Source of the DNA: a virus
Lineage: Duplodnaviria > Caudoviricetes
IMG/VR virus record: IMGVR_UViG_3300031673_009818
Coordinates: 1-56,899 of that record
Direction: 5' to 3' (one strand)
Length of the DNA: 56,899 nt
Shown here: positions 1 to 56,899 of the stretch, piece after piece
Layout: every line of letters begins with the position of its first letter
Position numbering within the stretch: the first letter of the stretch is position 1
The notes under the pieces: generated by a model
Database searches by the model: none
What the model saw: only the letters and a program-made list of their open reading frames with translations
What the model was told of the DNA's origin: nothing
Translations under genes and position numbers: made by a program

Positions 1-1
1 G

Positions 2-15
2 GGACAAGCACCCAT
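2..15. repeat. Left copy of 14-bp terminal direct repeat GGACAAGCACCCAT (candidate cohesive end or circular overlap)
   Basis: Identical to 56886-56899. Confidence 0.9.
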
Positions 16-18
16 TGC

Positions 19-540
19 GTTACTTTCTGTCAAGTTTACAGTACCTAAACGTTTTTACATCTCATTATCAAATACTTACATCAATGCACTGTAACCAGCG
101 TAACTGGCATTTAAAATTTCCAGTTACACCTGTACGCCTTACTGGTAGCGGATTACATGATTAGGTGTAACCAGCATAAAAAATCCTGGTACAGCTCTAA
201 ACATGCACTATCATTGATATACAGCGCTAAGTGTAACAGCTATTTAATATTTATTTATAAACTATATATAAATATACAGTAATAGGAGTAGCGATATTGT
301 AGCATCTGTACAAATGCTGATAAAATACGGGAGTAGAAAACATGAGTTATTTGTGTTTTGGCTGTTTTTACTGTACGCTGTAACACATCCCTTGTAATTG
401 ATTGACATAGAGTATTTTATAGCTGTACAGCTCCATTTTTTTATTGTGTAAAATTATAGCGTTAACTAACTGATATACAGTACTGCACAGCTGTACAGCA
501 AAAAATAGAGAGCTGGTTACACTAAAATCATAATATAGTG
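19..540. other. Putative replication origin: TGTAAC/TGTAC iteron-like repeats around an AT-rich core
   Basis: No ORF; TGTAAC at 90, 166, 232, 379; GTTACA at 123, 516; palindromes AGCTGTACAGCT 421-432 and GCTGTACAGC 490-499; AT-rich tract ~241-280; genome encodes a primase-helicase. Confidence 0.55.
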
Positions 541-609
541 ATACTTAGTCATATAACAAAAGGAGCTAAAAATAATCACTTATAAATAGAAAATAAATAT
601 TGATAAAAT

Positions 610-640
610 TTTGTAGCTAAATAATAAAGTGCTATATTTG
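610..640 (+). promoter_or_regulatory. Bacteroidota-type sigma70 promoter (copy 1)
   Basis: TTTG-N19-TATATTTG; 602-641 is 39/40 identical to 1942-1981. Confidence 0.85.
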
Positions 641-718
641 TAATCAACTAATCATGCAATATTGCACTAAAATCAAATTATCAGGAGGATTTATGAAGAA
701 ATAAGTTAATTTTTTTGA

Positions 719-761
719 TATAGCACTAGTTGACTTGGCGGTTTGCTAGTGCGATTTTTTT
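719..761 (+). terminator. Repeated hairpin + U-tract (terminator/attenuator, copy 1)
   Basis: GCACTAGT...GCTAGTGC stem followed by GATTTTTTT; repeated at 1539-1580. Confidence 0.7.
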
Positions 762-782
762 GAACTAATAAATGATAATCTT

Positions 783-1517
783 ATGAAAATTTATTTGAGA
801 GATAAAAATTACAATTGGAAAGCTCATGATTATGATAATTTATCAGAGCTTAATACTATTTTTGAAATAAATAAAATTTCAATCGGGAATTCTGCGACAA
901 TCGGAGATTCTGCGAAAATCGGGAATTCTGCGACAATCGGAGATTTCGCGACAATCGGGAATTCTGCGACAATCGGGAATTCTGCGACAATCGGGAATTC
1001 TGCGAAAATCGGTTATTTCGCGACAATCGGGAATTCTGCGACAATCGGAGATTCTGCGACAATCGGAGATTTTGCGACAATCGGAGATTTTGCGAAAATC
1101 GGGAATTCTGCGAAAATCGGAGATTCTGCGACAATCGGAGATTCTGCGACAATCGGTTATTTCGCGACAATCGGAGATTCTGCGACAATCGGTTATTTCG
1201 CGACAATCGGAGATTCTGCGAAAATCGGAGATTCTGCGAAAATCGGAGATTTTGCGAAAATCGGAGATTCTGCGAAAATCGGAGATTTTGCGAAAATCGG
1301 TAATAAAATAGAATTAATTACAGGATTATACATTAGTGGATCGAAGCATCCTTTAACATATACAGGAAATAAAACTATTTCAATTGGATGTCGCAACATG
1401 ACAATTGAAAAATGGTTATATAAAGGACTTGAAATAGCTAAATATGAAAATTATAGTGATAAGCAAATTGAAGAATACAAAATTTATTTGGAATTAGCTG
1501 ATAAATTTAGCAATTAA
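783..1517 (+). CDS. Hexapeptide-repeat (left-handed beta-helix) protein
   Basis: 23 tandem IG(N/D/Y)(S/F)A(T/K) units. Confidence 0.85.
   Translation: MKIYLRDKNYNWKAHDYDNLSELNTIFEINKISIGNSATIGDSAKIGNSATIGDFATIGNSATIGNSATIGNSAKIGYFATIGNSATIGDSATIGDFATIGDFAKIGNSAKIGDSATIGDSATIGYFATIGDSATIGYFATIGDSAKIGDSAKIGDFAKIGDSAKIGDFAKIGNKIELITGLYISGSKHPLTYTGNKTISIGCRNMTIEKWLYKGLEIAKYENYSDKQIEEYKIYLELADKFSN
882..1295 (+). repeat. Coding 18-bp tandem repeat x23
   Basis: ATCGGNNATT(C/T)NGCGA(C/A)A units in frame. Confidence 0.95.
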
Positions 1518-1538
1518 TACTACTAGAATAGTATTTAG

Positions 1539-1580
1539 TATAGCACTAGTTGACTTGGCGGTTTACTAGTGCGATTTTTT
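1539..1580 (+). terminator. Repeated hairpin + U-tract (copy 2)
   Basis: One difference from copy 1 (G-U to A-U pair in the stem). Confidence 0.7.
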
Positions 1581-1604
1581 AATAAATTATAAAAATAGAT
1601 AGAT

Positions 1605-1946
1605 ATGCCATATATACCAGATGAAGTAGAAAATAAAATATGTTGGAATGGACACACTGTAACTTCCAACTTAGAACCCTACGTAATAGAAAAAATAGCA
1701 CATGAATATCAGAATTGTGTCTATTCTGATAGACTTATGCAAGAAGATTATAATAAATTCACTAAACTTTTTGAAAGTCATTTTCACAAACCACTTGGAA
1801 ATTTTAATGGTGTGCCTTTTTTTGAATTACAAAACTTTTTGAAAGAATGGTATCAAAAACCCTATCTTAAATTAATTGGAATTATGCGCGGAGTAAATGC
1901 AGCTAGTTATAATCCTTATTGGATTTTTATGTTTAATAATCGATAA
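1605..1946 (+). CDS. Hypothetical protein
   Basis: ATG ORF between the repeated hairpin and the repeated promoter. Confidence 0.7.
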   Translation: MPYIPDEVENKICWNGHTVTSNLEPYVIEKIAHEYQNCVYSDRLMQEDYNKFTKLFESHFHKPLGNFNGVPFFELQNFLKEWYQKPYLKLIGIMRGVNAASYNPYWIFMFNNR

Positions 1947-1949
1947 AAA

Positions 1950-1980
1950 TTTGTAGCTAAATAATAAAGTGCTATATTTG
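1950..1980 (+). promoter_or_regulatory. Bacteroidota-type promoter (copy 2)
   Basis: TTTG-N19-TATATTTG. Confidence 0.85.
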
Positions 1981-2003
1981 TGAAATGGTAAAAATATAAT
2001 CTT

Positions 2004-2156
2004 ATGAATAAAAAGAATGACGTACACATTAACGGGAATGATCTTATCGATTATCTTGAAAATGAAAAAAACAATGCTCCTGAACGAGCTGTAATCGACA
2101 AGATAATTAAGAAAATTAAGGCAATGATGGATAAATATTACAATCTAAAATTATGA
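2004..2156 (+). CDS. 50-aa hypothetical protein (below ORF-track cutoff)
   Basis: MNKKNDVHINGNDLIDYLE...; first ORF after promoter; ATGA overlap with next gene. Confidence 0.7.
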   Translation: MNKKNDVHINGNDLIDYLENEKNNAPERAVIDKIIKKIKAMMDKYYNLKL

Positions 2157-3064
2157 AAATTACAAGAGAAACGAAGCTGAGTGAAATTATTCCTGAAGGG
2201 TATGAATTAACAGGTAAAGAAGACCTTTTAAAAAGCGATAATCCAAGAATTAGCATTAAACTAAAAAAACTCCCCTCAAAAGAAGACCTTTTAAAAAAGG
2301 CTGAAAAAGATTATCCAGTTGGGACTAAGGTTTTAGGTTTATACAATCATGACTGTATATTTTTGATATGTGATGATAGATATTATTTTGATACAAGCGG
2401 ATGGATATATTGGGCAGGCTATATCTTGTACACTCCAATTTCAGGATGGGCAAAAATAATCAAAAAACCAGTTCACAAAATAAATGATATCTTTCTTTAT
2501 GAAGGTGATGAGTTTTGGTGTATTGACAAATTAGACAATTGGAAACTTGTTAAAAATATTGCAGAAACTGGTATAAGATATAGTGAAAATGATTGTGATG
2601 ATATTGCCAGATTTATAGCCAAATGGAAAGCTCTTGATTATGTGATGGTTGAGGCTAGAAGTAGGCTTAAAGATAATAAACTATCTTGGTTTGGCTCTAT
2701 GATTGCAGATGATGGTGGATGGGAGGTATGGATTCCAGGTACGGGGTTTTGGGGTGTAATAAAAAAAGATGTACCGGTAACCACTGATGAAAAAATAAAT
2801 CCAACTATTAAATTAATGTTGGGCAAAGATACAGTTGAAATTAAAGGAATGATTAAATGTAACGATTTTCAAGCAACAATAAAAGAGTGGTTAAATTGGT
2901 CGAAAATATTCATTCCTACTGTAAAATCAGGTGCAACTATTGAATCATATTTATACGTTTATAAAACTTACAATATTGATGGTAGGGATGATAATATTCA
3001 AATCGGAGACATAAAAAACATAACCCTCAAACAAATAAAAGCAATAACAAAAGCAATAAAATAA
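2153..3064 (+). CDS. Hypothetical protein
   Basis: 303-aa ORF, translationally coupled on both sides. Confidence 0.75.
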   Translation: MKITRETKLSEIIPEGYELTGKEDLLKSDNPRISIKLKKLPSKEDLLKKAEKDYPVGTKVLGLYNHDCIFLICDDRYYFDTSGWIYWAGYILYTPISGWAKIIKKPVHKINDIFLYEGDEFWCIDKLDNWKLVKNIAETGIRYSENDCDDIARFIAKWKALDYVMVEARSRLKDNKLSWFGSMIADDGGWEVWIPGTGFWGVIKKDVPVTTDEKINPTIKLMLGKDTVEIKGMIKCNDFQATIKEWLNWSKIFIPTVKSGATIESYLYVYKTYNIDGRDDNIQIGDIKNITLKQIKAITKAIK

Positions 3065-3336
3065 TGGACTTACACGATGAATTTCTAAACTCAGGAACTG
3101 ACCTAAATTTTCAAGATTGGTTATGTGAGAATTTAACACTTGCCAGAAAAGAAAAAAGAAAAAGAAAAAGGATTAAGCAGCTCACTTTAAAAGGTGATTT
3201 TGTAGCTATTTTTGAGACAATTACCCTTGCAGCAAATGAAACGGGCTGTAATAGGCGTGCAATTTCGCGGGCTGCGCTGGGGCATGCTAAGACTACTGGG
3301 GGGTTTAAGTGGGAGTTTGAAGAAATAACTACCTGA
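3064..3336 (+). CDS. NUMOD1-type DNA-binding domain protein
   Basis: IKQLTLKGDFVAIFETITLAANETG...ISRAALG...GGFKWEF pattern. Confidence 0.7.
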   Translation: MDLHDEFLNSGTDLNFQDWLCENLTLARKEKRKRKRIKQLTLKGDFVAIFETITLAANETGCNRRAISRAALGHAKTTGGFKWEFEEITT

Positions 3337-3495
3337 TAATAAGATAGTTACAAACATTATGAAGTAAAGAAACAACTAATAACAACTAATAGCATACAAC
3401 ACACTGATACACAATGTGTTATATGTCCATTAGAATCACATGAAATAATTTTGATGTATAATTGTACGGTATATTGTAAGGAAATTGAGTTTAAA
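3334..3495 (+). repeat. Dispersed ~161-bp intergenic element, copy 1
   Basis: Gapless alignment to 14920-15080, 25027-25187, 43369-43529. Confidence 0.92.
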
Positions 3496-3510
3496 CATAA
3501 AAACAATCTT

Positions 3511-3675
3511 ATGCTATCAGAACATCATAAAAATAACCTAGTCCTACAAAAAGAACTGGAAGAAAAAGAAGATTTGAGCATTCCTGAAATAAAAACATTA
3601 GATGCCCTGCAAAATCAAATCAACGATTATATAAAAAGATATTTGAGTAAAAATTCATTAAGTATTGTGAAATGA
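3511..3675 (+). CDS. Hypothetical protein (ATG 3511 preferred over TTG 3451)
   Basis: Preceded by AAAACAATCTT; the upstream TTG lies inside the repeat element. Confidence 0.65.
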   Translation: MLSEHHKNNLVLQKELEEKEDLSIPEIKTLDALQNQINDYIKRYLSKNSLSIVK

Positions 3676-4127
3676 AAGAAATTAAATTGGAAGATATTGT
3701 GGGATATTTGCCTCACGGATTAAAATGTGAAATACTGAATTATAAATCTGATTATGTTGGAATGAAATATGGAGTAGTAGCAGGTTATTATTTTTTTGAT
3801 GGTGAACCACATTATATGTTCAAAAATAAAGGATGCGCTGGCAAGAGTTGCTCATTGATTAAGCCAATTGTCCGCCCCTTATCCGACCTCACAAAAGAGA
3901 TTGAGCATGATGGTGAGAAGTTCATCCCTATATTCAAATTAACAAAATTATGTGATGTTGAAAACGATAGCAATTGGATTGAGCATGTTTATGATTTTAT
4001 GACTAATGATGCAGATTGGACTAATGCACCTTATTGGATGGTTATCAAGCTTTATGAATGGCATTTCGATATTCATAACTGGATAGGTGACGGATTAGCA
4101 ATAAGCAATGAAACTCAATCTTACTAA
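3672..4127 (+). CDS. Phage hypothetical protein
   Basis: KPIVRPLSDLTKEIEHDGEKFIP motif that I recall from Bacteroidota phage proteins. Confidence 0.7.
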   Translation: MKEIKLEDIVGYLPHGLKCEILNYKSDYVGMKYGVVAGYYFFDGEPHYMFKNKGCAGKSCSLIKPIVRPLSDLTKEIEHDGEKFIPIFKLTKLCDVENDSNWIEHVYDFMTNDADWTNAPYWMVIKLYEWHFDIHNWIGDGLAISNETQSY

Positions 4128-4136
4128 CTTCTATAT

Positions 4137-6290
4137 ATGCTCATAGCCGAACTTTTTAAAAATTTTTCTATAATTCCCTTAAAAGGCAAAGAGCCTTTTT
4201 GGAAAAATTGGCAACAATACTGTGAAAAAAGAACATCATTGGAGCGATTGCAAGAATATGATGGTAATTTTGGCGTATGTTGTGGATTTGAAGGATTAGA
4301 GGTTATTGATATTGACAATCATTTTGGTAATGCTGATGCATTATTGGCGTGGATTAAGGATAATTTTTCCTTATCCGGATATTTGATTGTACAAACCAGG
4401 GGCGGAGGTTATCATATATATTATAAATGTGATAACCCACACGGTAATAAAGTATTAGCAAAAAGAAAATTTATAGGCACTTCAAAAAATGCAATTTTAC
4501 CTGATGGAAAAGAAGTAATACTAAGCGAAAAAAATAACGAATGGTCTACTAATATTACAATGGTTGAAACCCGTGGTAAAGGCGGTCAAGTAGTTTTTTA
4601 TGATAATATTATCCAGGGTTCGATTGATTCGGTTCCAAAAATTATAGATGAAAAAAGAAATGAACTTTTTGAAGTATGTTATGCGTTAAATGAAGTAGCA
4701 GAAAAAAAAACAATTACCACAAAGGAAAGGGTAAAAGTCGATGGACAACTGCCTGGTGATGCCTATAATAATGATTCAATTACGATTGAAGAAACGATAA
4801 AATTATTATTAGAAGCCGGGTGGACCTCAAAAGATAATGTTCATTGGTGGAGGCCTGGCAAAAGTTTCAATGAGGGGCCATCCGCAACGTTTGGAAAAGT
4901 TGGAATTAACAGATTTTATAACTTTTCAACAAATGCACACCCGTTCATCGATAGAGAATCATACTCAATGATGGGTGTTCGGGCTGTTTTGAAACATAAT
5001 GGTGATTTCAGTAAATGTGCAAAAGAGCTGGCGAAAATATATAATATTGACGTTGATGAACCTTCTGAGCCTGAGAAAAAAAGATACAAAAATAAATGGC
5101 GCACATTAGATGACATAATCAAAGATTGGAAACTAAAATTCAGATATAACCAGCTTACAACTGTGGTTGACGTTTCAGTTGACAAAAAACCTTACGATAA
5201 ACTTGGATTATTGCCCGGTGATATTATTCGTGAAATGGAAACCAAAAGAGGTATTAAGACCATTTCAAAGAATAAGCTACTTGAAATGATAAATAATACA
5301 CAAACCTGTGTAGTTTATAATCCAATTACAGAGTTTTTTTCTAAACTGCCTAAGTGGGACGAAATAGATTATTTTAAGGAGCTGAAAAAATACATAACGT
5401 TGGCAGACGATGAAGATGAACAGTTTTTTTTTTCTATGCTAAAAAAGCACATAATGAGAAGTATAAAATGTGCGTTGGTCAAGAAGTACATTAATCGAAT
5501 GGTTTTCGTACTTCATGGCCCGCAAGAGGTAGGCAAGAGTGAATTTTTCAGGTGGATGCTGCCTAACGATGAACTATACAATGAAGAAATGATAAATCCT
5601 AATGATAAAGATAGTATTTTGGCATTGGCTCGATATCTTTGGGTTAATATGGATGACCTGGACAGTCAATCAAAAAAAGAAGTGCATAAAATAAAAGCTT
5701 TCATATCGCATGGAAAAGTCACAAAACGAGTTGCATATGGTCATAATGATGAAGGGTTCACAAGAATAGTAAGTTTTGTAGGTTCGACAAATAAAACTGA
5801 TTTGTTGGCTGATGAAGTTAATACCCGATGGATAATTTTAAAAATATCAGATTTTGATTGGGAAGGGTATTTAAAAAATATAAATCCATTACAATTGTGG
5901 TCACAAGCCATGCACGAACTTAAACAAGACAAAGATTCAGGTGAACTTACACCTGATGAAAAGAAAATTAGGGACGAAAGAAATAATATTGAATTTCTTG
6001 AAATCAGTACTGAACGTGAAATTTTAAACCGATATTTTGAAAGAGGCAATTTTCCTATTACAGCAACTGAGATTAAATTTTTAATTGAAAACAAAAAATA
6101 TCCCTTAAAAATGAACATTTACGCGCTTACAAAAGAGTTAAAACGCCTATTTGGTGAACCATCAAAACCAATTAGAGAAAATGGGAAACCAGGGCGGTAT
6201 TATTATCTAAAAACTGATTTATTTGAGCCTAACAATGCTTTTGTTGATGAGTATTCTGAAATGGTTGGGGCTGTTGAGCCTCCGTTTTAA
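4137..6290 (+). CDS. Bifunctional primase-polymerase (Prim-Pol) fused to VirE/VapE-type P-loop helicase
   Basis: VIDID and TRGGGYHIYY AEP motifs, ETRGKGGQVV; Walker A GPQEVGKS, Walker B NMDDLD, FVGSTN. Confidence 0.88.
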   Translation: MLIAELFKNFSIIPLKGKEPFWKNWQQYCEKRTSLERLQEYDGNFGVCCGFEGLEVIDIDNHFGNADALLAWIKDNFSLSGYLIVQTRGGGYHIYYKCDNPHGNKVLAKRKFIGTSKNAILPDGKEVILSEKNNEWSTNITMVETRGKGGQVVFYDNIIQGSIDSVPKIIDEKRNELFEVCYALNEVAEKKTITTKERVKVDGQLPGDAYNNDSITIEETIKLLLEAGWTSKDNVHWWRPGKSFNEGPSATFGKVGINRFYNFSTNAHPFIDRESYSMMGVRAVLKHNGDFSKCAKELAKIYNIDVDEPSEPEKKRYKNKWRTLDDIIKDWKLKFRYNQLTTVVDVSVDKKPYDKLGLLPGDIIREMETKRGIKTISKNKLLEMINNTQTCVVYNPITEFFSKLPKWDEIDYFKELKKYITLADDEDEQFFFSMLKKHIMRSIKCALVKKYINRMVFVLHGPQEVGKSEFFRWMLPNDELYNEEMINPNDKDSILALARYLWVNMDDLDSQSKKEVHKIKAFISHGKVTKRVAYGHNDEGFTRIVSFVGSTNKTDLLADEVNTRWIILKISDFDWEGYLKNINPLQLWSQAMHELKQDKDSGELTPDEKKIRDERNNIEFLEISTEREILNRYFERGNFPITATEIKFLIENKKYPLKMNIYALTKELKRLFGEPSKPIRENGKPGRYYYLKTDLFEPNNAFVDEYSEMVGAVEPPF

Positions 6291-6319
6291 ATTAAATATT
6301 AACTTTAAAAATTTATATT

Positions 6320-6466
6320 ATGTATAAAAAAAACAAAAAGAAATTAAAAAAACTTTTAAAAAAAGCTAAGTTAACATCAGATGAACGGGATAGAATTAGC
6401 ACTTATAATCAAGTGCTAACTGAATTAGAAGACAGGGTTTTGAATAAGATATATTTAGCATTATGA
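6320..6466 (+). CDS. 48-aa hypothetical protein
   Basis: ATG ORF with ATGA overlap to next. Confidence 0.5.
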   Translation: MYKKNKKKLKKLLKKAKLTSDERDRISTYNQVLTELEDRVLNKIYLAL

Positions 6467-6633
6467 AAAAGAAATATACACCAAAAGAGTATTTTTTAGA
6501 AATGCGTTCTAAAAATGAGCTTAAAGAAATTGCTGAAAATTTGGAAATATCAGGTAAAAAGTCACATATTCATCTTATGGAAATACTTATGAGATATTCA
6601 TATAAGAATTTAATTGAATCATTTAATAAATAA
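6463..6633 (+). CDS. 56-aa protein, possible Rho-N/HEH-like helix pair
   Basis: RSKNELKEIAENLEISG. Confidence 0.45.
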   Translation: MKKKYTPKEYFLEMRSKNELKEIAENLEISGKKSHIHLMEILMRYSYKNLIESFNK

Positions 6634-6636
6634 AAA

Positions 6637-7059
6637 ATGGAAAATCTACTAGAAAAATCAGATTATTTCGAACTTGATAAAGTCGAAAGAATCAATTCGC
6701 TTAATACAGAGAGTGAAGAAGTTAAAGAAAATTACAGTTATTCAAGGCCTTTGTCTGATGACGAAATTAAAATTAAAAATGCTCAAATTAATCAGGCTAT
6801 TCAGGAAATCGAGCGATTGAAGGAAGAAGGTAAAGAATTGACTGCCAGAAAATCTGAGCAAACAAAATTGATATTGGAAAATAACAAAGAAGTTATTTCC
6901 AAATTTGTTCAGAAGACCGGAAAAGTTTGGAAAGTGATAAATACATCAACTGGATTTATTGAAACTATAAATGAGGAGGGTTATATCATTGAGAAAAGTA
7001 AAATTAAGTCAGGTTCAATGGTCAATATGTTCAAAGCAAATAAAAAGGAGGCAATGTAA
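6637..7059 (+). CDS. Hypothetical coiled-coil protein
   Basis: ORF in operon. Confidence 0.75.
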   Translation: MENLLEKSDYFELDKVERINSLNTESEEVKENYSYSRPLSDDEIKIKNAQINQAIQEIERLKEEGKELTARKSEQTKLILENNKEVISKFVQKTGKVWKVINTSTGFIETINEEGYIIEKSKIKSGSMVNMFKANKKEAM

Positions 7060-7808
7060 TGGAAAGTAAAGAATTATTAGAATTGGCAAAAGCTGCAAAA
7101 GACGGTAAAATCGAATTGGTAATTAGAAATGGTGAGGCTGAAAAGTTTTTAGATCCGATTAAGCCTATTGAGAAAATAGAATTAGTAATAACAGGATCGA
7201 TTGGTACAATAAGTGAATTTTTGAAAAAAAGGCATCATTTATTTAATCCTGAAAATTGCCGTGTGTTGATTGAGCAAAATTGCATGACATTTTTTGGCAA
7301 TGAATGTCAGGATAATAATGAACTTAGCACTTTTGTTGGAAGTAAATTAAAAATTTCAAAGGATTTGGAGAAATTAGAATTAAATAGTGAAATTGAATTC
7401 ACACCAAAAGAATTGGCTGCATTTCTTCGAAAAAGAAAAAATCTTTTCAGTGATCCGGAGCAATTTAGGTCAATTTGGGGCGCACTGACCCAATTTGAGG
7501 GCGTAATCAACAAAAAGGTCGAAAGTCAGGACAATAAATCAGGAAATTACCGGGAATCAGTACAACAAGAGGTCGTACATAACATTCCAAAAGTTTTCCA
7601 ATTATCAATGAGGCTTTTCGAAAACGCCCCAAAGATTAAATTTGAGGTTGAAATTGATATAAGCCAAAATTTAAAATGTTCGCTTATGTCTTTTGATGTT
7701 GATGAAAACATTGAAGAGCAACGCGATGCACTGATTAACAACGAATTACAACAAGAAATCAAAGAAGGTGTAATTTTAAATGACTTTTGTGTTGTTTATT
7801 ATTGTTAA
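7059..7808 (+). CDS. Phage hypothetical protein
   Basis: 249-aa ORF coupled by TAATG. Confidence 0.75.
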   Translation: MESKELLELAKAAKDGKIELVIRNGEAEKFLDPIKPIEKIELVITGSIGTISEFLKKRHHLFNPENCRVLIEQNCMTFFGNECQDNNELSTFVGSKLKISKDLEKLELNSEIEFTPKELAAFLRKRKNLFSDPEQFRSIWGALTQFEGVINKKVESQDNKSGNYRESVQQEVVHNIPKVFQLSMRLFENAPKIKFEVEIDISQNLKCSLMSFDVDENIEEQRDALINNELQQEIKEGVILNDFCVVYYC

Positions 7809-7811
7809 AAA

Positions 7812-7843
7812 TTTGGTTTATGTTGTTTTTTGTTTTATCTTTG
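7812..7843 (+). promoter_or_regulatory. Promoter upstream of tRNA-like gene
   Basis: TTTG-N20-TATCTTTG with TGTTGTTTTTTGTT spacer; GC hairpin CCCCGGC..GCCGGGG-TTTT follows at ~7866-7894. Confidence 0.75.
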
Positions 7844-7903
7844 TAGGGTAATTAAAATTTATTCCCCCCGGCCCTGAAACAAAGCCGGGGTTTTGAAGTG
7901 CAA

Positions 7904-7977
7904 CGGGATGTATTGCAGAGGCTATACTACGATGTTTTGGAAACATCGGTCCGCAAGTTCGAATCTTGCCATCCCGA
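7904..7977 (+). tRNA. tRNA-Pro(UGG)-like with degenerate D-arm
   Basis: Acceptor CGGGATG/CATCCCG; anticodon arm GATGT-TTTGGAA-ACATC; T-arm GCAAG-TTCGAAT-CTTGC; no encoded CCA. Confidence 0.75.
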
Positions 7978-8003
7978 CTATTTATTTACTAAATTTAATA
8001 GTC

Positions 8004-8186
8004 ATGAAAGAATGTAAACTTTGTAATGAACCACTATTAAAAGCAGACACTAAACCAGACAGGACTGAACATTACGCATGTAGACGCTTAAAGCGATTTA
8101 GCACAAAAGGAATCAAAGATTCTGAACAAAAAGAAGCGTTTAAAATTATTATCAAAAAACCTAAATTATTTAGGAAATTATTTTAA
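8004..8186 (+). CDS. Small Cys/His zinc-finger-like protein
   Basis: MKECKLC...HYAC; the upstream TTG start overlaps the tRNA, so ATG 8004 is used. Confidence 0.6.
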   Translation: MKECKLCNEPLLKADTKPDRTEHYACRRLKRFSTKGIKDSEQKEAFKIIIKKPKLFRKLF

Positions 8187-8204
8187 TCATTAAAAATTAT
8201 TGTT

Positions 8205-8465
8205 ATGACTCAAGAAAAACAAAGTCAAAAAAAAGTTGATTATACTGTTATGTCAACTAAAAAATGCACAGTATGCAAAATGCCACTAAAACAAAATGTG
8301 GTTAATCAAAATCCACATGTAAAATTATGTTATGTGTGTTTTAAAATTTCACAAGGTAAATTGAAATCTACCGAACATCGTATGATTAACGGTGTTAAAG
8401 TAGTTGTAAAGCAAATTGATTTCAAGAAATTACAATTGCAAAACATTAATGCATACCGAAAGTAA
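8205..8465 (+). CDS. Small CxxC...CxxC protein
   Basis: CTVC and CYVC. Confidence 0.65.
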   Translation: MTQEKQSQKKVDYTVMSTKKCTVCKMPLKQNVVNQNPHVKLCYVCFKISQGKLKSTEHRMINGVKVVVKQIDFKKLQLQNINAYRK

Positions 8466-8507
8466 TTAATCAGGCCATGCTTTAAGTATGGCCTAAAAAA
8501 AAATCTT

Positions 8508-8993
8508 ATGAAAAATAAAATAGAGAAAATAAAGGAATTCATTACTAGTGCGAAAATAGATAAAAGAAAACCTTATAAAACTTATAATGACGAAGTGAAG
8601 AGAAAACCAATTTTTGCAGTTTCATCAAATCACACTGTTAATGAGCATGTTTGTGAAAATTGCAATAATTTTGGTCATAAACACAAAACATGCCACAAAC
8701 ACAACATGACAGTTACAAGCGGAAGCTGGTGTAATCATTTTGATTCATTTAAACAAAATTTCAGAACAATAACAATCCTATCTGGCCCGCCAGAAAGTGG
8801 AAAAACTACAGAATCTATCAAAATGGTAGGAAGTCGAAAATACCAGACTATTAACGGACTTGATCATTTTAAAATTAATTCAGGTACTGAAGTACTAATT
8901 TTTGAAGAAATTATCACCATGAAACAAATTAAACAAATAATAAAAGCCGACTTACCAATTAAGGAAATCATAATTTGTATACAAACTTTATAA
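8508..8993 (+). CDS. Hypothetical protein, Cys/His cluster plus minimal P-loop-like C-terminus
   Basis: CENC...C...C; ILSGPPESGKTT; LIFEE. Confidence 0.6.
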   Translation: MKNKIEKIKEFITSAKIDKRKPYKTYNDEVKRKPIFAVSSNHTVNEHVCENCNNFGHKHKTCHKHNMTVTSGSWCNHFDSFKQNFRTITILSGPPESGKTTESIKMVGSRKYQTINGLDHFKINSGTEVLIFEEIITMKQIKQIIKADLPIKEIIICIQTL

Positions 8994-8994
8994 T

Positions 8995-9225
8995 ATGTCA
9001 AAATCAAAAACTCATATCAAAAGAAGAAAATTAAGTAAGAAGAAATCTTTTATAATTCAATATCGTGAAATTATAAAAATTTCAAAAGCATTAAATTTGG
9101 GAACTGCTATATCTAAAGCTAAAAAATTAGTTGATTATCAGCTTGGTGAATTTAATATAAAATCATTAAAAAGAGTTCTTGCAAACACAAATAGGTCTGA
9201 ATATAAACTTGTTTTTAATGTCTAA
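8995..9225 (+). CDS. Basic hypothetical protein
   Basis: ORF in operon. Confidence 0.55.
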   Translation: MSKSKTHIKRRKLSKKKSFIIQYREIIKISKALNLGTAISKAKKLVDYQLGEFNIKSLKRVLANTNRSEYKLVFNV

Positions 9226-9538
9226 TTTTGGCAGAACAAAAGATAACAAAAAACGGCTTAAATTAAAGTCGTTTTTTAAAAGACTTATCAGGCCCTTTTT
9301 AATTATTGATATTAAGAATTTAAATCAAGAAAACTCTAAGTTGAATGGGGTCATAGGCTCTGGTATTTCTCATCAGGTCAATAAAATTTTAGGTAAAACT
9401 TATACTTTGAAGTCATTGAATGAATATGTTTACCGTAGATGTGAAAAAGTCTTCAAATGGAAACAACAAAGATTCAACAAACAACAATTAACAGGAAAAA
9501 TAATTGTTGAAGGGAAAAAACAATTTAGAATTATATAA
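9218..9538 (+). CDS. Basic hypothetical protein
   Basis: ATG 9218 in frame with track ORF 9179. Confidence 0.55.
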   Translation: MSNFGRTKDNKKRLKLKSFFKRLIRPFLIIDIKNLNQENSKLNGVIGSGISHQVNKILGKTYTLKSLNEYVYRRCEKVFKWKQQRFNKQQLTGKIIVEGKKQFRII

Positions 9539-9539
9539 T

Positions 9540-9803
9540 ATGTCAAAAACAAAAAAAAGGCTTACAAGCCTAGAAGCCCGGGTAAGTAATATTGAAAAAT
9601 CCACCAATGTTACTTTTACGACCTCAACACTAATAGAATATTTGGAAGGTAAAGTTACCTTCAAACTTAGTGCTGAAAATGTCCGTAAAAAAGTTAGAAG
9701 TGGTGAAATTCCATCACTGAAAAGTGAAGGTATCAAAGGCAAACGAATGACCTTTGATAAACTACAAATCGATAAATGGCTGGAAGATGGAAGAAATATA
9801 TAG
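9540..9803 (+). CDS. Excisionase/MerR-like winged-HTH DNA-binding protein
   Basis: LIEYL...SAENVRKKVRSGEIPSLK...KRMTFDKLQIDKWLE. Confidence 0.7.
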   Translation: MSKTKKRLTSLEARVSNIEKSTNVTFTTSTLIEYLEGKVTFKLSAENVRKKVRSGEIPSLKSEGIKGKRMTFDKLQIDKWLEDGRNI

Positions 9804-10347
9804 GTTTAAGAACAGGATAGAATATATCAAGGCGTTGGATAAAATATTGCCTGATAAGTTTGTGCAAGGAAGAGATATTGGAAATGGAAAAACCCATTGT
9901 TATTATCCAATTGGCATTAAGGAAGCCGTTGCTGATGACATATTCCTTGAATGGAATGTGAATGATGAAAAGTACAATGAGTTACGAGGGATGCTAATAT
10001 GTACAATTAAATTAAATTATACACCTTCATATCCGGGGGCTGAAGAATTATTTTGTACTGGATCTGCCGCCGTATTAATCCAAGACAAAAAAAATGCATT
10101 GGAATACCAATTGCCAGCCGTTGAAAGTGAGGCTGTTGGCAGGGCACTAGGTAAACTAGGCAATATATTTGGGCGTAATTTATCAAGAAAATTAAACAAA
10201 AACGTCGCTTTGCCTCCTGATTATACTATTAGAAAGCATGAAATTGCGTCTGATGAAAACCATACAATTGAACCGGATCCTATTGAAAAAGTTGAACCTG
10301 AAAAACCAGTTGAAAAAGTAAAACCAAAAATTGAACTGCCATTCTGA
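9787..10347 (+). CDS. Rad52/Sak-like single-strand annealing protein
   Basis: AVESEAVGRALGKLGNIFGRNL motif; adjacent to exonuclease. Confidence 0.65.
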   Translation: MEEIYRFKNRIEYIKALDKILPDKFVQGRDIGNGKTHCYYPIGIKEAVADDIFLEWNVNDEKYNELRGMLICTIKLNYTPSYPGAEELFCTGSAAVLIQDKKNALEYQLPAVESEAVGRALGKLGNIFGRNLSRKLNKNVALPPDYTIRKHEIASDENHTIEPDPIEKVEPEKPVEKVKPKIELPF

Positions 10348-11102
10348 TGCAAAACATTTTCGAAATACCGATATCAGCATTCGAAGGAATCCAGCCAATT
10401 GAAAGCTCACAACGTACCGACGAATGGCATAAGCAAAGGCTAGGCAAATTCACAGGTTCAAAACTCAAAGAATTAATGGGGTGCACCATATCAACTTCAA
10501 AAATGCCTTGGGATAGACCAGAAAAAATAATTGATTTTGGTGAAACTGCAAAAAAATATGTTTTTTCAAGGGCTAAAGAAAGACAAAGTAGTATAACACT
10601 AATCAGAAGTATAGGTAAAAATGGTGATTTTGGAAAAAATGTAGAGCCTTTAATTTTAGAAATATTGAAAGAAAAATATCCAGGCATGGAATTTAAAGAA
10701 GTTGGATTTATTGAATTTATAAAAGGAATTGCAGGGGCTTCGCCTGATGGACTTATTGATAAATCGCTTGGTTTAGAAATTAAAGCCCCAATGTCTTGGG
10801 AAACTGTCTATACACGAATAGAAACACCATTTGATCAAAAGCATGATGATTTTTGGCAAATTCAAGGTGAAATGTTGGCATTAGATGTGCCTGAATTAAT
10901 GTATGTTGTGGCAGACCCGCCCGAAGACATTTACGAACCAATTATTAAAAACATTAATGAAAAAATAGTTCAGGCTTCGCCAATTCATCAAAAAGCAATT
11001 ATTCAAAGGTGTATGATTGCGAATGATGCAATTAAGCTTTATTTGGATGGTGTTAATTTTCAGGAGGCTATGAGAGTGGCATGTACTGAATTTGAGTTTT
11101 AG
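10347..11102 (+). CDS. YqaJ/lambda-exonuclease family
   Basis: QRTDEWHKQRLGKFTGS; ASPDGL; LEIKAP; QIQGEM. Confidence 0.9.
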   Translation: MQNIFEIPISAFEGIQPIESSQRTDEWHKQRLGKFTGSKLKELMGCTISTSKMPWDRPEKIIDFGETAKKYVFSRAKERQSSITLIRSIGKNGDFGKNVEPLILEILKEKYPGMEFKEVGFIEFIKGIAGASPDGLIDKSLGLEIKAPMSWETVYTRIETPFDQKHDDFWQIQGEMLALDVPELMYVVADPPEDIYEPIIKNINEKIVQASPIHQKAIIQRCMIANDAIKLYLDGVNFQEAMRVACTEFEF

Positions 11103-11272
11103 AAAAACATTAAGCACCGCCTAGATTAACGATCCTTGTCCGGATGTACTAGTTTTAATGCCTTGTATAGGTTAGAAGTGAGGCGGTGGAGGCTAATACC
11201 CCTTTCATAGACACTTCGTAATTAATTCAGGACTGACCCCGATAATTCGGGTTAATCTTAAAAAATAATCTT

Positions 11273-11488
11273 ATGGAAAAAATAAAAATAATAAACTTAA
11301 AATTAAGCGATTCACCTGAAATTGCAATTGAAAAAACAGTTGTATTATTTGAAATAGTTGACCAATCACCAATTCAAAAATGGAATTTGTGGCATGAATC
11401 AAATAAACAAAAAACAATTAAATTAAAAGAAAAATTAACATGCAAAAAACTTATTGAATTAGGTTATTTGTGCAATCTTAAAAAATAA
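11273..11488 (+). CDS. Hypothetical protein
   Basis: ORF with AATCTTATG start. Confidence 0.65.
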   Translation: MEKIKIINLKLSDSPEIAIEKTVVLFEIVDQSPIQKWNLWHESNKQKTIKLKEKLTCKKLIELGYLCNLKK

Positions 11489-11492
11489 TCTT

Positions 11493-11726
11493 ATGAATTT
11501 TAATTTTGATAATTTCAGAAAACAAACAGTTGAATATTTCAATGAAATAGTTGATATAATCAACAGTTCTAATAATGAAGATGGTAATTTAATCATTCAG
11601 GATATTGATTCTTTGAATGATGCAATGAAAGGTTTGAGACAAAAAATAGTTATATTGACTTGTATTGAAGATGAAAAAGAAAATATACATTGTTTAAATA
11701 TTGATGTTAAAAAAATAAAAATTTAA
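11493..11726 (+). CDS. Hypothetical protein
   Basis: ORF with AATCTTATG start. Confidence 0.65.
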   Translation: MNFNFDNFRKQTVEYFNEIVDIINSSNNEDGNLIIQDIDSLNDAMKGLRQKIVILTCIEDEKENIHCLNIDVKKIKI

Positions 11727-11846
11727 TCAAAATGAAAACATTTATAAAATTACTACGGGTATGCATACCAGCCATTATTTCAATGGTGTTTGAAATAATT
11801 TATAAATTAATCACAAAGCGGTATTATCAATTTAAAAAATAACCCC

Positions 11847-13526
11847 ATGAAAGAAGTAAAAATAATAGGCCTTAAATTAAATCATTCGCTCGGAATAGTT
11901 CAGGCATGTAATTTAGTTTTTGACGAAGAAAACAGGCTAATAATTTTCAAAGGCGGAGTTGGTGATGGTAAAACCACTATGCAAAAAGCTTTGCAACTAG
12001 GCACGCAAGGCAGCAAAACATTAGTTGATAATGACCTGTATGGTGATATTGATGAGGAAGTTCCGTTATTGGATGGTGATTTTCCTATTTGGGTTGGTTG
12101 TAGGTCGAAAGACAAAAAACTACAATATACCCTATATACAAAAGATGCCAACGGGAAAAAAGTAAAAAATCCTATAATTGATGGGGCTGAAGCTACACCA
12201 GCCAAATATTTGGAAGCCTTACAAACGGAACTCACTTGGAAAATGGATGAGTTGACCAGCGAAAACCCATCAATTCAAAAGAAAATCCTTTTGAAATTAT
12301 ATCAACACGGACTTAAAAAAATCGGAATTATTTTTGATAAGATGCACCCCGATTATAAAAAAAGCATTTTAGGACAAATTGATGAAGCTGTCAATGATAG
12401 GGACATGGCAGATATGATCCGCAAACAAAAAGGTGGTATTGCTGATGATTTAAAAGCAAAAGGTCATGATCCTGATAGGCCTGAAACTTGCCCTGATGAA
12501 ATCAAAATTGAAGAAATTGAGCAAAATATAAAAGCACTTGAAAAGGAAAAAACACAAAAGGAAACCAATTCCGAAAGTGTAAGGGATAAGGATTTGGCCG
12601 AAATTAAGTCAAGTGCTCAGGAAATGGTCAATCGGTGTTTGCATTATAATAAGGATTTGAAAGATGGGTATGATGAATTAGAATTAGAATTTAATCAAAA
12701 TCAAGAAACGTATACTTTCATCAATTCACATTTAATTAAAATTGGTGAATCATTAGAAAAATTAGAAATAAAAGATTGGGAAAAAATTCATGCTGATATA
12801 GAAAAAAAGGTAAAATATCCTAAAGAAATGGATAAACCCAAAACCCCAACCTACATAAAAATAGACCAAAAAAATCAAGTTGAAAGTGATAATCTGAAAG
12901 ACTTAGACGAAAAAGCTAAAATGTTAGTCAATAACATCTTAAGACTTCGTGAAAAATACATAACCAAATATTCAGAGCAAAAAGAATTTGACTCAACTAA
13001 AATCGATGAAAGTATTAAGCAATTAGAGCTTTCAAAGTTGGCTGCATTGGAAAACAACAAAATAGTTGATGCGATTGACTCATTTCACAAATGGAGGGAT
13101 GCAAATGCTCAGGTAGTTGATTTAAAAAATCAGTATATAAAGTTACTTGCACAAGTAGACACTGGGGTTGAAGGTTTTAAAATTGTTCCTGATGATGATC
13201 AAATATATGGCATGTATGATGGTAGTTACGACCCTAAATATTTCGGCAATCCAAACAAAGAACTTAGAAAATTGTCTTCCTATTCCGGTACTCAAAAACC
13301 AGTCATTTGCCTTTTGATTCAAAATTACCTTCTATCAAAAAAGGAAAAGGCAATGCGATACATGTATATCGATAATATTCCTATCGATAATAAGACCAGG
13401 GCACTAATCGAAAAAATGTGCATTGACTTGAATTTGAGGGTTTTCTTGAATATTACAGGGGACTTTTCAAAAGATGGGTTGGTTAATGGTGAAATTTTGA
13501 TTGAAGGAGGGGAGGTTTTCTTTTGA
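11847..13526 (+). CDS. SMC/Rad50-like coiled-coil ATPase
   Basis: Walker A GGVGDGKTT, long coiled coil, signature-like YSGTQK, Walker B YMYIDN. Confidence 0.75.
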   Translation: MKEVKIIGLKLNHSLGIVQACNLVFDEENRLIIFKGGVGDGKTTMQKALQLGTQGSKTLVDNDLYGDIDEEVPLLDGDFPIWVGCRSKDKKLQYTLYTKDANGKKVKNPIIDGAEATPAKYLEALQTELTWKMDELTSENPSIQKKILLKLYQHGLKKIGIIFDKMHPDYKKSILGQIDEAVNDRDMADMIRKQKGGIADDLKAKGHDPDRPETCPDEIKIEEIEQNIKALEKEKTQKETNSESVRDKDLAEIKSSAQEMVNRCLHYNKDLKDGYDELELEFNQNQETYTFINSHLIKIGESLEKLEIKDWEKIHADIEKKVKYPKEMDKPKTPTYIKIDQKNQVESDNLKDLDEKAKMLVNNILRLREKYITKYSEQKEFDSTKIDESIKQLELSKLAALENNKIVDAIDSFHKWRDANAQVVDLKNQYIKLLAQVDTGVEGFKIVPDDDQIYGMYDGSYDPKYFGNPNKELRKLSSYSGTQKPVICLLIQNYLLSKKEKAMRYMYIDNIPIDNKTRALIEKMCIDLNLRVFLNITGDFSKDGLVNGEILIEGGEVFF

Positions 13527-14107
13527 TGAAGAAATACAACATAATTTATGCAGATCCTCCATGGTCATACAATAAAAAAATAGGGCAAGGCGTCGCAGAT
13601 GATATTTACGAGACTATGACAACAAGTGAAATTAAAGACTTGTCAATTCAGGAATTAATTGCAGATGATTGTTTTTTATTCATATGGGTTACTTTTCCAA
13701 TGCTGAAAGATGGCCTTGAAGTTATTGACGCCTGGGGGTTTAAATATAAAACAATAGGTTTTAATTGGATAAAAACTAATAAACGTCAAAATTTAAATCA
13801 ATCATCATTTTTACCAATTGATTTTATCGATGTTTTTTTTGGTCTTGGACATTATACTAGATCTAACTCAGAAATATGCCTGATTGGCAAAAAAGGAAAT
13901 CCAAAAATAATTAATAATACTATTTCAAGTATAGTCATCTCACCATTACAAAAACATAGCAAAAAACCAGACGAAGTAAGATCTAAAATCATAAAGCTAT
14001 GTGGTGATTTGCCACGCTTAGAAATGTTTGCAAGGCAATCTATAAATGGATGGGATGCATTTGGAAATGAAGTGGAAAATAGTATTGAAATACCTAATAT
14101 TAAATAA
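13526..14107 (+). CDS. MT-A70 family N6-adenine methyltransferase
   Basis: IYADPPW; FIWVT; HSKKPD; LEMFAR. Confidence 0.92.
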   Translation: MKKYNIIYADPPWSYNKKIGQGVADDIYETMTTSEIKDLSIQELIADDCFLFIWVTFPMLKDGLEVIDAWGFKYKTIGFNWIKTNKRQNLNQSSFLPIDFIDVFFGLGHYTRSNSEICLIGKKGNPKIINNTISSIVISPLQKHSKKPDEVRSKIIKLCGDLPRLEMFARQSINGWDAFGNEVENSIEIPNIK

Positions 14108-14121
14108 CCAACACTATTCTA

Positions 14122-14922
14122 ATGATATTAAGAAGATTAGGCAACAAAAAGAAAATAGCCAAACAAATACAGGCTCATTTTCCACCTCACAAAATCTATA
14201 TCGAGCCATTTTTTGGTGCAGGCGGAATGTTTTTCAATAAGCCCAAAGCAAAATACAATATTGTTAATGACCTTGATTCCGATGTATTTAATTTATTTCA
14301 GGTGGTAATAAACCAAAAAAAAGAACTTGAAAAGGCTTTTTATATTATGCCTATTCATTCTGATTTATTGAAGTACTGGAAAAAGAATTTGGAAGTTGAT
14401 CCTATTATGAAGGCTTTGAGGTTTTTGTTTTTGAGTAACTTTACTTATTTGGGAAAACAAGATACAATAAAATACTCACTCAGGCAACAAGACAAAGAAA
14501 TGTTTTTTAAAAATATAGATGCAACTTTTGATAGGCTTTCAAATGTAAAATTTAATAATTGCGATTTTAGGAGATTCTTTAAAAGCTTATCATTTACTGA
14601 TATTGATTACGGTAAACTTTCTTTTGAGCGTGAAAAAACATTTTTTTATTCTGATGGCCCTTATTTAAACTCAGTTGATACCTATAAAGATTCTGATACA
14701 TGGATAGAAAAAGACTGTAGTGATTTATTTAATTGTTTGCAGGGGACTAAATGCAAATATGCAATGTCTGAATTCAATCATCCATTCATATTAGAACAAG
14801 TCAAAGAACGAAACTTAAATGTAATAACTATTGGAGAGCGCCAAAATCTAAAAAACAGAAGAATTGAAATACTTGTAACAAATTATGAAAATATACAAGG
14901 TAGATTATTTCCAATACACTGA
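14122..14922 (+). CDS. Dam-like (D12 class) DNA adenine methyltransferase, DGPY variant
   Basis: GNKKKIA; YIEPFFGAGG; VNDLD; FYSDGPY where DPPY is expected. Confidence 0.85.
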   Translation: MILRRLGNKKKIAKQIQAHFPPHKIYIEPFFGAGGMFFNKPKAKYNIVNDLDSDVFNLFQVVINQKKELEKAFYIMPIHSDLLKYWKKNLEVDPIMKALRFLFLSNFTYLGKQDTIKYSLRQQDKEMFFKNIDATFDRLSNVKFNNCDFRRFFKSLSFTDIDYGKLSFEREKTFFYSDGPYLNSVDTYKDSDTWIEKDCSDLFNCLQGTKCKYAMSEFNHPFILEQVKERNLNVITIGERQNLKNRRIEILVTNYENIQGRLFPIH

Positions 14923-15080
14923 TAACAAGACAATTACAAACACATCACAACAAAGAAACAACTAATAACAACTAATAACATATAACATACTGATACACAG
15001 CATGTTATATGTCCATTAGAATCACATATAATAATTTTGATGTACAATTGTGTATCACATCGCAAGGAAAATGAGTTAAA
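14920..15080 (+). repeat. Dispersed 161-bp element, copy 2
   Basis: Gapless alignment to other copies. Confidence 0.92.
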
Positions 15081-15090
15081 TAGTTAATAA

Positions 15091-15375
15091 ATGAAACACA
15101 AAATAATAATATATAAACAATCAACAGCATTTTACTTTCCAAAAGAAGATGGTGAAAAGCTAAAAGATGAATTAAACAAAATATCCATTCTAAGGAATTA
15201 TATACTTGATTGGGATACCAATAGGTTTGTAATGAAATATCCTTTAACCCAGCAAATGAAAAGTGATATTTTGAGTATTTTTGAAACACCAAACCAAGCC
15301 AACGAAAAAGAAATTAAAATAATAAGGGGGCATAGCGGATGTTTGATAACAGGACACGGATTAGTTTGGAAGTAA
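15091..15375 (+). CDS. Hypothetical protein
   Basis: ATG ORF. Confidence 0.6.
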   Translation: MKHKIIIYKQSTAFYFPKEDGEKLKDELNKISILRNYILDWDTNRFVMKYPLTQQMKSDILSIFETPNQANEKEIKIIRGHSGCLITGHGLVWK

Positions 15376-15687
15376 AAATAATGGCAATTCATTTTATTAT
15401 TGATACTATTGATAAGTTGATGGAAGATGCTAATTTAATAGACCAACTATATTTCGCTGAAAGAAGGGATTTTAATCTTATAAAACTTGGAGTATGTATG
15501 AAGCTTTCGAAAAAGTAAGGAAATCAATACTTACATGCAAAACAAAAAAACAGCTCTTAAATGCAAGAAAATTGGCTGTTTACTTTTATAGGATTTATGA
15601 ATCTAAGGAGCTTTTCGAGTCAATTAGTAGGGTTTATTCTGTTAAAATGGGAGATTTTGAATGGTTTTAAACTAAAAAATAATAAAA

Positions 15688-15957
15688 ATGAAAAAACCAA
15701 ATTATGATTTAATCTTAAAATCAAAGATAGATTATTATGGTGAAACCAGAGCTGCCTATGACTTTGCAGCTAATGAATATGCATTTCAAAAAGTAGAATA
15801 CTATAAGATGCATGGTTCCGTATTAAATGAAATGACTAAAAAAGAAAAAGAACGATTAGTTAGTTTGCTTACAAGTCGTTATAATGTTGATGAACTTAAC
15901 GAATTGTGCAACTTGCTTAAAAAAGATGGATGTAAAATTGATTTTAAATGGTTTTAG
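15688..15957 (+). CDS. Hypothetical protein
   Basis: ATG ORF with A-rich leader. Confidence 0.65.
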   Translation: MKKPNYDLILKSKIDYYGETRAAYDFAANEYAFQKVEYYKMHGSVLNEMTKKEKERLVSLLTSRYNVDELNELCNLLKKDGCKIDFKWF

Positions 15958-17552
15958 AAACTTATCTACAAACATTAGGCAGTAGAGACTATCAAATAAA
16001 AGCAATAAAAGATATTTATTCTTTTTTTGAAAAGGGCGGAGTACACCCAATATTGCAAGCACCTACTGGTTCTGGAAAAACATTTATTTTTACTTTAATT
16101 TCAAAACTAGTAACCAAAAAAAATAAAAAAGTACTAATATTAACCGATAGGGCTGAACTATTGCAGCAAGCAGGAGGTTCTTTGAAAAGAATTGGATTAG
16201 AATCAAGTTATATAATAGCTGGTTCAAAAATCATTAATCAATCGTTTAATTGTTATGTGGCAATGTCTCAAACATTAAGGCGAAGGGTTGAGCTTGATTA
16301 TTGGATTAAATTTTTGCAAAGTATTGATTTATTAATAATTGATGAATGCCATAAACAAGAGTTCAATTATATATTTGAAAGCGGATTATTTGACAAAAAA
16401 CATGTAATCGGATTCACGGCAACTCCTCGCAGAACAGGAAAACAACGCCAATTAGCATTAGATTACGAAACAATAATTGAAACCATATCAGTTCGTGAAC
16501 TAATAAATCAAGAATATCTTGTCAATGATGATTATTATGGTTTTGGCGCCCCCGACCTGTCTGATGTTGAGTTTGATTATATCAAAGGTGATTATAAGGA
16601 AAGTTCCCTTTTCAAAAAATTCAACAATCCAAAAACCTACTCAGGAGCAATAAAAGCATATCAAAAACATGTTCCTGATACAAAAACAATTTGTTTCTGT
16701 ATAAATATTGAGCACTGTATAAGAACAGCCATTGAATTTAATAAAAATGGAATTGCTGCAAAATTTATAGTTTCGGATTTGGCAAAACCAAAAATACCGG
16801 AAAATGACAATCCCGGAAAAATGGCCCAATATGAAGAAAGAAAAAAAGTTTATGATTTATTACAAGAAAATAAGCATTTAACCGGCCCACGAAAAGAAAT
16901 ATTTACAGATTTTAGAAATGATAAATTTAAGATTTTGATTAATGCCGGGATAGCCACAACGGGATATGATGAACCTAGCTTAGTGACTGTAATTGTGTTA
17001 CGCGCCACATTATCAACAACTTTATGGCTGCAAATGTTAGGCAGGGGCTCACGGCCATTTGATTTTAAAACCCACTTTAATATTTTTGATTTTGGTGGAA
17101 ATGCTGAAAGATTAGGACATTATACAGAAGATAGATTATGGTGTTTATGGCACGAACAGTTCGAAGGCGAAGGTTTGCCGCCAGTTAAGGAATGTGGAAT
17201 CGATAACAAAGGCAAGCCAATTACTGACAAGCCGGGTTGTAGACGGCCAATTTTAGCAGCTTACAAAATATGTCCTTTTTGTGGTTTTATCTACCCTGAC
17301 AAAGAACACAAAGAAATTGATATTGACTTAATTATATTTGACCAACAAATGAAACGATCAATTAAAACTAAACGACTTAAGGATATGTCTTTTCAGGAAT
17401 TACATGATTATCGAAAAATAAAGGGCCATCAAATGGCTTGGTTGTGGAGGCAATTATGGTATCGAAATGGTGAAAAGGGTATTAGGGAATTTGGGAAACA
17501 ATTTAAATGGTCGAGTGCAACTGTTGATAAGGCGGTTGGGTTTATGAAGTGA
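15948..17552 (+). CDS. Superfamily II DExH helicase (RadD/YejH-like) with C-terminal zinc finger
   Basis: APTGSGKT, DECH, TAT, TTGYD, QMLGRGSR, CPFCG. Confidence 0.92.
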   Translation: MVLETYLQTLGSRDYQIKAIKDIYSFFEKGGVHPILQAPTGSGKTFIFTLISKLVTKKNKKVLILTDRAELLQQAGGSLKRIGLESSYIIAGSKIINQSFNCYVAMSQTLRRRVELDYWIKFLQSIDLLIIDECHKQEFNYIFESGLFDKKHVIGFTATPRRTGKQRQLALDYETIIETISVRELINQEYLVNDDYYGFGAPDLSDVEFDYIKGDYKESSLFKKFNNPKTYSGAIKAYQKHVPDTKTICFCINIEHCIRTAIEFNKNGIAAKFIVSDLAKPKIPENDNPGKMAQYEERKKVYDLLQENKHLTGPRKEIFTDFRNDKFKILINAGIATTGYDEPSLVTVIVLRATLSTTLWLQMLGRGSRPFDFKTHFNIFDFGGNAERLGHYTEDRLWCLWHEQFEGEGLPPVKECGIDNKGKPITDKPGCRRPILAAYKICPFCGFIYPDKEHKEIDIDLIIFDQQMKRSIKTKRLKDMSFQELHDYRKIKGHQMAWLWRQLWYRNGEKGIREFGKQFKWSSATVDKAVGFMK

Positions 17553-17564
17553 ATGAAACTTTTA

Positions 17565-17596
17565 TTTGCACAACACAATATAAAGTATTATCTTTG
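17565..17596 (+). promoter_or_regulatory. Promoter of antirepressor gene
   Basis: TTTG-N20-TATCTTTG. Confidence 0.7.
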
Positions 17597-17618
17597 GGTT
17601 TAATGTAAGATATAAAGT

Positions 17619-18389
17619 ATGCTTGTAATAAATAAAGATGGGTTTGTTTTTGGTGAAGAAATACACAAAGTTGTTGAAAGTAAAACTAAAAAATATGAAG
17701 TTTGGTTAAAAAGAAGGCTGTTTGATGCCGACTTAACTAAAGAAAAAGACTTTGTTACAATTTTGTTACAAAGTACAGGTGGTAGACCAAAAATGCAATA
17801 TCGATTCACATTAGATGCCGCAAAAGAAATATGTTTACTAGAACGAAACAAAAAAGGCAAGGAGTTAAGAAGGTGGTTAATAAATGAAGGCAAAAAGCGT
17901 GAAAATTTAGAATATATCACACCGAAAGAAGCGGCTTTAGCTTATGAGTATATTAACTTTTTCAAGTATATTGAAAATCAAAAGAAAGCTTTAAACATGC
18001 ATAAAGATTCATTTATAAAAAACAATCCGATTAGTAAATATGTTTTTGCTGAATTTGCAAAATACCGTGCAAACATCATTGGTTGGAATAAATCAAAAGT
18101 TGATGAAGAAATTAAAAAATATCTTACTACCCATGCCGGGCACAATTTCACCAAATTGATGAAATTGTCAATGTCTGACAAATTAAGCATATTAGATGTA
18201 AATGAAGCAATCAGGGTATCTATACTTGATTTGTTATTTAGCAAAGGTACTGAGCCTGAAATGGCTAATAAATTTGCAAATATGGTTAAAAATGTGAGTA
18301 AGGAAATGGAAGTACTGGCTTTACGTAAAAACGAAAATAATTTATTTCAGCATAAAGAAGAAATTAAGCTTAAATCAATAAAAAACTAA
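17619..18389 (+). CDS. AntA/AntB-family antirepressor-like protein
   Basis: STGGRPKMQYRFTLDAAKEICLLERNKKGKELRRWLI. Confidence 0.8.
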   Translation: MLVINKDGFVFGEEIHKVVESKTKKYEVWLKRRLFDADLTKEKDFVTILLQSTGGRPKMQYRFTLDAAKEICLLERNKKGKELRRWLINEGKKRENLEYITPKEAALAYEYINFFKYIENQKKALNMHKDSFIKNNPISKYVFAEFAKYRANIIGWNKSKVDEEIKKYLTTHAGHNFTKLMKLSMSDKLSILDVNEAIRVSILDLLFSKGTEPEMANKFANMVKNVSKEMEVLALRKNENNLFQHKEEIKLKSIKN

Positions 18390-18524
18390 TACAATTTAAC
18401 GAAAGAAAAAAACAACAATGAAAACCCTACTAGCAATAACCATATACGTAAACTTCCAAAAAGTAATCATCTTCATTTTGATTGTATGTGTTGTGATTTG
18501 GATAAGGAAAAAATTTAAAAAATA

Positions 18525-18770
18525 ATGTACGACTCACAAAAAAAATACCGTTCCGACCGTCTCCAAAACTTCAAACAAATATGGTTACCTATTTTAAAAA
18601 TGGAATTTGAAGTAACTGAGCGTGAAAATGGTTCTATTACATTTGAGGTTTTAGGATATGGAATAATTGATTTTTTCCCAAAAGCAAATAATTTGCTTAT
18701 TCGAAAAGACAGTAAATGGAAAAAGCCTGGTTTAAAATGGCTTATTGAAAATATAATTGATAAATTATAA
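18525..18770 (+). CDS. Hypothetical protein
   Basis: ATG ORF. Confidence 0.65.
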   Translation: MYDSQKKYRSDRLQNFKQIWLPILKMEFEVTERENGSITFEVLGYGIIDFFPKANNLLIRKDSKWKKPGLKWLIENIIDKL

Positions 18771-18774
18771 TCTT

Positions 18775-19185
18775 ATGGAAACAAAATTTCATAAACAATT
18801 AACAGAAATAGCCCCCAAGGTTATGGATATTTTTTGCAAGGCATATGGGTACACTTTGTATAATGGTCAATATTATTGCAATTATCTTATTGAGGCAACT
18901 AAGCCCAAAGCAGACTATGTTCCAATTATTAGCAGAATTATAAGTTTACAAAATAATTATGATTCTGACTTAGAACATTTTAAGCTAAAGATAGATGCTA
19001 TAATTAATCATTTAGAAGCAAATAATTATCGGTTTGCCTCTTTAATTCATGATGATGAACACTACGTAATAAGAGTATTTAAAAAATCAGAAGAATTAGG
19101 TCAAACCAAATCTATTAATTATTTTGATGAATTATATCAACATGGTTGTTTAATCGCGCTTAAAGATTTGGAGGCTACATTATGA
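18775..19185 (+). CDS. Hypothetical protein
   Basis: ATG 18775 with AATCTTATG context, in frame with track ORF. Confidence 0.65.
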   Translation: METKFHKQLTEIAPKVMDIFCKAYGYTLYNGQYYCNYLIEATKPKADYVPIISRIISLQNNYDSDLEHFKLKIDAIINHLEANNYRFASLIHDDEHYVIRVFKKSEELGQTKSINYFDELYQHGCLIALKDLEATL

Positions 19186-19345
19186 AAAACACCCAATCAA
19201 CCCACCTACGAACACAAATAGAAACTTACAAATCAATCCAACAATCAACTAAATTAAGCACAAAAACAAGAGTTGATGCAGGAATACAGAAACATAAATT
19301 GATTTTAAAATTAAAAGAATTGTTGTACCCAAAAGCGGAGGAGCT

Positions 19346-20197
19346 ATGAGTAAAATAGAATGGACAGATCGGACATGGTGTCCTAATCAAGGATGCACGC
19401 AAATATCGGAAGGTTGTAAAAATTGCTATGCTAAGAAAATGCATAAACGATTAAGAGCCATGGGTATAGAAAAATATCAAAACGATTTCAGCGAAGTGCA
19501 ATTATGGTTGCAAGCACTTACGGAACCAACCAAATGGAAAAAACCATCAAAGGTTTTTGTTAATTCCATGTCAGATACTTTTCATGGAAACCTTACATTT
19601 GAGCAGATAAATGAAGTTTTCAATACAATGCAATATTGCAATAGACATACTTACCAGGTATTAACAAAACGGCCTGACCGCGCTTTGGAATTCATACAAT
19701 GGAAACGAAAACAACCCGGAATTATTCATAATTGGGAATTGCCTGATAATATTTGGTTTGGTGTAACCGTTGAAAATCAAGAACAAGCCAACAAACGAAT
19801 ACCTATTTTACTTGAAATTCCTGCAAAAGTTAGGTTTGTGAGTGTTGAGCCTATGCTTTCAAATGTTGATTTAAATCAAGTCGCTTTTAAAAAATTTCAA
19901 TCATGGTTAAACGGAAATAATCAAGGTTCATTAGACTGGGTAATATGCGGAGGCGAAAGCGGACATAATGCGCGGCCTATGCACCCTGACTGGGTAAGAA
20001 ATTTAAAGGATCAATGTGATATGTTTAAGACTCCGTTTTTTTTCAAGCAGTGGGGGGAGTGGTGGCCCGGTGAAAAAGGTAGGTTATATCGTGAAAAATC
20101 AATTGATTATACAGATGGTCAACAAATGATTAGGGCAGGTAAAAAACTAGCCGGATGCGAAATTGATGGTAAAGAATATAAACAATTTCCTAAATAG
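19346..20197 (+). CDS. DUF5131 / phage Gp37-Gp68 family (radical-SAM-like)
   Basis: SKIEWTDRTW; GCTQISEGCKNCYA; FVNSMSD; LTKRP; WVICGGESG; FFFKQWG. Confidence 0.92.
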   Translation: MSKIEWTDRTWCPNQGCTQISEGCKNCYAKKMHKRLRAMGIEKYQNDFSEVQLWLQALTEPTKWKKPSKVFVNSMSDTFHGNLTFEQINEVFNTMQYCNRHTYQVLTKRPDRALEFIQWKRKQPGIIHNWELPDNIWFGVTVENQEQANKRIPILLEIPAKVRFVSVEPMLSNVDLNQVAFKKFQSWLNGNNQGSLDWVICGGESGHNARPMHPDWVRNLKDQCDMFKTPFFFKQWGEWWPGEKGRLYREKSIDYTDGQQMIRAGKKLAGCEIDGKEYKQFPK

Positions 20198-20327
20198 AAA
20201 AATAACCTCCGCTTTGGCACTTCCGCCAATCAACTAAAAGAGTGAGGTATTGCACTTAATGTAAAAGGGAAGGGTCGAAGAATACTTTAGAGGTTATTGA
20301 TATAAATTTTAACTAAATAAATAAAAA

Positions 20328-20729
20328 ATGGCAAAAAAAACATTATCAGGAAGTTTGGCATTGACTAAACTTATTCATGTAGCAATGGAAGTAAAAGGGA
20401 AAAGCGGCAATAAAGTAAAAGGTCTTTTTATTCCAATCGAACAAAATTATTTTGTATTGGGCAAAGAAAAAGATGGTGCAATACCCATATACATGTCAAT
20501 ACAAATAGTAATGCATGAAGAAAGGGATGAACATGGACAAGATGGGTTTATATCTCAAAAAGGGAATATTAAATGGAAAGAAACTACTGATGCACAAAAA
20601 GAAGCATTTAATAAGCTTCCAATTTTGGGGAACGTAGTTGATTGGTCAAAAGGAAATAATAGTGATGATAACACAGGCGCAGCTTCAGAAAATGTTTTCA
20701 CTCCCGAATCAGATGATTTACCGTTCTAA
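20328..20729 (+). CDS. Putative single-stranded DNA-binding protein
   Basis: Small protein with PILGN and acidic C-terminal DDLPF tail. Confidence 0.65.
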   Translation: MAKKTLSGSLALTKLIHVAMEVKGKSGNKVKGLFIPIEQNYFVLGKEKDGAIPIYMSIQIVMHEERDEHGQDGFISQKGNIKWKETTDAQKEAFNKLPILGNVVDWSKGNNSDDNTGAASENVFTPESDDLPF

Positions 20730-21001
20730 TGATCCTACAAGTTCCAAAACTGCCAGAGCACGGCTATATATTAATAGCCGTGCCGTCTGAGCGGATGAAA
20801 GACCCGGTTTCTGATTATAAGGAAATTGAAAGTGAAGGTGTTAAGTACAAAGTAGTTCAGTGGGTCACTATTATGAAAACTGAACATATGCCCTCACTAT
20901 TGATGCTTTTAGCAACTGGGCAAGATTTGTCCAGGGATGAAATTTGGAAAGCCTTTAAGAAAAGTAATAAGATAATATTTTTTATATGCGAGAAGTTATA
21001 A
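20729..21001 (+). CDS. Hypothetical protein
   Basis: TAATG-coupled ORF. Confidence 0.6.
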   Translation: MILQVPKLPEHGYILIAVPSERMKDPVSDYKEIESEGVKYKVVQWVTIMKTEHMPSLLMLLATGQDLSRDEIWKAFKKSNKIIFFICEKL

Positions 21002-21125
21002 ACATAACAATAAACATTCCAGATATAGTGCTGTTTTACATCTGTTTTTTATTAGCAGGTAAGATTATAAATATGTATAAGGATTATTGGGAATGGAGGA
21101 TTAAAAAACGTAAAGATAAATTGAA

Positions 21126-21557
21126 ATGAAAGAAGACAAACTCCAACACAACTTTATAATGTGGTTTGGTCAAACATGGCCCGAATATAACGACCTTATT
21201 TTTGAGGTGAACAACAATCCAAAAAATCAAGTTCATGGTACATATCGTAAATCCATGGGCATGAAAAAGAACGTCTCCGATCTAATTTTAATACAACCCT
21301 GTTATGGGGAGGTAGTGGGAATCGAATTGAAAGCCCCTGGAAGTGTCTGGCCAAAAGACCATATTGAAAATCAATTAAATTGGGGCAAATTGGTTATTAA
21401 AAATGGAGGCCTATACATTATGACCAGTTGCTTAGATACATTGAAAGAATTTGTAACTTGCATAATGATAAATGATATATTATCAGTTATTGAAATAATG
21501 CACGAACAACTTGCATTTGTAGAAAACCAATTCACTAATAAAACCATTAAATTTTAA
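21126..21557 (+). CDS. VRR-NUC nuclease (putative Holliday junction resolvase)
   Basis: EDKLQ; GMKKNVSDL; IELKAP; Q. Confidence 0.8.
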   Translation: MKEDKLQHNFIMWFGQTWPEYNDLIFEVNNNPKNQVHGTYRKSMGMKKNVSDLILIQPCYGEVVGIELKAPGSVWPKDHIENQLNWGKLVIKNGGLYIMTSCLDTLKEFVTCIMINDILSVIEIMHEQLAFVENQFTNKTIKF

Positions 21558-21560
21558 ATC

Positions 21561-21911
21561 ATGAAAAAAATAACATTTTTAATTTTATTATTTTTGGCCA
21601 CTAATATTAGTGCTCAAAACGACGAAGTTCCCCCGATAATATTTGATGGGTACGTGTATGGAAGCATTGCGTATTTTTCTACTTATGAATTGTTTTTTAG
21701 GACAACAAATATTTCAAAAGGTTATTGCCTAACATTTGCCAGTATTGCTTCGGTATTAACAAATTATGCTATTGGATCTAATCGTGGATATTCAATTGAA
21801 AATAAAAGACATATGATATCTGGAAGTGTGTTGGCTATATTTACAACCACTATTGTGATAGGATTTAACAATAAACGGGATAGGCAAATAATTAAGTTGA
21901 GAGACAATTGA
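21561..21911 (+). CDS. Membrane protein with signal peptide
   Basis: MKKITFLILLFLATNISAQ plus hydrophobic segments. Confidence 0.65.
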   Translation: MKKITFLILLFLATNISAQNDEVPPIIFDGYVYGSIAYFSTYELFFRTTNISKGYCLTFASIASVLTNYAIGSNRGYSIENKRHMISGSVLAIFTTTIVIGFNNKRDRQIIKLRDN

Positions 21912-21963
21912 AGTAATAAAACACATTATTTCACAATTAACACTACATTAACTATCTTTGTAT

Positions 21964-22356
21964 ATGCAAACAGTAACAGAACTTAATTATCAAATAGGGG
22001 TGTTGGCCCAGATGTTTGAAGATTTCATTGCTTATAATGATTCAATATCTTTTACCGATGCGAATCAAAAAGAGTATGTAACTTCTGACACATTAGTAAA
22101 AAATACCGAAAAAGCCAATTATTCGGCAATTCAGGAATTAGAAGAAATAAAAAAGAACAGTTTAAATGAATTTGTTTACAAAACTATTTCTGATACAACG
22201 CTGTTAAATCTTTGTTTCCTGCTATATAATATTGTTACTGATGAAAATATTGATAAGTTGATAATTGCAAATGATTTTTTGGCATATGATAGAACGGACA
22301 TTGACCCTAATGATCCAATAATTAAAAAGGGAATTGAAGTAATTTATTATAAATGA
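21964..22356 (+). CDS. Probable baseplate/tail protein resembling the C-terminal (tail-X/LysM-like) part of Mu gp43
   Basis: TLLNLCFLLY...IDKLIIAND...IIKKG; directly upstream of hub gene; TATCTTTG box at 21953-21960. Confidence 0.5.
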   Translation: MQTVTELNYQIGVLAQMFEDFIAYNDSISFTDANQKEYVTSDTLVKNTEKANYSAIQELEEIKKNSLNEFVYKTISDTTLLNLCFLLYNIVTDENIDKLIIANDFLAYDRTDIDPNDPIIKKGIEVIYYK

Positions 22357-23282
22357 GCAAAATAGAACTCAAAATAGACGGCAAAAAATTAAAATTCTTT
22401 GATAGTTTCAGCTATTCGGCTCAAATCGATACAATTGCTGGGAGTATCTCATTCAATTCATTTATTGACTACGAAACTTTTGATTACCTGTTAGTTGAGG
22501 CTTATAGAGATGATATTTTGATTTTTACAGGTGAAATTATTGATAAAACTATTCCGAAAACAACCCCACCGACACCATTTGAATATAAATGTGAATCATT
22601 GACACATATATTATCAGAATGTACGCTGCCAACCGATGCCTATCCATTACAATTAGAAAATAGCACCTTGAAAGATATAGTTGAGTATATTTGCGGTTAT
22701 TTTGAAGTTACCGTATTATTTGATCAATCAACAAGCAGTGAGGCAGATGGGCAGTACAAATTATCTGATTTGGGATTGGCAAAACCATCCGCTCAAATAA
22801 TAAATGAACTGGTTACCCAGGTAGGTTTAATATTAACAAATGATTCTTTTGGTCAATTAATTGTAACAAAAAATATTGAACAATCAGAAATTATATTGCC
22901 TAGATATTTGACCAATAATAAAAGCTTTAATCTAAAAGAATTTTTTTACAATTATATTGCATTAGGACAAGCTCCTGTGGGGCAAGACCTTGATATACAG
23001 GCAATTGCAAGATTTTCAAATATAGACCAAAGAAGAAATATAACTAAAATACAAGATAGCGGAGGCATCAATACAATTGAAAAGAAAGCGGAGGGAATGC
23101 GATCAGATTCATTGAAAGCAATTAGTCAGAGCTTAAGTTTTTCTAATTTCTTTTGTAACATCGGTGATTTTGTTACAATTGGAGACAGTAAATTAATTAT
23201 TAATCAAATAGACTATTCGTACAATGCAGGAGGTGAGGCTTGCAATATTGGGCTTGTGGATAGTCAATTATATGAAAGGTAA
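22353..23282 (+). CDS. Baseplate hub protein (Mu gp44-like)
   Basis: IELKIDGKK-F-FSYSAQIDTIAGSISF; LIFTGEI; LILTNDSFGQLIV. Confidence 0.7.
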   Translation: MSKIELKIDGKKLKFFDSFSYSAQIDTIAGSISFNSFIDYETFDYLLVEAYRDDILIFTGEIIDKTIPKTTPPTPFEYKCESLTHILSECTLPTDAYPLQLENSTLKDIVEYICGYFEVTVLFDQSTSSEADGQYKLSDLGLAKPSAQIINELVTQVGLILTNDSFGQLIVTKNIEQSEIILPRYLTNNKSFNLKEFFYNYIALGQAPVGQDLDIQAIARFSNIDQRRNITKIQDSGGINTIEKKAEGMRSDSLKAISQSLSFSNFFCNIGDFVTIGDSKLIINQIDYSYNAGGEACNIGLVDSQLYER

Positions 23283-23285
23283 AAT

Positions 23286-23747
23286 ATGACCACAACCCTC
23301 GGAAAAACAAAAGATACCGACATATCAGGTGATTTCAGGCAATTTATAATTAATTGCCTTGGTGAAAATGACCAAAGGAAATATTTTTCTATTTCTTCTT
23401 TTGGAAGTGATTTTAATGTTCCTGTGGATAGTCGGGGCCTCACAATTGATTCAAAAAATAAAGATGATAAATTTGTAATCGGATTTTTGAACTTATTAAA
23501 AATCGATGATTTGGAGCCGGGCGAAAATGCTATTTTTTCGACCTCAGAAGATGGAAGTGAAATAAAAAGTAAAATTGTGTTAAGAAATACAGGTGATATT
23601 GAGATTGAAAGTACTGGAATATCACTAACAATTGATGGTGATGCTAATATTACGGCCACAGGTGACATAAATTTAACTTCTGATGGAAACGTAGTTGTTG
23701 ACTCAACTCAATTAGACGTAAATAGCGGTAACTTAACAGTAGACTAA
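23286..23747 (+). CDS. Baseplate spike (Mu gp45/gpV-like)
   Basis: LEPGENAIFS, IVLRNTGDIEI and beta-helix repeats. Confidence 0.7.
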   Translation: MTTTLGKTKDTDISGDFRQFIINCLGENDQRKYFSISSFGSDFNVPVDSRGLTIDSKNKDDKFVIGFLNLLKIDDLEPGENAIFSTSEDGSEIKSKIVLRNTGDIEIESTGISLTIDGDANITATGDINLTSDGNVVVDSTQLDVNSGNLTVD

Positions 23748-24134
23748 ATGGGAATTTTAATTGCAGTTGACGGGGCAACTTTGTTGCAAGATGATCCTCT
23801 GGTTGTATGCACCATAACGCCAATTGGCACACCGTCAACTACTTGTAAGGCAGAAAGCAAAGGCATGTTAAAGGATGGATATCAAATAACTGTATCAAAT
23901 ATTACTTGCCCATCAGCCGGGGCAACAATACCAGACCCGGGGCCTTATCCAGCTTCATTTATATCAGGTGCAACAAAAGTTAAGGCAGATGGAACATTGG
24001 TATTATTAGAAGGTGATTTAACGGCAACAATTAATGCAACTCCACAAATACCAGGTTCACCACCTACGCCTTATCCAGTTGCGTTTAAGGTTGAAATTAA
24101 GGTTGCAGGTCAAACGAAGGTAAAAGCGAATTAA
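23748..24134 (+). CDS. Spike-tip (PAAR-like) protein
   Basis: TKVKADGTLVLLEGD; AGQTKVKAN; follows spike. Confidence 0.65.
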   Translation: MGILIAVDGATLLQDDPLVVCTITPIGTPSTTCKAESKGMLKDGYQITVSNITCPSAGATIPDPGPYPASFISGATKVKADGTLVLLEGDLTATINATPQIPGSPPTPYPVAFKVEIKVAGQTKVKAN

Positions 24135-24148
24135 AAAAAATAAATCAG

Positions 24149-25021
24149 ATGAACATAATCACAGTTGACGGAAAAGAATGGAACGTAAAATATAAGCAAA
24201 ATGCTGAATCACTATCATTTAGCACAGGAACAGTTGCATTAGACTATCCTGATTTTATAGGTTCAAAATTATATCAAAATTCAAGTTCTAGTGATAAATT
24301 TACAATGACTTTTTCAATTCATTTGACCCTGCTTGTGGGGTTTAAAGAAAGCATGAAGAAATTTGTCACAAATGAAGATGATGCTGCCGAACATCAAACT
24401 TATGGTAAATTAACCCATATTATAATCGAGCATGAATTATTTGGTGCAATTAAAGGTGCAATAATAGGTGATATGGCATGTGGTACATCTAGCGGAGGTG
24501 ATATATCATGTTCATTCACTTTTCAAGAACATACAGAAGATAACCCAGTTGAAAAAAGAGACGTTGAAATCGAAAACGAAGATGCTAATGATGGAATCGA
24601 TACTGAAACCACTGGTAATTTTGATGTTAACTTATCAGTTCCGGATTTAAATGTGATTGGTAATTTTGCAAATGCATTGGCCGGCATATATTCATCTATT
24701 CAAAATAGTGCTATTGTATCAGCATTTAATGATTTTAATTCGGCAATTACAAGCGCAATAATTGACAGCAAAAGAGTAATGAATTCAATTAAAAATATTA
24801 TTTCATTACCAAATCAATTAGTATCACAAAATTTGAACAATAAATTAAATTTGTTCAAGCAACAAGCCGAAGCTGTAAAAAATGTTCCGGTGTCTAGTTA
24901 TAATATTGCATTGTTTAATATGAATAGCTTTTCTTACAATGTAGGTGCAACTTCACGAACTGCATTTGTTAGTGAGGCAGCTACGCAGGCGGCGGCTGGA
25001 ATTAAAACTGTTCCTTTGTAA
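24149..25021 (+). CDS. Tail-tube initiator / Mu gp43 N-terminal-like protein
   Basis: DYPD..GS; IEHELFG; FTFQE; helical C-terminus; synteny. Confidence 0.5.
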   Translation: MNIITVDGKEWNVKYKQNAESLSFSTGTVALDYPDFIGSKLYQNSSSSDKFTMTFSIHLTLLVGFKESMKKFVTNEDDAAEHQTYGKLTHIIIEHELFGAIKGAIIGDMACGTSSGGDISCSFTFQEHTEDNPVEKRDVEIENEDANDGIDTETTGNFDVNLSVPDLNVIGNFANALAGIYSSIQNSAIVSAFNDFNSAITSAIIDSKRVMNSIKNIISLPNQLVSQNLNNKLNLFKQQAEAVKNVPVSSYNIALFNMNSFSYNVGATSRTAFVSEAATQAAAGIKTVPL

Positions 25022-25026
25022 TAGAT

Positions 25027-25187
25027 TGATAATCAGGAGGTTATAAACAAAAGCTGCTAAAGAAACAACTTAAAACAACTAATAACACCTAATACACTGA
25101 TATATAGAGCGTTGTATGTCGCTTAGAGTCGCATAGAATATTTTTGATGTACAATTATACGGTATATCGCAAGGAAAATGAGTTAAA
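25027..25187 (+). repeat. Dispersed 161-bp element, copy 3
   Basis: Gapless alignment to other copies. Confidence 0.9.
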
Positions 25188-25189
25188 AT

Positions 25190-25948
25190 ATGGCAAAACC
25201 CTTCTACATAACAACCGATGAATTAATCGACTTGACTTTATCACTTCAAAAAATAAATGATGTGGCTTTGCCATTTGCTGTACAATATTCTTTAAATGAA
25301 GTTGCCAGAAAAGCCAAAACTAAATATTTGGCACAAACAACCAATGAAATGTTTGATATAAAAAGAAAAAACTTTTTTAAGGCAAATTCAGCATATCAAA
25401 CTCATACAGCTAAGGAATTCAACTACAACATCAACCGATTGAAAGCTTCTGTTGGAATAACCCAGGCAAATAAAGCACACGACAAAGCAACCGAGCAGGT
25501 AGGACATCAACAAACTGCCGAAAATATAAATCGTTCGATTAACCCCTTAGGCACAAAACCACAAACAGCGGCTATAATTGATGTAATAAGCAAAAAACCA
25601 GAGGTTTATGATTATGCAGAACAAAATGGTTTTAATCCATCAGTTTATTTTAGAACAGTTGGCCGGGCAAAAAAAAGAAATGCGCCTTTTTTACTTAAAA
25701 ATTCAAACCGTGGAACTTTGCACCTGGTCAAATCAATGACCAGATTTAATGCCGGCAAACGGAAGGGATTTTTAAACATAAAATTACAGCCTATTGCATC
25801 CTATATTAAAGGCGGACAAGTTAAACTACAAAAAAAGAAACCTTTTCTAAATTTAGCTGCAAGGCGTTCAATGATTGCCATTATGGAAGAAACTTTCAAA
25901 AAGGAGGCAATAATTCAGGTTGAGAGGGCTATGAAAAGGAGGGGATAA
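25190..25948 (+). CDS. Basic virion morphogenesis/neck (tail-completion-like) protein
   Basis: ALPFAVQYSLNEVARKAK...KKPFLNLAA pattern. Confidence 0.5.
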   Translation: MAKPFYITTDELIDLTLSLQKINDVALPFAVQYSLNEVARKAKTKYLAQTTNEMFDIKRKNFFKANSAYQTHTAKEFNYNINRLKASVGITQANKAHDKATEQVGHQQTAENINRSINPLGTKPQTAAIIDVISKKPEVYDYAEQNGFNPSVYFRTVGRAKKRNAPFLLKNSNRGTLHLVKSMTRFNAGKRKGFLNIKLQPIASYIKGGQVKLQKKKPFLNLAARRSMIAIMEETFKKEAIIQVERAMKRRG

Positions 25949-25984
25949 AAAAAACAGCCGAAACTTTACGGGCCAGGCTGTTTT
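25947..25984. terminator. Bidirectional terminator at the convergence of the two arms
   Basis: A8-CAGCC...GGCTG-T4. Confidence 0.7.
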
Positions 25985-26045
25985 GAGTTGTTTAATTAAA
26001 AAAAAGTTCAATATGGAACAGTTTTTTAAATTTTCACGTTAAATC
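25947..26045 (-). ncRNA. Candidate ~95-nt small RNA (sRNA2)
   Basis: Consensus promoter TTTG(26080-77)-N19-TATCTTTG(26057-50) fires into an ORF-free stretch ending in hairpin + U8. Confidence 0.5.
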
Positions 26046-26077
26046 ATGACAAAGATATAATAAAAAACAATACTAAC

Positions 26078-26106
26078 AAAAAAATGGGTGCAGAACTCCA
26101 CACCCA
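26078..26106 (-). terminator. Terminator of the late - strand operon
   Basis: TGGGTGTGGA..TCTGCACCCA-T7. Confidence 0.75.
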
Positions 26107-26136
26107 AATCAAACTTACAATAAAACAACTAAAAGT

Positions 26137-26673
26137 TTATCCAAGTGCCTTCAATACAAAATGTTGAATAATGCCTAATATTATAGTTGAAATAGAAACC
26201 GCAACGCCTACAATTAACCCAATTTTACTTTTTAATCGATCCACAATAAGCTTTTCAGTATTGAATTCTTTTTTAATATCTTCAACACTTCCTTTTAATT
26301 CCTGAACATCTTCATTAGTTCGATTTATTTCTTTTGTGAAGTATTCTTTTAATTCAAATCTTAAATCTTTCATTTCATTTCGCATCGTATCAACAACGCC
26401 TTTTTCGAAACCTCTTATTTCCTTACTAAACCCCGCCACAGTGTCTAGTATTAATTGAACTTCGCTCTTTTTTTCTTCCACTTCGTTAATTTTAATCATT
26501 ATTTTATTTATTTCTTTAGTGGATTTGGTTAGATTTTTTGATCGGTTTATTAACTTTCTGTAAAAATACGAATAAACGGCAAGGCCTAAAAATATACCTC
26601 CTAAGATGGTGATTTTTTGTTCCAGAATAAAACTAAAAATGATATTGTCAAACAAGTGAATAACTGTAACCAT
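26137..26673 (-). CDS. Membrane-anchored coiled-coil protein (lysis-region candidate)
   Basis: N- and C-terminal hydrophobic helices flanking a coiled coil; start uncertain. Confidence 0.55.
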   Translation of the reverse strand: MVTVIHLFDNIIFSFILEQKITILGGIFLGLAVYSYFYRKLINRSKNLTKSTKEINKIMIKINEVEEKKSEVQLILDTVAGFSKEIRGFEKGVVDTMRNEMKDLRFELKEYFTKEINRTNEDVQELKGSVEDIKKEFNTEKLIVDRLKSKIGLIVGVAVSISTIILGIIQHFVLKALG

Positions 26674-27008
26674 GAGCCGTCATTAATAAATAAGCGTGAA
26701 TCATTTATCTTTGCCAATTGCAAGGCTATTTCAACCCATTCAATCAAATACCACAAGCAAACTCCTGTCATAATAGATTTAGAAGCGTTGCAAGTCCCTA
26801 TTTTTGTATAAGCTATAAATACAAGCAATAATGTGAAACTTTCATTTATAAAATAATATATCATATCACTTAAATAAATGACAGTTTTTACACCATTTCT
26901 TGTATAATAGCTATGTATGACACCTTCAAATAAAAGGTGAAAATACTCCGTAAAAACAACAAACACCAAAACTAAAAAAGCTACAATTTTATTACTCAGA
27001 ATTTTCAT
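26601..27008 (-). CDS. Multi-pass membrane protein (holin candidate)
   Basis: About four hydrophobic segments. Confidence 0.5.
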   Translation of the reverse strand: MKILSNKIVAFLVLVFVVFTEYFHLLFEGVIHSYYTRNGVKTVIYLSDMIYYFINESFTLLLVFIAYTKIGTCNASKSIMTGVCLWYLIEWVEIALQLAKINDSRLFINDGSWLQLFTCLTISFLVLFWNKKSPS

Positions 27009-27183
27009 AAAGTTCAATTTTGCATTTAGCATTGGCCAATTCTTCTATCAGAAAAGTAATCATTCTGTTCCTAGCCCTGTCAAAATTCTTTTCATGTTTA
27101 AACTTCTCAAAAGTTTCCTCTGTCAATTCTGTCATTAATTCAGCAACTCGCTTATTTGGTGGTTTGATCGGTAAATCTGGCAT
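26992..27183 (-). CDS. Hypothetical protein
   Basis: ATG ORF in operon. Confidence 0.55.
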   Translation of the reverse strand: MPDLPIKPPNKRVAELMTELTEETFEKFKHEKNFDRARNRMITFLIEELANAKCKIELYENSE

Positions 27184-27234
27184 ATTTATATATATTAATG
27201 ATGTTAGTGTTAAATTTGTTACCCCCTATTTTTA

Positions 27235-27501
27235 TTATCCTACCGTTTCATTTCCAAAATAGTTATCCTTATTCTTAGAATCGGCAATAATTTGTGTTTT
27301 CTCTTTACTTCCTTTTGAGCTACCAAAAAAATATCCAACCACTGAAGTAAAGCATCCAATTAAGGCGCCTACAACGATATTTAGTATATCTTTGTTTTCT
27401 GGTGGAACTTCAAATTTTACTAATGATAACAACAATAGGAAAAATCCAATAACAATTAATCCTCCTAAAACATACATGTAAATTTCACTTAACTTTTTCA
27501 T
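27235..27501 (-). CDS. Holin-like two-TM protein
   Basis: Two TM helices; VVGYFFGSSKGSKEK motif. Confidence 0.65.
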   Translation of the reverse strand: MKKLSEIYMYVLGGLIVIGFFLLLLSLVKFEVPPENKDILNIVVGALIGCFTSVVGYFFGSSKGSKEKTQIIADSKNKDNYFGNETVG

Positions 27502-27517
27502 GTTATATAATTTTAAA

Positions 27518-29089
27518 TTAAAATTGCTTTATAATTATCATAGCACCAGAAATTACTGTTACATCATCATTATCCGTTGTATTTACAATTTGCAATTCAA
27601 AATAATCATCTATTGAAATTGGAGGTGTACATTTACCTGTAATAGTGGATGTTGTCCCTTTGCCTGAAAAAGTAGATCCGTCAATTTGAATAGTTCCATT
27701 TTTTAATACGGAAATTTTAAAAACATCATTATCGGAGAAGGTTGCGGACAATGAATAAAACACTGATGCATATCTGCAATAATCAGTTGCCACTATGGTA
27801 TCTCCTGCATTTACAAAGTCCTCAGCTACATTCGAAGTAAATAATGTTTTTGTTGGATTTGTAACTCGCTTCCAAATGTTAACTGTCAAATCTAAAAGTA
27901 AAGATGAATCCTTAAACTCATAACATGAAAGCATCGGATCGCTTGTAAAATTACCCGAAACCTTTACGCTATCTGCTTCAATTATCAATTCAGTTGCGGA
28001 AATGGTGCTTATTTTCGCGGTGTCAAGGACTATCAAATTTCCATTAATATCCAATAATTCAGATGGATTATTTGTTCCTATTCCAACATTACCTTTCAAA
28101 AGAGTAGTTACAACATTATCATCACCCAAAACAACACTGTTTGAACCAATACCAGTCGCACCATATCCAAAAACATTTTCATTTGTGACGCCATCCGCAG
28201 AGGCTTTTGTGTTATATCCAATATAAACTGAACTATTTGTAGTTTCATTTGGGGAAGTACCATTTGCGATGTAGCGACCAGCAGCATAACCATTGGCAGT
28301 ATTTTGATAACCAGTTGTATTGGAACAAAGAGCATAAGAACCATTGGCAGTGTTTCGATAACCAGTTGTATTAAAATAAAGAGCAGTATAACCATTGGCA
28401 ATATTTTGATAACCAGTTGTATTAGAATAAAGAGCAGTATAACCATTGGCAATGTTTCGATAACCAGTCGTATTAGAAAAAAAGGCACTAGTCCCAATTG
28501 CAATATTGCAACTCGCATCTGATGTGTTTGTCGCAGTACTCCCCATAGTGAAGTTCCCTGCGTTCACTCCAAAAAAAGTATTATGCCCTACTGGTATCGC
28601 AGTACCCCCTGTAGGGTGTGAAAAATTATGTATAAATCTATTAGATTCCTTATAAATCACCCCTATTGATGATGATGTTGTTATCGGCAGCTTGAAATTA
28701 CCAATAAGTTCAAGCTGTTCATTTACAATCAAATTTTCACCAATCTTTATTGGATTCAAACTCTCAAGCCTAGTAGTGTCCCCATCATCAAAAATATACA
28801 CGGAATCCACCCCAGATAAATCGGTCAATATGAGCGAATCACCATTTGAATAATATGGTAGTGCCTCAGATAGTTCTTTGGTAACAGTGCTTAATGTCGA
28901 AGTGGCTAAACCTTTTTCAGTTAATCTATAAAACTTTTTTGCACTTTCATCATAAACAATTGTGCCTATCGGTTTAATTTTGCCAAATTGCGTTGTGGCA
29001 TCTGGTAACTTGAATATCCCAACTGTTGTTTGCCCAAATGCCAAATTAAAAGTTAGGATTAATACTAAGATAAATAATAATTTTTTCAT
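27518..29089 (-). CDS. Adhesin/tail-fibre-like protein with 14-aa beta-roll repeats and a signal peptide
   Basis: (NTTGY-N-ANGY-ALY) x4; GNVGIGTNNP; MKKLLFILVLILTFNLAFGQ. Confidence 0.7.
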   Translation of the reverse strand: MKKLLFILVLILTFNLAFGQTTVGIFKLPDATTQFGKIKPIGTIVYDESAKKFYRLTEKGLATSTLSTVTKELSEALPYYSNGDSLILTDLSGVDSVYIFDDGDTTRLESLNPIKIGENLIVNEQLELIGNFKLPITTSSSIGVIYKESNRFIHNFSHPTGGTAIPVGHNTFFGVNAGNFTMGSTATNTSDASCNIAIGTSAFFSNTTGYRNIANGYTALYSNTTGYQNIANGYTALYFNTTGYRNTANGSYALCSNTTGYQNTANGYAAGRYIANGTSPNETTNSSVYIGYNTKASADGVTNENVFGYGATGIGSNSVVLGDDNVVTTLLKGNVGIGTNNPSELLDINGNLIVLDTAKISTISATELIIEADSVKVSGNFTSDPMLSCYEFKDSSLLLDLTVNIWKRVTNPTKTLFTSNVAEDFVNAGDTIVATDYCRYASVFYSLSATFSDNDVFKISVLKNGTIQIDGSTFSGKGTTSTITGKCTPPISIDDYFELQIVNTTDNDDVTVISGAMIIIKQF

Positions 29090-29098
29090 AATTTAAAA

Positions 29099-29338
29099 TT
29101 AATTTGTTAAATAAATTTCTGAACCATCGCCCGGAGCCACTGCAAAAGTAATGGATGTTGTTCCACCTCCTGTATATCCAGTTGTTTGTATTATTTGATC
29201 AACATAGACTCGATTAATTCTAAATAAGGCACTAAATATTACTTGTGCCCCAACCGATGTTTGTAAGCTATCTTCAAATTCACCATTACCTCCAGCTCCA
29301 TAAGCTTTAACTAATCCTGTTCCTTTTACTAGTGTCAT
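29099..29338 (-). CDS. Small tail-associated protein
   Basis: VYVD...GYT...SITFAVAP..GSEI. Confidence 0.6.
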   Translation of the reverse strand: MTLVKGTGLVKAYGAGGNGEFEDSLQTSVGAQVIFSALFRINRVYVDQIIQTTGYTGGGTTSITFAVAPGDGSEIYLTN

Positions 29339-29625
29339 ATCGATATGTCTTTTATATAAGTTAAATCGTAACCAGCTACATTTATTCTATCAGACGTGCC
29401 AATAAAAGCAATATATTTCGGCAATGTGTCAAAAGCATAGTAAAAATCTTCTGTTAAAGGATCTGACACAGGGGTTAAATCTGCAACTGTAAGTAATAAT
29501 GCTGGTTCCAATTCACTTCCGTAAACTGTTAAACTTACCGTTCCTTTTAATTCAATTCGTGCTGTTTGCCCGATATTCGCACTTGTGTGCGGTTTTGTTA
29601 GATATAATTTATTTGGTTCTATCAT
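29335..29625 (-). CDS. Hypothetical tail-module protein
   Basis: ORF in operon. Confidence 0.6.
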   Translation of the reverse strand: MIEPNKLYLTKPHTSANIGQTARIELKGTVSLTVYGSELEPALLLTVADLTPVSDPLTEDFYYAFDTLPKYIAFIGTSDRINVAGYDLTYIKDISI

Positions 29626-29627
29626 AA

Positions 29628-30815
29628 TTATATGAATTTTTGTACACGATTATTAACATATTCTGTTGTAAAAATATTAGTTTCATTAACAACAATCCCT
29701 CTGGGCTGATTAAACTGACCATCACCCGTTCCTAAACTCCCAAATTTAGAAATAAAAACGCCGTTTATATCAAATATCTGAACTCTGTGATTTCCTACGT
29801 CAACAACAAAAATATTAGATGCATTAATTGATATATCGTGCGGAGCATCAAACTCCCCATCCCCACTTCCAGCACTCCCAAATTTTGAAACAAAATTGCC
29901 AACTAAATCAAATATTTGAACTCGGTCATTTACTATTTCAGTTACAAAAATATTAGTTTCATTAACTACAATCCCTGATGGTTCATTAAATTCACCATCA
30001 CCCGTCCCATAACTTCCAAATTTTGAAACAAAATTACCATTTAAATCAAATATTTGAACTCTTCTAGTTCCTATTTCAGTTGTAAAAATATTATTGGAAT
30101 TAACGGCAATTCCAATACCTCCATTAAACTGACCATCTCCATTACCATCACTCCCAAATTTTGAAACAAAAGTTCCAACTAAATCAAATATCTGAACTCT
30201 GTGATTTCCTGCGTCAACAACAAAAATATTAGTGTCATTTATTGTAATTCCAATTGGAAAATTAAACTCCCCGTCCGCACTTCCAAACACTCCAAATTTT
30301 GAAACAAAATTACCATTTAAGTCAAATATCTGAACTCGGTTATTTCCTGTATCAGCAACAAAAATATTAGCTGCATTTACTGCAATCATTCTTGGTTTAT
30401 CAAACTGACCATCCCCACTTCCAACACTCCCAAATTTAGAAATAAAATTGCCACTAATATTATCACCAGTACCATCAACTTTTATAAACCTCCCTACTAT
30501 TGCATCACCACCCTCAATATTAACCGAATAATACCAACCTGAAGGAATGTAATTAGAACCTATCAATTGTACATCAAACGAATTTGTATCAATATCTGAA
30601 ATAGTATCACCTGGCTCAATTATATCATCATTTTTTACAAAATAAACAAATCCATCTTGTAATGTCTGGACGTTAATTGCATGGTTAGTGGTTGTTTTGG
30701 TGGATGCATATCTCTTACTTTCATCACCAACGCCAAAATCGTTTTGTATTTTACGTTTTTGTATTAATGTTAAATCAGCGAATTTTATCGCAATTGAAGG
30801 GGTGGGTATTGACAT
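29628..30815 (-). CDS. NHL-repeat six-bladed beta-propeller protein (paralogue 2)
   Basis: Six 47-aa GSGDGQF-P-GIAVN--NIFVAD-GNNRVQIFD repeats. Confidence 0.9.
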   Translation of the reverse strand: MSIPTPSIAIKFADLTLIQKRKIQNDFGVGDESKRYASTKTTTNHAINVQTLQDGFVYFVKNDDIIEPGDTISDIDTNSFDVQLIGSNYIPSGWYYSVNIEGGDAIVGRFIKVDGTGDNISGNFISKFGSVGSGDGQFDKPRMIAVNAANIFVADTGNNRVQIFDLNGNFVSKFGVFGSADGEFNFPIGITINDTNIFVVDAGNHRVQIFDLVGTFVSKFGSDGNGDGQFNGGIGIAVNSNNIFTTEIGTRRVQIFDLNGNFVSKFGSYGTGDGEFNEPSGIVVNETNIFVTEIVNDRVQIFDLVGNFVSKFGSAGSGDGEFDAPHDISINASNIFVVDVGNHRVQIFDINGVFISKFGSLGTGDGQFNQPRGIVVNETNIFTTEYVNNRVQKFI

Positions 30816-31991
30816 TTATATGAATTTTTGAACGTTATTATTAGCAAAATCAGTAACAAAAATATTATTTTCATTTACTGTAATTCCATATGGAGCATTA
30901 AACTCCCCATCCCCACTTCCAGCACTTCCAAATTTTGAAACAAAATTGCCAACTAAATCAAATTTCTGAACTCGGTCATTTGAACTATCAGTAACAAAAA
31001 TATTATTTTCATTTACTGTAATTCCATATGGAGCATTAAACTGACCATCCCCACTTCCATAACTTCCAAATTTTGAAACAAAATTGCCAACTAAATCAAA
31101 TTTCTGAACTCGGTCATTTGAACTATCAGTAACAAAAATATTATTTTCATTTACTGTAATTCCATATGGAGCATAAAACTGACCATCCCCACTTCCATAA
31201 CTTCCAAATTTTGAAACAAAATTGCCAACTAAATCAAATTTCTGAACTCGGTCATTTCCCAAATCAGTTATAAAAATATTAGTGGAATTAATCGCAATTC
31301 CAACACCTCCATTAAACTGACCATCTGCACTTCCTACACTTCCAAATTTTGAAACAAAAGTTCCAACTAAATCAAATATCTGAACTCTATTATTTCCATA
31401 ATCAGCAACAAAAATATTATTTTCATTTACTGTAATTCCATGTGGGTTACTAAACTGACCATCACCACTGCCAACACTCCCAAATTCAGAAACAAAATTA
31501 CCATTTAAATCAAATATCTGAACTCTGTGATTTCCATGATCAGTAACAAAAATATTATTTTCATTTACTGTAATTCCATATGAAGCATTAAACTGACCAT
31601 CACCTGTTCCGGTACTTCCCCACTTACTCAAAAAATCACCTCCAATATCATTAAACTCAACAAACCTCCCCACCACCGCATTACTACCATCAATATTAAC
31701 CGAATAATACCAACCTGAAGGAATGTAATTAGAACCTATCAAAACTACATCAAACGAATTTGTATCAATATCTGAAATAGTATCACCTGGCTCAATTATA
31801 TCATCATTTTTTACAAAATAAACAAATCCATCTTGTAATGTCTGGACGTTAATTGCATGGTTAGTGGTTGTTTTGGTGGATGCCAACAAAACATTAAATT
31901 TTCCTATATCTAAAGAATTTTTAATTAAATTTTCCTGAGTAGTCGATAATTTATCGATTTTAACTGCTACTATTGGAGTTTGTATTATCAT
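30816..31991 (-). CDS. NHL-repeat six-bladed beta-propeller protein (paralogue 1)
   Basis: Six 47-aa NHL repeats, some nearly identical. Confidence 0.9.
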   Translation of the reverse strand: MIIQTPIVAVKIDKLSTTQENLIKNSLDIGKFNVLLASTKTTTNHAINVQTLQDGFVYFVKNDDIIEPGDTISDIDTNSFDVVLIGSNYIPSGWYYSVNIDGSNAVVGRFVEFNDIGGDFLSKWGSTGTGDGQFNASYGITVNENNIFVTDHGNHRVQIFDLNGNFVSEFGSVGSGDGQFSNPHGITVNENNIFVADYGNNRVQIFDLVGTFVSKFGSVGSADGQFNGGVGIAINSTNIFITDLGNDRVQKFDLVGNFVSKFGSYGSGDGQFYAPYGITVNENNIFVTDSSNDRVQKFDLVGNFVSKFGSYGSGDGQFNAPYGITVNENNIFVTDSSNDRVQKFDLVGNFVSKFGSAGSGDGEFNAPYGITVNENNIFVTDFANNNVQKFI

Positions 31992-31993
31992 AA

Positions 31994-32617
31994 TTATAAA
32001 ATTGTTATTGCCAATGCGTTATCATCATCTAATGCTAATGTCAAAGTTTCATCATATGCAAATGCTTGTGCTACAGATATTAAATCATAAACAGCTACTT
32101 GCAAAGGTTTTAATCCAAGAACTAAGCGTATAACTTCTGCATAATAAACACCCGTTACCGATCCTGATACAATGAAAGAATTATAAGTTAGTGAACCTAA
32201 TGCAAATGATATTTTTTCATCACCAAAATCATTGGCCCTTAAAAATCCATCATTTGCACCACTCGAATTATATTCTACTAATATATCCGTAAATCCTGCA
32301 CTTACTAATTGATCATGTATATAATCTCTTGATAATCTATTAGATGATTGCGGATAAAGCATATATGATTTTACTACTTCTCTACGTTCACCAAGTGTTG
32401 AAAGCTCAGGAGGTATAATTCCATACCTTGCCTCCCAAGGCTCAGGATCAAAATTATCATTCACATACCAAACCTGATCGTTTATAATTAATTTGGCATA
32501 ATCAATAACTAATTGAAAAGCATTGGCCAAAACCTCAAAAAGTATTTTTGTATTTAAAATACTTCTAAACGCCTTGCCGTCAGGCTTTATTTTTTCTATA
32601 AAATTATACCAACTCAT
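31994..32617 (-). CDS. Baseplate wedge protein (Mu gp48/gpI-like)
   Basis: WEARYGI...LGERREVV; follows gpJ-like gene. Confidence 0.7.
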   Translation of the reverse strand: MSWYNFIEKIKPDGKAFRSILNTKILFEVLANAFQLVIDYAKLIINDQVWYVNDNFDPEPWEARYGIIPPELSTLGERREVVKSYMLYPQSSNRLSRDYIHDQLVSAGFTDILVEYNSSGANDGFLRANDFGDEKISFALGSLTYNSFIVSGSVTGVYYAEVIRLVLGLKPLQVAVYDLISVAQAFAYDETLTLALDDDNALAITIL

Positions 32618-33825
32618 TATATAAATTCTACTAATTCTAAACGTGGGCATTCGCCATAATATAATGCCAATGCCGGATCGTTTGATGGTAATAACTCAGG
32701 TGGATAAGTTGAACCGCCCCTATAACCTACTACATATTTACTAAATACAGCATATCCTGTCGTACTTAATATATCAACTTGCAAAACAATACTATCAAAT
32801 GTTATATCCGAATTTGCAAGCAATTGAACTATATCAACTAATGCAACTGTGTTTTCAAATGTGTTATAACCATCACTTACCGTTATTAATTTATTTACTG
32901 TGTGTAAAAATGGTCTTTTAATCAATAAATAAGCCCTAATTAAGCTTTCAATGCTGGTTAACTGTCCCGAATCTCCATTTTCGACCTGTATTTTAATTCC
33001 AGAAATTTGAACCGGCAAAACATAAGTAGTATTTACAAATTCAAAAAATTCAACAGGAGGTTGGCTTTTGCCGTTAATATCATACTTAATCGCATCAATT
33101 GCATTATCAATCAAACCAGCGCTAGGAATTAAGACCTCGCTATCGGTTGATTCACAATATATTACAGCCTTACCTGCTTCGCCATCTGCCGTATAGGGGT
33201 ATGAAGTCCGAAGTCCATTTACATCTGACACCCATACAACGTAATCACTAGCATTTCCGTTACCTAATCGAAGGGTTTCATAAGCCACAACGACAGACCT
33301 ATAATGTTCTATTGTTTCGGTATCAACAGATTCTTCTGTAATTGCGGTTACTGTAATTGTATTTTCTGCATACGTTAAATTCTGTTTTGATGTTAATTCA
33401 TCAGTAACAACTAATTTACCAGCCGTCCCGGCAATTAACGCCCTTATTGGAATAATGTCACCTCCTGCAACTAATTGAGTGCTTTCGTATGAATAAATCA
33501 CCCCATTTATTTCAATAGTGAAAATTGAACCTAAAGGAATATCACCCGATCCCTTTGCTATTGTTGAGCAATTATATTCGCCTTTTATTGCTTGAAATAA
33601 CCCACGGCCAATTTTATCTTGACCAATTTCTAATAATTTATCAGCTTGCATCGAACCTACCCAAATATTATTTTTTATTCCATCAATAATTTTCACAATT
33701 GTATATAATCCCAATGCAAAAACTTTCGACATTACAATAATATCGTAACCTGCATCAGCAACCGGAATATCAAGCTTATTGCACCAATCGGTTAATATTG
33801 AATTATATATATCACTGTATGTCAT
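32617..33825 (-). CDS. Baseplate J-like protein (Mu gp47)
   Basis: IRALIAGTAG; DTETIEHYRS; GNASDYVVWVSDVNG. Confidence 0.8.
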   Translation of the reverse strand: MTYSDIYNSILTDWCNKLDIPVADAGYDIIVMSKVFALGLYTIVKIIDGIKNNIWVGSMQADKLLEIGQDKIGRGLFQAIKGEYNCSTIAKGSGDIPLGSIFTIEINGVIYSYESTQLVAGGDIIPIRALIAGTAGKLVVTDELTSKQNLTYAENTITVTAITEESVDTETIEHYRSVVVAYETLRLGNGNASDYVVWVSDVNGLRTSYPYTADGEAGKAVIYCESTDSEVLIPSAGLIDNAIDAIKYDINGKSQPPVEFFEFVNTTYVLPVQISGIKIQVENGDSGQLTSIESLIRAYLLIKRPFLHTVNKLITVSDGYNTFENTVALVDIVQLLANSDITFDSIVLQVDILSTTGYAVFSKYVVGYRGGSTYPPELLPSNDPALALYYGECPRLELVEFI

Positions 33826-33826
33826 T

Positions 33827-34261
33827 TTAATACACTTTATAAGGTATGTTTTCTAAACTTTCTTTAGTTTTTGCATAAATAAAATTGTATGCATCATTAT
33901 TTCCCTCTATTTCAATTTTTATCTCAATGGCACCTCTTGAAAATACTATTATTGCAATATCCTTAATTATGACATTAGGATTTTTTTGCATAAACCTATC
34001 AGTATCATCTTTAACAGCTTTTTTAATTAAACTTATATTAGTCGGTGTGTTTGAATTATAAGTGCTTAATGCATTTTCTGTTCGCGAAGCAACTTTTACA
34101 TCATTAATACCAAAAGCTTTATCACCTAGCCAACTAGCTGATTTTGTGGAAAATAAAGCGCAATATAATTCACTGTAAATTCCATCATCCAAAATATAAT
34201 CATTTCGTGCAAAAACAAAATAACCACCATCTAAAGTGTCAACTAATTTTAAATTTTTCAT
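33827..34261 (-). CDS. Baseplate wedge protein (Mu gp46/gp25-like)
   Basis: DDGIYSELYCALF...WLGD; synteny. Confidence 0.65.
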   Translation of the reverse strand: MKNLKLVDTLDGGYFVFARNDYILDDGIYSELYCALFSTKSASWLGDKAFGINDVKVASRTENALSTYNSNTPTNISLIKKAVKDDTDRFMQKNPNVIIKDIAIIVFSRGAIEIKIEIEGNNDAYNFIYAKTKESLENIPYKVY

Positions 34262-34309
34262 TTAACTTGTTTTCCTTGCAACATAATGTTTGCAACTATC
34301 TTATTATCA
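34261..34309 (-). repeat. Internally deleted 49-bp copy of the 161-bp element
   Basis: TGATAATAAGATAGTTGCAAACATTAT + GTTGCAAGGAAAACAAGTTAAA = left end joined to right end. Confidence 0.8.
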
Positions 34310-34314
34310 ACCAT

Positions 34315-36636
34315 TTAAGAGTTTCCAGTTGTTACTAAATTAACCCCGGTACTCTCAACATCAAGTCCAAATTTACCTCCGGTTTTGTCAACTACATTAA
34401 TAGTAATATTTCCGTTAACAGTATTATTATTTTTCTTTTTTGACGAACTTGTTTTTGTCATTACTTCGCTAGGGCCTGCATTATTAACAATTTCATTTTG
34501 AATATTTGAATTATTAATTTCACCATTCATGGCAGATATTGCCAGTTCTTTTTGAACAGTATTAGTTGAAGTGTTTGAAATATCTTTTAAAACGCTTGAA
34601 TTAGTTAGTTCTTTTTGAACCACTTCGGAAGTTCTATCCTGAACATTAACATCCTTTAAAATTGATGTTGAAAATTTGCCAGTCCATTCTTTATCTTTAG
34701 ATTTCGTATTTTTATCAAGCTCAGTAGAATTAAGATTTAAAGATTTTATTAATTCGTCACTTGATTTATCCTTCGTCACTTCAATTTCAGTTTTAGAACT
34801 TATCATTTTCCGCGCTGTTCCGGAGTTAAGTTTTTTTATTCCACGTTGTTCAAATGTTAAGTTCTTGTTAATATCAACTCCCAACTCTTTTTGAGTTTGA
34901 TCACTAAAAAAGTCAATCACTTGCCCTAATTTGTCGAATGCATCTAACATTGGCTGTATAGCAAAATCTACAAATTTGACTATCAAATCACCTATTTGAC
35001 CCATCGCACTAACAAATGATTTCACTGTGCGAGTAAAAGTATCATCCGAAGTTGCAAGATATACAACAAATTGATTCCACTTTTCAGAAACCCAATCAAT
35101 TATGGCACCTATTATTTTAAACGCTATAATTAACGGCAAAATTGCAGTCCTTATTATTTTTGCAAAAACATTATCAGATTCTTTTACCCATTTTACTATA
35201 TCCTCCCAATAGATAATTAAAGCGGCAATTGCAGCAATTAAGGCGACTATTCCTACAATTATCCAGGTTATTGGATTGGCCAAAAGAGAGGCATTAAATG
35301 CCCATTGAACCACCGTGGCTATCTTAGTGGCATTATTCATTGATTTCATAGCCACTGAACTTGTTTTCATCGCAGTAGAAGCACTTTTCAGTAAAGCTGA
35401 TTGCACACTTAAAACTGCATTCATACTAAACATTACAACCTTATAAGCTGCAAAAACTTTTATAGCAATAACTACTGATGCAATTATCGTATCCATATTT
35501 TCAGCAACAAAAGCCATAATATCTTTTAATGCTTGCATTTGATTGCCTTGTTCTTCAGTTGCTGTTATTGAATTTTTAAAGGCTGCCTCAATTTCCTTTA
35601 ATCGATTTTGAAAAGTGTTTGATTTTATGTTCATTTGCTCAGTAGCGGTTGAAGTTCCGGTTACTGATTTAGTCATTTTTTCAAAATTATCAATATTCTT
35701 AAGCAATATCTGACCAGTTGTAATGTTTTCAGCTCCAAATGTTTTTAATAAAAATGCATCCTTTTTTTGCGAAGTGCCTAATTTATCAAATTTTAATTTT
35801 GCTTCATCTAATGCATCATTGATTTTAAATTGCCCACTTGCATAACCTATTCCAGCTTGTTGAAGTTTTAAAATTGAACCTCTTAATTTTGTACCGGCTT
35901 CTTCAGCAAAAATTGATTTTGAACCCATAACCTCAACTAATGCGACTGATTGTTCCATTGTGATATTAGCGCCCGATGCAACGGCCCCAAAATTTTTCAT
36001 AGAAGCAGCAACATTGGTAATATTTGCAGAACCATAAACCGAACCTGCGGCTAATGCATTCATAACCCTTTCAGCTTGCGAAGCTTCCAAATTAAACTGA
36101 TTCATTACTCCGGTCAGGCTTAATGAACTTTTCGCCAAATCATCACCACTTGCCTTACTTAATGTAATCGCTGCATTAGTTACCCTTCCGAGTGCATCTG
36201 CATTTGCCAATAATTCAGGTTTTGCGGAGGCAACTATTTCAAATCCTTTTGCTACATCACCGGAAAACAGTTTTTGTGCTTTTCCAACCGCTGCAACCTG
36301 ACTTTTAAAAGCATCAAATTCTGATCCCGTTTTCCCGGTAATCGCTGATAAGCTTGCAAATGATGCGTCTAATTCTACATTTGCATCAATAATTGTAGTG
36401 GCAATAGCCAAAAATCCAATACCTAAGCCCAATTTGCCTAGTCCGCCTAGTCTCTTGCCTATATTCCTGCCTACTTGATTAACCCTTGCATTGAAGTTGT
36501 TCATTGCAATTGATGCAATTTTAGCCTGACGGACTATGCCACGCGACATACTTCGAGATGCAGCATTTATAGTCTTAAACACCCTACTGGCTTTATCGCC
36601 TGCCACTATATCGGTTTTTACTCTAAAGGGTCTCAT
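34315..36636 (-). CDS. Tail tape measure protein (TP901-type core)
   Basis: LTGVMNQFNLEASQAERVMNALAAGS; EAGTKLR; ANPITWII. Confidence 0.9.
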   Translation of the reverse strand: MRPFRVKTDIVAGDKASRVFKTINAASRSMSRGIVRQAKIASIAMNNFNARVNQVGRNIGKRLGGLGKLGLGIGFLAIATTIIDANVELDASFASLSAITGKTGSEFDAFKSQVAAVGKAQKLFSGDVAKGFEIVASAKPELLANADALGRVTNAAITLSKASGDDLAKSSLSLTGVMNQFNLEASQAERVMNALAAGSVYGSANITNVAASMKNFGAVASGANITMEQSVALVEVMGSKSIFAEEAGTKLRGSILKLQQAGIGYASGQFKINDALDEAKLKFDKLGTSQKKDAFLLKTFGAENITTGQILLKNIDNFEKMTKSVTGTSTATEQMNIKSNTFQNRLKEIEAAFKNSITATEEQGNQMQALKDIMAFVAENMDTIIASVVIAIKVFAAYKVVMFSMNAVLSVQSALLKSASTAMKTSSVAMKSMNNATKIATVVQWAFNASLLANPITWIIVGIVALIAAIAALIIYWEDIVKWVKESDNVFAKIIRTAILPLIIAFKIIGAIIDWVSEKWNQFVVYLATSDDTFTRTVKSFVSAMGQIGDLIVKFVDFAIQPMLDAFDKLGQVIDFFSDQTQKELGVDINKNLTFEQRGIKKLNSGTARKMISSKTEIEVTKDKSSDELIKSLNLNSTELDKNTKSKDKEWTGKFSTSILKDVNVQDRTSEVVQKELTNSSVLKDISNTSTNTVQKELAISAMNGEINNSNIQNEIVNNAGPSEVMTKTSSSKKKNNNTVNGNITINVVDKTGGKFGLDVESTGVNLVTTGNS

Positions 36637-36648
36637 TATTAGCTATTT

Positions 36649-36676
36649 AAAAAAAGCCCAATAATTAGGGCTTTTT
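36649..36676 (-). terminator. Hairpin + U7 immediately upstream of tape measure start
   Basis: AAAAAGCCC-TAATTATT-GGGCTTTTTTT. Confidence 0.65.
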
Positions 36677-36916
36677 CTTTGAGTTGAAATCTGCGATTTC
36701 TATAATTATTTCGTTATAAATGAAAAATAAACCTCTGTAATTATCACTTTGAAATTCAAATTTTTCGACTTGTTTAGGTGTGCATTTCCAATTTAATAAT
36801 ACGGTGCCTCTTACTGATTCAATCGAGTTGTATAATTCGATTATGCTATAATATCGACTTTTCGTTTCACTTGACTTATAGCCGCCAAGTTCAACAACCT
36901 TTATTTTAGTTACGAA
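36665..36916 (-). CDS. Frameshift extension (gpT equivalent) of the tail assembly chaperone
   Basis: ATG-less 83-codon frame FVTKIKVVELGG...NSKKKP* open from TTT TTT C in the +1/-2 frame. Confidence 0.75.
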   Translation of the reverse strand, partial: FVTKIKVVELGGYKSSETKSRYYSIIELYNSIESVRGTVLLNWKCTPKQVEKFEFQSDNYRGLFFIYNEIIIEIADFNSKKKP

Positions 36917-37460
36917 AAAACTCGAAACAAGTCATTAAAAGGGAATAGTCGTTTTTGTGCATTTTTAAAATACTCCTAGCTGTCAAAATTACACTAGTTC
37001 CATTTACATTCACATTTGCTAAATTAGCAGCCATTGCAGCCCTAGTATAATCGATTTGGGCGGCATTATCATCTTTTTTGATTTTGATTTTTTTCGTGAA
37101 TGCACGTTCACGGGCCTCATTTCTTGCGAACAATAATTTAATTTCATTTGTAAGAAACTCACCTTTTTCACTTTTAATTTCCCGGCGGACTTTAATAATC
37201 ACACCATCATCCTCAAATAATACCTTGCCTTGCTTAATATAAGTTATAAGCTGAACATAATCATCAAGCGACTCTTCTGTAACCGCTTCAAATTCTTCAT
37301 ATTCGCAAATGTCAATCCTTGCACTTCTGATTTTTAGAAAAATTTCTTTTTCTTCATTATCAAGTTCTTCAATGAATTTTTCACTAATACTTTTTTCAAC
37401 CTCTTTTTTAAGAGGTTTGTTTTGTTCTTCTTTTAGTTGTTGTATTGTTTTTTCTACCAT
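36906..37460 (-). CDS. Tail assembly chaperone (gpG equivalent)
   Basis: Between tube and tape measure; ends GAG TTT TTT CGT AAC TAA. Confidence 0.75.
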   Translation of the reverse strand: MVEKTIQQLKEEQNKPLKKEVEKSISEKFIEELDNEEKEIFLKIRSARIDICEYEEFEAVTEESLDDYVQLITYIKQGKVLFEDDGVIIKVRREIKSEKGEFLTNEIKLLFARNEARERAFTKKIKIKKDDNAAQIDYTRAAMAANLANVNVNGTSVILTARSILKMHKNDYSLLMTCFEFFRN

Positions 37461-37472
37461 TTTTATTTAGTT

Positions 37473-37880
37473 TTAAGAAATTATCCAATCTTTTGCCGAT
37501 GCAAATTTTAATTCGATCGTTCCAGTTCCGTTATAAATCGGGGCGCCCACAAAAATTCCTGTATTTGAATAAATGCTGCCGTCAGTCATAACGCAATTAG
37601 CTGGAATTTCAGCATCATCGCTAAACCTTGCAGCATCAATTGCACTTTTAATAAATGCCTGGTCTTCATCTTTATAAGCAAAAACACCCTGTATATATGA
37701 CCTTGTGGGCATAACATTTAATATCATTTGACCGTCATTTGTCAACCCATCATCTGCATCCTCTACTTCTGATGTAAAAGGCTTTATTTCAGGATCTTCG
37801 CCTGCCTTACCGGATAGAACCACCTCCCCGCGCGGAGTGGTGATAAACATCGTTTGAATTTTTTTTGTTTTAAATCCCAT
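37473..37880 (-). CDS. Tail tube protein
   Basis: 135 aa directly after sheath; MTDGSIYSNTG..VG. Confidence 0.7.
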   Translation of the reverse strand: MGFKTKKIQTMFITTPRGEVVLSGKAGEDPEIKPFTSEVEDADDGLTNDGQMILNVMPTRSYIQGVFAYKDEDQAFIKSAIDAARFSDDAEIPANCVMTDGSIYSNTGIFVGAPIYNGTGTIELKFASAKDWIIS

Positions 37881-37892
37881 TTTTTCTATTTT

Positions 37893-39398
37893 TTATCCGT
37901 AAAATTTATTAACCGAAATTTCATTTGCAATAATCCGCAACAATGAAGTTATTAGATTTGGCGAAAGTACATCAAATCGACCTGCGTTTGATGGATTAAT
38001 CCCAACATCCAAATTATTTTGTGCATATTCAAAATCAGCAATGTAACCATATTCTGTAAATGGTTTTATGATTTCGTTCAAAATACCCGCCTTATACAGA
38101 TCAGGACTCGTGATCCTTACGCTAGGCAGGGCGTTTGGTGCTATTGTTTTGTTTTTTTGTTTATCGTTAAATTTCTTAAATTGATCCAATATGTTGAAAA
38201 TAATCATATTGTCACGAACATATTTAAAAATCGGATCTGTTTCACCTTCTGGCCTATAAGTAGTTATAATGTCTCCTACATAGTAACTGTCATTCTTGAA
38301 ATTGACAGTTGAGCAACCAGCTTTTACAAGTACGTCCCGAAAATCATAATTAATAATTTCGCCTACATTATTGTCCTCTGGCTTAATCGCATAAAGCATT
38401 ACATCATCAAGAATGTCCTGTTTTGGATCACCGCTTGATTTCTTAACGAACATTGCAAGCTGTTCCGCTGCATTTACATAGGTAAAACTTTGACCATTTG
38501 GAACCGGGACATAAACATTTGTATTTTTGTCAAGCCTTGTATCGGTAATGGCTATTAGTGGGGCTGATTCATCTTCGAGCGTGCCTGTCCAGGCAACAAA
38601 TGGAGTCATATTTTCAGGTGCATATTTGCCATTTCCAGCCGCCGGGGTGCCATTAAAATCTTCAAATTCATCTAATATCGCATTTGTAATGCCATTTCCA
38701 AGACAGTTCAAAACATGCGGATACCAGTCATTTTGCATTTTTGCTAATTCAGTTGTTGGAATTACTTGACCAGTACCAGGTGTTTCAACTTCCGCAAATG
38801 TAATACCTACACTATCATTAGAATAGACAGCTATATTTAATTCTGCAGAACTTTGCCCCTTCCATTTGCTGTCAATATCGACAAATGTTGTTGGTGTTAC
38901 TGTTGTAACTTCACAAGGCAAATTAATTGCTGCATTGATTGCATTTTTAATTTTCACCAAAACTTCGGCCAGAGTATCGTCTTTTACTAGCGAAATAGCA
39001 AGCTTTTCACCATTAATATTCAATACCAATGTGCCTGTAGTTGTGACAGTTGCACCCGTTCCAGTTAACGCCCAGCTCGTAATTGTGCCAGCAACATCTT
39101 CGGGAACAAAGAAAAATTTAACCTCAACATCAACACTTAAATTATCAAAAAACATCACGGCTGCCTGATGTGAAGGACTACCATAACCAGCTACTTCAGC
39201 AACTGCTTTTGAAGTCAAGGGCACCAAAACACCCCCATCTTGTGCTATCTCAGTTTGCATATCTGCATTTCCTTCTGAAAAAACAGCTATTTTTTGCTCC
39301 AATAGTGGAGCTAATCCAACGGCTGCACCTAATCCAACTTTATAAAATGATCCCGAAGCTTGAGCATTCGGCTTAATTGCACTTGCTGTATTTCCCAT
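37893..39398 (-). CDS. Contractile tail sheath protein (Mu gpL-like)
   Basis: GYGSPSH; SKWKG; LVKAGCST; IITTY; NAGRFDV. Confidence 0.85.
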   Translation of the reverse strand: MGNTASAIKPNAQASGSFYKVGLGAAVGLAPLLEQKIAVFSEGNADMQTEIAQDGGVLVPLTSKAVAEVAGYGSPSHQAAVMFFDNLSVDVEVKFFFVPEDVAGTITSWALTGTGATVTTTGTLVLNINGEKLAISLVKDDTLAEVLVKIKNAINAAINLPCEVTTVTPTTFVDIDSKWKGQSSAELNIAVYSNDSVGITFAEVETPGTGQVIPTTELAKMQNDWYPHVLNCLGNGITNAILDEFEDFNGTPAAGNGKYAPENMTPFVAWTGTLEDESAPLIAITDTRLDKNTNVYVPVPNGQSFTYVNAAEQLAMFVKKSSGDPKQDILDDVMLYAIKPEDNNVGEIINYDFRDVLVKAGCSTVNFKNDSYYVGDIITTYRPEGETDPIFKYVRDNMIIFNILDQFKKFNDKQKNKTIAPNALPSVRITSPDLYKAGILNEIIKPFTEYGYIADFEYAQNNLDVGINPSNAGRFDVLSPNLITSLLRIIANEISVNKFYG

Positions 39399-40012
39399 TA
39401 TAAATTTGTTTTTTGAATAACTTCTATTTCGTTAACACCCAATTTATGGGTAGTATTTATTTCAGTTAAAGGTTCGTGTGTATTGAATTTTGCAACTTCT
39501 GCAATTTCGCAAACTAAAGTCAAATTTCCATACACTATATTTTTATCGTTCATTGTTTTCGAAACCTCAAATTCTGTTGATATTGCAGAAACTTTGTAAG
39601 TTCCACTATCAGAAATAATATTATTATCATCTACTTTATAATTAAACAAGTAGTTTTTAACATCCATATCATTCAAAATAATATATGCAGCATCACAAAT
39701 TTTTCTTAAATTTTCAAGTCCATTGGCTAAAATTCCAATAATAAAAATATTTAAATTATTATCTTGCCCGTGAAATTGATTTTCTGAATTGGTTGATTTT
39801 GCTTTTATTACCGAGCAAAAAGCCGGGTTTATTTCTTTATCTGAAATTGGATTGAGTAAATAAGAATCTGTTTTTACAGCTAATGGCAAAAATGTTTTTG
39901 CAAAATTAGTTCTTTGATTTAAAAATTCGGCTTGTAATATTTCACGGATAAGTTCTAAAAATAGTGTACTATTTAAATCATAAATCGAATATGTGATTAA
40001 AGAATTATACAC
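39398..40012 (-). CDS. Probable tail terminator/neck protein
   Basis: Synteny upstream of sheath. Confidence 0.5.
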   Translation of the reverse strand: MYNSLITYSIYDLNSTLFLELIREILQAEFLNQRTNFAKTFLPLAVKTDSYLLNPISDKEINPAFCSVIKAKSTNSENQFHGQDNNLNIFIIGILANGLENLRKICDAAYIILNDMDVKNYLFNYKVDDNNIISDSGTYKVSAISTEFEVSKTMNDKNIVYGNLTLVCEIAEVAKFNTHEPLTEINTTHKLGVNEIEVIQKTNL

Positions 40013-40367
40013 TATTATCTTCTTTTAGTTCGCAAAAAATAGCATTTACATTACTATTATACATTGAATTTTCTATAAAATAACACTTAGTTCCAACATT
40101 ATCGGTAATTTCAACAAAATAAGCTTTCAATGAAAAATAAGAAGCCATGAAAGTTAATTCATCCATTGATAATGTAAGCAAACTTTTATGACCTTGATAA
40201 AAAACCTGTTTATTTTCATTTTCAACTAACTGAGGTTTCTTGTCATAAGTACCCCGACCTTCAAAAACTAACGAACCACCTTTATAATCATACAATTTGA
40301 CTTCTGAATTGAATAAGTCTTCATTATTCAAAAATTCTTTGAAGTCATCCTGTATTACTTTATTCAT
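40005..40367 (-). CDS. Probable head-tail joining protein
   Basis: Size and synteny. Confidence 0.5.
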   Translation of the reverse strand: MNKVIQDDFKEFLNNEDLFNSEVKLYDYKGGSLVFEGRGTYDKKPQLVENENKQVFYQGHKSLLTLSMDELTFMASYFSLKAYFVEITDNVGTKCYFIENSMYNSNVNAIFCELKEDNSV

Positions 40368-40606
40368 TAATATTTACCTTCTTTAATCCAATTATTTTTA
40401 AGCCAAACATTAAGTTCATTATGATACTTACCCATTACCTTTTTTGAAATAACTGGCTTTTTTTCAGCATAAAAATGACTTTTTTTGTTATATCCCCAAG
40501 ATAGGTGGGTTACATTCATGATATATGTAACTTCACCTATTTCTTTGACCTCTTTTTTATTTTCAACTGGTTTTTTAACCTGTTTTTCTTCTTTTTTTTC
40601 TTCCAT
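40367..40606 (-). CDS. Hypothetical protein (gpFI position)
   Basis: Follows capsid gene. Confidence 0.5.
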   Translation of the reverse strand: MEEKKEEKQVKKPVENKKEVKEIGEVTYIMNVTHLSWGYNKKSHFYAEKKPVISKKVMGKYHNELNVWLKNNWIKEGKY

Positions 40607-40610
40607 AATA

Positions 40611-41753
40611 TTATGAGTTTACGATTGCTGCATAAGTTTTGTTAGGGGTTAACATTTGTGTTAGGAATTTACGATAAATACCCATCACAAAGGCCCTGGA
40701 AGTTACCTTGTTCCATTCAGGAGTAATTAACCAACCCCTCATTGAAGGAACAGCGGCTAACAATCTACGCATTTGAGAAGATTGAGCGATTAAATCGTTC
40801 ATGGTTATGATTTCAACCGGCTGTCTTTGTAAAACATTACCAGTTGCAATAACCCATACTTGATCTGTAGTAACCCACTGTTCTGGATCGCCAGCATCAT
40901 TGGTAAATGTCTGATTATAAGTAAAAATGTGATAAATACCAACAGCTCCCTTTTGGACTGATTCACGATAAGTTGCGCCTTTTGGAATATTTTTATTCAT
41001 GCTTGAAGATACATCTCTCACACGCTCAACCCTGTAATTTCTTCTTTGATTTGAATCATCCTTATAATCATCTGAATTAACATAAGCTTTGTAAGATGAA
41101 CGACTCATTAGAATAATAAACTCATCATCCCCACAATTACCCCTGTCAGATACTTGTTCACACCAACGATCCATATCTTGATATGGTTTCATAGTTGATG
41201 CATTTGCAATTATCCATTTTAAATTAGCGGTTGTAATCGTTTCGCTATTGGAAGCATCCCTACCAAAATCGATAGTTTGATAATTATCAAATTGGATGGT
41301 GCCAGTTTTCAAAATTTGCTGAACATGGCTATCAGCCGCACGCTTAATCATTTCAATGCATAAATTTGATGCATTTCTGGTACGCTCAACCAATACCGGT
41401 GCCTGGCTTCTTTGCACAGTCATTGTTTTAAAATTCACCATGTATTCCTGATTTTGAATCAGGTCATTTGTATTAATTGAAAAACCGTTGCCATATTCAG
41501 GAGCCGTGAAAAGTTCATCCGTGAATTTGGTATCTTTGATTAAAGTAGCCTCCGAACTTTCCGCTATATCTTTTGCAACGGGTCGGAAATAAACCTTCCC
41601 CATTACCCTTATTTTTGGCTCTTTCTGAGGCGGAGCTTCAACTGCCATTCCTGACAAACCATGATCTTCTTTATAAACATCTGGAACATATGTGATTAAT
41701 CCCGAAATTAGATTGGGAATTAATTCTTGTATTGAAAAACTTTGTACTGGCAT
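40611..41753 (-). CDS. Major capsid protein (lambda gpE family)
   Basis: QILKTGTI...IDFGRDASN...W...P..D; follows decoration protein. Confidence 0.85.
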   Translation of the reverse strand: MPVQSFSIQELIPNLISGLITYVPDVYKEDHGLSGMAVEAPPQKEPKIRVMGKVYFRPVAKDIAESSEATLIKDTKFTDELFTAPEYGNGFSINTNDLIQNQEYMVNFKTMTVQRSQAPVLVERTRNASNLCIEMIKRAADSHVQQILKTGTIQFDNYQTIDFGRDASNSETITTANLKWIIANASTMKPYQDMDRWCEQVSDRGNCGDDEFIILMSRSSYKAYVNSDDYKDDSNQRRNYRVERVRDVSSSMNKNIPKGATYRESVQKGAVGIYHIFTYNQTFTNDAGDPEQWVTTDQVWVIATGNVLQRQPVEIITMNDLIAQSSQMRRLLAAVPSMRGWLITPEWNKVTSRAFVMGIYRKFLTQMLTPNKTYAAIVNS

Positions 41754-41771
41754 CTTTTTAAATTTTTAAGA

Positions 41772-42251
41772 TTAAACTTGTGCATCTTTGAAATCAGATA
41801 AATTCTGAGCGGATGGCTCTATTTTTACAACTGTATAAGCAACAATAGCACTTCCAATACTAACGCCCAAGGTAGTAATTACAGTTTCTAAAGTTTCAGC
41901 CCCATTTAAAACTATTTTATCTTCAAAAATAGATGATTGATCATCACCAACACCAACTAATGCCTCAACTTCTTCGGCTGCACCAGCTGGAATAACAGTA
42001 TCATAAAGCAAAAATCCATATGGAATTTCAGATCCATCAGCGGCAGCCGCAACAACCTCTTGAGCTATTGTTTGATCTGCGGTTGTTAATCCAACTAATG
42101 TACCTGCTAAAATAGTTCTTTCACTCGCTGTTCCGTTAACAAAAGTTTTGAGTTTTTGTTGATTTGGAAAATTCAAAAAAGTCTTATCAACTGTATAATC
42201 ATTTCTTACATGATTAGACAAATCTGGATTTGTATTTACGGTTATTCTCAT
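41772..42251 (-). CDS. Head decoration protein (gpD-like)
   Basis: ILAGTLVG...AADGSEIPYGFL. Confidence 0.75.
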   Translation of the reverse strand: MRITVNTNPDLSNHVRNDYTVDKTFLNFPNQQKLKTFVNGTASERTILAGTLVGLTTADQTIAQEVVAAAADGSEIPYGFLLYDTVIPAGAAEEVEALVGVGDDQSSIFEDKIVLNGAETLETVITTLGVSIGSAIVAYTVVKIEPSAQNLSDFKDAQV

Positions 42252-42253
42252 GA

Positions 42254-43228
42254 TTATTTATTTTTTTCGATTATATCATTAACTCCGGTAATTTCATCCA
42301 ATTCAGACAAAGCATCTTCTTTTTCCTTATTTTCTTTGCTAACTGTCTGCTTTGCAGGAATAATAGCATCTTCACTTCCAGCTTCTAAATCATCAACTTT
42401 TTTAGTGTTGAATTTCTTTTCCATGAAATACTCAACATCTTTGATGTTTAACTTTTCGCCTGATTTAATAAGCTCATTTGCTTTTTCAAGGTCATATTTT
42501 CCATAATCCATTATTTCAGCAACTCTTTCTTTTTCAGATGTTTTTCCAAGTGCCAAAATTGAATTATAAACCTCTGGATTTCCAGTCAATAATTGACTAG
42601 CTGTAATATCTTTTATATCCATATCATTTTTTGTTTTTACGTTATCTTGTTTTTTTAATCCGTATTTTTCAGCTATATGTTGCGGTATTTGATAGCCTAT
42701 TTCATTTGTGGTCAGTAATGTGTTTGATTTTCCATCTAAAAGGTCATAAACTTCATCAAATAAGCCAAAATGTTTGGCATCTTTTCCGGTGAACCAAACA
42801 TTTACTATATTTTCGCCTTCGGCCAGCATGACAGTTTTTAAATTATGTCCTGTCCTTTTCTGAAACTTTTCTTCATCGATTTTTTTTGCGAGTGCATTAT
42901 AAAGGAATTCATTTGTATGCTTCATTTTAGCATCCCCACCGCCACTTGCAGCATGTAACATTACATCACTTTGAGCGGCCCCCCTCACTTTATCAAAAAA
43001 TGGCAACATGACAGTGCCCATTGAAGCAACTATTCCGGTTACATTTGCCGTTAATTCATTTTCTTTATTATTCAAAAAATCAACAAATTGTTGACCTGCC
43101 CAAACGGAACCGCCCATGCTGTTCCATGAAATTTCAGCATCCTCACCAACTGATTCAATTTCTTTAATCAATTCGTTAATCGAATATGAACCTATGTAAT
43201 ACGGTAAGTCTGTATTTATTTTTTTCAT
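42254..43228 (-). CDS. Clp-type prohead protease/scaffold
   Basis: NSMGGSV; GIVASMG; MLH; WFTGKDAKHFGLFDEV; ATG 43228 preferred. Confidence 0.85.
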   Translation of the reverse strand: MKKINTDLPYYIGSYSINELIKEIESVGEDAEISWNSMGGSVWAGQQFVDFLNNKENELTANVTGIVASMGTVMLPFFDKVRGAAQSDVMLHAASGGGDAKMKHTNEFLYNALAKKIDEEKFQKRTGHNLKTVMLAEGENIVNVWFTGKDAKHFGLFDEVYDLLDGKSNTLLTTNEIGYQIPQHIAEKYGLKKQDNVKTKNDMDIKDITASQLLTGNPEVYNSILALGKTSEKERVAEIMDYGKYDLEKANELIKSGEKLNIKDVEYFMEKKFNTKKVDDLEAGSEDAIIPAKQTVSKENKEKEDALSELDEITGVNDIIEKNK

Positions 43229-43236
43229 AAGTGTAT

Positions 43237-43269
43237 AAAAAAACCCTTCTCTGAAAATCAAAGAAGGGT
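43237..43269 (-). terminator. Terminator-like hairpin in the leader of the head operon
   Basis: ACCCTTCTTTGA-TTT-TCAGAGAAGGGT-T6, 8 nt before ATG. Confidence 0.7.
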
Positions 43270-43298
43270 GAACCTCGCTACATGAATTTAATTAAACG

Positions 43299-43329
43299 CT
43301 AAATTACAACTATTTTATTAATTAGCAAA
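43299..43329 (-). promoter_or_regulatory. Putative head-operon promoter
   Basis: TTTG-N19-TAATTTAG (one mismatch). Confidence 0.55.
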
Positions 43330-43368
43330 AAAATAGTAAATTATTTAAAATAACAACTCACAATATAC

Positions 43369-43529
43369 TGATAATTAGATTGTTACATCCATGTATCAAC
43401 AAAGAAACAACTAATAACAACTAATATCAATTAATGTTCTGACAATCAACATATTACATGTCTGTTAGAATGCAATGTAATATTTTTACTGTATAATTGT
43501 ACATTATATTGCAAGGAAATTGAGTTAAA
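43369..43529 (+). repeat. Dispersed 161-bp element, copy 4
   Basis: Gapless alignment; same orientation as copies 1-3 although flanking genes are - strand. Confidence 0.88.
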
Positions 43530-43683
43530 CATCTAATAATTGCGGTTCGGGCAAATTTTCTTTCTCCACCACAACCACCATCTTTTTACACTTAGGACAA
43601 ATTTTCCTAATCACCCCTACAAACTCACCTTCAAATAAAATAGGCTGCCTACACTCACTATTGTCACATCGGTATTTTTTCAT
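43525..43683 (-). CDS. Mu Com-like zinc-ribbon protein
   Basis: YRCDNSECRQPILFEGEFVGVIRKICPKCKK. Confidence 0.65.
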   Translation of the reverse strand: MKKYRCDNSECRQPILFEGEFVGVIRKICPKCKKMVVVVEKENLPEPQLLDV

Positions 43684-45334
43684 CTTTTTCCGGATGTAAA
43701 TCTTTTGGAATTTGACTTGCTTCATTGGCAACCTGGGTTAAGACACCTTCATAGTCACCTCCACTAACAGCATTTATAATATTTTCGAAAGTATTATAAG
43801 GTATTAATTCCCTATACTTTTCAGGTACCTGCTCTTTAAGTGATTTGATAAATTTTAGTGGATCTATTGGTTTTAATTTTGTTCCTTCAAAAGAACTATT
43901 GGTAATTGCCTGAATTGTAATAATATCATCATCATTGTAAGCTTTCAATAATGGCGGGCAATCAATACCTCCTTTTAAAACTTGCAAATAAATAAACATA
44001 TCGAACACCTTCTTATATAACTGATTTGCTGGTATTAATTCGGTCAAAACATCTAAAACAAACTGAAAGTCAGACCTTGCACCCATCGAAGCCGTATAAT
44101 TTGAATTATAAGAACTAATTAAAACTTCATAAGGCTGGCCAATTGCAGCGGATAAGGTTTGCATTGTGCTTTTTAAATAATCGCCCTGGTCGCTTTGCGA
44201 ATTTGGGTTTAAAATTTTCGCTTTGACCCCTTTTGGCAGGTCCATTACAATACCATTTCCATTGAGCTTAAATTCGGCTGCATTTGCACTCATAGCAACC
44301 TCTGCGTCAGTTGCACATTCTGCACTTTCGAGAGGTGCACCCATATTTAAAGAGCTTAACGAATTATCATTAAATACTTTCTCAACTGTACTGTTTTGAT
44401 CTTTTTCATAAGCAAAAACCATTTGTGAAAGTAATTGGGCGTTTTTTGAATTGGCAATCAAATAATCATTGACATGTTTCAGTGTTTCAAAAATATGACT
44501 AATCAAAGGCATCGAACGGGTTTCGCCTTGCTTTTGCAAATCAGATTGCTTATACAACCAAGCAGACCTTATTTTTGTTCCAGGAAAAAAAGCACTTATT
44601 CGCTTTGTACCAAAATCTAAATTTTTAGGTTCCGGAGTGAAAACACCGTTTGAAATATCAGTTTGGATTAAAATATGATAGGCAACTACTTCGTTCTTAT
44701 CATTAAATTCCACACCTTCATTAACACTATTTCCTTTTTGCACCTCATCATTGGTAAGTATAGGATTAGTTACGCATTGACCACTTATAACCTGAATGTT
44801 TGGAAATCCGTTTTTAATTCTCATCAATAAAAGTACATCACCATCACCACAAGCATTGAAATCTGTATGCCTTGATATTTCATGCAAATTTTTTTCACCT
44901 GAATAATCAGAAAGTAATGTTTTTGCAAAATTCCTAAATAAATATTCGGTGTCCTGTATAAATTTTCTTTGTTTTTCTTTTCCAATTTCTTCACTGCCAT
45001 AATAATCAATAAATGGTTTCTCAAAAGGCCTGGAATTAAAAAGTAAACCGGAACCTATTTGCCAGTTGACCCTTTTTTGAACCATCAAACCTGCAAGGTG
45101 GTTTTTTAGTAGAAATTCCCAACTTCGAACCCTTAACTGTTCATAATCAATTATTATTTCTTTAGGAACTCCAAGTTCATTAATTGTATTTTCACCAGTA
45201 AATAATTGATAATTAATAGCATATCTACCCAATAAATTAGTCAATTCAGCATTTTCAGAACTTAATTTATGTGTTTTTTCCTGCAAATCTTGATTTACCG
45301 ATGATATTTTTTCGATTGTTTTTTTACCAAACAT
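43664..45334 (-). CDS. Portal protein (lambda family)
   Basis: LRVRS..L..N; IGSGL; DGDVL; EGVEFN; GETRSMP; IGQPYEVL; NYTAS. Confidence 0.88.
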   Translation of the reverse strand: MFGKKTIEKISSVNQDLQEKTHKLSSENAELTNLLGRYAINYQLFTGENTINELGVPKEIIIDYEQLRVRSWEFLLKNHLAGLMVQKRVNWQIGSGLLFNSRPFEKPFIDYYGSEEIGKEKQRKFIQDTEYLFRNFAKTLLSDYSGEKNLHEISRHTDFNACGDGDVLLLMRIKNGFPNIQVISGQCVTNPILTNDEVQKGNSVNEGVEFNDKNEVVAYHILIQTDISNGVFTPEPKNLDFGTKRISAFFPGTKIRSAWLYKQSDLQKQGETRSMPLISHIFETLKHVNDYLIANSKNAQLLSQMVFAYEKDQNSTVEKVFNDNSLSSLNMGAPLESAECATDAEVAMSANAAEFKLNGNGIVMDLPKGVKAKILNPNSQSDQGDYLKSTMQTLSAAIGQPYEVLISSYNSNYTASMGARSDFQFVLDVLTELIPANQLYKKVFDMFIYLQVLKGGIDCPPLLKAYNDDDIITIQAITNSSFEGTKLKPIDPLKFIKSLKEQVPEKYRELIPYNTFENIINAVSGGDYEGVLTQVANEASQIPKDLHPEKDEKIPM

Positions 45335-45335
45335 A

Positions 45336-45590
45336 TTAACAGTTTTTTACTTTTATAAAATAACCCCTGCCTAATTTTGCATCAATGTTTGCAATTTGCT
45401 CATTTATGTATTTCTTCATTTTAATTAATTCGTCAAGTGACTGGGTTTCTGCCTGATGAGTTGTTTCCTGATTTGAATAGGTGTATCTTTTGTTTTTTTG
45501 CTTAATTATGGCTAATATTTGAGCATTTATTGCAGATAATTGCTCAACCAAATCAGCCCTTTCTTGTGTTAATTCCTCAGTTGTTGCCAT
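45336..45590 (-). CDS. Head completion protein (gpW-like)
   Basis: Small helix-hairpin-helix ORF directly before portal. Confidence 0.65.
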   Translation of the reverse strand: MATTEELTQERADLVEQLSAINAQILAIIKQKNKRYTYSNQETTHQAETQSLDELIKMKKYINEQIANIDAKLGRGYFIKVKNC

Positions 45591-45605
45591 ATATAATTAT
45601 ATTAA

Positions 45606-45636
45606 TTTACAAATATACAAAAAATTACTATATTTG
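45606..45636. promoter_or_regulatory. Overlapping divergent promoters
   Basis: TATATTTG on - (45617-45610, toward gpW) and on + (45629-45636, with TTTA 19 nt upstream). Confidence 0.7.
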
Positions 45637-45639
45637 TGG

Positions 45640-45697
45640 TTCATAAGATTGTTTTACCATTTATTACCCGGCCCTGTACTCAGCAGGGCTTTTTTTT
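45640..45697 (+). ncRNA. Candidate ~57-nt trans-antisense sRNA (sRNA1)
   Basis: Promoter, then TTCATAAGATTGTTTTACCATTT, then GCCCTG-N7-CAGGGC-T8; seed is the reverse complement of early-gene start regions. Confidence 0.7.
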
Positions 45698-45747
45698 GTT
45701 AAAAAATGTTAAATAGTTACATTGTGTTGTTTTTTGTTGTATCTTTG
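45697..45747 (+). promoter_or_regulatory. Island promoter (copy 1) with direct-repeat motifs
   Basis: TGTTAAA x2, TGTTGT-N4-TGTTGT, TATCTTTG; near-copy at 51360-51411. Confidence 0.75.
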
Positions 45748-45770
45748 TAGTGTAATTAAAAAACAAACTT

Positions 45771-45920
45771 ATGAAAACAAGCAACGAAAAAATAAAGAGC
45801 CTTGATAAGGCAATAAGTAGCATGGCTTTGAGAATTGAAGAAATACAAAAACAAAATGAAAAAATAACCTCGCTAATCAAAAACCAAACCTATGAAACCA
45901 TTAAAAAATTTAAATATTAA
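45771..45920 (+). CDS. 49-aa hypothetical protein
   Basis: First ATG ORF after promoter; a second short ORF follows at 45892-46023. Confidence 0.5.
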   Translation: MKTSNEKIKSLDKAISSMALRIEEIQKQNEKITSLIKNQTYETIKKFKY

Positions 45921-46023
45921 AGAAAAAATGAAGCTTATCGATGAATTAAATCGAAAGCTGAAACATGCACTTTTAGAGTTGATAAGAAAAATAAATGAAA
46001 CAAGTAAATTAATTAAAAAATAA

Positions 46024-46095
46024 CCCACTACTCCAAGGAAACCGATGGGGGCATTAACAAAAAAATAATGGCAGGTTCGATTCCTGATAGTGGGG
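46024..46095 (+). ncRNA. tRNA-like RNA with aberrant anticodon loop
   Basis: CCCACTA/TAGTGGG acceptor; CAGG-TTCGATT-CCTG T-arm; CATTA-ACAAAAAAA-TAATG arm. Confidence 0.55.
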
Positions 46096-46206
46096 CAAAA
46101 TAAAAACCACAGTTTTAACTTTAAAAAATTGAAAGGAGTAGATTTAACAACTAAAAATCACTGATTAAAATTAATCCTGAGTAGTATTAATTTAAAAAAG
46201 TGATAA

Positions 46207-46632
46207 ATGAATAAAGTAATTTATACTGATAAATGGGTAACTATTTATCTGGTAAACGGATTCAATAAATTATGGCTTGAATTTAAATGGAATGACATGA
46301 GTATTCCTCTTGATAACTTAATAGAAGCACACACAAGGGCAATAGAGGTTGCCGTTGCCAATAGCATAAAAACCTTTATGGCTCGTTTAGAAAATACAAA
46401 AAAGGGTACAGAATTATCAGAAGCTTGTCTCACTTGGTGGGGCACGATTTGGGTAAAAGTGCTGGTATCAAAAGGCGTAAAGAGAATTATAAGCATTCAT
46501 AAAAAACAGGACAAAATTGAATGGGCTATGGATAAGCAAAAGGCAAGATCCTGGGAGACACCATCAAAAAATGCAGGAATCGAAGGTTTTGACCTTGATG
46601 ATTACAACGAAAGCTGGAAAGGCATAGTTTAA
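46207..46632 (+). CDS. Hypothetical protein (possible SpoIIAA/STAS-like fold)
   Basis: 141-aa alpha/beta pattern; weak recognition. Confidence 0.55.
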   Translation: MNKVIYTDKWVTIYLVNGFNKLWLEFKWNDMSIPLDNLIEAHTRAIEVAVANSIKTFMARLENTKKGTELSEACLTWWGTIWVKVLVSKGVKRIISIHKKQDKIEWAMDKQKARSWETPSKNAGIEGFDLDDYNESWKGIV

Positions 46633-46700
46633 CTCAAAAACGTAAATAACCAATATAACCTAACCTATTTTTTAAATTTTTAAATTAAATAAAAAAAAGA

Positions 46701-46907
46701 ATGGGTTTAAATAACATATTAAAAAAATACTTCAATATTGCTGATCAAGTTAAAAATATTACTATAAAATTAACTAATACAGTAAATCAGTACAGTGAAT
46801 TGCTTGACAAACATGAAGAAATTCATAGAGAAACACTTAGAAAGTGGGAAAACGCCAAAAAAGAACTTGAAAGTCAAGAATATGGTGGTATAAATTACAA
46901 AAAATAA
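46701..46907 (+). CDS. Hypothetical protein
   Basis: ATG ORF. Confidence 0.55.
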   Translation: MGLNNILKKYFNIADQVKNITIKLTNTVNQYSELLDKHEEIHRETLRKWENAKKELESQEYGGINYKK

Positions 46908-46910
46908 GCT

Positions 46911-47099
46911 ATGGAAACAGAATTTTTAATAATAATTTTGGCTATAATATTAATAATTATTTCTTTTATTATGGGCTGCAAAATTGGAAAACTTAAGGCC
47001 GACAAGGCCTTCGAAAGTGAGATGTTAAAGGTTATAGATAAGGTTCATTGTGAAACAAATACTCTTATCAATAATTACGAAAAAAGCAAAGAACTCTAA
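46911..47099 (+). CDS. Small single-TM protein
   Basis: N-terminal hydrophobic helix. Confidence 0.6.
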   Translation: METEFLIIILAIILIIISFIMGCKIGKLKADKAFESEMLKVIDKVHCETNTLINNYEKSKEL

Positions 47100-47148
47100 A
47101 AAAATACTTATCGACCAAGCCGTTTTTCAACTAAAAAAAACGGACAAA

Positions 47149-47277
47149 ATGGAAGAAACAACAAAATGCCCCGTTTGTGGCGACGAAGTAGAACAAGATT
47201 CAATAATAGTTTATTGCAAAAATTGTGGATTTAACATAAGAAAAAAAGAAAACGACCCTAAACCAAAATCCTCTTAA
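47149..47277 (+). CDS. Small zinc-ribbon protein
   Basis: CPVCG...CKNCG. Confidence 0.55.
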   Translation: MEETTKCPVCGDEVEQDSIIVYCKNCGFNIRKKENDPKPKSS

Positions 47278-47594
47278 TTAATTAAATTCAGCATATGAAG
47301 TTTAGAATTATTTTAAAAACGTTTGATTTGTCTGCAAAATCGGAGAAATCAATTAAAAAAGTAATCAAAAAAACAGAGAAAAATGACAAAAAGAAGAAAA
47401 GCAGGCATGCGCATGCGAGCACACAGACAGCATAAGCTAATAATACGCAGAAAGTAATTAACCAGGCCACACATAGATGTGGCCTAAAAAAAACAAAATG
47501 AAAAAAATAAATACAATATTAAGAATCACATCCATATTAATAGTTATATCTATCTTATCAATAGCAGCATTTATAAGAAAAATATTTGAATTAA

Positions 47595-47882
47595 TCATGT
47601 GCCTTGTTCATAAACCTTAACGAAAACAGGTTCACCAGGCGCGTTCCTTCCATCAGCAAAAATAACATACGCCCAAAAAGCCCACGTTCCAGGTGCGTCC
47701 AATTCAGCGTCCAGAAATTCATAATATAAATCTTCGGTGCCTGAAATTATTGCCTCCCAATAATCTATTGTTTCATCAGGTTTTTTGTAACCTATTCTCA
47801 CAGTTGGTGCACCTGTTAATACTACACCTGTTTGCAATGTTAGCTTTAGATTACTTTGATTTACGTATATTTTGCCGTTCAT
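47595..47882 (-). CDS. Small Ig-like/BppU-N-like structural protein
   Basis: YKKPD...W.A...LYY...ELDAPGTW...YV.FADG...PGEP. Confidence 0.6.
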   Translation of the reverse strand: MNGKIYVNQSNLKLTLQTGVVLTGAPTVRIGYKKPDETIDYWEAIISGTEDLYYEFLDAELDAPGTWAFWAYVIFADGRNAPGEPVFVKVYEQGT

Positions 47883-47895
47883 TTTTTTTTTGGTG

Positions 47896-48110
47896 TTAAA
47901 TTGTTATAGTCCATCCATTTCCAATCAAATTATTATAAACTGTGTCACTTGCCGCTGTTCTTGCTGTATTTGCGCGTTCGCTGTGAACGCAAACATTAGT
48001 AATATTGTTATTAATTTTTTCATAAATTTAACCCTCCTGAGATTGGCACGTTTGATAAATCCAGCATTCCTGTTAAATTACAGCTATTTATAGTAATGGA
48101 TTTAATATTT
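47896..48110 (-). pseudogene. Mosaic of gene remnants
   Basis: LRR-like fragment, signal-peptide start at 48023 and an out-of-frame C-terminus ARTAASDTVYNNLIGNGWTITI*. Confidence 0.5.
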
Positions 48111-48127
48111 ACGTTCTAGTATTTATT

Positions 48128-50266
48128 TTATATTAGATTTATTTCATTTCTAATTGCATTTATATATGGGTCATTTTTTAATAACGTCCATTCTATCCTA
48201 TGAAACAATCCAGGTATTTCATAATCTGAAAATGTTTTTCCTAATGATGTTAGAATCCCTTCCCCTGTTTGTGAATTAGCTTTCCCACTATCTGTACTTC
48301 CATACACAACAATTGTTTTTTTAGTTCCAACTCTATCTATTCTTATATCCGCTCCTGTTGGGGTGTAAGTTCCACCATCCATATGAGAATGAGGTATATA
48401 ACATTTCCATAATGCTGCAATTGTATCATTCCAACATCCTATATAATGAACACCAATCGCACCTCTTGAAAATCCGCAAAGAGATACATTATTTGAATCT
48501 GCATTATAAGTTGATAGCACTTGTGTTAATATATTTTGCCATAGTGTTACTGTTGCACTTGGATCGTCAGTTGGATTACCATTTCCCCACCAGCTATTTA
48601 ACATTGCTGTTCCTGCTGTATTTATGCAAGGTACTTGAACAACTATAAAATTACCTTTTGTTAGTCCAAATCCTAACATCGGATCGTTTGGTAGACCTGT
48701 ATGCCCTAAAAATATATTTCCAGGAATATCAAATATAACTTTATGAGGTGTTCCCGTTGATGAATAATTTTTCGGTAAATATACAGAGTACCATATATTT
48801 GCATCATATTGTATCTTAATTCTTTTATCTGGTATTGCCCCTCCCAGTTCAATCTCAGGATTAATAATCCCATTTGTCTTATTTAATACACTCAATAGCT
48901 CATTTGTAAATTTTTGAAAATAAAATACATGAAGGTTATTTGTAAACTTTTTACCTATCCAAACAAAAGATAGTTTTCTATCTGAATAAGTAAAACCCCC
49001 TATCCCATCTGATACTGCATGAATTAGTATATTCGCACTAAAAACTGCTTGAGAGGTCAAATTAGCACCCATCTCAACTACACCATTTTTATATATAGTT
49101 GTAGTTGTTCCATTTTTCCATGCAGTGTATAATCCTGTGCTGATATACTCTGCAAAAATAGTAGTAGATCCATCTGTTAGTAGTGCAGCTTTACAATATG
49201 AATTTGCTGCATCTTTTGCAGACAAATAACATTTATGAGTTGCATCCTGATAATTTCCAACATCACCTACTCCGCTTATAGAATCAGTCATACTACTCAA
49301 TGCAATTGATAGGTCTGTTGCTGATAATGTATTGATATTGATATGTGTGTCTATATATCCCCCAGCACTAACAGATCCTATATTATCTCTTGTGATACTT
49401 CCCACATCGGTTAATCTATACGCCCCATCGCTATCAACAGGATTAAACAGGTTGTATTTCTGGCTATCATAAGTAGTACCATATAGCAAATAACATGCGG
49501 TTGCTTGTGATGTAATTTTATATAAATCCATCATATTAAACCACTTATCAATATACTGTCTATGTAATTCGGTAATAGTAACTACTGCTTTATAAGCCGT
49601 TGTCTTAGGGTTTTCAGACTCAGTATAATGATATAATTGGGTAATCTCCTCTACGGATAAAAATCTATTGTAAATATACACATCATCTATAATGGTTGCG
49701 TCTGGGTATGCAGCAGTTTTATTTATTGTTAGTGTATCGGTTTTAGCCCCTAAGTTAGATAATGTACCTGAATATTTTAATACTTTATCAATATAAATCT
49801 CGTAATTTTTAGCTGCATTTATTTGAATTGTGACAAATTGCCAAACATTATCAGTTATTTCTGCGACTGAACTAAGATAATCATAACCAGAACCTACCCT
49901 CCCTATAAAAACTTTATTAAAATACGAGCCAAAATATAATCCGCCTGTTGCGTCAAACTTAAAAGCTGTATACTGCCCACTTCCAACAGGCTTTTTAAGC
50001 CAAAAATTAAAAGATAAAGTAGACTCGTTGAAATTATTATCTAAGGTTATGTATTGTGCAGAATTATATGTATAAGCACTACTGATAGCCCCAAATTGAT
50101 TAGTGGTTAATGTTGCCCCTGTTACTGTTCCATTGTGACCATTGCCACTTAAATCATTTGCGTTACCATTGAATAAATAATAAGCAACTGGATTTGCTGG
50201 TAAAATATATTTTACAGGGGGATACACTTCCCCTATTAATCCCCTATTTGCTAGTAATAAACTCAT
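48128..50266 (-). CDS. LamG/ConA-like lectin domains fused to a C-terminal alpha/beta hydrolase
   Basis: AYYLFNGNANDLSGNGHNGT...IDDVYIYNRFLSVEEITQLY; GFSRG nucleophile elbow; distal D and H. Confidence 0.8.
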   Translation of the reverse strand: MSLLLANRGLIGEVYPPVKYILPANPVAYYLFNGNANDLSGNGHNGTVTGATLTTNQFGAISSAYTYNSAQYITLDNNFNESTLSFNFWLKKPVGSGQYTAFKFDATGGLYFGSYFNKVFIGRVGSGYDYLSSVAEITDNVWQFVTIQINAAKNYEIYIDKVLKYSGTLSNLGAKTDTLTINKTAAYPDATIIDDVYIYNRFLSVEEITQLYHYTESENPKTTAYKAVVTITELHRQYIDKWFNMMDLYKITSQATACYLLYGTTYDSQKYNLFNPVDSDGAYRLTDVGSITRDNIGSVSAGGYIDTHININTLSATDLSIALSSMTDSISGVGDVGNYQDATHKCYLSAKDAANSYCKAALLTDGSTTIFAEYISTGLYTAWKNGTTTTIYKNGVVEMGANLTSQAVFSANILIHAVSDGIGGFTYSDRKLSFVWIGKKFTNNLHVFYFQKFTNELLSVLNKTNGIINPEIELGGAIPDKRIKIQYDANIWYSVYLPKNYSSTGTPHKVIFDIPGNIFLGHTGLPNDPMLGFGLTKGNFIVVQVPCINTAGTAMLNSWWGNGNPTDDPSATVTLWQNILTQVLSTYNADSNNVSLCGFSRGAIGVHYIGCWNDTIAALWKCYIPHSHMDGGTYTPTGADIRIDRVGTKKTIVVYGSTDSGKANSQTGEGILTSLGKTFSDYEIPGLFHRIEWTLLKNDPYINAIRNEINLI

Positions 50267-50278
50267 ATTATTTATTTT

Positions 50279-51088
50279 TTAAGTTGCTGGTTCGGCGGCT
50301 TTTATAAGCCAAACGGGAAGCGTTGGTGAATTATATCTTTCTAATTGTATTTCTATTATATCATCTGTTCCAGCAGATATTGTTAATGTTTTAGCTATAC
50401 TATCCCATATTCCTATGTTGGGCGCAATTGATAACTTAAACTCATGCTCTGCTGTAGTTGCAAATGTTATTATGACCGTCCCCGTAAATTGATATACATT
50501 GCCTATTAATTTTGTATTAACACTATTTATTAGTACTACTGAAAAATTTGTATTAATCGTTAATGCGCCGACGCTTAATCTAGGCTCAAACATTGCCTCT
50601 TGACTGCCATTACAGTCTAATGTCAGTACTCCCGTAGCTAGTGCGGGCTCTGTTGCTGGTATATATATATTAGCATCAGTTAAGAATGCTAACGTTCCGT
50701 CTTTCGCTTGTAATGTAGCTGTGTAACTAGTAGCCCCTGTATTCGCTGTAGTTACTACAACAACCCCTGTACCTATTCCTTTTATTGCTAATTTATCCTT
50801 ATCAAACGTTTTCAATCCTATTACTGACTGTATTCCTGCAAGTAACATGTCTCCTACTCCATCGCCTACGATATCCCACTTGGCTGGCGTAGTTATTGGC
50901 GATTCCCCTGGGGCTGTTGTTGCATTGCACAAATATTCTTTGAAACCTGAATTATCAATAATAACAGATTCTCCTGAAACGTATACCCTTGTGTTATCGT
51001 ATAAGGATTGATATACTTCTGAAAAATTTTCATTTATTATCGTTCTGGCAACAAGTCCCGTATCACTGTTATTAATTATTTGTTTCAT
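50279..51088 (-). CDS. Probable virion fibre/structural protein
   Basis: DTGLVARTIINENFSEVY; QSVIGLKTF; ATLQAKDGTLA fibre-like motifs. Confidence 0.6.
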   Translation of the reverse strand: MKQIINNSDTGLVARTIINENFSEVYQSLYDNTRVYVSGESVIIDNSGFKEYLCNATTAPGESPITTPAKWDIVGDGVGDMLLAGIQSVIGLKTFDKDKLAIKGIGTGVVVVTTANTGATSYTATLQAKDGTLAFLTDANIYIPATEPALATGVLTLDCNGSQEAMFEPRLSVGALTINTNFSVVLINSVNTKLIGNVYQFTGTVIITFATTAEHEFKLSIAPNIGIWDSIAKTLTISAGTDDIIEIQLERYNSPTLPVWLIKAAEPAT

Positions 51089-51099
51089 TTCTATTAATT

Positions 51100-51318
51100 T
51101 TAATCAATCCAAAATTCATCATCAATCCAAATTCCAGAATCATTCCAAAAACCAGTAGCTAAAATCCAATTTGTAATTACATCTTCAATCCCAATAGGAC
51201 TAACATGGACCAATTGATTTGACATAGTACTACCATCAACAATATCATTAGTAATTTTACTAACAAACGTTTTTCCAATAGTAATCAAACTTGGATATGT
51301 AATATTGTCTTTTGCCAT
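51100..51318 (-). CDS. Small protein with WxD repeats
   Basis: WILATGFWNDSGIWIDDEFWID; TATATTTG box at 51333-51326. Confidence 0.6.
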   Translation of the reverse strand: MAKDNITYPSLITIGKTFVSKITNDIVDGSTMSNQLVHVSPIGIEDVITNWILATGFWNDSGIWIDDEFWID

Positions 51319-51359
51319 TAATCTACAAATATACAAAAAAAAAGAATAAGTAATAAAAA

Positions 51360-51411
51360 TGTTAAATAATGTTAAAATAGTTACATCATGTTGTTTTTTG
51401 TTGTATCTTTA
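51360..51411 (+). promoter_or_regulatory. Island promoter (copy 2)
   Basis: Near-copy of 45697-45747; ATG 4 nt after the -7 box (probably leaderless). Confidence 0.7.
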
Positions 51412-51415
51412 TACT

Positions 51416-51826
51416 ATGAAAACAACAAAAGAAATATTAATAGGAGGACAGGCTTTAAGAAACTTAGGAAGTGACAGACACACAAATGACGTTGATTATC
51501 TTATCAATGACATTACTACAAAAGAAGCTTTTATTACTTCTGAAAAAGTTGATTTTTTAAATGCAAACGGAAACAAATTTTTCGCAGAAATTTTCAAAAT
51601 AGAAGAAGGAAACACAGAAGCAACTCCACAAAGCCTATTTGAACTTAAAGCTTATGCACTTGTTCAACATTGCCAGAACATGAATTGGGCGAAAGCTGAT
51701 GCATGCGAGTACGATATGAAATTTTTAGTTAGAAATTTCGGTTGTTCGGCCAAAATAGTTAGAAAATATGTTAGTGCTGGTGAACTTTCTGAAATTCAAA
51801 AAGTTGTTAATTCGGTAAGAAAATAA
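51416..51826 (+). CDS. Small nucleotidyltransferase (AbiEii/DUF1814/MenT-like motif)
   Basis: LIGGQAL..LGSDRHTNDVDYL; later LKAYAL and KADACEYD. Confidence 0.65.
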   Translation: MKTTKEILIGGQALRNLGSDRHTNDVDYLINDITTKEAFITSEKVDFLNANGNKFFAEIFKIEEGNTEATPQSLFELKAYALVQHCQNMNWAKADACEYDMKFLVRNFGCSAKIVRKYVSAGELSEIQKVVNSVRK

Positions 51827-51848
51827 TATTCACTTAAAAATTTACAAA

Positions 51849-52106
51849 ATGAAAAACTGGAAAAATTACAAAATTACAAAAAAAGCCATTAAAGATGCTT
51901 TGACATCTGAAAAACAATTTATTTATCACATGAATTACTATTGTAGTGATTTTAATGATGTTTTAATACTTTCTTGCAGAGCCATAGAGCCTAAGATTAC
52001 GCAAAAAGAAACAATCAATTACATTTACGATAACATCGGTGATGTTATAATAAATGCTAAATTTAATATAGAGATAGTTAAAGAATATCTCGATTTAGTT
52101 CCGTAA
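51849..52106 (+). CDS. Cassette ORF, hypothetical
   Basis: Shared TATTCACTTAAAAATTTACAAAATG start. Confidence 0.65.
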   Translation: MKNWKNYKITKKAIKDALTSEKQFIYHMNYYCSDFNDVLILSCRAIEPKITQKETINYIYDNIGDVIINAKFNIEIVKEYLDLVP

Positions 52107-52133
52107 AGTTTCTGTAAATTCTTTGCGAACTTC

Positions 52134-52182
52134 GCCCCGACACCTCCCCAGGTTCGGGGTTGTGGTGGTAGAAGGTAGTATT
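52134..52182 (+). repeat. 49-bp hairpin repeat R1
   Basis: GCCCCGACACCTCCCCAGGTTCGGGGTTGTGGTGGTAGAAGGTAGTATT. Confidence 0.95.
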
Positions 52183-52199
52183 AATTAAAAATTTACGAA

Positions 52200-52694
52200 A
52201 TGTTAAAAATTGGAACAAAAAAAGAAACAGGAAAAGACATGATGTTCAGTAGTATTGAAGAAAACGGCCAGCTCTGGTTAAAAGAGTACGCTTTACCACA
52301 AAAAAGGTGGTTGTATTTTTCAGAAATAGGAACAATGCTAAACGGATGTGAGCGTACAGGAGGCACACACTCCTTTAGTACATATTTCCCTAACTCAAAA
52401 ACAGAAGATGTGATGGATAATATCGAAGATTGCAACGAAAATTCTCAGAGATTCCAGAAATTACTATTGAAACAGAATGAAATCACGTTCATAGAGCGTG
52501 GAAATCCAAATTCTCTGAACACAATTAAAGGTGATAGGGTAACTCCTTATTATCACCTAACAGGAGATGAAAAAAACCAAATTGCTAATTTCAAGAACAA
52601 TAATAAAGAAAAACAATTTCTTGTTAAAATAGGAGATTGGTTTTTAACAACCACGAAAAAAAAGGGCACTGAAACTGTTCTTTTTGGAATCTAA
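52200..52694 (+). CDS. Cassette ORF, hypothetical
   Basis: Between R1 and R2. Confidence 0.7.
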   Translation: MLKIGTKKETGKDMMFSSIEENGQLWLKEYALPQKRWLYFSEIGTMLNGCERTGGTHSFSTYFPNSKTEDVMDNIEDCNENSQRFQKLLLKQNEITFIERGNPNSLNTIKGDRVTPYYHLTGDEKNQIANFKNNNKEKQFLVKIGDWFLTTTKKKGTETVLFGI

Positions 52695-52711
52695 TAGTTC
52701 TTGCATACCGC

Positions 52712-52760
52712 GCCCCGACACCTCCCCAGGTTCGGGGTTGTGGTGGTAGAAGATAGTATT
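52712..52760 (+). repeat. 49-bp hairpin repeat R2
   Basis: 48/49 identical to R1. Confidence 0.95.
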
Positions 52761-52777
52761 CACTTAAAAACAACAAG

Positions 52778-52987
52778 ATGAAAACAACAGCAAAAGAAGT
52801 ATTTGAAAGTGATAATTGGATTATCATTAAAATATCACTAGGATTAAAAAAAAATGTTCGAATAGATGCCAGAACCCGCTTTCATATAGCTGATGGCAAA
52901 AATAGTTATTCAGAATGGATTTCTGTAGCTTATGCCAACAAACTATACGGCAAATCGATTTTTAGTAATAAAAAATTTCAATTTTAA
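52778..52987 (+). CDS. Cassette ORF, hypothetical
   Basis: Follows R2. Confidence 0.65.
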   Translation: MKTTAKEVFESDNWIIIKISLGLKKNVRIDARTRFHIADGKNSYSEWISVAYANKLYGKSIFSNKKFQF

Positions 52988-52998
52988 AAATTTGCAAG

Positions 52999-53190
52999 AT
53001 GGAAACAACAAAACAATATCAAAGAAACAACGGCACAATAGAAATATCTATTGATACCTATACCCGAAATGGTGATATAATTGGCGATATTGAAATCAAT
53101 TGCAATTGTGGTGAAGAAAAATTAATAACAGGTGAACATAAAAGGCATGACACTATTTATTGTAAATGTGGCGAAAGGTTTTCTTATTAG
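52999..53190 (+). CDS. Cassette ORF, zinc-ribbon
   Basis: CNCG...CKCG. Confidence 0.65.
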   Translation: METTKQYQRNNGTIEISIDTYTRNGDIIGDIEINCNCGEEKLITGEHKRHDTIYCKCGERFSY

Positions 53191-53227
53191 CCCCGTAAGT
53201 TTCTGCAAATTCTTGCGAACTTTCGCA

Positions 53228-53431
53228 ATGAATGATTCATCAGATTGGAATGAAAAGTTTTACACAAATAAAAATAACGAAACAAATATATACATTAATG
53301 GAATTCAAATTAATGTTACCACAATGTTTGACGCTTGCATTACAAAAAGATATTTCGTCAGAAGTGAATTTGATTCTTATTTTACACCTGAGTTAGAAAA
53401 AATGATTGATTTAGAATTAGAATTAATTTAA
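53228..53431 (+). CDS. Cassette ORF, hypothetical
   Basis: ATG 53228 in frame with track ORF; start uncertain. Confidence 0.45.
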   Translation: MNDSSDWNEKFYTNKNNETNIYINGIQINVTTMFDACITKRYFVRSEFDSYFTPELEKMIDLELELI

Positions 53432-53455
53432 TTATTCACTTAAAAATTTGCAAAG

Positions 53456-53668
53456 ATGAAAATAACGAAAAAAAACATCCAAAAATTAACCGATGGGGAC
53501 ATCGGAACTATCATTGAAAAAAGGCACGGAATGACAAATCTTTTAAGTCATGTTAAAAAAACTGAAAATATAATATCAGTTGAGGCAAGAGAAGACCAAG
53601 GAGCAACGGTATTTTCAATAGATTCATTTTGTGAAGCATACAAAGGGAAAAATCTAATTTGGATATAG
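53456..53668 (+). CDS. Cassette ORF, hypothetical
   Basis: Shared TATTCACTTAAAAATTTGCAAAGATG start. Confidence 0.65.
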   Translation: MKITKKNIQKLTDGDIGTIIEKRHGMTNLLSHVKKTENIISVEAREDQGATVFSIDSFCEAYKGKNLIWI

Positions 53669-53691
53669 TCCAATGAATTTCAAAGCGTAAT

Positions 53692-53740
53692 GCCCCGACA
53701 CCTACCCAGGTTCGGGGTTGTGGCGGTAGAAGATAGTATT
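53692..53740 (+). repeat. 49-bp hairpin repeat R3
   Basis: 47/49 identical to R2; changes are in the loop and tail. Confidence 0.95.
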
Positions 53741-53759
53741 AATTAAAAAACAAAAAAAT

Positions 53760-53960
53760 ATGGGAAAATATGATTTGGAATATTTCAAAAGTCAAGACGA
53801 TCCAAAAAATAGCTATTTGAAGGCTATAGGCCTTGATAATGACGGCCACATCGTCTGGGAAAAATACGGGTGTGATAAACGCGACTGCAATTGTATGGGT
53901 TCATGGAGTAACGGGGAAACAGATCAAATTAAGACATACATATCACGGCCAGACATGTAA
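53760..53960 (+). CDS. Cassette ORF, hypothetical
   Basis: Between R3 and R4. Confidence 0.65.
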   Translation: MGKYDLEYFKSQDDPKNSYLKAIGLDNDGHIVWEKYGCDKRDCNCMGSWSNGETDQIKTYISRPDM

Positions 53961-53981
53961 AAAATAGAAAAATTATTAACA

Positions 53982-54008
53982 GCCCCGACACCTCCCCAGG
54001 TTCGGGGC
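53982..54008 (+). repeat. Hairpin-only repeat R4
   Basis: GCCCCGACACCTCCCCAGGTTCGGGGC ending 2 nt from the terL stop. Confidence 0.9.
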
Positions 54009-54010
54009 CA

Positions 54011-56116
54011 TTAACTCAACAAAACCCCATTCTCTAGCGCCGCTTCAATAATCAACTTACAAGCATTTTCCCAACTAGGTTTAATTACCTGGCTTTTATA
54101 AACTGCTTTTTTATAAGGATTTGAATTTGAGCAAATCAAATCAATCATAAAAATACGACAAAAAACACCATAAATATTAACGTCCCAAAAGTGATTTTGA
54201 ATACCAGTTTTCTTTTTCTCCCAAAGGTACTTATCAACTCCGCCCTCAACTTTTTTTACAATTTTACTTTCAGATTCAAAATGAGCAAAATAATTTCTAT
54301 ATGTATATTTATTTATTTCAGTATCATATTCTGGATAGTTCATAAAATGTTCGTCCTGATGTAATTGTCCTGAATCATCAATGTAACTATTTGAATCTAT
54401 GTATTTTGAAACCCAATCTTTTACAACATTTACGTTTAATAAATAAAACCCCCCAGTTGAACTAGTCCGATAAATATTACCAAAATCAGTTTTAGTTTGA
54501 ACAATGAATTTTTCAGGATCTTCGCCCTTAACACCTATACACAAAATACCCTTTTGCCTCATTCGCCTAACAAATTCTAATGCATAGTCCTGAAAAGCCC
54601 CAATATCAACAGCTATAATAGTTAATTGTTTTTCATGTTTTCCAAATTTTTGCATTACAATTTTCTCAAATTCAGTCCAAATACTGTCCATTACATCAAA
54701 CCTATAAGTCATTTTTGTACGTTCAACTTCAAGTTTACCAGTATTAATACCTTCTTTTTCTAGTGCCAATCGTTCAATTTTTGGAATGAAAGTACCAATA
54801 CTTCCAGCATCTATACTGTAAGTTGGCCCCTTAGCTGAATGCCCAATTAATTCATAATCCAAACGCCCATCGTTCTCATATCCGTTCAAGTCACATGCCA
54901 GACTAATAATCATAATTTCACCATTACCATCTTTTTTTGATAACTCAAACGGACATTCACCAATTTTATAATCCCTTCTATTTTGCTGTAATTTTGTGGA
55001 TTTTATTTTTATTCCTTCTGGTTTGTAGGGCTTTCCTTCTATTGAATTTGTAAAACTCTGTATTTCAGAATCACTCTTAACGCCTCCACGGGGCCATGCT
55101 GCCTGATATTCTTTTGCAAAATCATACCAGTTATCCATAGTTAGAGGTGCATATAATGCCGAAATCCTATAACTTACAAATCGTTTGTCTTCTCGCTCAA
55201 TTGTCGGTTTCCAAATGCCATTATTAAGCATTTCATATTTATGTTTTTTTTCCTGAAAATCATTTTCGCATTTTCCACAACGGTATCTTACACTTTTTTC
55301 AATGACCTCATCATTTCGAACATCAAATATAACTCCATATCTCGTATTATTTTCATTCCTTTCATTCCATACCAGCTCAATATATTCACCACATTTCGGA
55401 CACGGAACATAATATACGTTTTGATTTCCACGCAAATAAAGCTTATAAATCAAACTGCTATCCAAAAGTAAAGGTGAACTGATATAAAATATTTTCTTTG
55501 AGTCCCCAAAACTTCTAGTCCTATCTTCCATCAACTTCAAAAAACTACCTGAATCTTTTGAAATACCTTTGAAAGCGTCCAATTCGTCGGCAATAACTGA
55601 TCCAGCAGTTACCTGCCTCATATTAGTTGCACTTTGCCCACCAAAATTGAAAAGCTCAAACCCTCCGGAGAAAAACTTTTGTTGCATAGTGTCACCTTTT
55701 GAATTTGATTGAACCCCTGAACCTTTTCCAAGCAAGTGCCTTATATCACAACCATCTATACCATCATCCACGCCCTTCATTGTTTTTGTTGCTAACGTAT
55801 CATTAGCGGATAATAGCATAATATTCGTAGGTCGTTCACTCATAACATAAGGAACTCCATTATGAACTATACAAAAAGTGCCCCCGGTTCGAACCCCCTT
55901 CATTAATGTAACGTGAGTAACGGGATCATACGGGCTTAAGTGCTCAACTATTTGACGCATATAAGGCGTATTTTTCCAATCGAATTGACCAAACATTCTT
56001 TCAGACACATGCCTTTGCACATATCTTTTTTGTTCAATATATTCTGATGGGCCTAATTCCTTTTCATCAAAATTTAATATTGAAGATGAATAAATTTGTT
56101 TTATTGAATTTACCAT
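54011..56116 (-). CDS. terL: Terminase large subunit (lambda GpA family)
   Basis: TPYMRQI; MKGVRTGGT; ADELDAF; ISSP; YYVPCPKCG; CGKC; SALYAP; NHFWD. Confidence 0.93.
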   Translation of the reverse strand: MVNSIKQIYSSSILNFDEKELGPSEYIEQKRYVQRHVSERMFGQFDWKNTPYMRQIVEHLSPYDPVTHVTLMKGVRTGGTFCIVHNGVPYVMSERPTNIMLLSANDTLATKTMKGVDDGIDGCDIRHLLGKGSGVQSNSKGDTMQQKFFSGGFELFNFGGQSATNMRQVTAGSVIADELDAFKGISKDSGSFLKLMEDRTRSFGDSKKIFYISSPLLLDSSLIYKLYLRGNQNVYYVPCPKCGEYIELVWNERNENNTRYGVIFDVRNDEVIEKSVRYRCGKCENDFQEKKHKYEMLNNGIWKPTIEREDKRFVSYRISALYAPLTMDNWYDFAKEYQAAWPRGGVKSDSEIQSFTNSIEGKPYKPEGIKIKSTKLQQNRRDYKIGECPFELSKKDGNGEIMIISLACDLNGYENDGRLDYELIGHSAKGPTYSIDAGSIGTFIPKIERLALEKEGINTGKLEVERTKMTYRFDVMDSIWTEFEKIVMQKFGKHEKQLTIIAVDIGAFQDYALEFVRRMRQKGILCIGVKGEDPEKFIVQTKTDFGNIYRTSSTGGFYLLNVNVVKDWVSKYIDSNSYIDDSGQLHQDEHFMNYPEYDTEINKYTYRNYFAHFESESKIVKKVEGGVDKYLWEKKKTGIQNHFWDVNIYGVFCRIFMIDLICSNSNPYKKAVYKSQVIKPSWENACKLIIEAALENGVLLS

Positions 56117-56736
56117 TTATTTAATAACGCGTAATCCTCCGCATGCTTAATTGCTTCGGGTTCTTGTTTTTTTATTCCCAATTTTAAAACTTCATTAAAT
56201 CCATGTTTGAATTTTTTCTTAAATCTTAGTTTGGTTTCAATATCTGCATCAAGTTCATTACATATTTGTTCGATTATTGAATTACCAAAATTTACAGTTT
56301 CGCCAAATATGCCCCTTATATTTCGACCACTCCACTCAATTATGAAATCCAAAGGCAATACCTTTGCTTTCTTTTTTAATAGTTCAATTTTCTTTAGTTC
56401 AGTATCAGCTTCTATTCTTTTTGTTTCTCGGTGTTTTTTTATTCCATCGATGGTATTGAATTTAAGTGAGTCAATATCTATTGATTCAAAATCGGATAGG
56501 TCTTGTGTTTCTTTTTTTGGTTTTGGTCTTGGTGAATTTGGGTTTACTTCTCTTTTCTGTATTTCGCGTTTTGGACGAATCATATTTTTTGCTATCCAGG
56601 CCTTATTAATCGGATGGTCTGTATCTATTTTTTTATATTCTTCTATTAGTTGCTTCCTGCCTACATATATGCCCACGTATTGAGATGATTTCCCAATTAA
56701 ATCAGCTACTTGTTTTCTTGTTTGAAGATTTGCCAT
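56110..56736 (-). CDS. terS: Terminase small subunit
   Basis: N-terminal HTH (TRKQVADLIGKSSQYV), coiled coil, overlaps terL start; TACCTTTG box at 56773-56766. Confidence 0.75.
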   Translation of the reverse strand: MANLQTRKQVADLIGKSSQYVGIYVGRKQLIEEYKKIDTDHPINKAWIAKNMIRPKREIQKREVNPNSPRPKPKKETQDLSDFESIDIDSLKFNTIDGIKKHRETKRIEADTELKKIELLKKKAKVLPLDFIIEWSGRNIRGIFGETVNFGNSIIEQICNELDADIETKLRFKKKFKHGFNEVLKLGIKKQEPEAIKHAEDYALLNKW

Positions 56737-56885
56737 TTTGTCATACCATTAAACCATTTAGCTCACAAAGGTAACAAAAATAAAACAATAATTTGTTGTA
56801 AAACAATTCTGTAATAGTTTATATATCATTGAAATCTGAATAAAACAATGATTCTGAAAAAATTCACAGTTTTTTTTTATCGCTA

Positions 56886-56899
56886 GGACAAGCACCCAT
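56886..56899. repeat. Right copy of 14-bp terminal direct repeat
   Basis: Identical to 2-15. Confidence 0.9.

What the first reader, a model, noticed from the sequence alone, without database searches (positions are those of the whole stretch)
45606..45697. Candidate master antisense sRNA targeting a start-codon motif shared by many early genes
Seen: a compact unit of promoter (TATATTTG 45629-36), TTCATAAGATTGTTTTACCATTT, and terminator (GCCCTG/CAGGGC-T8). Its reverse complement AAATGGTAAAACAATCTTATGAA matches the gene-2004 leader (AAATGGTAAAA-atat-AATCTTATGAA, 11+11 nt) and gene 3511 (AAAACAATCTTATG, 14 nt). The core AATCTTATG spans the ATG of genes at 783, 2004, 3511, 8508, 11273, 11493 and 18775, and every + strand copy I spotted is a start codon. 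The promoter overlaps the divergent gpW/portal promoter. Inference: one ~57-nt RNA occludes initiation of a dispersed early regulon, giving an early-to-late switch or RNA-based immunity in a phage with no visible repressor. This suits SD-less Bacteroidota initiation.
Basis: partly seen in the sequence, partly recalled or inferred. Interest (0 to 1): 0.88.

Follow-up and report, generated by a model that had tools for sequence, protein, structure and literature searches.

The report
Candidate antisense small RNA in phage
A phage of Bacteroidota-type bacteria carries a tiny promoter-to-terminator unit whose roughly 55-base RNA would be complementary to the start regions of several of the phage's own early genes; this is a plausible RNA switch, but no transcript or repression has been shown.

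Summary
AATCTTATG occurs 8 times against 1.39 expected. All 7 + strand copies sit on the ATG of an ORF in the early block, 783-18775. The only - strand copy lies at 45642-45650, between a full Bacteroidota-type promoter (TTTA-19 nt-TATATTTG, 45606-45636) and a strong + strand-only terminator (45670-45697).

Points for the RNA reading:
- The predicted RNA has an unstructured 5' end of about 29 nt.
- That end is complementary to the whole 5' UTR of gene 2004 in two blocks of 11 nt, and to the gene-783 leader (11+9).
- It also matches the 3511 start (14), the 45771 start (15 of 16) and the terminase start (13).
- The unit looks like an insert. A paralogous divergent-promoter region at 51.3 kb lacks it.
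- It marks the left edge of an 8.4 kb insertion between terminase and gpW.

Points against or untested:
- Only one 96.8% identical relative carries the unit, so covariation cannot be tested.
- Distant relatives lack both the unit and the motif.
- Read on the - strand, it resembles a hairpin + leader + ATG gene cassette and may be a relic.

My best reading is a trans-acting antisense sRNA of the GibS design, confidence about 0.45. The claims of a "master regulator" and of immunity go beyond the evidence.

The parts
45606..45636 (+). Promoter of the candidate sRNA. It has a -33-like TTTA (45606-09), a 19-nt spacer and the -7 box TATATTTG (45629-36).
   Evidence: The pattern TTT[GA]-19-TAnnTTTG has 6 hits in both strands of the window, 4 of them in the 8.8% non-coding DNA. 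CTATATTTGTG (45628-38) is identical to the gene-2004 promoter core at 1972-82. The sigma-70 scan also lists TTTACA-17-TATATT here, 10 of 12.
45610..45617 (-). The -7 box (TATATTTG on the - strand) of the divergent gpW-like/portal promoter. It lies inside the spacer of the sRNA promoter.
   Evidence: Relatives keep the same box in front of gpW. A 23-of-24 copy lies at 51317-51340.
45641..45669 (+). Predicted single-stranded 5' region of the RNA. Block 1 (45640-50) is antisense to AATCTTATGAA. Block 2 (45652-65) is antisense to AAATGGTAAAA, TAATAAATG and AATAAATGGTAAA.
   Evidence: The fold shows no pairs in the first 29 nt. The start site is inferred from the spacing after the -7 box and has not been measured.
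45670..45697 (+). Intrinsic terminator: an 8-pair stem with 5 G-C pairs, a 5-nt loop and T8. It works only on the + strand, because on the - strand no T run follows it.
   Evidence: hairpin in the MFE structure, -13.7 kcal/mol, z -2.64.
45597..45650 (-). The - strand copy of the leader family (AAAACAATCTTATG) with its 15-codon ORF. This is the basis of the relic-cassette rival.
1983..2008 (+). Best predicted target: the whole 5' UTR and start of gene 2004. The ORF is 50 aa and comes first in an operon that runs to the primase at 4137-6290. Blocks are 1983-93 and 1998-2008.
   Evidence: Duplex energy is -25.5 kcal/mol, the best non-self site in the genome. Its promoter is TTTG 1950-53 with TATATTTG 1973-80. 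The primase is identified.
766..787 (+). Leader and start of gene 783, a hexapeptide-repeat acetyltransferase. Blocks are TAATAAATG (766-774) and AATCTTATGAA (777-787).
3500..3513 (+). Start region of ORF 3511. It has 14 contiguous complementary bases.
   Evidence: The true start is uncertain because of the upstream in-frame ATG at 3454.
8497..8512 (+). Start region of gene 8508 (VapE-like fragment). Complementary at 15 of 16 bases.
11262..11275 (+). Start region of gene 11273. Holds the 9-mer plus 4 more bases after one mismatch.
11482..11497 (+). Start region of gene 11493. Complementary at 15 of 16 bases.
18769..18777 (+). Start of gene 18775. Holds the 9-mer only.
45760..45775 (+). Start region of the next gene downstream (45771, 49 aa). 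Complementary at 15 of 16 bases. In a read-through transcript it would pair in cis with the 5' end.
56109..56121 (-). Start region of the large terminase. Complementary to block 2 at 13 of 13 bases. This may be chance.
   Evidence: (BLAST E 0.12).

Best explanation
The 45606-45697 unit is an independent small-RNA gene carried as an inserted module.

Inferred steps:
- A host-type (Bacteroidota sigma-A) promoter starts transcription near 45641-45643, and the T8 terminator ends it. The product is an RNA of about 55 nt with a 5' single-stranded region of about 29 nt and one 3' hairpin.
- The 5' region base-pairs in trans with the short A-rich leaders and start codons of phage early mRNAs that carry the leader family TAAAAA..AATCTTATGAA.
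- The strongest pairing is with the whole 5' UTR of gene 2004, the first gene of the operon that ends in the primase. The next strongest is with gene 783.
- Pairing over the AUG blocks 30S binding. This matters in a host whose ribosomes choose starts without Shine-Dalgarno pairing.
- The sRNA promoter is of the same class as the promoters of its two best targets. The likely logic is therefore a delayed negative feedback that damps early translation as the RNA accumulates, not a late-onset switch.

Shown: the sequence anatomy, the complementarity and its statistics, and the insert-like position.
Inferred: the transcript, its ends, the pairing in vivo and the repression.
For: 1. The promoter is a full match. 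It carries the same 8-nt -7 box as the promoters in front of genes 783, 2004, gpW and 51318. 5 of 15 TATATTTG copies lie in the 8.8% non-coding DNA, and the other four non-coding copies face genes. The 11-nt core is identical to the 2004 promoter.

2. The terminator is strong and works on the + strand only. There is no + strand gene upstream of it for 19 kb, because the - strand structural block spans 26137-45590. It therefore has nothing to terminate except a transcript that starts between 45591 and 45669. In relatives L015, L022 and L023, the hairpin at the matching place is preceded by an A run, which is the orientation that ends - strand transcripts.

3. The unit fills exactly the gap between two modules that lie 19 nt apart in the paralogous region at 51.3 kb. 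Relatives show that the + strand box is not part of the ancestral gpW promoter.

4. The 5' 29 nt are unpaired in both the MFE and the centroid fold.

5. Complementarity:
- 9 of 97 start regions have 9 or more contiguous bases, against 28 of 3448 tiles genome-wide and 0 of 97 in the sense-orientation control. The count is reached in 17 of 2000 shuffles.
- A second block of 9 or more bases occurs in 2 of 7 motif genes (2004: 11; 783: 9) and in 0 of 89 other genes.
- The 2004 leader is the best non-self duplex in the genome, at -25.5 kcal/mol.
- Cofold binding energies run from -12.3 to -20.6 for 6 of 7 motif genes and -15.3 for 45771, against a median of -7.0.
- The match to 2004 starts at its predicted 5' end and ends 5 bases into the coding region.

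6. This is the only non-coding place where antisense 11-mers of several start regions cluster.

7. The design matches GibS, the first trans-encoded Bacteroidetes sRNA. GibS has an AT-rich, unstructured, extended 5' seed that pairs around target start codons, plus an intrinsic terminator. In that study 9 of 11 tested intergenic candidates were confirmed by Northern blot (PMC7366714, passages read).

8. The one relative keeps the promoter boxes, block 1 and the terminator unchanged.
Against: 1. There is no comparative support.
- Only one lineage, 96.8% identical, carries the unit. At that distance 2-3 changes per 92 nt are expected and 2 are seen, so there is no sign of constraint and no covariation.
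- Its 2-nt deletion at 45660 shortens block 2. Pairing to a 2004-type leader would fall from 11 to 9 bases, and to a 783-type leader from 9 to 5, unless the unseen targets changed too.

2. Nine loci of more distant relatives lack the unit. The motif is not enriched in the five relatives' records I searched, with 0-2 copies each. This is a recent, lineage-specific feature.

3. Single matches are modest.
- Score 15 is reached in 4 of 100 shuffles.
- Chance duplexes of -21 to -23.4 kcal/mol exist elsewhere in the genome.
- The duplexes are A/U-rich.

4. The targets share one leader family, so the multi-target statistics are not independent. They would also hold for any relic copy of that family.

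5. Read on the - strand, the locus shows hairpin + A-rich leader + AATCTTATG. That is the same layout as in front of genes 8508 and 11273.

6. The -33 element is TTTA, not TTTG.

7. Co-expression with its targets weakens the 'switch' idea.
Confidence: 0.45

Rival explanations
1. Relic cassette. The - strand sequence is the stranded 5' end (hairpin, leader, ATG) of a gene cassette. It was left at the edge of the hyperplastic TerL-gpW insertion by recombination between repeated regulatory cassettes. The + strand promoter and terminator likenesses have no function, and no regulatory RNA acts.
For: - The - strand copy is a regular member of the leader family. It is closest to 3511 (14 bases) and 2004.
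- The hairpin + leader + ATG layout recurs at 8508 and 11273.
- The region is an insertion hot spot. TerL and gpW are adjacent in 5 of 10 relatives' loci, inserts of 0.36-3.3 kb lie in 4, TerL is not in the tenth locus, and the window has 8.4 kb.
- The insertion is full of repeated PeSL-like cassettes.
- The ORF after the ATG is only 15 codons.
- The feature has no conservation depth.
Against: - It needs two independent coincidences on the + strand: an 8-of-8 -7 box with a correctly spaced -33-like element, and a T8 run right after the hairpin.
- The other cassettes have no A run before their hairpins.
- No promoter box lies upstream on the - strand.
- The match to 2004 covers exactly the UTR and stops 5 bases into the coding region. 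A duplicated gene start need not stop there.
Confidence: 0.25
2. Promoter competition or insulation. The + strand promoter is real, but its role is at the DNA level. It overlaps the gpW/portal late promoter back to back, so RNA polymerase bound at one excludes the other. That would hold late genes down early in infection. The terminator merely stops this transcription before the next operon, and the RNA itself is a by-product.
For: - The - strand box (45610-17) lies inside the spacer of the + promoter. The two boxes form a 9-nt inverted repeat, 45609-17 and 45629-37, separated by 11 nt.
- The downstream operon has its own promoter module at 45725-45749, so the upstream promoter is not needed to express it.
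Against: - It does not explain why the 23 nt between promoter and terminator are antisense to the 2004 UTR in two blocks.
- The paralogous late-type promoter at 51.3 kb works without such a partner.
Confidence: 0.15
3. Protein operator or initiation signal. AATCTTATG is read by a phage protein, such as a translational repressor or nuclease acting on early start regions as T4 RegA and RegB do, or it is a re-initiation signal. The copy at 45.6 kb plays no part, or serves at most as a decoy.
For: - The motif is tied to the ATG whatever lies upstream: promoter, hairpin or the end of a gene.
- In 5 of 7 copies a T precedes it, giving TAA-TCTT-ATG. In three of these (2004 mini-ORF, 11493, 18775) the TAA ends an upstream ORF.
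- T4 RegA binds an unstructured AU-rich site over the AUG of many early mRNAs, and RegB cuts a motif in early start regions (PMC3014915, passages read).
Against: - No scanned protein matched a translational repressor or RegB-like family. 66 of 97 predicted ORFs were scanned in at least one of Pfam and PHROGs, and most in only one.
- It leaves the + strand promoter and terminator around the antisense copy unexplained.
Confidence: 0.1

Closest known systems
GibS and other trans-encoded intergenic sRNAs of Bacteroides thetaiotaomicron (PMC7366714, passages read)
   Same: Both have their own promoter with a TAnnTTTG-type box and an intrinsic terminator. Both have an AT-rich, unstructured, extended 5' seed that pairs across the start codon of target mRNAs in a host without Shine-Dalgarno-led initiation.
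   Different: GibS is about 145 nt, chromosomal, conserved across Bacteroides and experimentally shown. This candidate is about 55 nt, phage-borne, found in one lineage, untested, and aimed at the phage's own genes.
Phage P1/P7 c4 antisense RNA and the P4 CI RNA (immunity RNAs; c4 as described in PMC12197685, passages read; the P4 details are recalled)
   Same: A small phage RNA that pairs in trans with the start region of phage mRNA to control development.
   Different: From recall, c4 and CI are processed from the transcript they control, present their seeds in loops of a folded RNA, and belong to temperate elements. Here there is a separate promoter, a linear seed, dispersed targets and no sign of lysogeny. 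No Rfam family matched.
P22 sar and lambda OOP cis-antisense RNAs (PMC12197685, passages read)
   Same: Short phage RNAs of similar size, each with its own promoter and terminator, that repress phage mRNAs by pairing.
   Different: Those RNAs are transcribed opposite their single target at the same locus. Here the opposite strand holds no expressed gene, and the targets lie from 0.1 kb (45771) to about 45 kb away.
T4 RegA translational repressor and RegB endonuclease (PMC3014915, passages read)
   Same: One factor acts on a sequence shared by the start regions of many early mRNAs to shut down early protein synthesis.
   Different: RegA and RegB are proteins. Here the proposed factor is an RNA, which would make it a functional analogue only.
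PeSL promoter/stem-loop cassettes of T4-type phages (PMC2839356, PMC4122927; search listing and start of abstracts only)
   Same: Repeated regulatory cassettes at gene borders in hyperplastic regions. The window has such repeats at 52123, 52701 and 53681, and the unit sits at the edge of that region.
   Different: PeSLs are multi-copy recombination substrates that face the gene they precede. This unit is single-copy and carries the leader in antisense.

Membership tests
Trans-encoded base-pairing sRNA gene | Own promoter upstream of a non-coding transcript | tested here: inconclusive
   There is a consensus match, TTTA-19-TATATTTG, and only 6 such sites occur in the genome. No start-site data could be obtained.
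Trans-encoded base-pairing sRNA gene | Rho-independent terminator at the 3' end | tested here: met
   8-pair stem with 5 G-C pairs, followed by T8, on the + strand only.
Trans-encoded base-pairing sRNA gene | No protein-coding frame in the transcript | tested here: met
   There is no ATG-started ORF on the + strand within 45637-45697. Only TTG/GTG frames of 22 and 26 aa run through the terminator.
Trans-encoded base-pairing sRNA gene | Accessible seed complementary to target start regions | tested here: met
   The first 29 nt are unpaired. 9 of 97 start regions have 9 or more contiguous bases. Two-block matches go to 2004 and 783.
Trans-encoded base-pairing sRNA gene | Detectable transcript of the predicted size | not testable with these tools
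   No run on record as RNA holds the stretch. This is a blank, not evidence either way.
Trans-encoded base-pairing sRNA gene | Conservation or covariation of seed and targets in relatives | tested here: inconclusive
   One 96.8% identical relative keeps the unit, but its targets are not on the contig. Nine loci of more distant relatives lack the unit.
Any curated Rfam RNA family, including phage C4 antisense RNA | Covariance-model match at the gathering score | tested here: not met
   There are 0 matches at gathering score in the whole window. At E up to 10 in 45550-45800, 10 weak matches appear, the best being Trp_leader at 23.4 bits against a cutoff of 41, and none is a phage antisense family. 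That C4 is an Rfam family is recalled, not checked.
Cis-antisense phage RNA (sar/OOP type) | Transcribed opposite an expressed target gene at the same locus | tested here: not met
   The opposite strand holds only a 15-codon ORF with no upstream promoter box. The divergent gpW transcript does not overlap it.
RegA-type translational operator | A phage-encoded RNA-binding repressor of that family | tested here: inconclusive
   No such family appeared among the 66 of 97 predicted ORFs scanned. 31 ORFs were not scanned.
PeSL-like mobile regulatory cassette | Multi-copy promoter/stem-loop repeat at gene borders | tested here: not met
   The unit is single-copy in the window. Only its flanks are repeated (45601-24 and 45697-45767). 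Its CCCGGCCCTG core recurs once, at 7867.

The most novel reading that the evidence does not exclude
A virulent-looking Bacteroidota myophage has made an RNA counterpart of T4 RegA. A 55-nt sRNA arose when an early-gene leader was placed in antisense behind a copy of the early promoter and capped with a terminator. With one linear seed it binds a leader cassette shared by seven to nine dispersed genes: the primase operon, an acetyltransferase, several small early genes, the neighbouring gene 45771 and possibly the terminase. This times the shut-off of early translation in a host that has no Shine-Dalgarno recognition.
Probability: 0.2. Interest if true: 0.8.

Novelty: new variant of a known kind. 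Interest (0 to 1): 0.56.

Why it matters
Phage antisense RNAs are known, for example sar, OOP, c4, CI and STnc6030. Nearly all of them act on one adjacent target, and all come from Proteobacteria phages.

A separate sRNA gene that controls a dispersed set of the phage's own early genes through a shared start-codon cassette would be new in two ways:
- It would be the first RNA-based global post-transcriptional regulator in a phage.
- It would be the first regulatory RNA described for a Bacteroidota phage.

The host ribosomes ignore Shine-Dalgarno sequences, so occlusion of the AUG itself is the obvious point of control. The case also suggests a simple birth route for an sRNA: a leader inverted behind its own promoter.

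The target leaders are only about 20 nt long and the seed is linear, so the hypothesis can be tested directly with reporters and compensatory mutations in Flavobacterium johnsoniae or Bacteroides.

Tried and rejected
- Expression. The run search listed 9 holders, none on record as RNA. This says nothing on expression.
- DNA contigs of runs X3-X6 laid on 43000-48000. They showed only two types. The window type has no change in the unit in X3, and X6 has two short pieces with 0 and 2 differences. The L006 type appears in X4, with the 2-nt deletion at 45660.
- Comparative searches. The sRNA core is found in IMG/VR only on the L006 contig. A two-block leader pattern gave that contig plus 5 unrelated chance hits.
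- Portal-based searches gave 9 + 9 loci. Apart from the 13.8 kb contig (present in both lists as L007 and L016), none of the nine distinct relatives inspected has the unit.
- The 303-aa protein and the primase have no close IMG/VR relatives.
- The 18-nt leader pattern gave 27 single-copy chance hits in unrelated contigs.
- The genome-contig scan gave 7 chance hits. One is a Saprospiraceae gene start identical over 20 nt, in an unrelated GC-rich context.
- No analogous start-codon motif was seen in relatives G001-G005.
- INPHARED. There is no DNA match. The nearest cultured phages are Flavobacterium columnare phages, at 28% portal identity.
- Rfam gave nothing.
- The ESM Atlas search on the 303-aa target-operon protein gave no usable hit.
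- Rejected: the motif as a generic strong start context, because it has C at -3.
- Rejected: TAATAAATG as a second regulon motif, because only 1 of 8 copies is at a gene start.
- Rejected: cos or attP, and an invertible switch. No supporting repeats were seen by eye. I ran no inverted-repeat search.
- Paper supplements were not opened.
- Structure prediction, complex prediction, the RNA-model tools and the search of protein representatives were not used.
Full report
WHAT THE WINDOW IS. The window is a 56.9 kb IMG/VR virus record, rated 91% complete and linear, with about 32% G+C. It encodes a myovirus with lambda-like head genes:
- portal, 43664-45334, phrog_21 E 1e-35
- head protease, 42254-43228
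- major head protein, tail sheath and tape measure
- gpA-type large terminase, 54011-56116

The + strand block from 783 to about 19 kb holds replication and DNA-metabolism genes:
- Prim-Pol/VapE primase at 4137-6290
- a YqaJ-like domain, two methyltransferases, a helicase and an AntA-domain protein

Promoter boxes of the TTTG/TAnnTTTG kind fit a Bacteroidota host. I recalled this consensus, and it occurs as a term in PMC7366714 and PMC6847099 (listing). Two more results fit the same host: an Aureibaculum MAG is named among the portal relatives, and 79 of 140 tblastn records are Flavobacterium phages. I scanned 66 of 97 predicted ORFs in Pfam or PHROGs, most of them in one library only. None matched an integrase or a cI-type repressor. 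The nearest thing was a sub-threshold HTH_17 match at 9540-9803.

THE OBSERVATION. AATCTTATG occurs 8 times against 1.39 expected, and 0 of 100 shuffles reached 8. The seven + strand copies all end in the ATG of an ORF of 50-244 aa between 783 and 18775. Six are the first ATG of their frame; 3511 has an upstream ATG at 3454. One-mismatch copies are mostly not gene starts. Of 15, only 45771 and 40606 begin predicted genes.

The motif is the 3' end of a longer leader family, TAAAAA..AATCTTATGAA. Examples are 768-785 against 18760-18777 (17 of 18 identical) and the 22 nt shared by 11273 and 11493. It is not the usual strong context. In F. johnsoniae the positive determinants are A at -3, -6, -12 and -13 (PMC6847099, section 15). 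Here -3 is C, while -6 is A in all seven copies and -12/-13 are A in the leaders I read out (11273).

THE LOCUS. From left to right on the + strand:
- start of the gpW-like gene (CAT at 45588-90)
- its -7 box on the - strand (45610-17)
- a -33-like TTTA (45606-09), which with a 19-nt spacer and TATATTTG (45629-36) makes a + strand promoter
- 23 nt antisense to the leader family (45640-62)
- an 8-pair hairpin with T8 (45670-97)
- a 70-nt promoter module (45697-45767), repeated at 7786-7857 and 51360-51429
- gene 45771

The spacing TTTG-19-TATATTTG is exactly that of the duplicated promoters in front of genes 783 and 2004, at 610-640 and 1950-1980. These two are 97.5% identical over 40 nt. The relaxed pattern has only 6 hits in the window, 4 of them in non-coding DNA. 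The terminator works only on the + strand. No + strand gene lies upstream of it for 19 kb.

AN INSERTED MODULE. The divergent-promoter region at 51.3 kb is a paralogue. 51317-40 matches 45601-24 (23 of 24), and 51360-51410 matches 45697-45746 (92%). Only 19 nt lie between those pieces at 51.3 kb, against 72 nt at 45.6 kb. The extra 72 nt are the -7 box, the antisense stretch and the terminator.

Relatives give the wider picture. TerL and gpW are adjacent, 27-42 nt apart, in 5 of 10 loci. Inserts of 0.36-3.3 kb lie between them in 4 loci, and TerL is not in the tenth locus. The window has 8.4 kb there, and the unit is the left edge of that insertion. The insertion carries PeSL-like repeated cassettes.

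The 13.8 kb contig L006 is 96.8% identical over 43298-45759. It keeps the unit and the promoter module, then diverges. Its two changes are G45638A and a 2-nt deletion at 45660.

COMPLEMENTARITY. The predicted RNA from 45641 folds into one 3' hairpin with 29 unpaired 5' bases. Its matches are:
- the 2004 leader in two 11-nt blocks around a small loop, covering the UTR from its predicted 5' end to +5
- the 783 leader, 11+9
- 3511, 14 bases
- 8508 and 11493, 15 of 16 each
- 45771, 15 of 16
- the terminase start, 13 of 13

The promoter core CTATATTTGTG is the same as in front of 2004. The unit therefore reads as the 2004 promoter followed by the 2004 leader turned round.

The statistics are mixed:
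- The best single alignment score is reached in 4 of 100 shuffles.
- The 2004 site is the best non-self duplex (-25.5 kcal/mol), but chance sites reach -23.4.
- 9 of 97 start regions have 9 or more contiguous bases, against 0.8% of tiles genome-wide. The count is reached in 17 of 2000 seed shuffles.
- Second-block matches of 9 or more occur in 2 of 7 motif genes and in 0 of 89 others.

Because the targets share one leader family, these figures show that the locus holds an antisense copy of that family with extra likeness to 2004 and 783. They do not show that it acts.

WEIGHING. Three features must be explained together: a full promoter, a one-way terminator with nothing else to terminate, and an antisense leader that exactly fills the space between them.
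- An sRNA gene explains all three. It also matches the design of GibS in the same phylum.
- The relic reading explains the third feature and the lack of depth in relatives, but it needs the first two to be chance.
- The promoter-competition reading explains the first two but not the third.
- A protein acting on the motif remains possible for the motif itself, but it does not explain the locus.

I put the sRNA reading at 0.45, the relic at 0.25, promoter competition at 0.15, and a protein or signal reading with a silent locus at 0.10. Within the sRNA reading, control of 2004 is the firmest part, then 783. A regulon of seven or more genes has a probability of about 0.2 overall.

'Immunity' has no support, since there is no sign of lysogeny.

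LIMITS. I found no transcript data and no covariation. The host is unknown. The gene list is a crude ORF call of 95 ORFs of at least 40 aa plus 2 added, and it includes at least one spurious ORF over the tRNA. Start sites are inferred from spacing. Supplements of the cited papers were not opened.

Noticed in passing
window 610-761 and 1539-1580, 1950-1980: The promoter in front of gene 2004 (TTTG 1950-53, TATATTTG 1973-80) has a 97.5% identical 40-nt copy at 602-641. That copy is followed by about 80 nt holding a Shine-Dalgarno-like AGGAGG (683-688), a 3-codon mini-ORF (693-704) and a terminator (723-761), all before gene 783. The terminator is repeated at 1539-1580. This is a second promoter, short RNA and terminator arrangement in the same phage. 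It could be an attenuator or another small RNA.
   Followed up: partly
window 7786-7857, 45697-45767, 51360-51429: A promoter module of about 70 nt (..TGTTGTTTTTTGTTGTATCTTTGTAG..) occurs three times on the + strand. Weaker copies lie on the - strand at 26049-26070 and 9466-9487.
   Followed up: partly
window 7860-7894 and 45660-45689: ATTTATT followed by CCCGGCCCTG occurs only twice, at 7867 and 45667, both on the + strand, against 0.003 expected. This links the 5' half of the sRNA-unit terminator to the hairpin (7866-7890, then TTTT) between a promoter module and tRNA-Pro (7904-7978). The 3' halves differ. Unexplained.
   Followed up: partly
window 52123-52220, 52701-52798, 53681-53778, 53982-54007; also L016 near 830-900 of the extract: A PeSL-like repeated intergenic cassette. 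It has the hairpin GCCCCGACACCTCCCCAGGTTCGGGG, then TTGTGGTGGTAGAAGRTAGTATT and an A-rich leader in front of small + strand genes. The middle part may be a phage-specific promoter.
   Followed up: no
window 45600-54010; loci L008-L023: The terminase-gpW junction is an insertion hot spot. The genes are adjacent in 5 of 10 relatives' loci, 4 have inserts of 0.36-3.3 kb, and the window has 8.4 kb. The insert holds a 712-aa protein with a concanavalin-A-like lectin domain (48128-50266) behind a copy of the late promoter (51317-40).
   Followed up: partly
window 56109-56121 (-): The terminase start region (AATAAATGGTAAA) is complementary to 45653-45665 at 13 of 13 bases. This is a possible late target of the RNA or a chance match (BLAST E 0.12).
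   Followed up: partly
window 30382-31570 (-): Six near-identical coding repeats (..CAGTAAATGAAAATAATATTTTTG..) lie in two paralogous 391/395-aa proteins (phrog_22523), probably tail fibre-like.
   Followed up: no
window 45609-45637: A 9-nt inverted repeat, ACAAATATA and TATATTTGT, separated by 11 nt, is formed by the two back-to-back -7 boxes. It could also be a binding site for a dimeric regulator of the late promoter.
   Followed up: no
window 51405-51418: The real start of the 51359 ORF is probably the ATG at 51416, only 3 nt after the module's -7 box (TATCTTTA). That implies a leaderless or nearly leaderless mRNA. The - strand gene at 51318 likewise starts 7 nt after its box.
   Followed up: no
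L039 7509-7527 (Saprospiraceae MAG contig): A bacterial gene start is identical over 20 nt to the - strand leader copy (GGTAAAACAATCTTATGAAC). It sits in an unrelated GC-rich context and is probably chance, since 7 hits in 596 Gb is near expectation.
   Followed up: partly

Follow-up and report, generated by a model that had tools for sequence, protein, structure and literature searches.

The window analyzed here, a viral record taken at its full length of 56,899 nucleotides, carries beside its large terminase gene (TerL) a row of small ORFs punctuated by copies of a GC-rich hairpin. This raises the question of what the repeat is: a boundary at which genes are exchanged, a signal in the transcript, or a site belonging to a known system that it resembles. 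Bacteroidota phages are abundant and, to our knowledge, their gene-expression signals are almost unknown.

The window represents an uncultured soil phage, a 91%-complete myophage of Flavobacteriia type, in which a PHROGs scan recognized sheath, tape measure, capsid, portal and TerL genes. The closest cultured TerL proteins were those of Flavobacterium columnare phages (31.6% identity), and megablast of positions 50000–56899 against GenBank phages gave no match. The array lies in a hypervariable slot, which measures 8.4 kb here and approximately 3.1 kb in a relative with 96% TerL identity (L007), where all of the ORFs are different. At 76–77% TerL identity the slot is 0.35 kb or approximately 40 nt (one 108-aa ORF in L008; a gap of approximately 40 nt in L009).

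Composition of the array and its repeat

The features discussed below are as follows.

10347–11102, + strand: YqaJ-like recombination exonuclease (PF09588, 29.9 bits against a cut-off of 22; phrog_149)
45591–54010, no strand assigned: hypervariable slot, flanked by the large terminase on one side and by the portal gene and the 84-aa head-tail ORF on the other (those genes all on the − strand)
51354–51415, + strand: promoter-like region, third D15 repeat copy, with a −7-like box TATCTTTA at 51404–51411
51416–51826, + strand: ORF136, 136 aa, the first (eighth) gene of the operon; conserved unnamed family
51849–52106, + strand: cassette ORF85 (ORF list; no PHROG or Pfam family)
52111–52129, + strand: hp1 of R1 (UCUGUAA-AUUCU-UUGCGAA), read from the sequence
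52134–52182, + strand: R1, GC hairpin (52134–52159) and tail (52160–52182) (repeat search, fold; CM score 76.7 bits)
52200–52694, + strand: cassette ORF164, an ORFan (protein search)
52712–52760, + strand: R2, GC hairpin and tail (fold −28.1 kcal/mol, z −3.2)
52778–52987, + strand: cassette ORF69 (ORF list; no PHROG or Pfam family)
52999–53190, + strand: cassette ORF63, with CxC...CxC, zinc-ribbon-like by eye (ORF list)
53202–53219, + strand: hp1-only remnant of the repeat; GC hairpin, tail and leader absent (sequence, alignment with L092a)
53228–53431, + strand: cassette ORF67, 67 aa, the fifth ORF (sequence reading; in frame with the listed ORF 53132–53431)
53456–53668, + strand: cassette ORF70 (ORF list)
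53692–53740, + strand: R3, GC hairpin (loop C>A) and tail (GGCGG variant) (repeat search, fold, CM)
53760–53960, + strand: cassette ORF66 (ORF list)
53982–54007, no strand assigned: R4, the hairpin alone, located where ORF66 and TerL converge (fold)
54011–56116, − strand: large terminase, conserved anchor of the slot (phrog_15, 4.6e-99)

A search for the bulged 26-nt GC hairpin, GCCCCGACACCT(C/A)CCCAGGTTCGGGG, recovered the four + strand copies of the preliminary description, at 52134, 52712, 53692 and 53982 (spacings 578, 980 and 290), where chance would give none (no match in any of 100 shuffles). Directly 3′ of the hairpin, R1–R3 carry a 23-nt tail, TTGTGG(T/C)GGTAGAAG(G/A)TAGTATT, and R4 is the hairpin without the tail. 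The element had been described as a 49-bp repeat; this holds for hairpin plus tail, but the real unit, delimited by the repeat family D13 (98 nt; 79% and 68% identity), extends over approximately 100 nt. A small AU hairpin (hp1) stands first in it; the GC hairpin comes next, then the tail UUGUGGYGGUAGAAG, and last a leader that is rich in A and includes the ATG. The hp1 stem is preserved by double changes in two relatives (TCTGCAA/TTGCAGA in L007, TCCGTAA/TTACGGA in L059). As the preliminary description had noted, substitutions spare the GC stem, the only change within the hairpin copies being the C>A in the loop of R3, and the stem of R1–R3 is followed by UUGU, with no U-tract.

Fold energies of the four copies ranged from −18.8 to −28.1 kcal/mol. 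In R2, pairing between the tail and the 5′ flank UACCGCG produced a hairpin of approximately 21 bp (duplex −9.2, rank 0.026). R4 folded on both strands (+ strand −18.8, z −5.9; − strand −26.9, z −4.4), forming on the − strand a longer hairpin followed by a U-rich run, and a counterpart of R4 occupies the identical position in L007 and L092.

Each cassette can be written as tail, A-rich leader, ORF, hp1 (in some) and GC hairpin. The seven array ORFs (63–164 aa) showed no similarity to one another by blastp and matched no PHROG or Pfam family, and six of them have a TTAAAAA-type leader by reading of the sequence. The anti-defence or host-takeover functions suggested for them are putative. The earlier count of seven unrelated ORFs with mostly such leaders thus stands, with two amendments: the bounds of the fifth ORF were corrected, placing the ATG of ORF67 next to the hp1 remnant, and ORF136 was added as an eighth gene. 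ORF136 has 484 relatives at E ≤ 0.001; among the 120 of these that were listed, none had a Pfam domain or a name beyond 'hypothetical'. ORF164 had no relatives among the searched proteins except itself.

Exchange of cassettes at the repeat

Relatives of the window share individual cassettes in different surroundings. ORF85 recurs in L131 with another cassette after it; ORF63 recurs in L092 at 88% identity, and the repeat after that copy is complete; ORF70 is 100% identical in L094, with a different cassette 3′ of the repeat; and L092 has ORF66 at 100% identity, with another cassette upstream of it. Other cassettes were found in L092, L094, L131 and L056. L007 has only the repeats in common with the window (79–93% identity over 26–94 nt) and shares no cassette ORF. 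Variant forms also occurred alongside the window form in contigs of two soil DNA runs, X2 and X3.

In L007, L092, L094, L131 and the variant contigs of X2 and X3, differences between close relatives were bounded by repeats. Identity breakpoints in L092, L094, L131 and L056 fell in four places: hp1, the 5′ half of the hairpin, the 3′ half of the hairpin, and the leader or ATG. Since the junctions are scattered over the approximately 100-nt unit, exchange appears to be homologous rather than site-specific, and the comparison supports homologous, PeSL-like shuffling of cassettes at the repeat, with the caveat that repeats can give rise to chimeric metagenome contigs. Scanning 78 ORFs against PHROGs turned up no family of integrases or recombinases, and Pfam scans likewise gave none. 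The proposal of a cassette array shuffled at its repeat without an integrase is therefore borne out: when the repeat was compared across viral metagenomes, different ORFs lay between repeats in relatives and metagenome variants and joined inside the repeat, and gene content differed where identical order and content would have spoken against shuffling. The YqaJ-like exonuclease is a candidate driver of short-homology recombination.

PeSLs (promoter-early stem-loop elements) bound gene cassettes in T4-type phages (Arbiol et al., 2010, PMC2839356; Comeau et al., 2014, PMC4122927). They share with the window a repeated intergenic unit with a GC stem-loop containing G-T pairs, a position upstream of ORFans in a hyperplastic region, and indels or replacements between close relatives that are bounded by units and attributed to homologous recombination. 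The unit in the window differs from them in having no host-type promoter, in belonging to an approximately 57-kb myophage that has a Flavobacteriia-type host and is not T4-like, and in having hp1 as an additional small hairpin and a tail whose conservation extends to unrelated phages.

Three joints were seen in contigs. A minor joint that goes back from 53453 to 51860 (depth 4.4) would fit a circle, a duplication or a different order of genes. The joint 51834 to 52774 is suggestive only, because its short side is just 30 nt. The joint 52770 to 53693 was rejected as an R2 × R3 deletion, its short side (49–60 nt) being the repeat itself; the 2946-nt contig that contains it is better explained by an L092-type variant.

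The hairpin as RNA and its wider family

Hairpins of the same form occur in other phages, as a variable, covarying stem followed by CGGGG-UUUUGGUGGUA, in which many members have UUUU and then GGUGGUA. Members were found in 16 other IMG/VR contigs and among low-GC metagenome matches (at least 28 of 31), at 1–5 per viral record. The motif was always intergenic and sense-oriented, 6–47 nt 5′ of an ATG, and matches with E < 1e-4 all lay on one strand of their record. It stood directly 3′ of the major head gene in three loci and after SSB in one, and the small-ORF array of G008 had it in four gaps and a Pistol ribozyme (74 bits) in a fifth. The 136-aa first ORFs of the G008 array and of the array in the window were unrelated on comparison. 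Because members were gathered with a pattern that fixes the tail, the invariance of the tail in alignments is partly by construction; second copies in L027, L035, L052 and G008 served as the independent test.

Other searches delimited the family. The exact 23-nt tail pattern had no match in IMG/VR, and a tail-only 15-mer gave at least 118 matches, mostly coding, of which approximately seven top-folding rows among the matches listed were real members. A 20-nt degenerate pattern run against metagenomes and genomes was discarded as too loose (204/252 matches had no hairpin and a GC of ≥ 0.42), and a three-copy match in one metagenome contig was rejected as a coding repeat. Rfam models gave nothing at the hairpins at E ≤ 1 in positions 45000–56899 or in 14 related loci, and nothing at the gathering score in the whole window. 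Two 71-nt motif regions compared with GenBank phages by blastn gave chance matches alone (E ≥ 0.2). Literature searches returned unrelated primers alone for the motif letters, and nothing on this element for Bacteroidetes or Flavobacterium phage intergenic hairpins. The repeat might also have belonged to a host REP or terminator family; among the 120 bacterial-genome stretches listed there was no Bacteroidota-type copy of the hairpin; all three low-GC matches lacked a hairpin and 10 of the 117 high-GC matches passed a loose hairpin test, which is the chance level.

Structure was assessed from single folds and covariance-model alignments, which replaced RNAalifold on a plain MAFFT alignment; the latter returned only three pairs because MAFFT misaligned the stems. 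For 27 of the 29 family copies, the + strand gave the better fold (mean over the copies −21.3 kcal/mol, vs. −15.2 kcal/mol for the − strand), and 71 of 477 pairs in the family folds were G.U. Paired cells amounted to 91.1%, against at most 61.5% when the partner was slid, and the covariation score was reached by none of 500 shuffles, a control that ignores relatedness. At least eight unrelated apical or middle stems, counted from the folds, were all still paired, and pairing between the 5′ flank and the tail ranked ≤ 0.05 against upstream control windows in 16 of 36 copies. The suggestion that the repeat doubles as an RNA-level signal is thus borne out solely as sense-strand structure (the better + strand fold, the covariation and the flank-tail pairing). 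Retention of the GGYGGUA tail across unrelated hairpins points to a specific factor that may recognize it.

A terminator scan flagged none of the four hairpin copies. As R1–R3 lack a U-tract and ordinary hairpin-plus-T8 terminators are used elsewhere in the phage (e.g. at 45670), plain intrinsic termination at R1–R3 is doubtful. The GC hairpin may act in RNA as an attenuator, a stabilizer or a processing site.

Competing readings and the proposed role

Where transcription of the cassettes starts bears on several readings. The pattern TTG-N17-21-TAnnTTTG matches several gene or operon starts in the window. Of the D15 repeat copies (7786, 45690 and 51354), that at 7786 fits TTG-N20-TAnnTTTG, and that at 51354 is one base off in each box by reading of the sequence. 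Within the repeats the pattern had no match, the best match to a Bacteroidota −7 box being 4/6, and a sigma-70 scan found nothing. Judged by these motifs, the cassettes look promoterless behind one upstream promoter. They had been called expression-ready, which is right in that each has a leader, but no recognizable host promoter accompanies it.

These results bear directly on whether the repeat is a true PeSL-type unit, with a hairpin that terminates upstream transcription, each cassette its own transcription unit, and the tail and leader (TGGTGGTAGAAG...TAGTATTAATTAAAA) serving as promoter for a phage-modified or alternative-sigma polymerase. PeSLs join promoter and stem-loop in just such positions (PMC2839356); the repeat stretch TAGTATTAATTAAAA resembles the D15 sequence right after the −7 box (TAGTGTAATTAAAA), and the tail sequence is conserved whatever hairpin comes before it. 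We nevertheless regard this as unlikely, given the lack of any Bacteroidota −33/−7 consensus match (best 4/6) or sigma-70 match in the repeats and of any sigma or polymerase gene among the 78 ORFs by PHROGs. Moreover, in many copies the transcribed 5′ flank base-pairs with the tail, which is therefore selected as RNA, and in some members the ATG lies merely 6–11 nt 3′ of the tail, leaving no room for a normal start site. The same tail underlies the earlier suggestion of an RfaH ops/JUMPStart element in R3, by which a NusG paralogue of RfaH or UpxY type would load and antiterminate transcription through the array. Bacteroidota encode NusG paralogues, and GG(C/T)GGTAG agrees with the 8-nt ops core at 8/8 positions in R3 and 7/8 in R1 and R2. 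However, GGCGGTAG itself is present in one of three copies, the others having GGTGGTAG; the C of ops is replaced by T in most family members, and a large number of them read GGTAA. The place of the element is after each gene and not after the promoter, and GGCGGTAG is absent from the operon leader behind the promoter. The motif is also paired in RNA (in the R3 fold the C of GGCGGTAG has its partner in a G further upstream), while the active form of ops is non-template DNA. The Rfam JUMPstart model gave no match at E ≤ 1 in positions 45000–56899 or in 14 related loci. The likeness to JUMPStart/ops is confined to that 8-mer in one copy, the position, strand logic, host group and consensus all being different, and the suggestion is dropped as quite improbable.

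An attC-like site, used by a site-specific or single-strand recombinase encoded elsewhere, would make the array a true integron analogue. As in integrons, promoterless small ORFs stand in one orientation behind one promoter, each ending in an imperfect, bulged hairpin that is structurally favored on one strand. Set against this are the lack of IntI, attI and R/L core boxes (no integrase or recombinase family in the window by PHROGs or Pfam, no R′/R″ core sites, and no GTTRRRY at the stem foot by reading of the sequence) and homologous exchange with junctions over approximately 100 nt, one of them beyond the hairpin, in the leader. In other phages the motif also stands as a single copy after capsid genes, which does not suit a recombination site, and we consider this reading very improbable. 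Hardly credible is mimicry of a host CRISPR repeat, as an RNA anti-CRISPR or solitary repeat unit. Type I CRISPR repeats do consist of a hairpin and then a handle of approximately 10 nt, which the motif resembles, and the motif is confined to phages; yet the 120 bacterial-genome stretches listed held one match each with no array-like clusters, and, unlike those of a repeat mimic, the stems differ freely even among the copies of a single phage genome.

The best explanation, and probably the right one, is that the repeat is a boundary module of small-gene cassettes in the slot, working by steps that we infer as follows. The cassettes would be transcribed as one operon from the promoter-like region 51354–51415, as integron cassettes are from one upstream promoter, although that promoter is an imperfect match to the consensus. 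Recombination between repeats would be aided by the YqaJ-type exonuclease module of the phage. Once transcribed, the GC hairpin would form a long irregular hairpin together with the G/U-rich sequence that continues it 3′. This structure would punctuate the polycistronic mRNA, acting as a partial terminator, a 3′-end stabilizer or a site for an endonuclease of the RNase III kind. The hairpin-only R4 would close the array and also terminate the convergent terminase transcript.

We put forward more tentatively that the CGGGG-UUUUGGYGGUA-RAA hairpin is an undescribed class of phage RNA signal read by a factor, the copies here making an integrase-free, integron-like promoterless operon. A dedicated host or phage factor would then cut or end polycistronic early and late transcripts, the job that the Pistol ribozyme would have in one array.

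The cassette exchange seen here indicates that mosaicism of the T4-like kind also operates in a Flavobacteriia-type myophage that is not related to those phages, and does so with no promoter in the repeat. Genomes of uncultured phages could be searched with this sequence-defined RNA motif for the boundaries between cistrons and for arrays of variable genes. The motif is also a candidate signal for RNA processing or attenuation, short and open to testing, in a phylum where the rules of transcription and translation are not those of E. coli.

Two further systems invite comparison. The start-associated sequences (SAS/ESAS) of Cluster K mycobacteriophages are likewise conserved short sequences just 5′ of many start codons, sometimes after an inverted repeat; they differ in their unrelated sequence and actinobacterial host, and we know of no cassette-exchange role described for them. 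The RNase III processing sites between the early genes of T7 are, like the repeat, long irregular hairpins with internal loops between cistrons of a polycistronic phage mRNA, with no U-tract and with copies that resemble one another. The repeat differs from them in its host, in that cleavage is putative, and in a 3′ strand that is conserved far beyond one phage group.

The repeat unit and its array

The 26-nt GC hairpin that the preliminary description had placed in the small-ORF array was found on the + strand at 52134, 52712, 53692 and 53982 (R1 to R4; n = 4, none expected by chance), and the element is real. R1–R3 continue into a 23-nt tail that is absent from R4, which is a hairpin only, as had been proposed, and lies in a 50-nt gap with a convergent 66-aa ORF on one side and the terminase on the other. 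Hairpin and tail had been described as a 49-bp repeat; both are present, but the unit is longer, as 98 nt can be aligned around R1–R3 (repeat family D13, 79% and 68% identity), including a small upstream hairpin (hp1). An A-rich leader (TATTCACTTAAAAA and similar) stands without the other repeat parts ahead of ORF85 and ORF70, and hp1 was found at two positions.

52111-52129: hp1, second small hairpin upstream of R1
53202-53219: hp1 without the remaining unit, directly ahead of the ATG at 53228

The intervening ORFs are indeed unrelated, with no mutual resemblance in a blastp comparison, but the array holds eight (136, 85, 164, 69, 63, 67, 70 and 66 aa) and not seven; none of the eight had a PHROGs or Pfam match. 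Neither the Bacteroidota promoter consensus (best -7 box match 4/6) nor a sigma-70 pattern is present in R1–R3, and a promoter-like region with two homologues elsewhere in the genome (family D15) lies directly ahead of ORF136. The simplest reading is that the array forms a single operon in which the cassettes lack promoters and each brings a translation leader of its own. ORF136 (51416-51826), the operon's first gene, is a member of a large family without a name; 484 proteins match it at E ≤ 0.001 (70–93% identity among the 120 listed), and its N-terminus (GGQALRNLGSDRHTNDVDYL) has the look of a possible minimal nucleotidyltransferase signature.

Cassette exchange in a hypervariable slot

Related phage loci differ at this position. 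With a large terminase (TerL) 77% identical, L009 has terminase, 84-aa ORF and portal contiguous with a gap of ~40 nt, and L008 (TerL 76%) carries a single 108-aa ORF in the slot between terminase and 84-aa ORF/portal; the GC hairpin is absent from both loci. The slot of L007 (TerL 96% at the amino acid level, flanks 92–95% at the nucleotide level) measures 3.1 kb and holds four repeat copies, aligns with the window in the repeats only and has no cassette protein in common with it. Four short metagenome contigs cover parts of the array.

L092: ORF63, complete repeat, new 103-aa ORF, repeat, ORF66, R4, TerL
L094: ORF70, R3, then the new 103-aa ORF of L092
L131: ORF85, R1, new 66-aa ORF, 5'-truncated repeat, new 63-aa ORF
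L095: identical to the window

The proposed shuffling at the repeat is thus supported, as the intervening ORFs of relatives (L007, L092, L094, L131) differ and are joined within the repeat, and no integrase is present in the window, also as proposed. In the contig sequences, identity to the window ends at differing points in the repeat unit (hp1 start, hairpin 5' half, hairpin 3' half, or leader/ATG). Breakpoints scattered in this way are the mark of homologous exchange, whereas a single-site recombinase would not leave them. Such exchanges could be driven by the YqaJ-like exonuclease that the phage encodes. In the soil DNA runs X2 and X3 the L092-type contig form was seen at depths 26–30 alongside the window form; two other joints in contigs of the soil runs have short sides and are suggestive only.

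The array of a relative, L005 (contig IMGVR_UViG_3300024262_000530), contains a 560-nt internal duplication (1431-1990 and 3195-3760) in which the 3' portion of a 233-aa ORF is repeated together with hp1 and hairpin; the joint is marked by a short shared word. Illegitimate recombination could have produced the duplication, or it may be an artefact of assembly.

A structured RNA element in other phages

Related elements were sought with a pattern of hairpin foot plus tail. Besides the window, IMG/VR gave 17 stretches in 16 contigs (GC 0.28–0.41), all with a complementary 5' strand by inspection. Among the matches listed, the hairpin was present in 28/31 low-GC vs 4/101 high-GC metagenome matches, and in 0/3 low-GC and 10/117 high-GC matches in bacterial genomes. 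Because the search pattern prescribed the tail, an independent test of it comes only from second copies within a contig; these have other stems and the same UGGUGGUA.

Stem sequences vary widely across the family with pairing kept in the folds. UCGGGG faces CCCCGA, CCUCG or CCCUG in different members, apical stems include ACCU/AGGU, GCC/GGC, CAA/UUG, CUAA/UUAG, CGC/GCG and GGAUC/GAUUC, and some members have wholly different stems (CAGCAGG/CCUGCU, GUCUGCAUA/UAUGCGGAC). The better fold was on the + strand in 27/29 copies, and 71/477 base pairs were G.U. In a covariance-model alignment, itself fitted to the model, 91.1% of cells were paired vs at most 61.5% with the partner slid, and the covariation score was reached by 0/500 shuffles, which ignore relatedness. 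Pairing of 5' flank and tail ranked ≤0.05 against control windows in 16/36 copies; within the window it was seen in R2 and not in copies with hp1. The hp1 stem is kept via two double changes between L007 and a further locus, L059. These comparisons argue that the structure is selected in sense RNA.

Copies of the element in other phages all lie between genes in the sense orientation, 6–47 nt ahead of an ATG, with 1–5 copies per whole viral record, and matches with E below 1e-4 are all on one strand of their record. It lies directly 3' of the major head gene in L050, L080 and L086, and directly 3' of SSB in L028. The small-ORF array of G008 has the element in four gaps and a Pistol ribozyme (74 bits) in another. 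Pistol self-cleaving ribozymes (RF02679) lie in L271 and L062, contigs of mutually unrelated phages in which the hairpin motif also occurs (in L062 the ribozyme is ~300 nt upstream of the motif).

L271, 7104-7168: Pistol, 74 bits, intercistronic gap of small-ORF array
L062, 703-765: Pistol, 65 bits, intercistronic gap of small-ORF array

Given this context, a role in RNA processing or in punctuation between cistrons is plausible. Pistol ribozymes have a known association with phages (PMC4604425).

The element had no match in Rfam or, by blastn, in GenBank phages, and its description was not found in a full-text literature search. The suggested RfaH ops core is not supported, as it depends on one C in whose place most copies have T. 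The window repeat behaves like the promoter-early stem-loops (PeSL) of T4-type phages (PMC2839356, PMC4122927), but lacks the promoter that is a PeSL feature. The conserved RNA motif is the part of the finding that merits further study.

The phage, its likely host and further repeats

The window (56,899 bp, completeness rating 91% in the IMG/VR record) has the gene set of a myovirus, with a replication and recombination arm on the + strand (PHROG matches for all).

34315-36636, - strand: tape measure
37893-39398, - strand: tail sheath
40611-41753, - strand: major head protein
43664-45334, - strand: portal
54011-56116, - strand: large terminase

Its closest cultured terminases are those of Flavobacterium columnare myophages (31.6% identity), its start codons follow A-rich stretches that lack Shine-Dalgarno motifs, and the Bacteroidota promoter pattern TTG-N17-21-TAnnTTTG lies ahead of the first codon of several genes or operons (+ 611, 1951, 7813, 17566; - 26079, 56806). 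The host is therefore likely to be Flavobacteriia-type, on these sequence features.

One further block is variable.

47367-51344, - strand: 712-aa ORF with ConA-like lectin domain (Laminin_G_3, 40.6 bits); further ORFs of 269, 78 and 95 aa

A form without it was found in 4/4 soil runs, with 28 other letters replacing the block in the contig; since its depth exceeds that of the window form in X2 and X3, the block is a minority insertion.

Other repeats were also observed. In the tail region (29628-31991), 138-nt (46-aa) repeats make up two paralogous ORFs in tandem (395 and 391 aa, phrog_22523). A hexapeptide-repeat (LbH) transferase-like ORF (783-1517; Pfam Hexapep 7.6e-31) lies on the 18-nt tandem repeat D1, bordered by two near-identical promoter-like D17 repeats (594-641, 1934-1981; TTG-N19-TAnnTTTG fit) and by a pair of hairpin-plus-T-run terminators that resemble each other (near 736 and 1556). 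A second intergenic family of ~175 nt, with no Rfam match, has four copies (3326-3500, 14912-15086, 25019-25193, 43361-43535; 71–76% identity), all + oriented, one of them within the - strand head operon. Its invariant core is AAAGAAACAACT.A.AACAACTAATA, and its consensus fold has two hairpins with 3 compensatory pairs.
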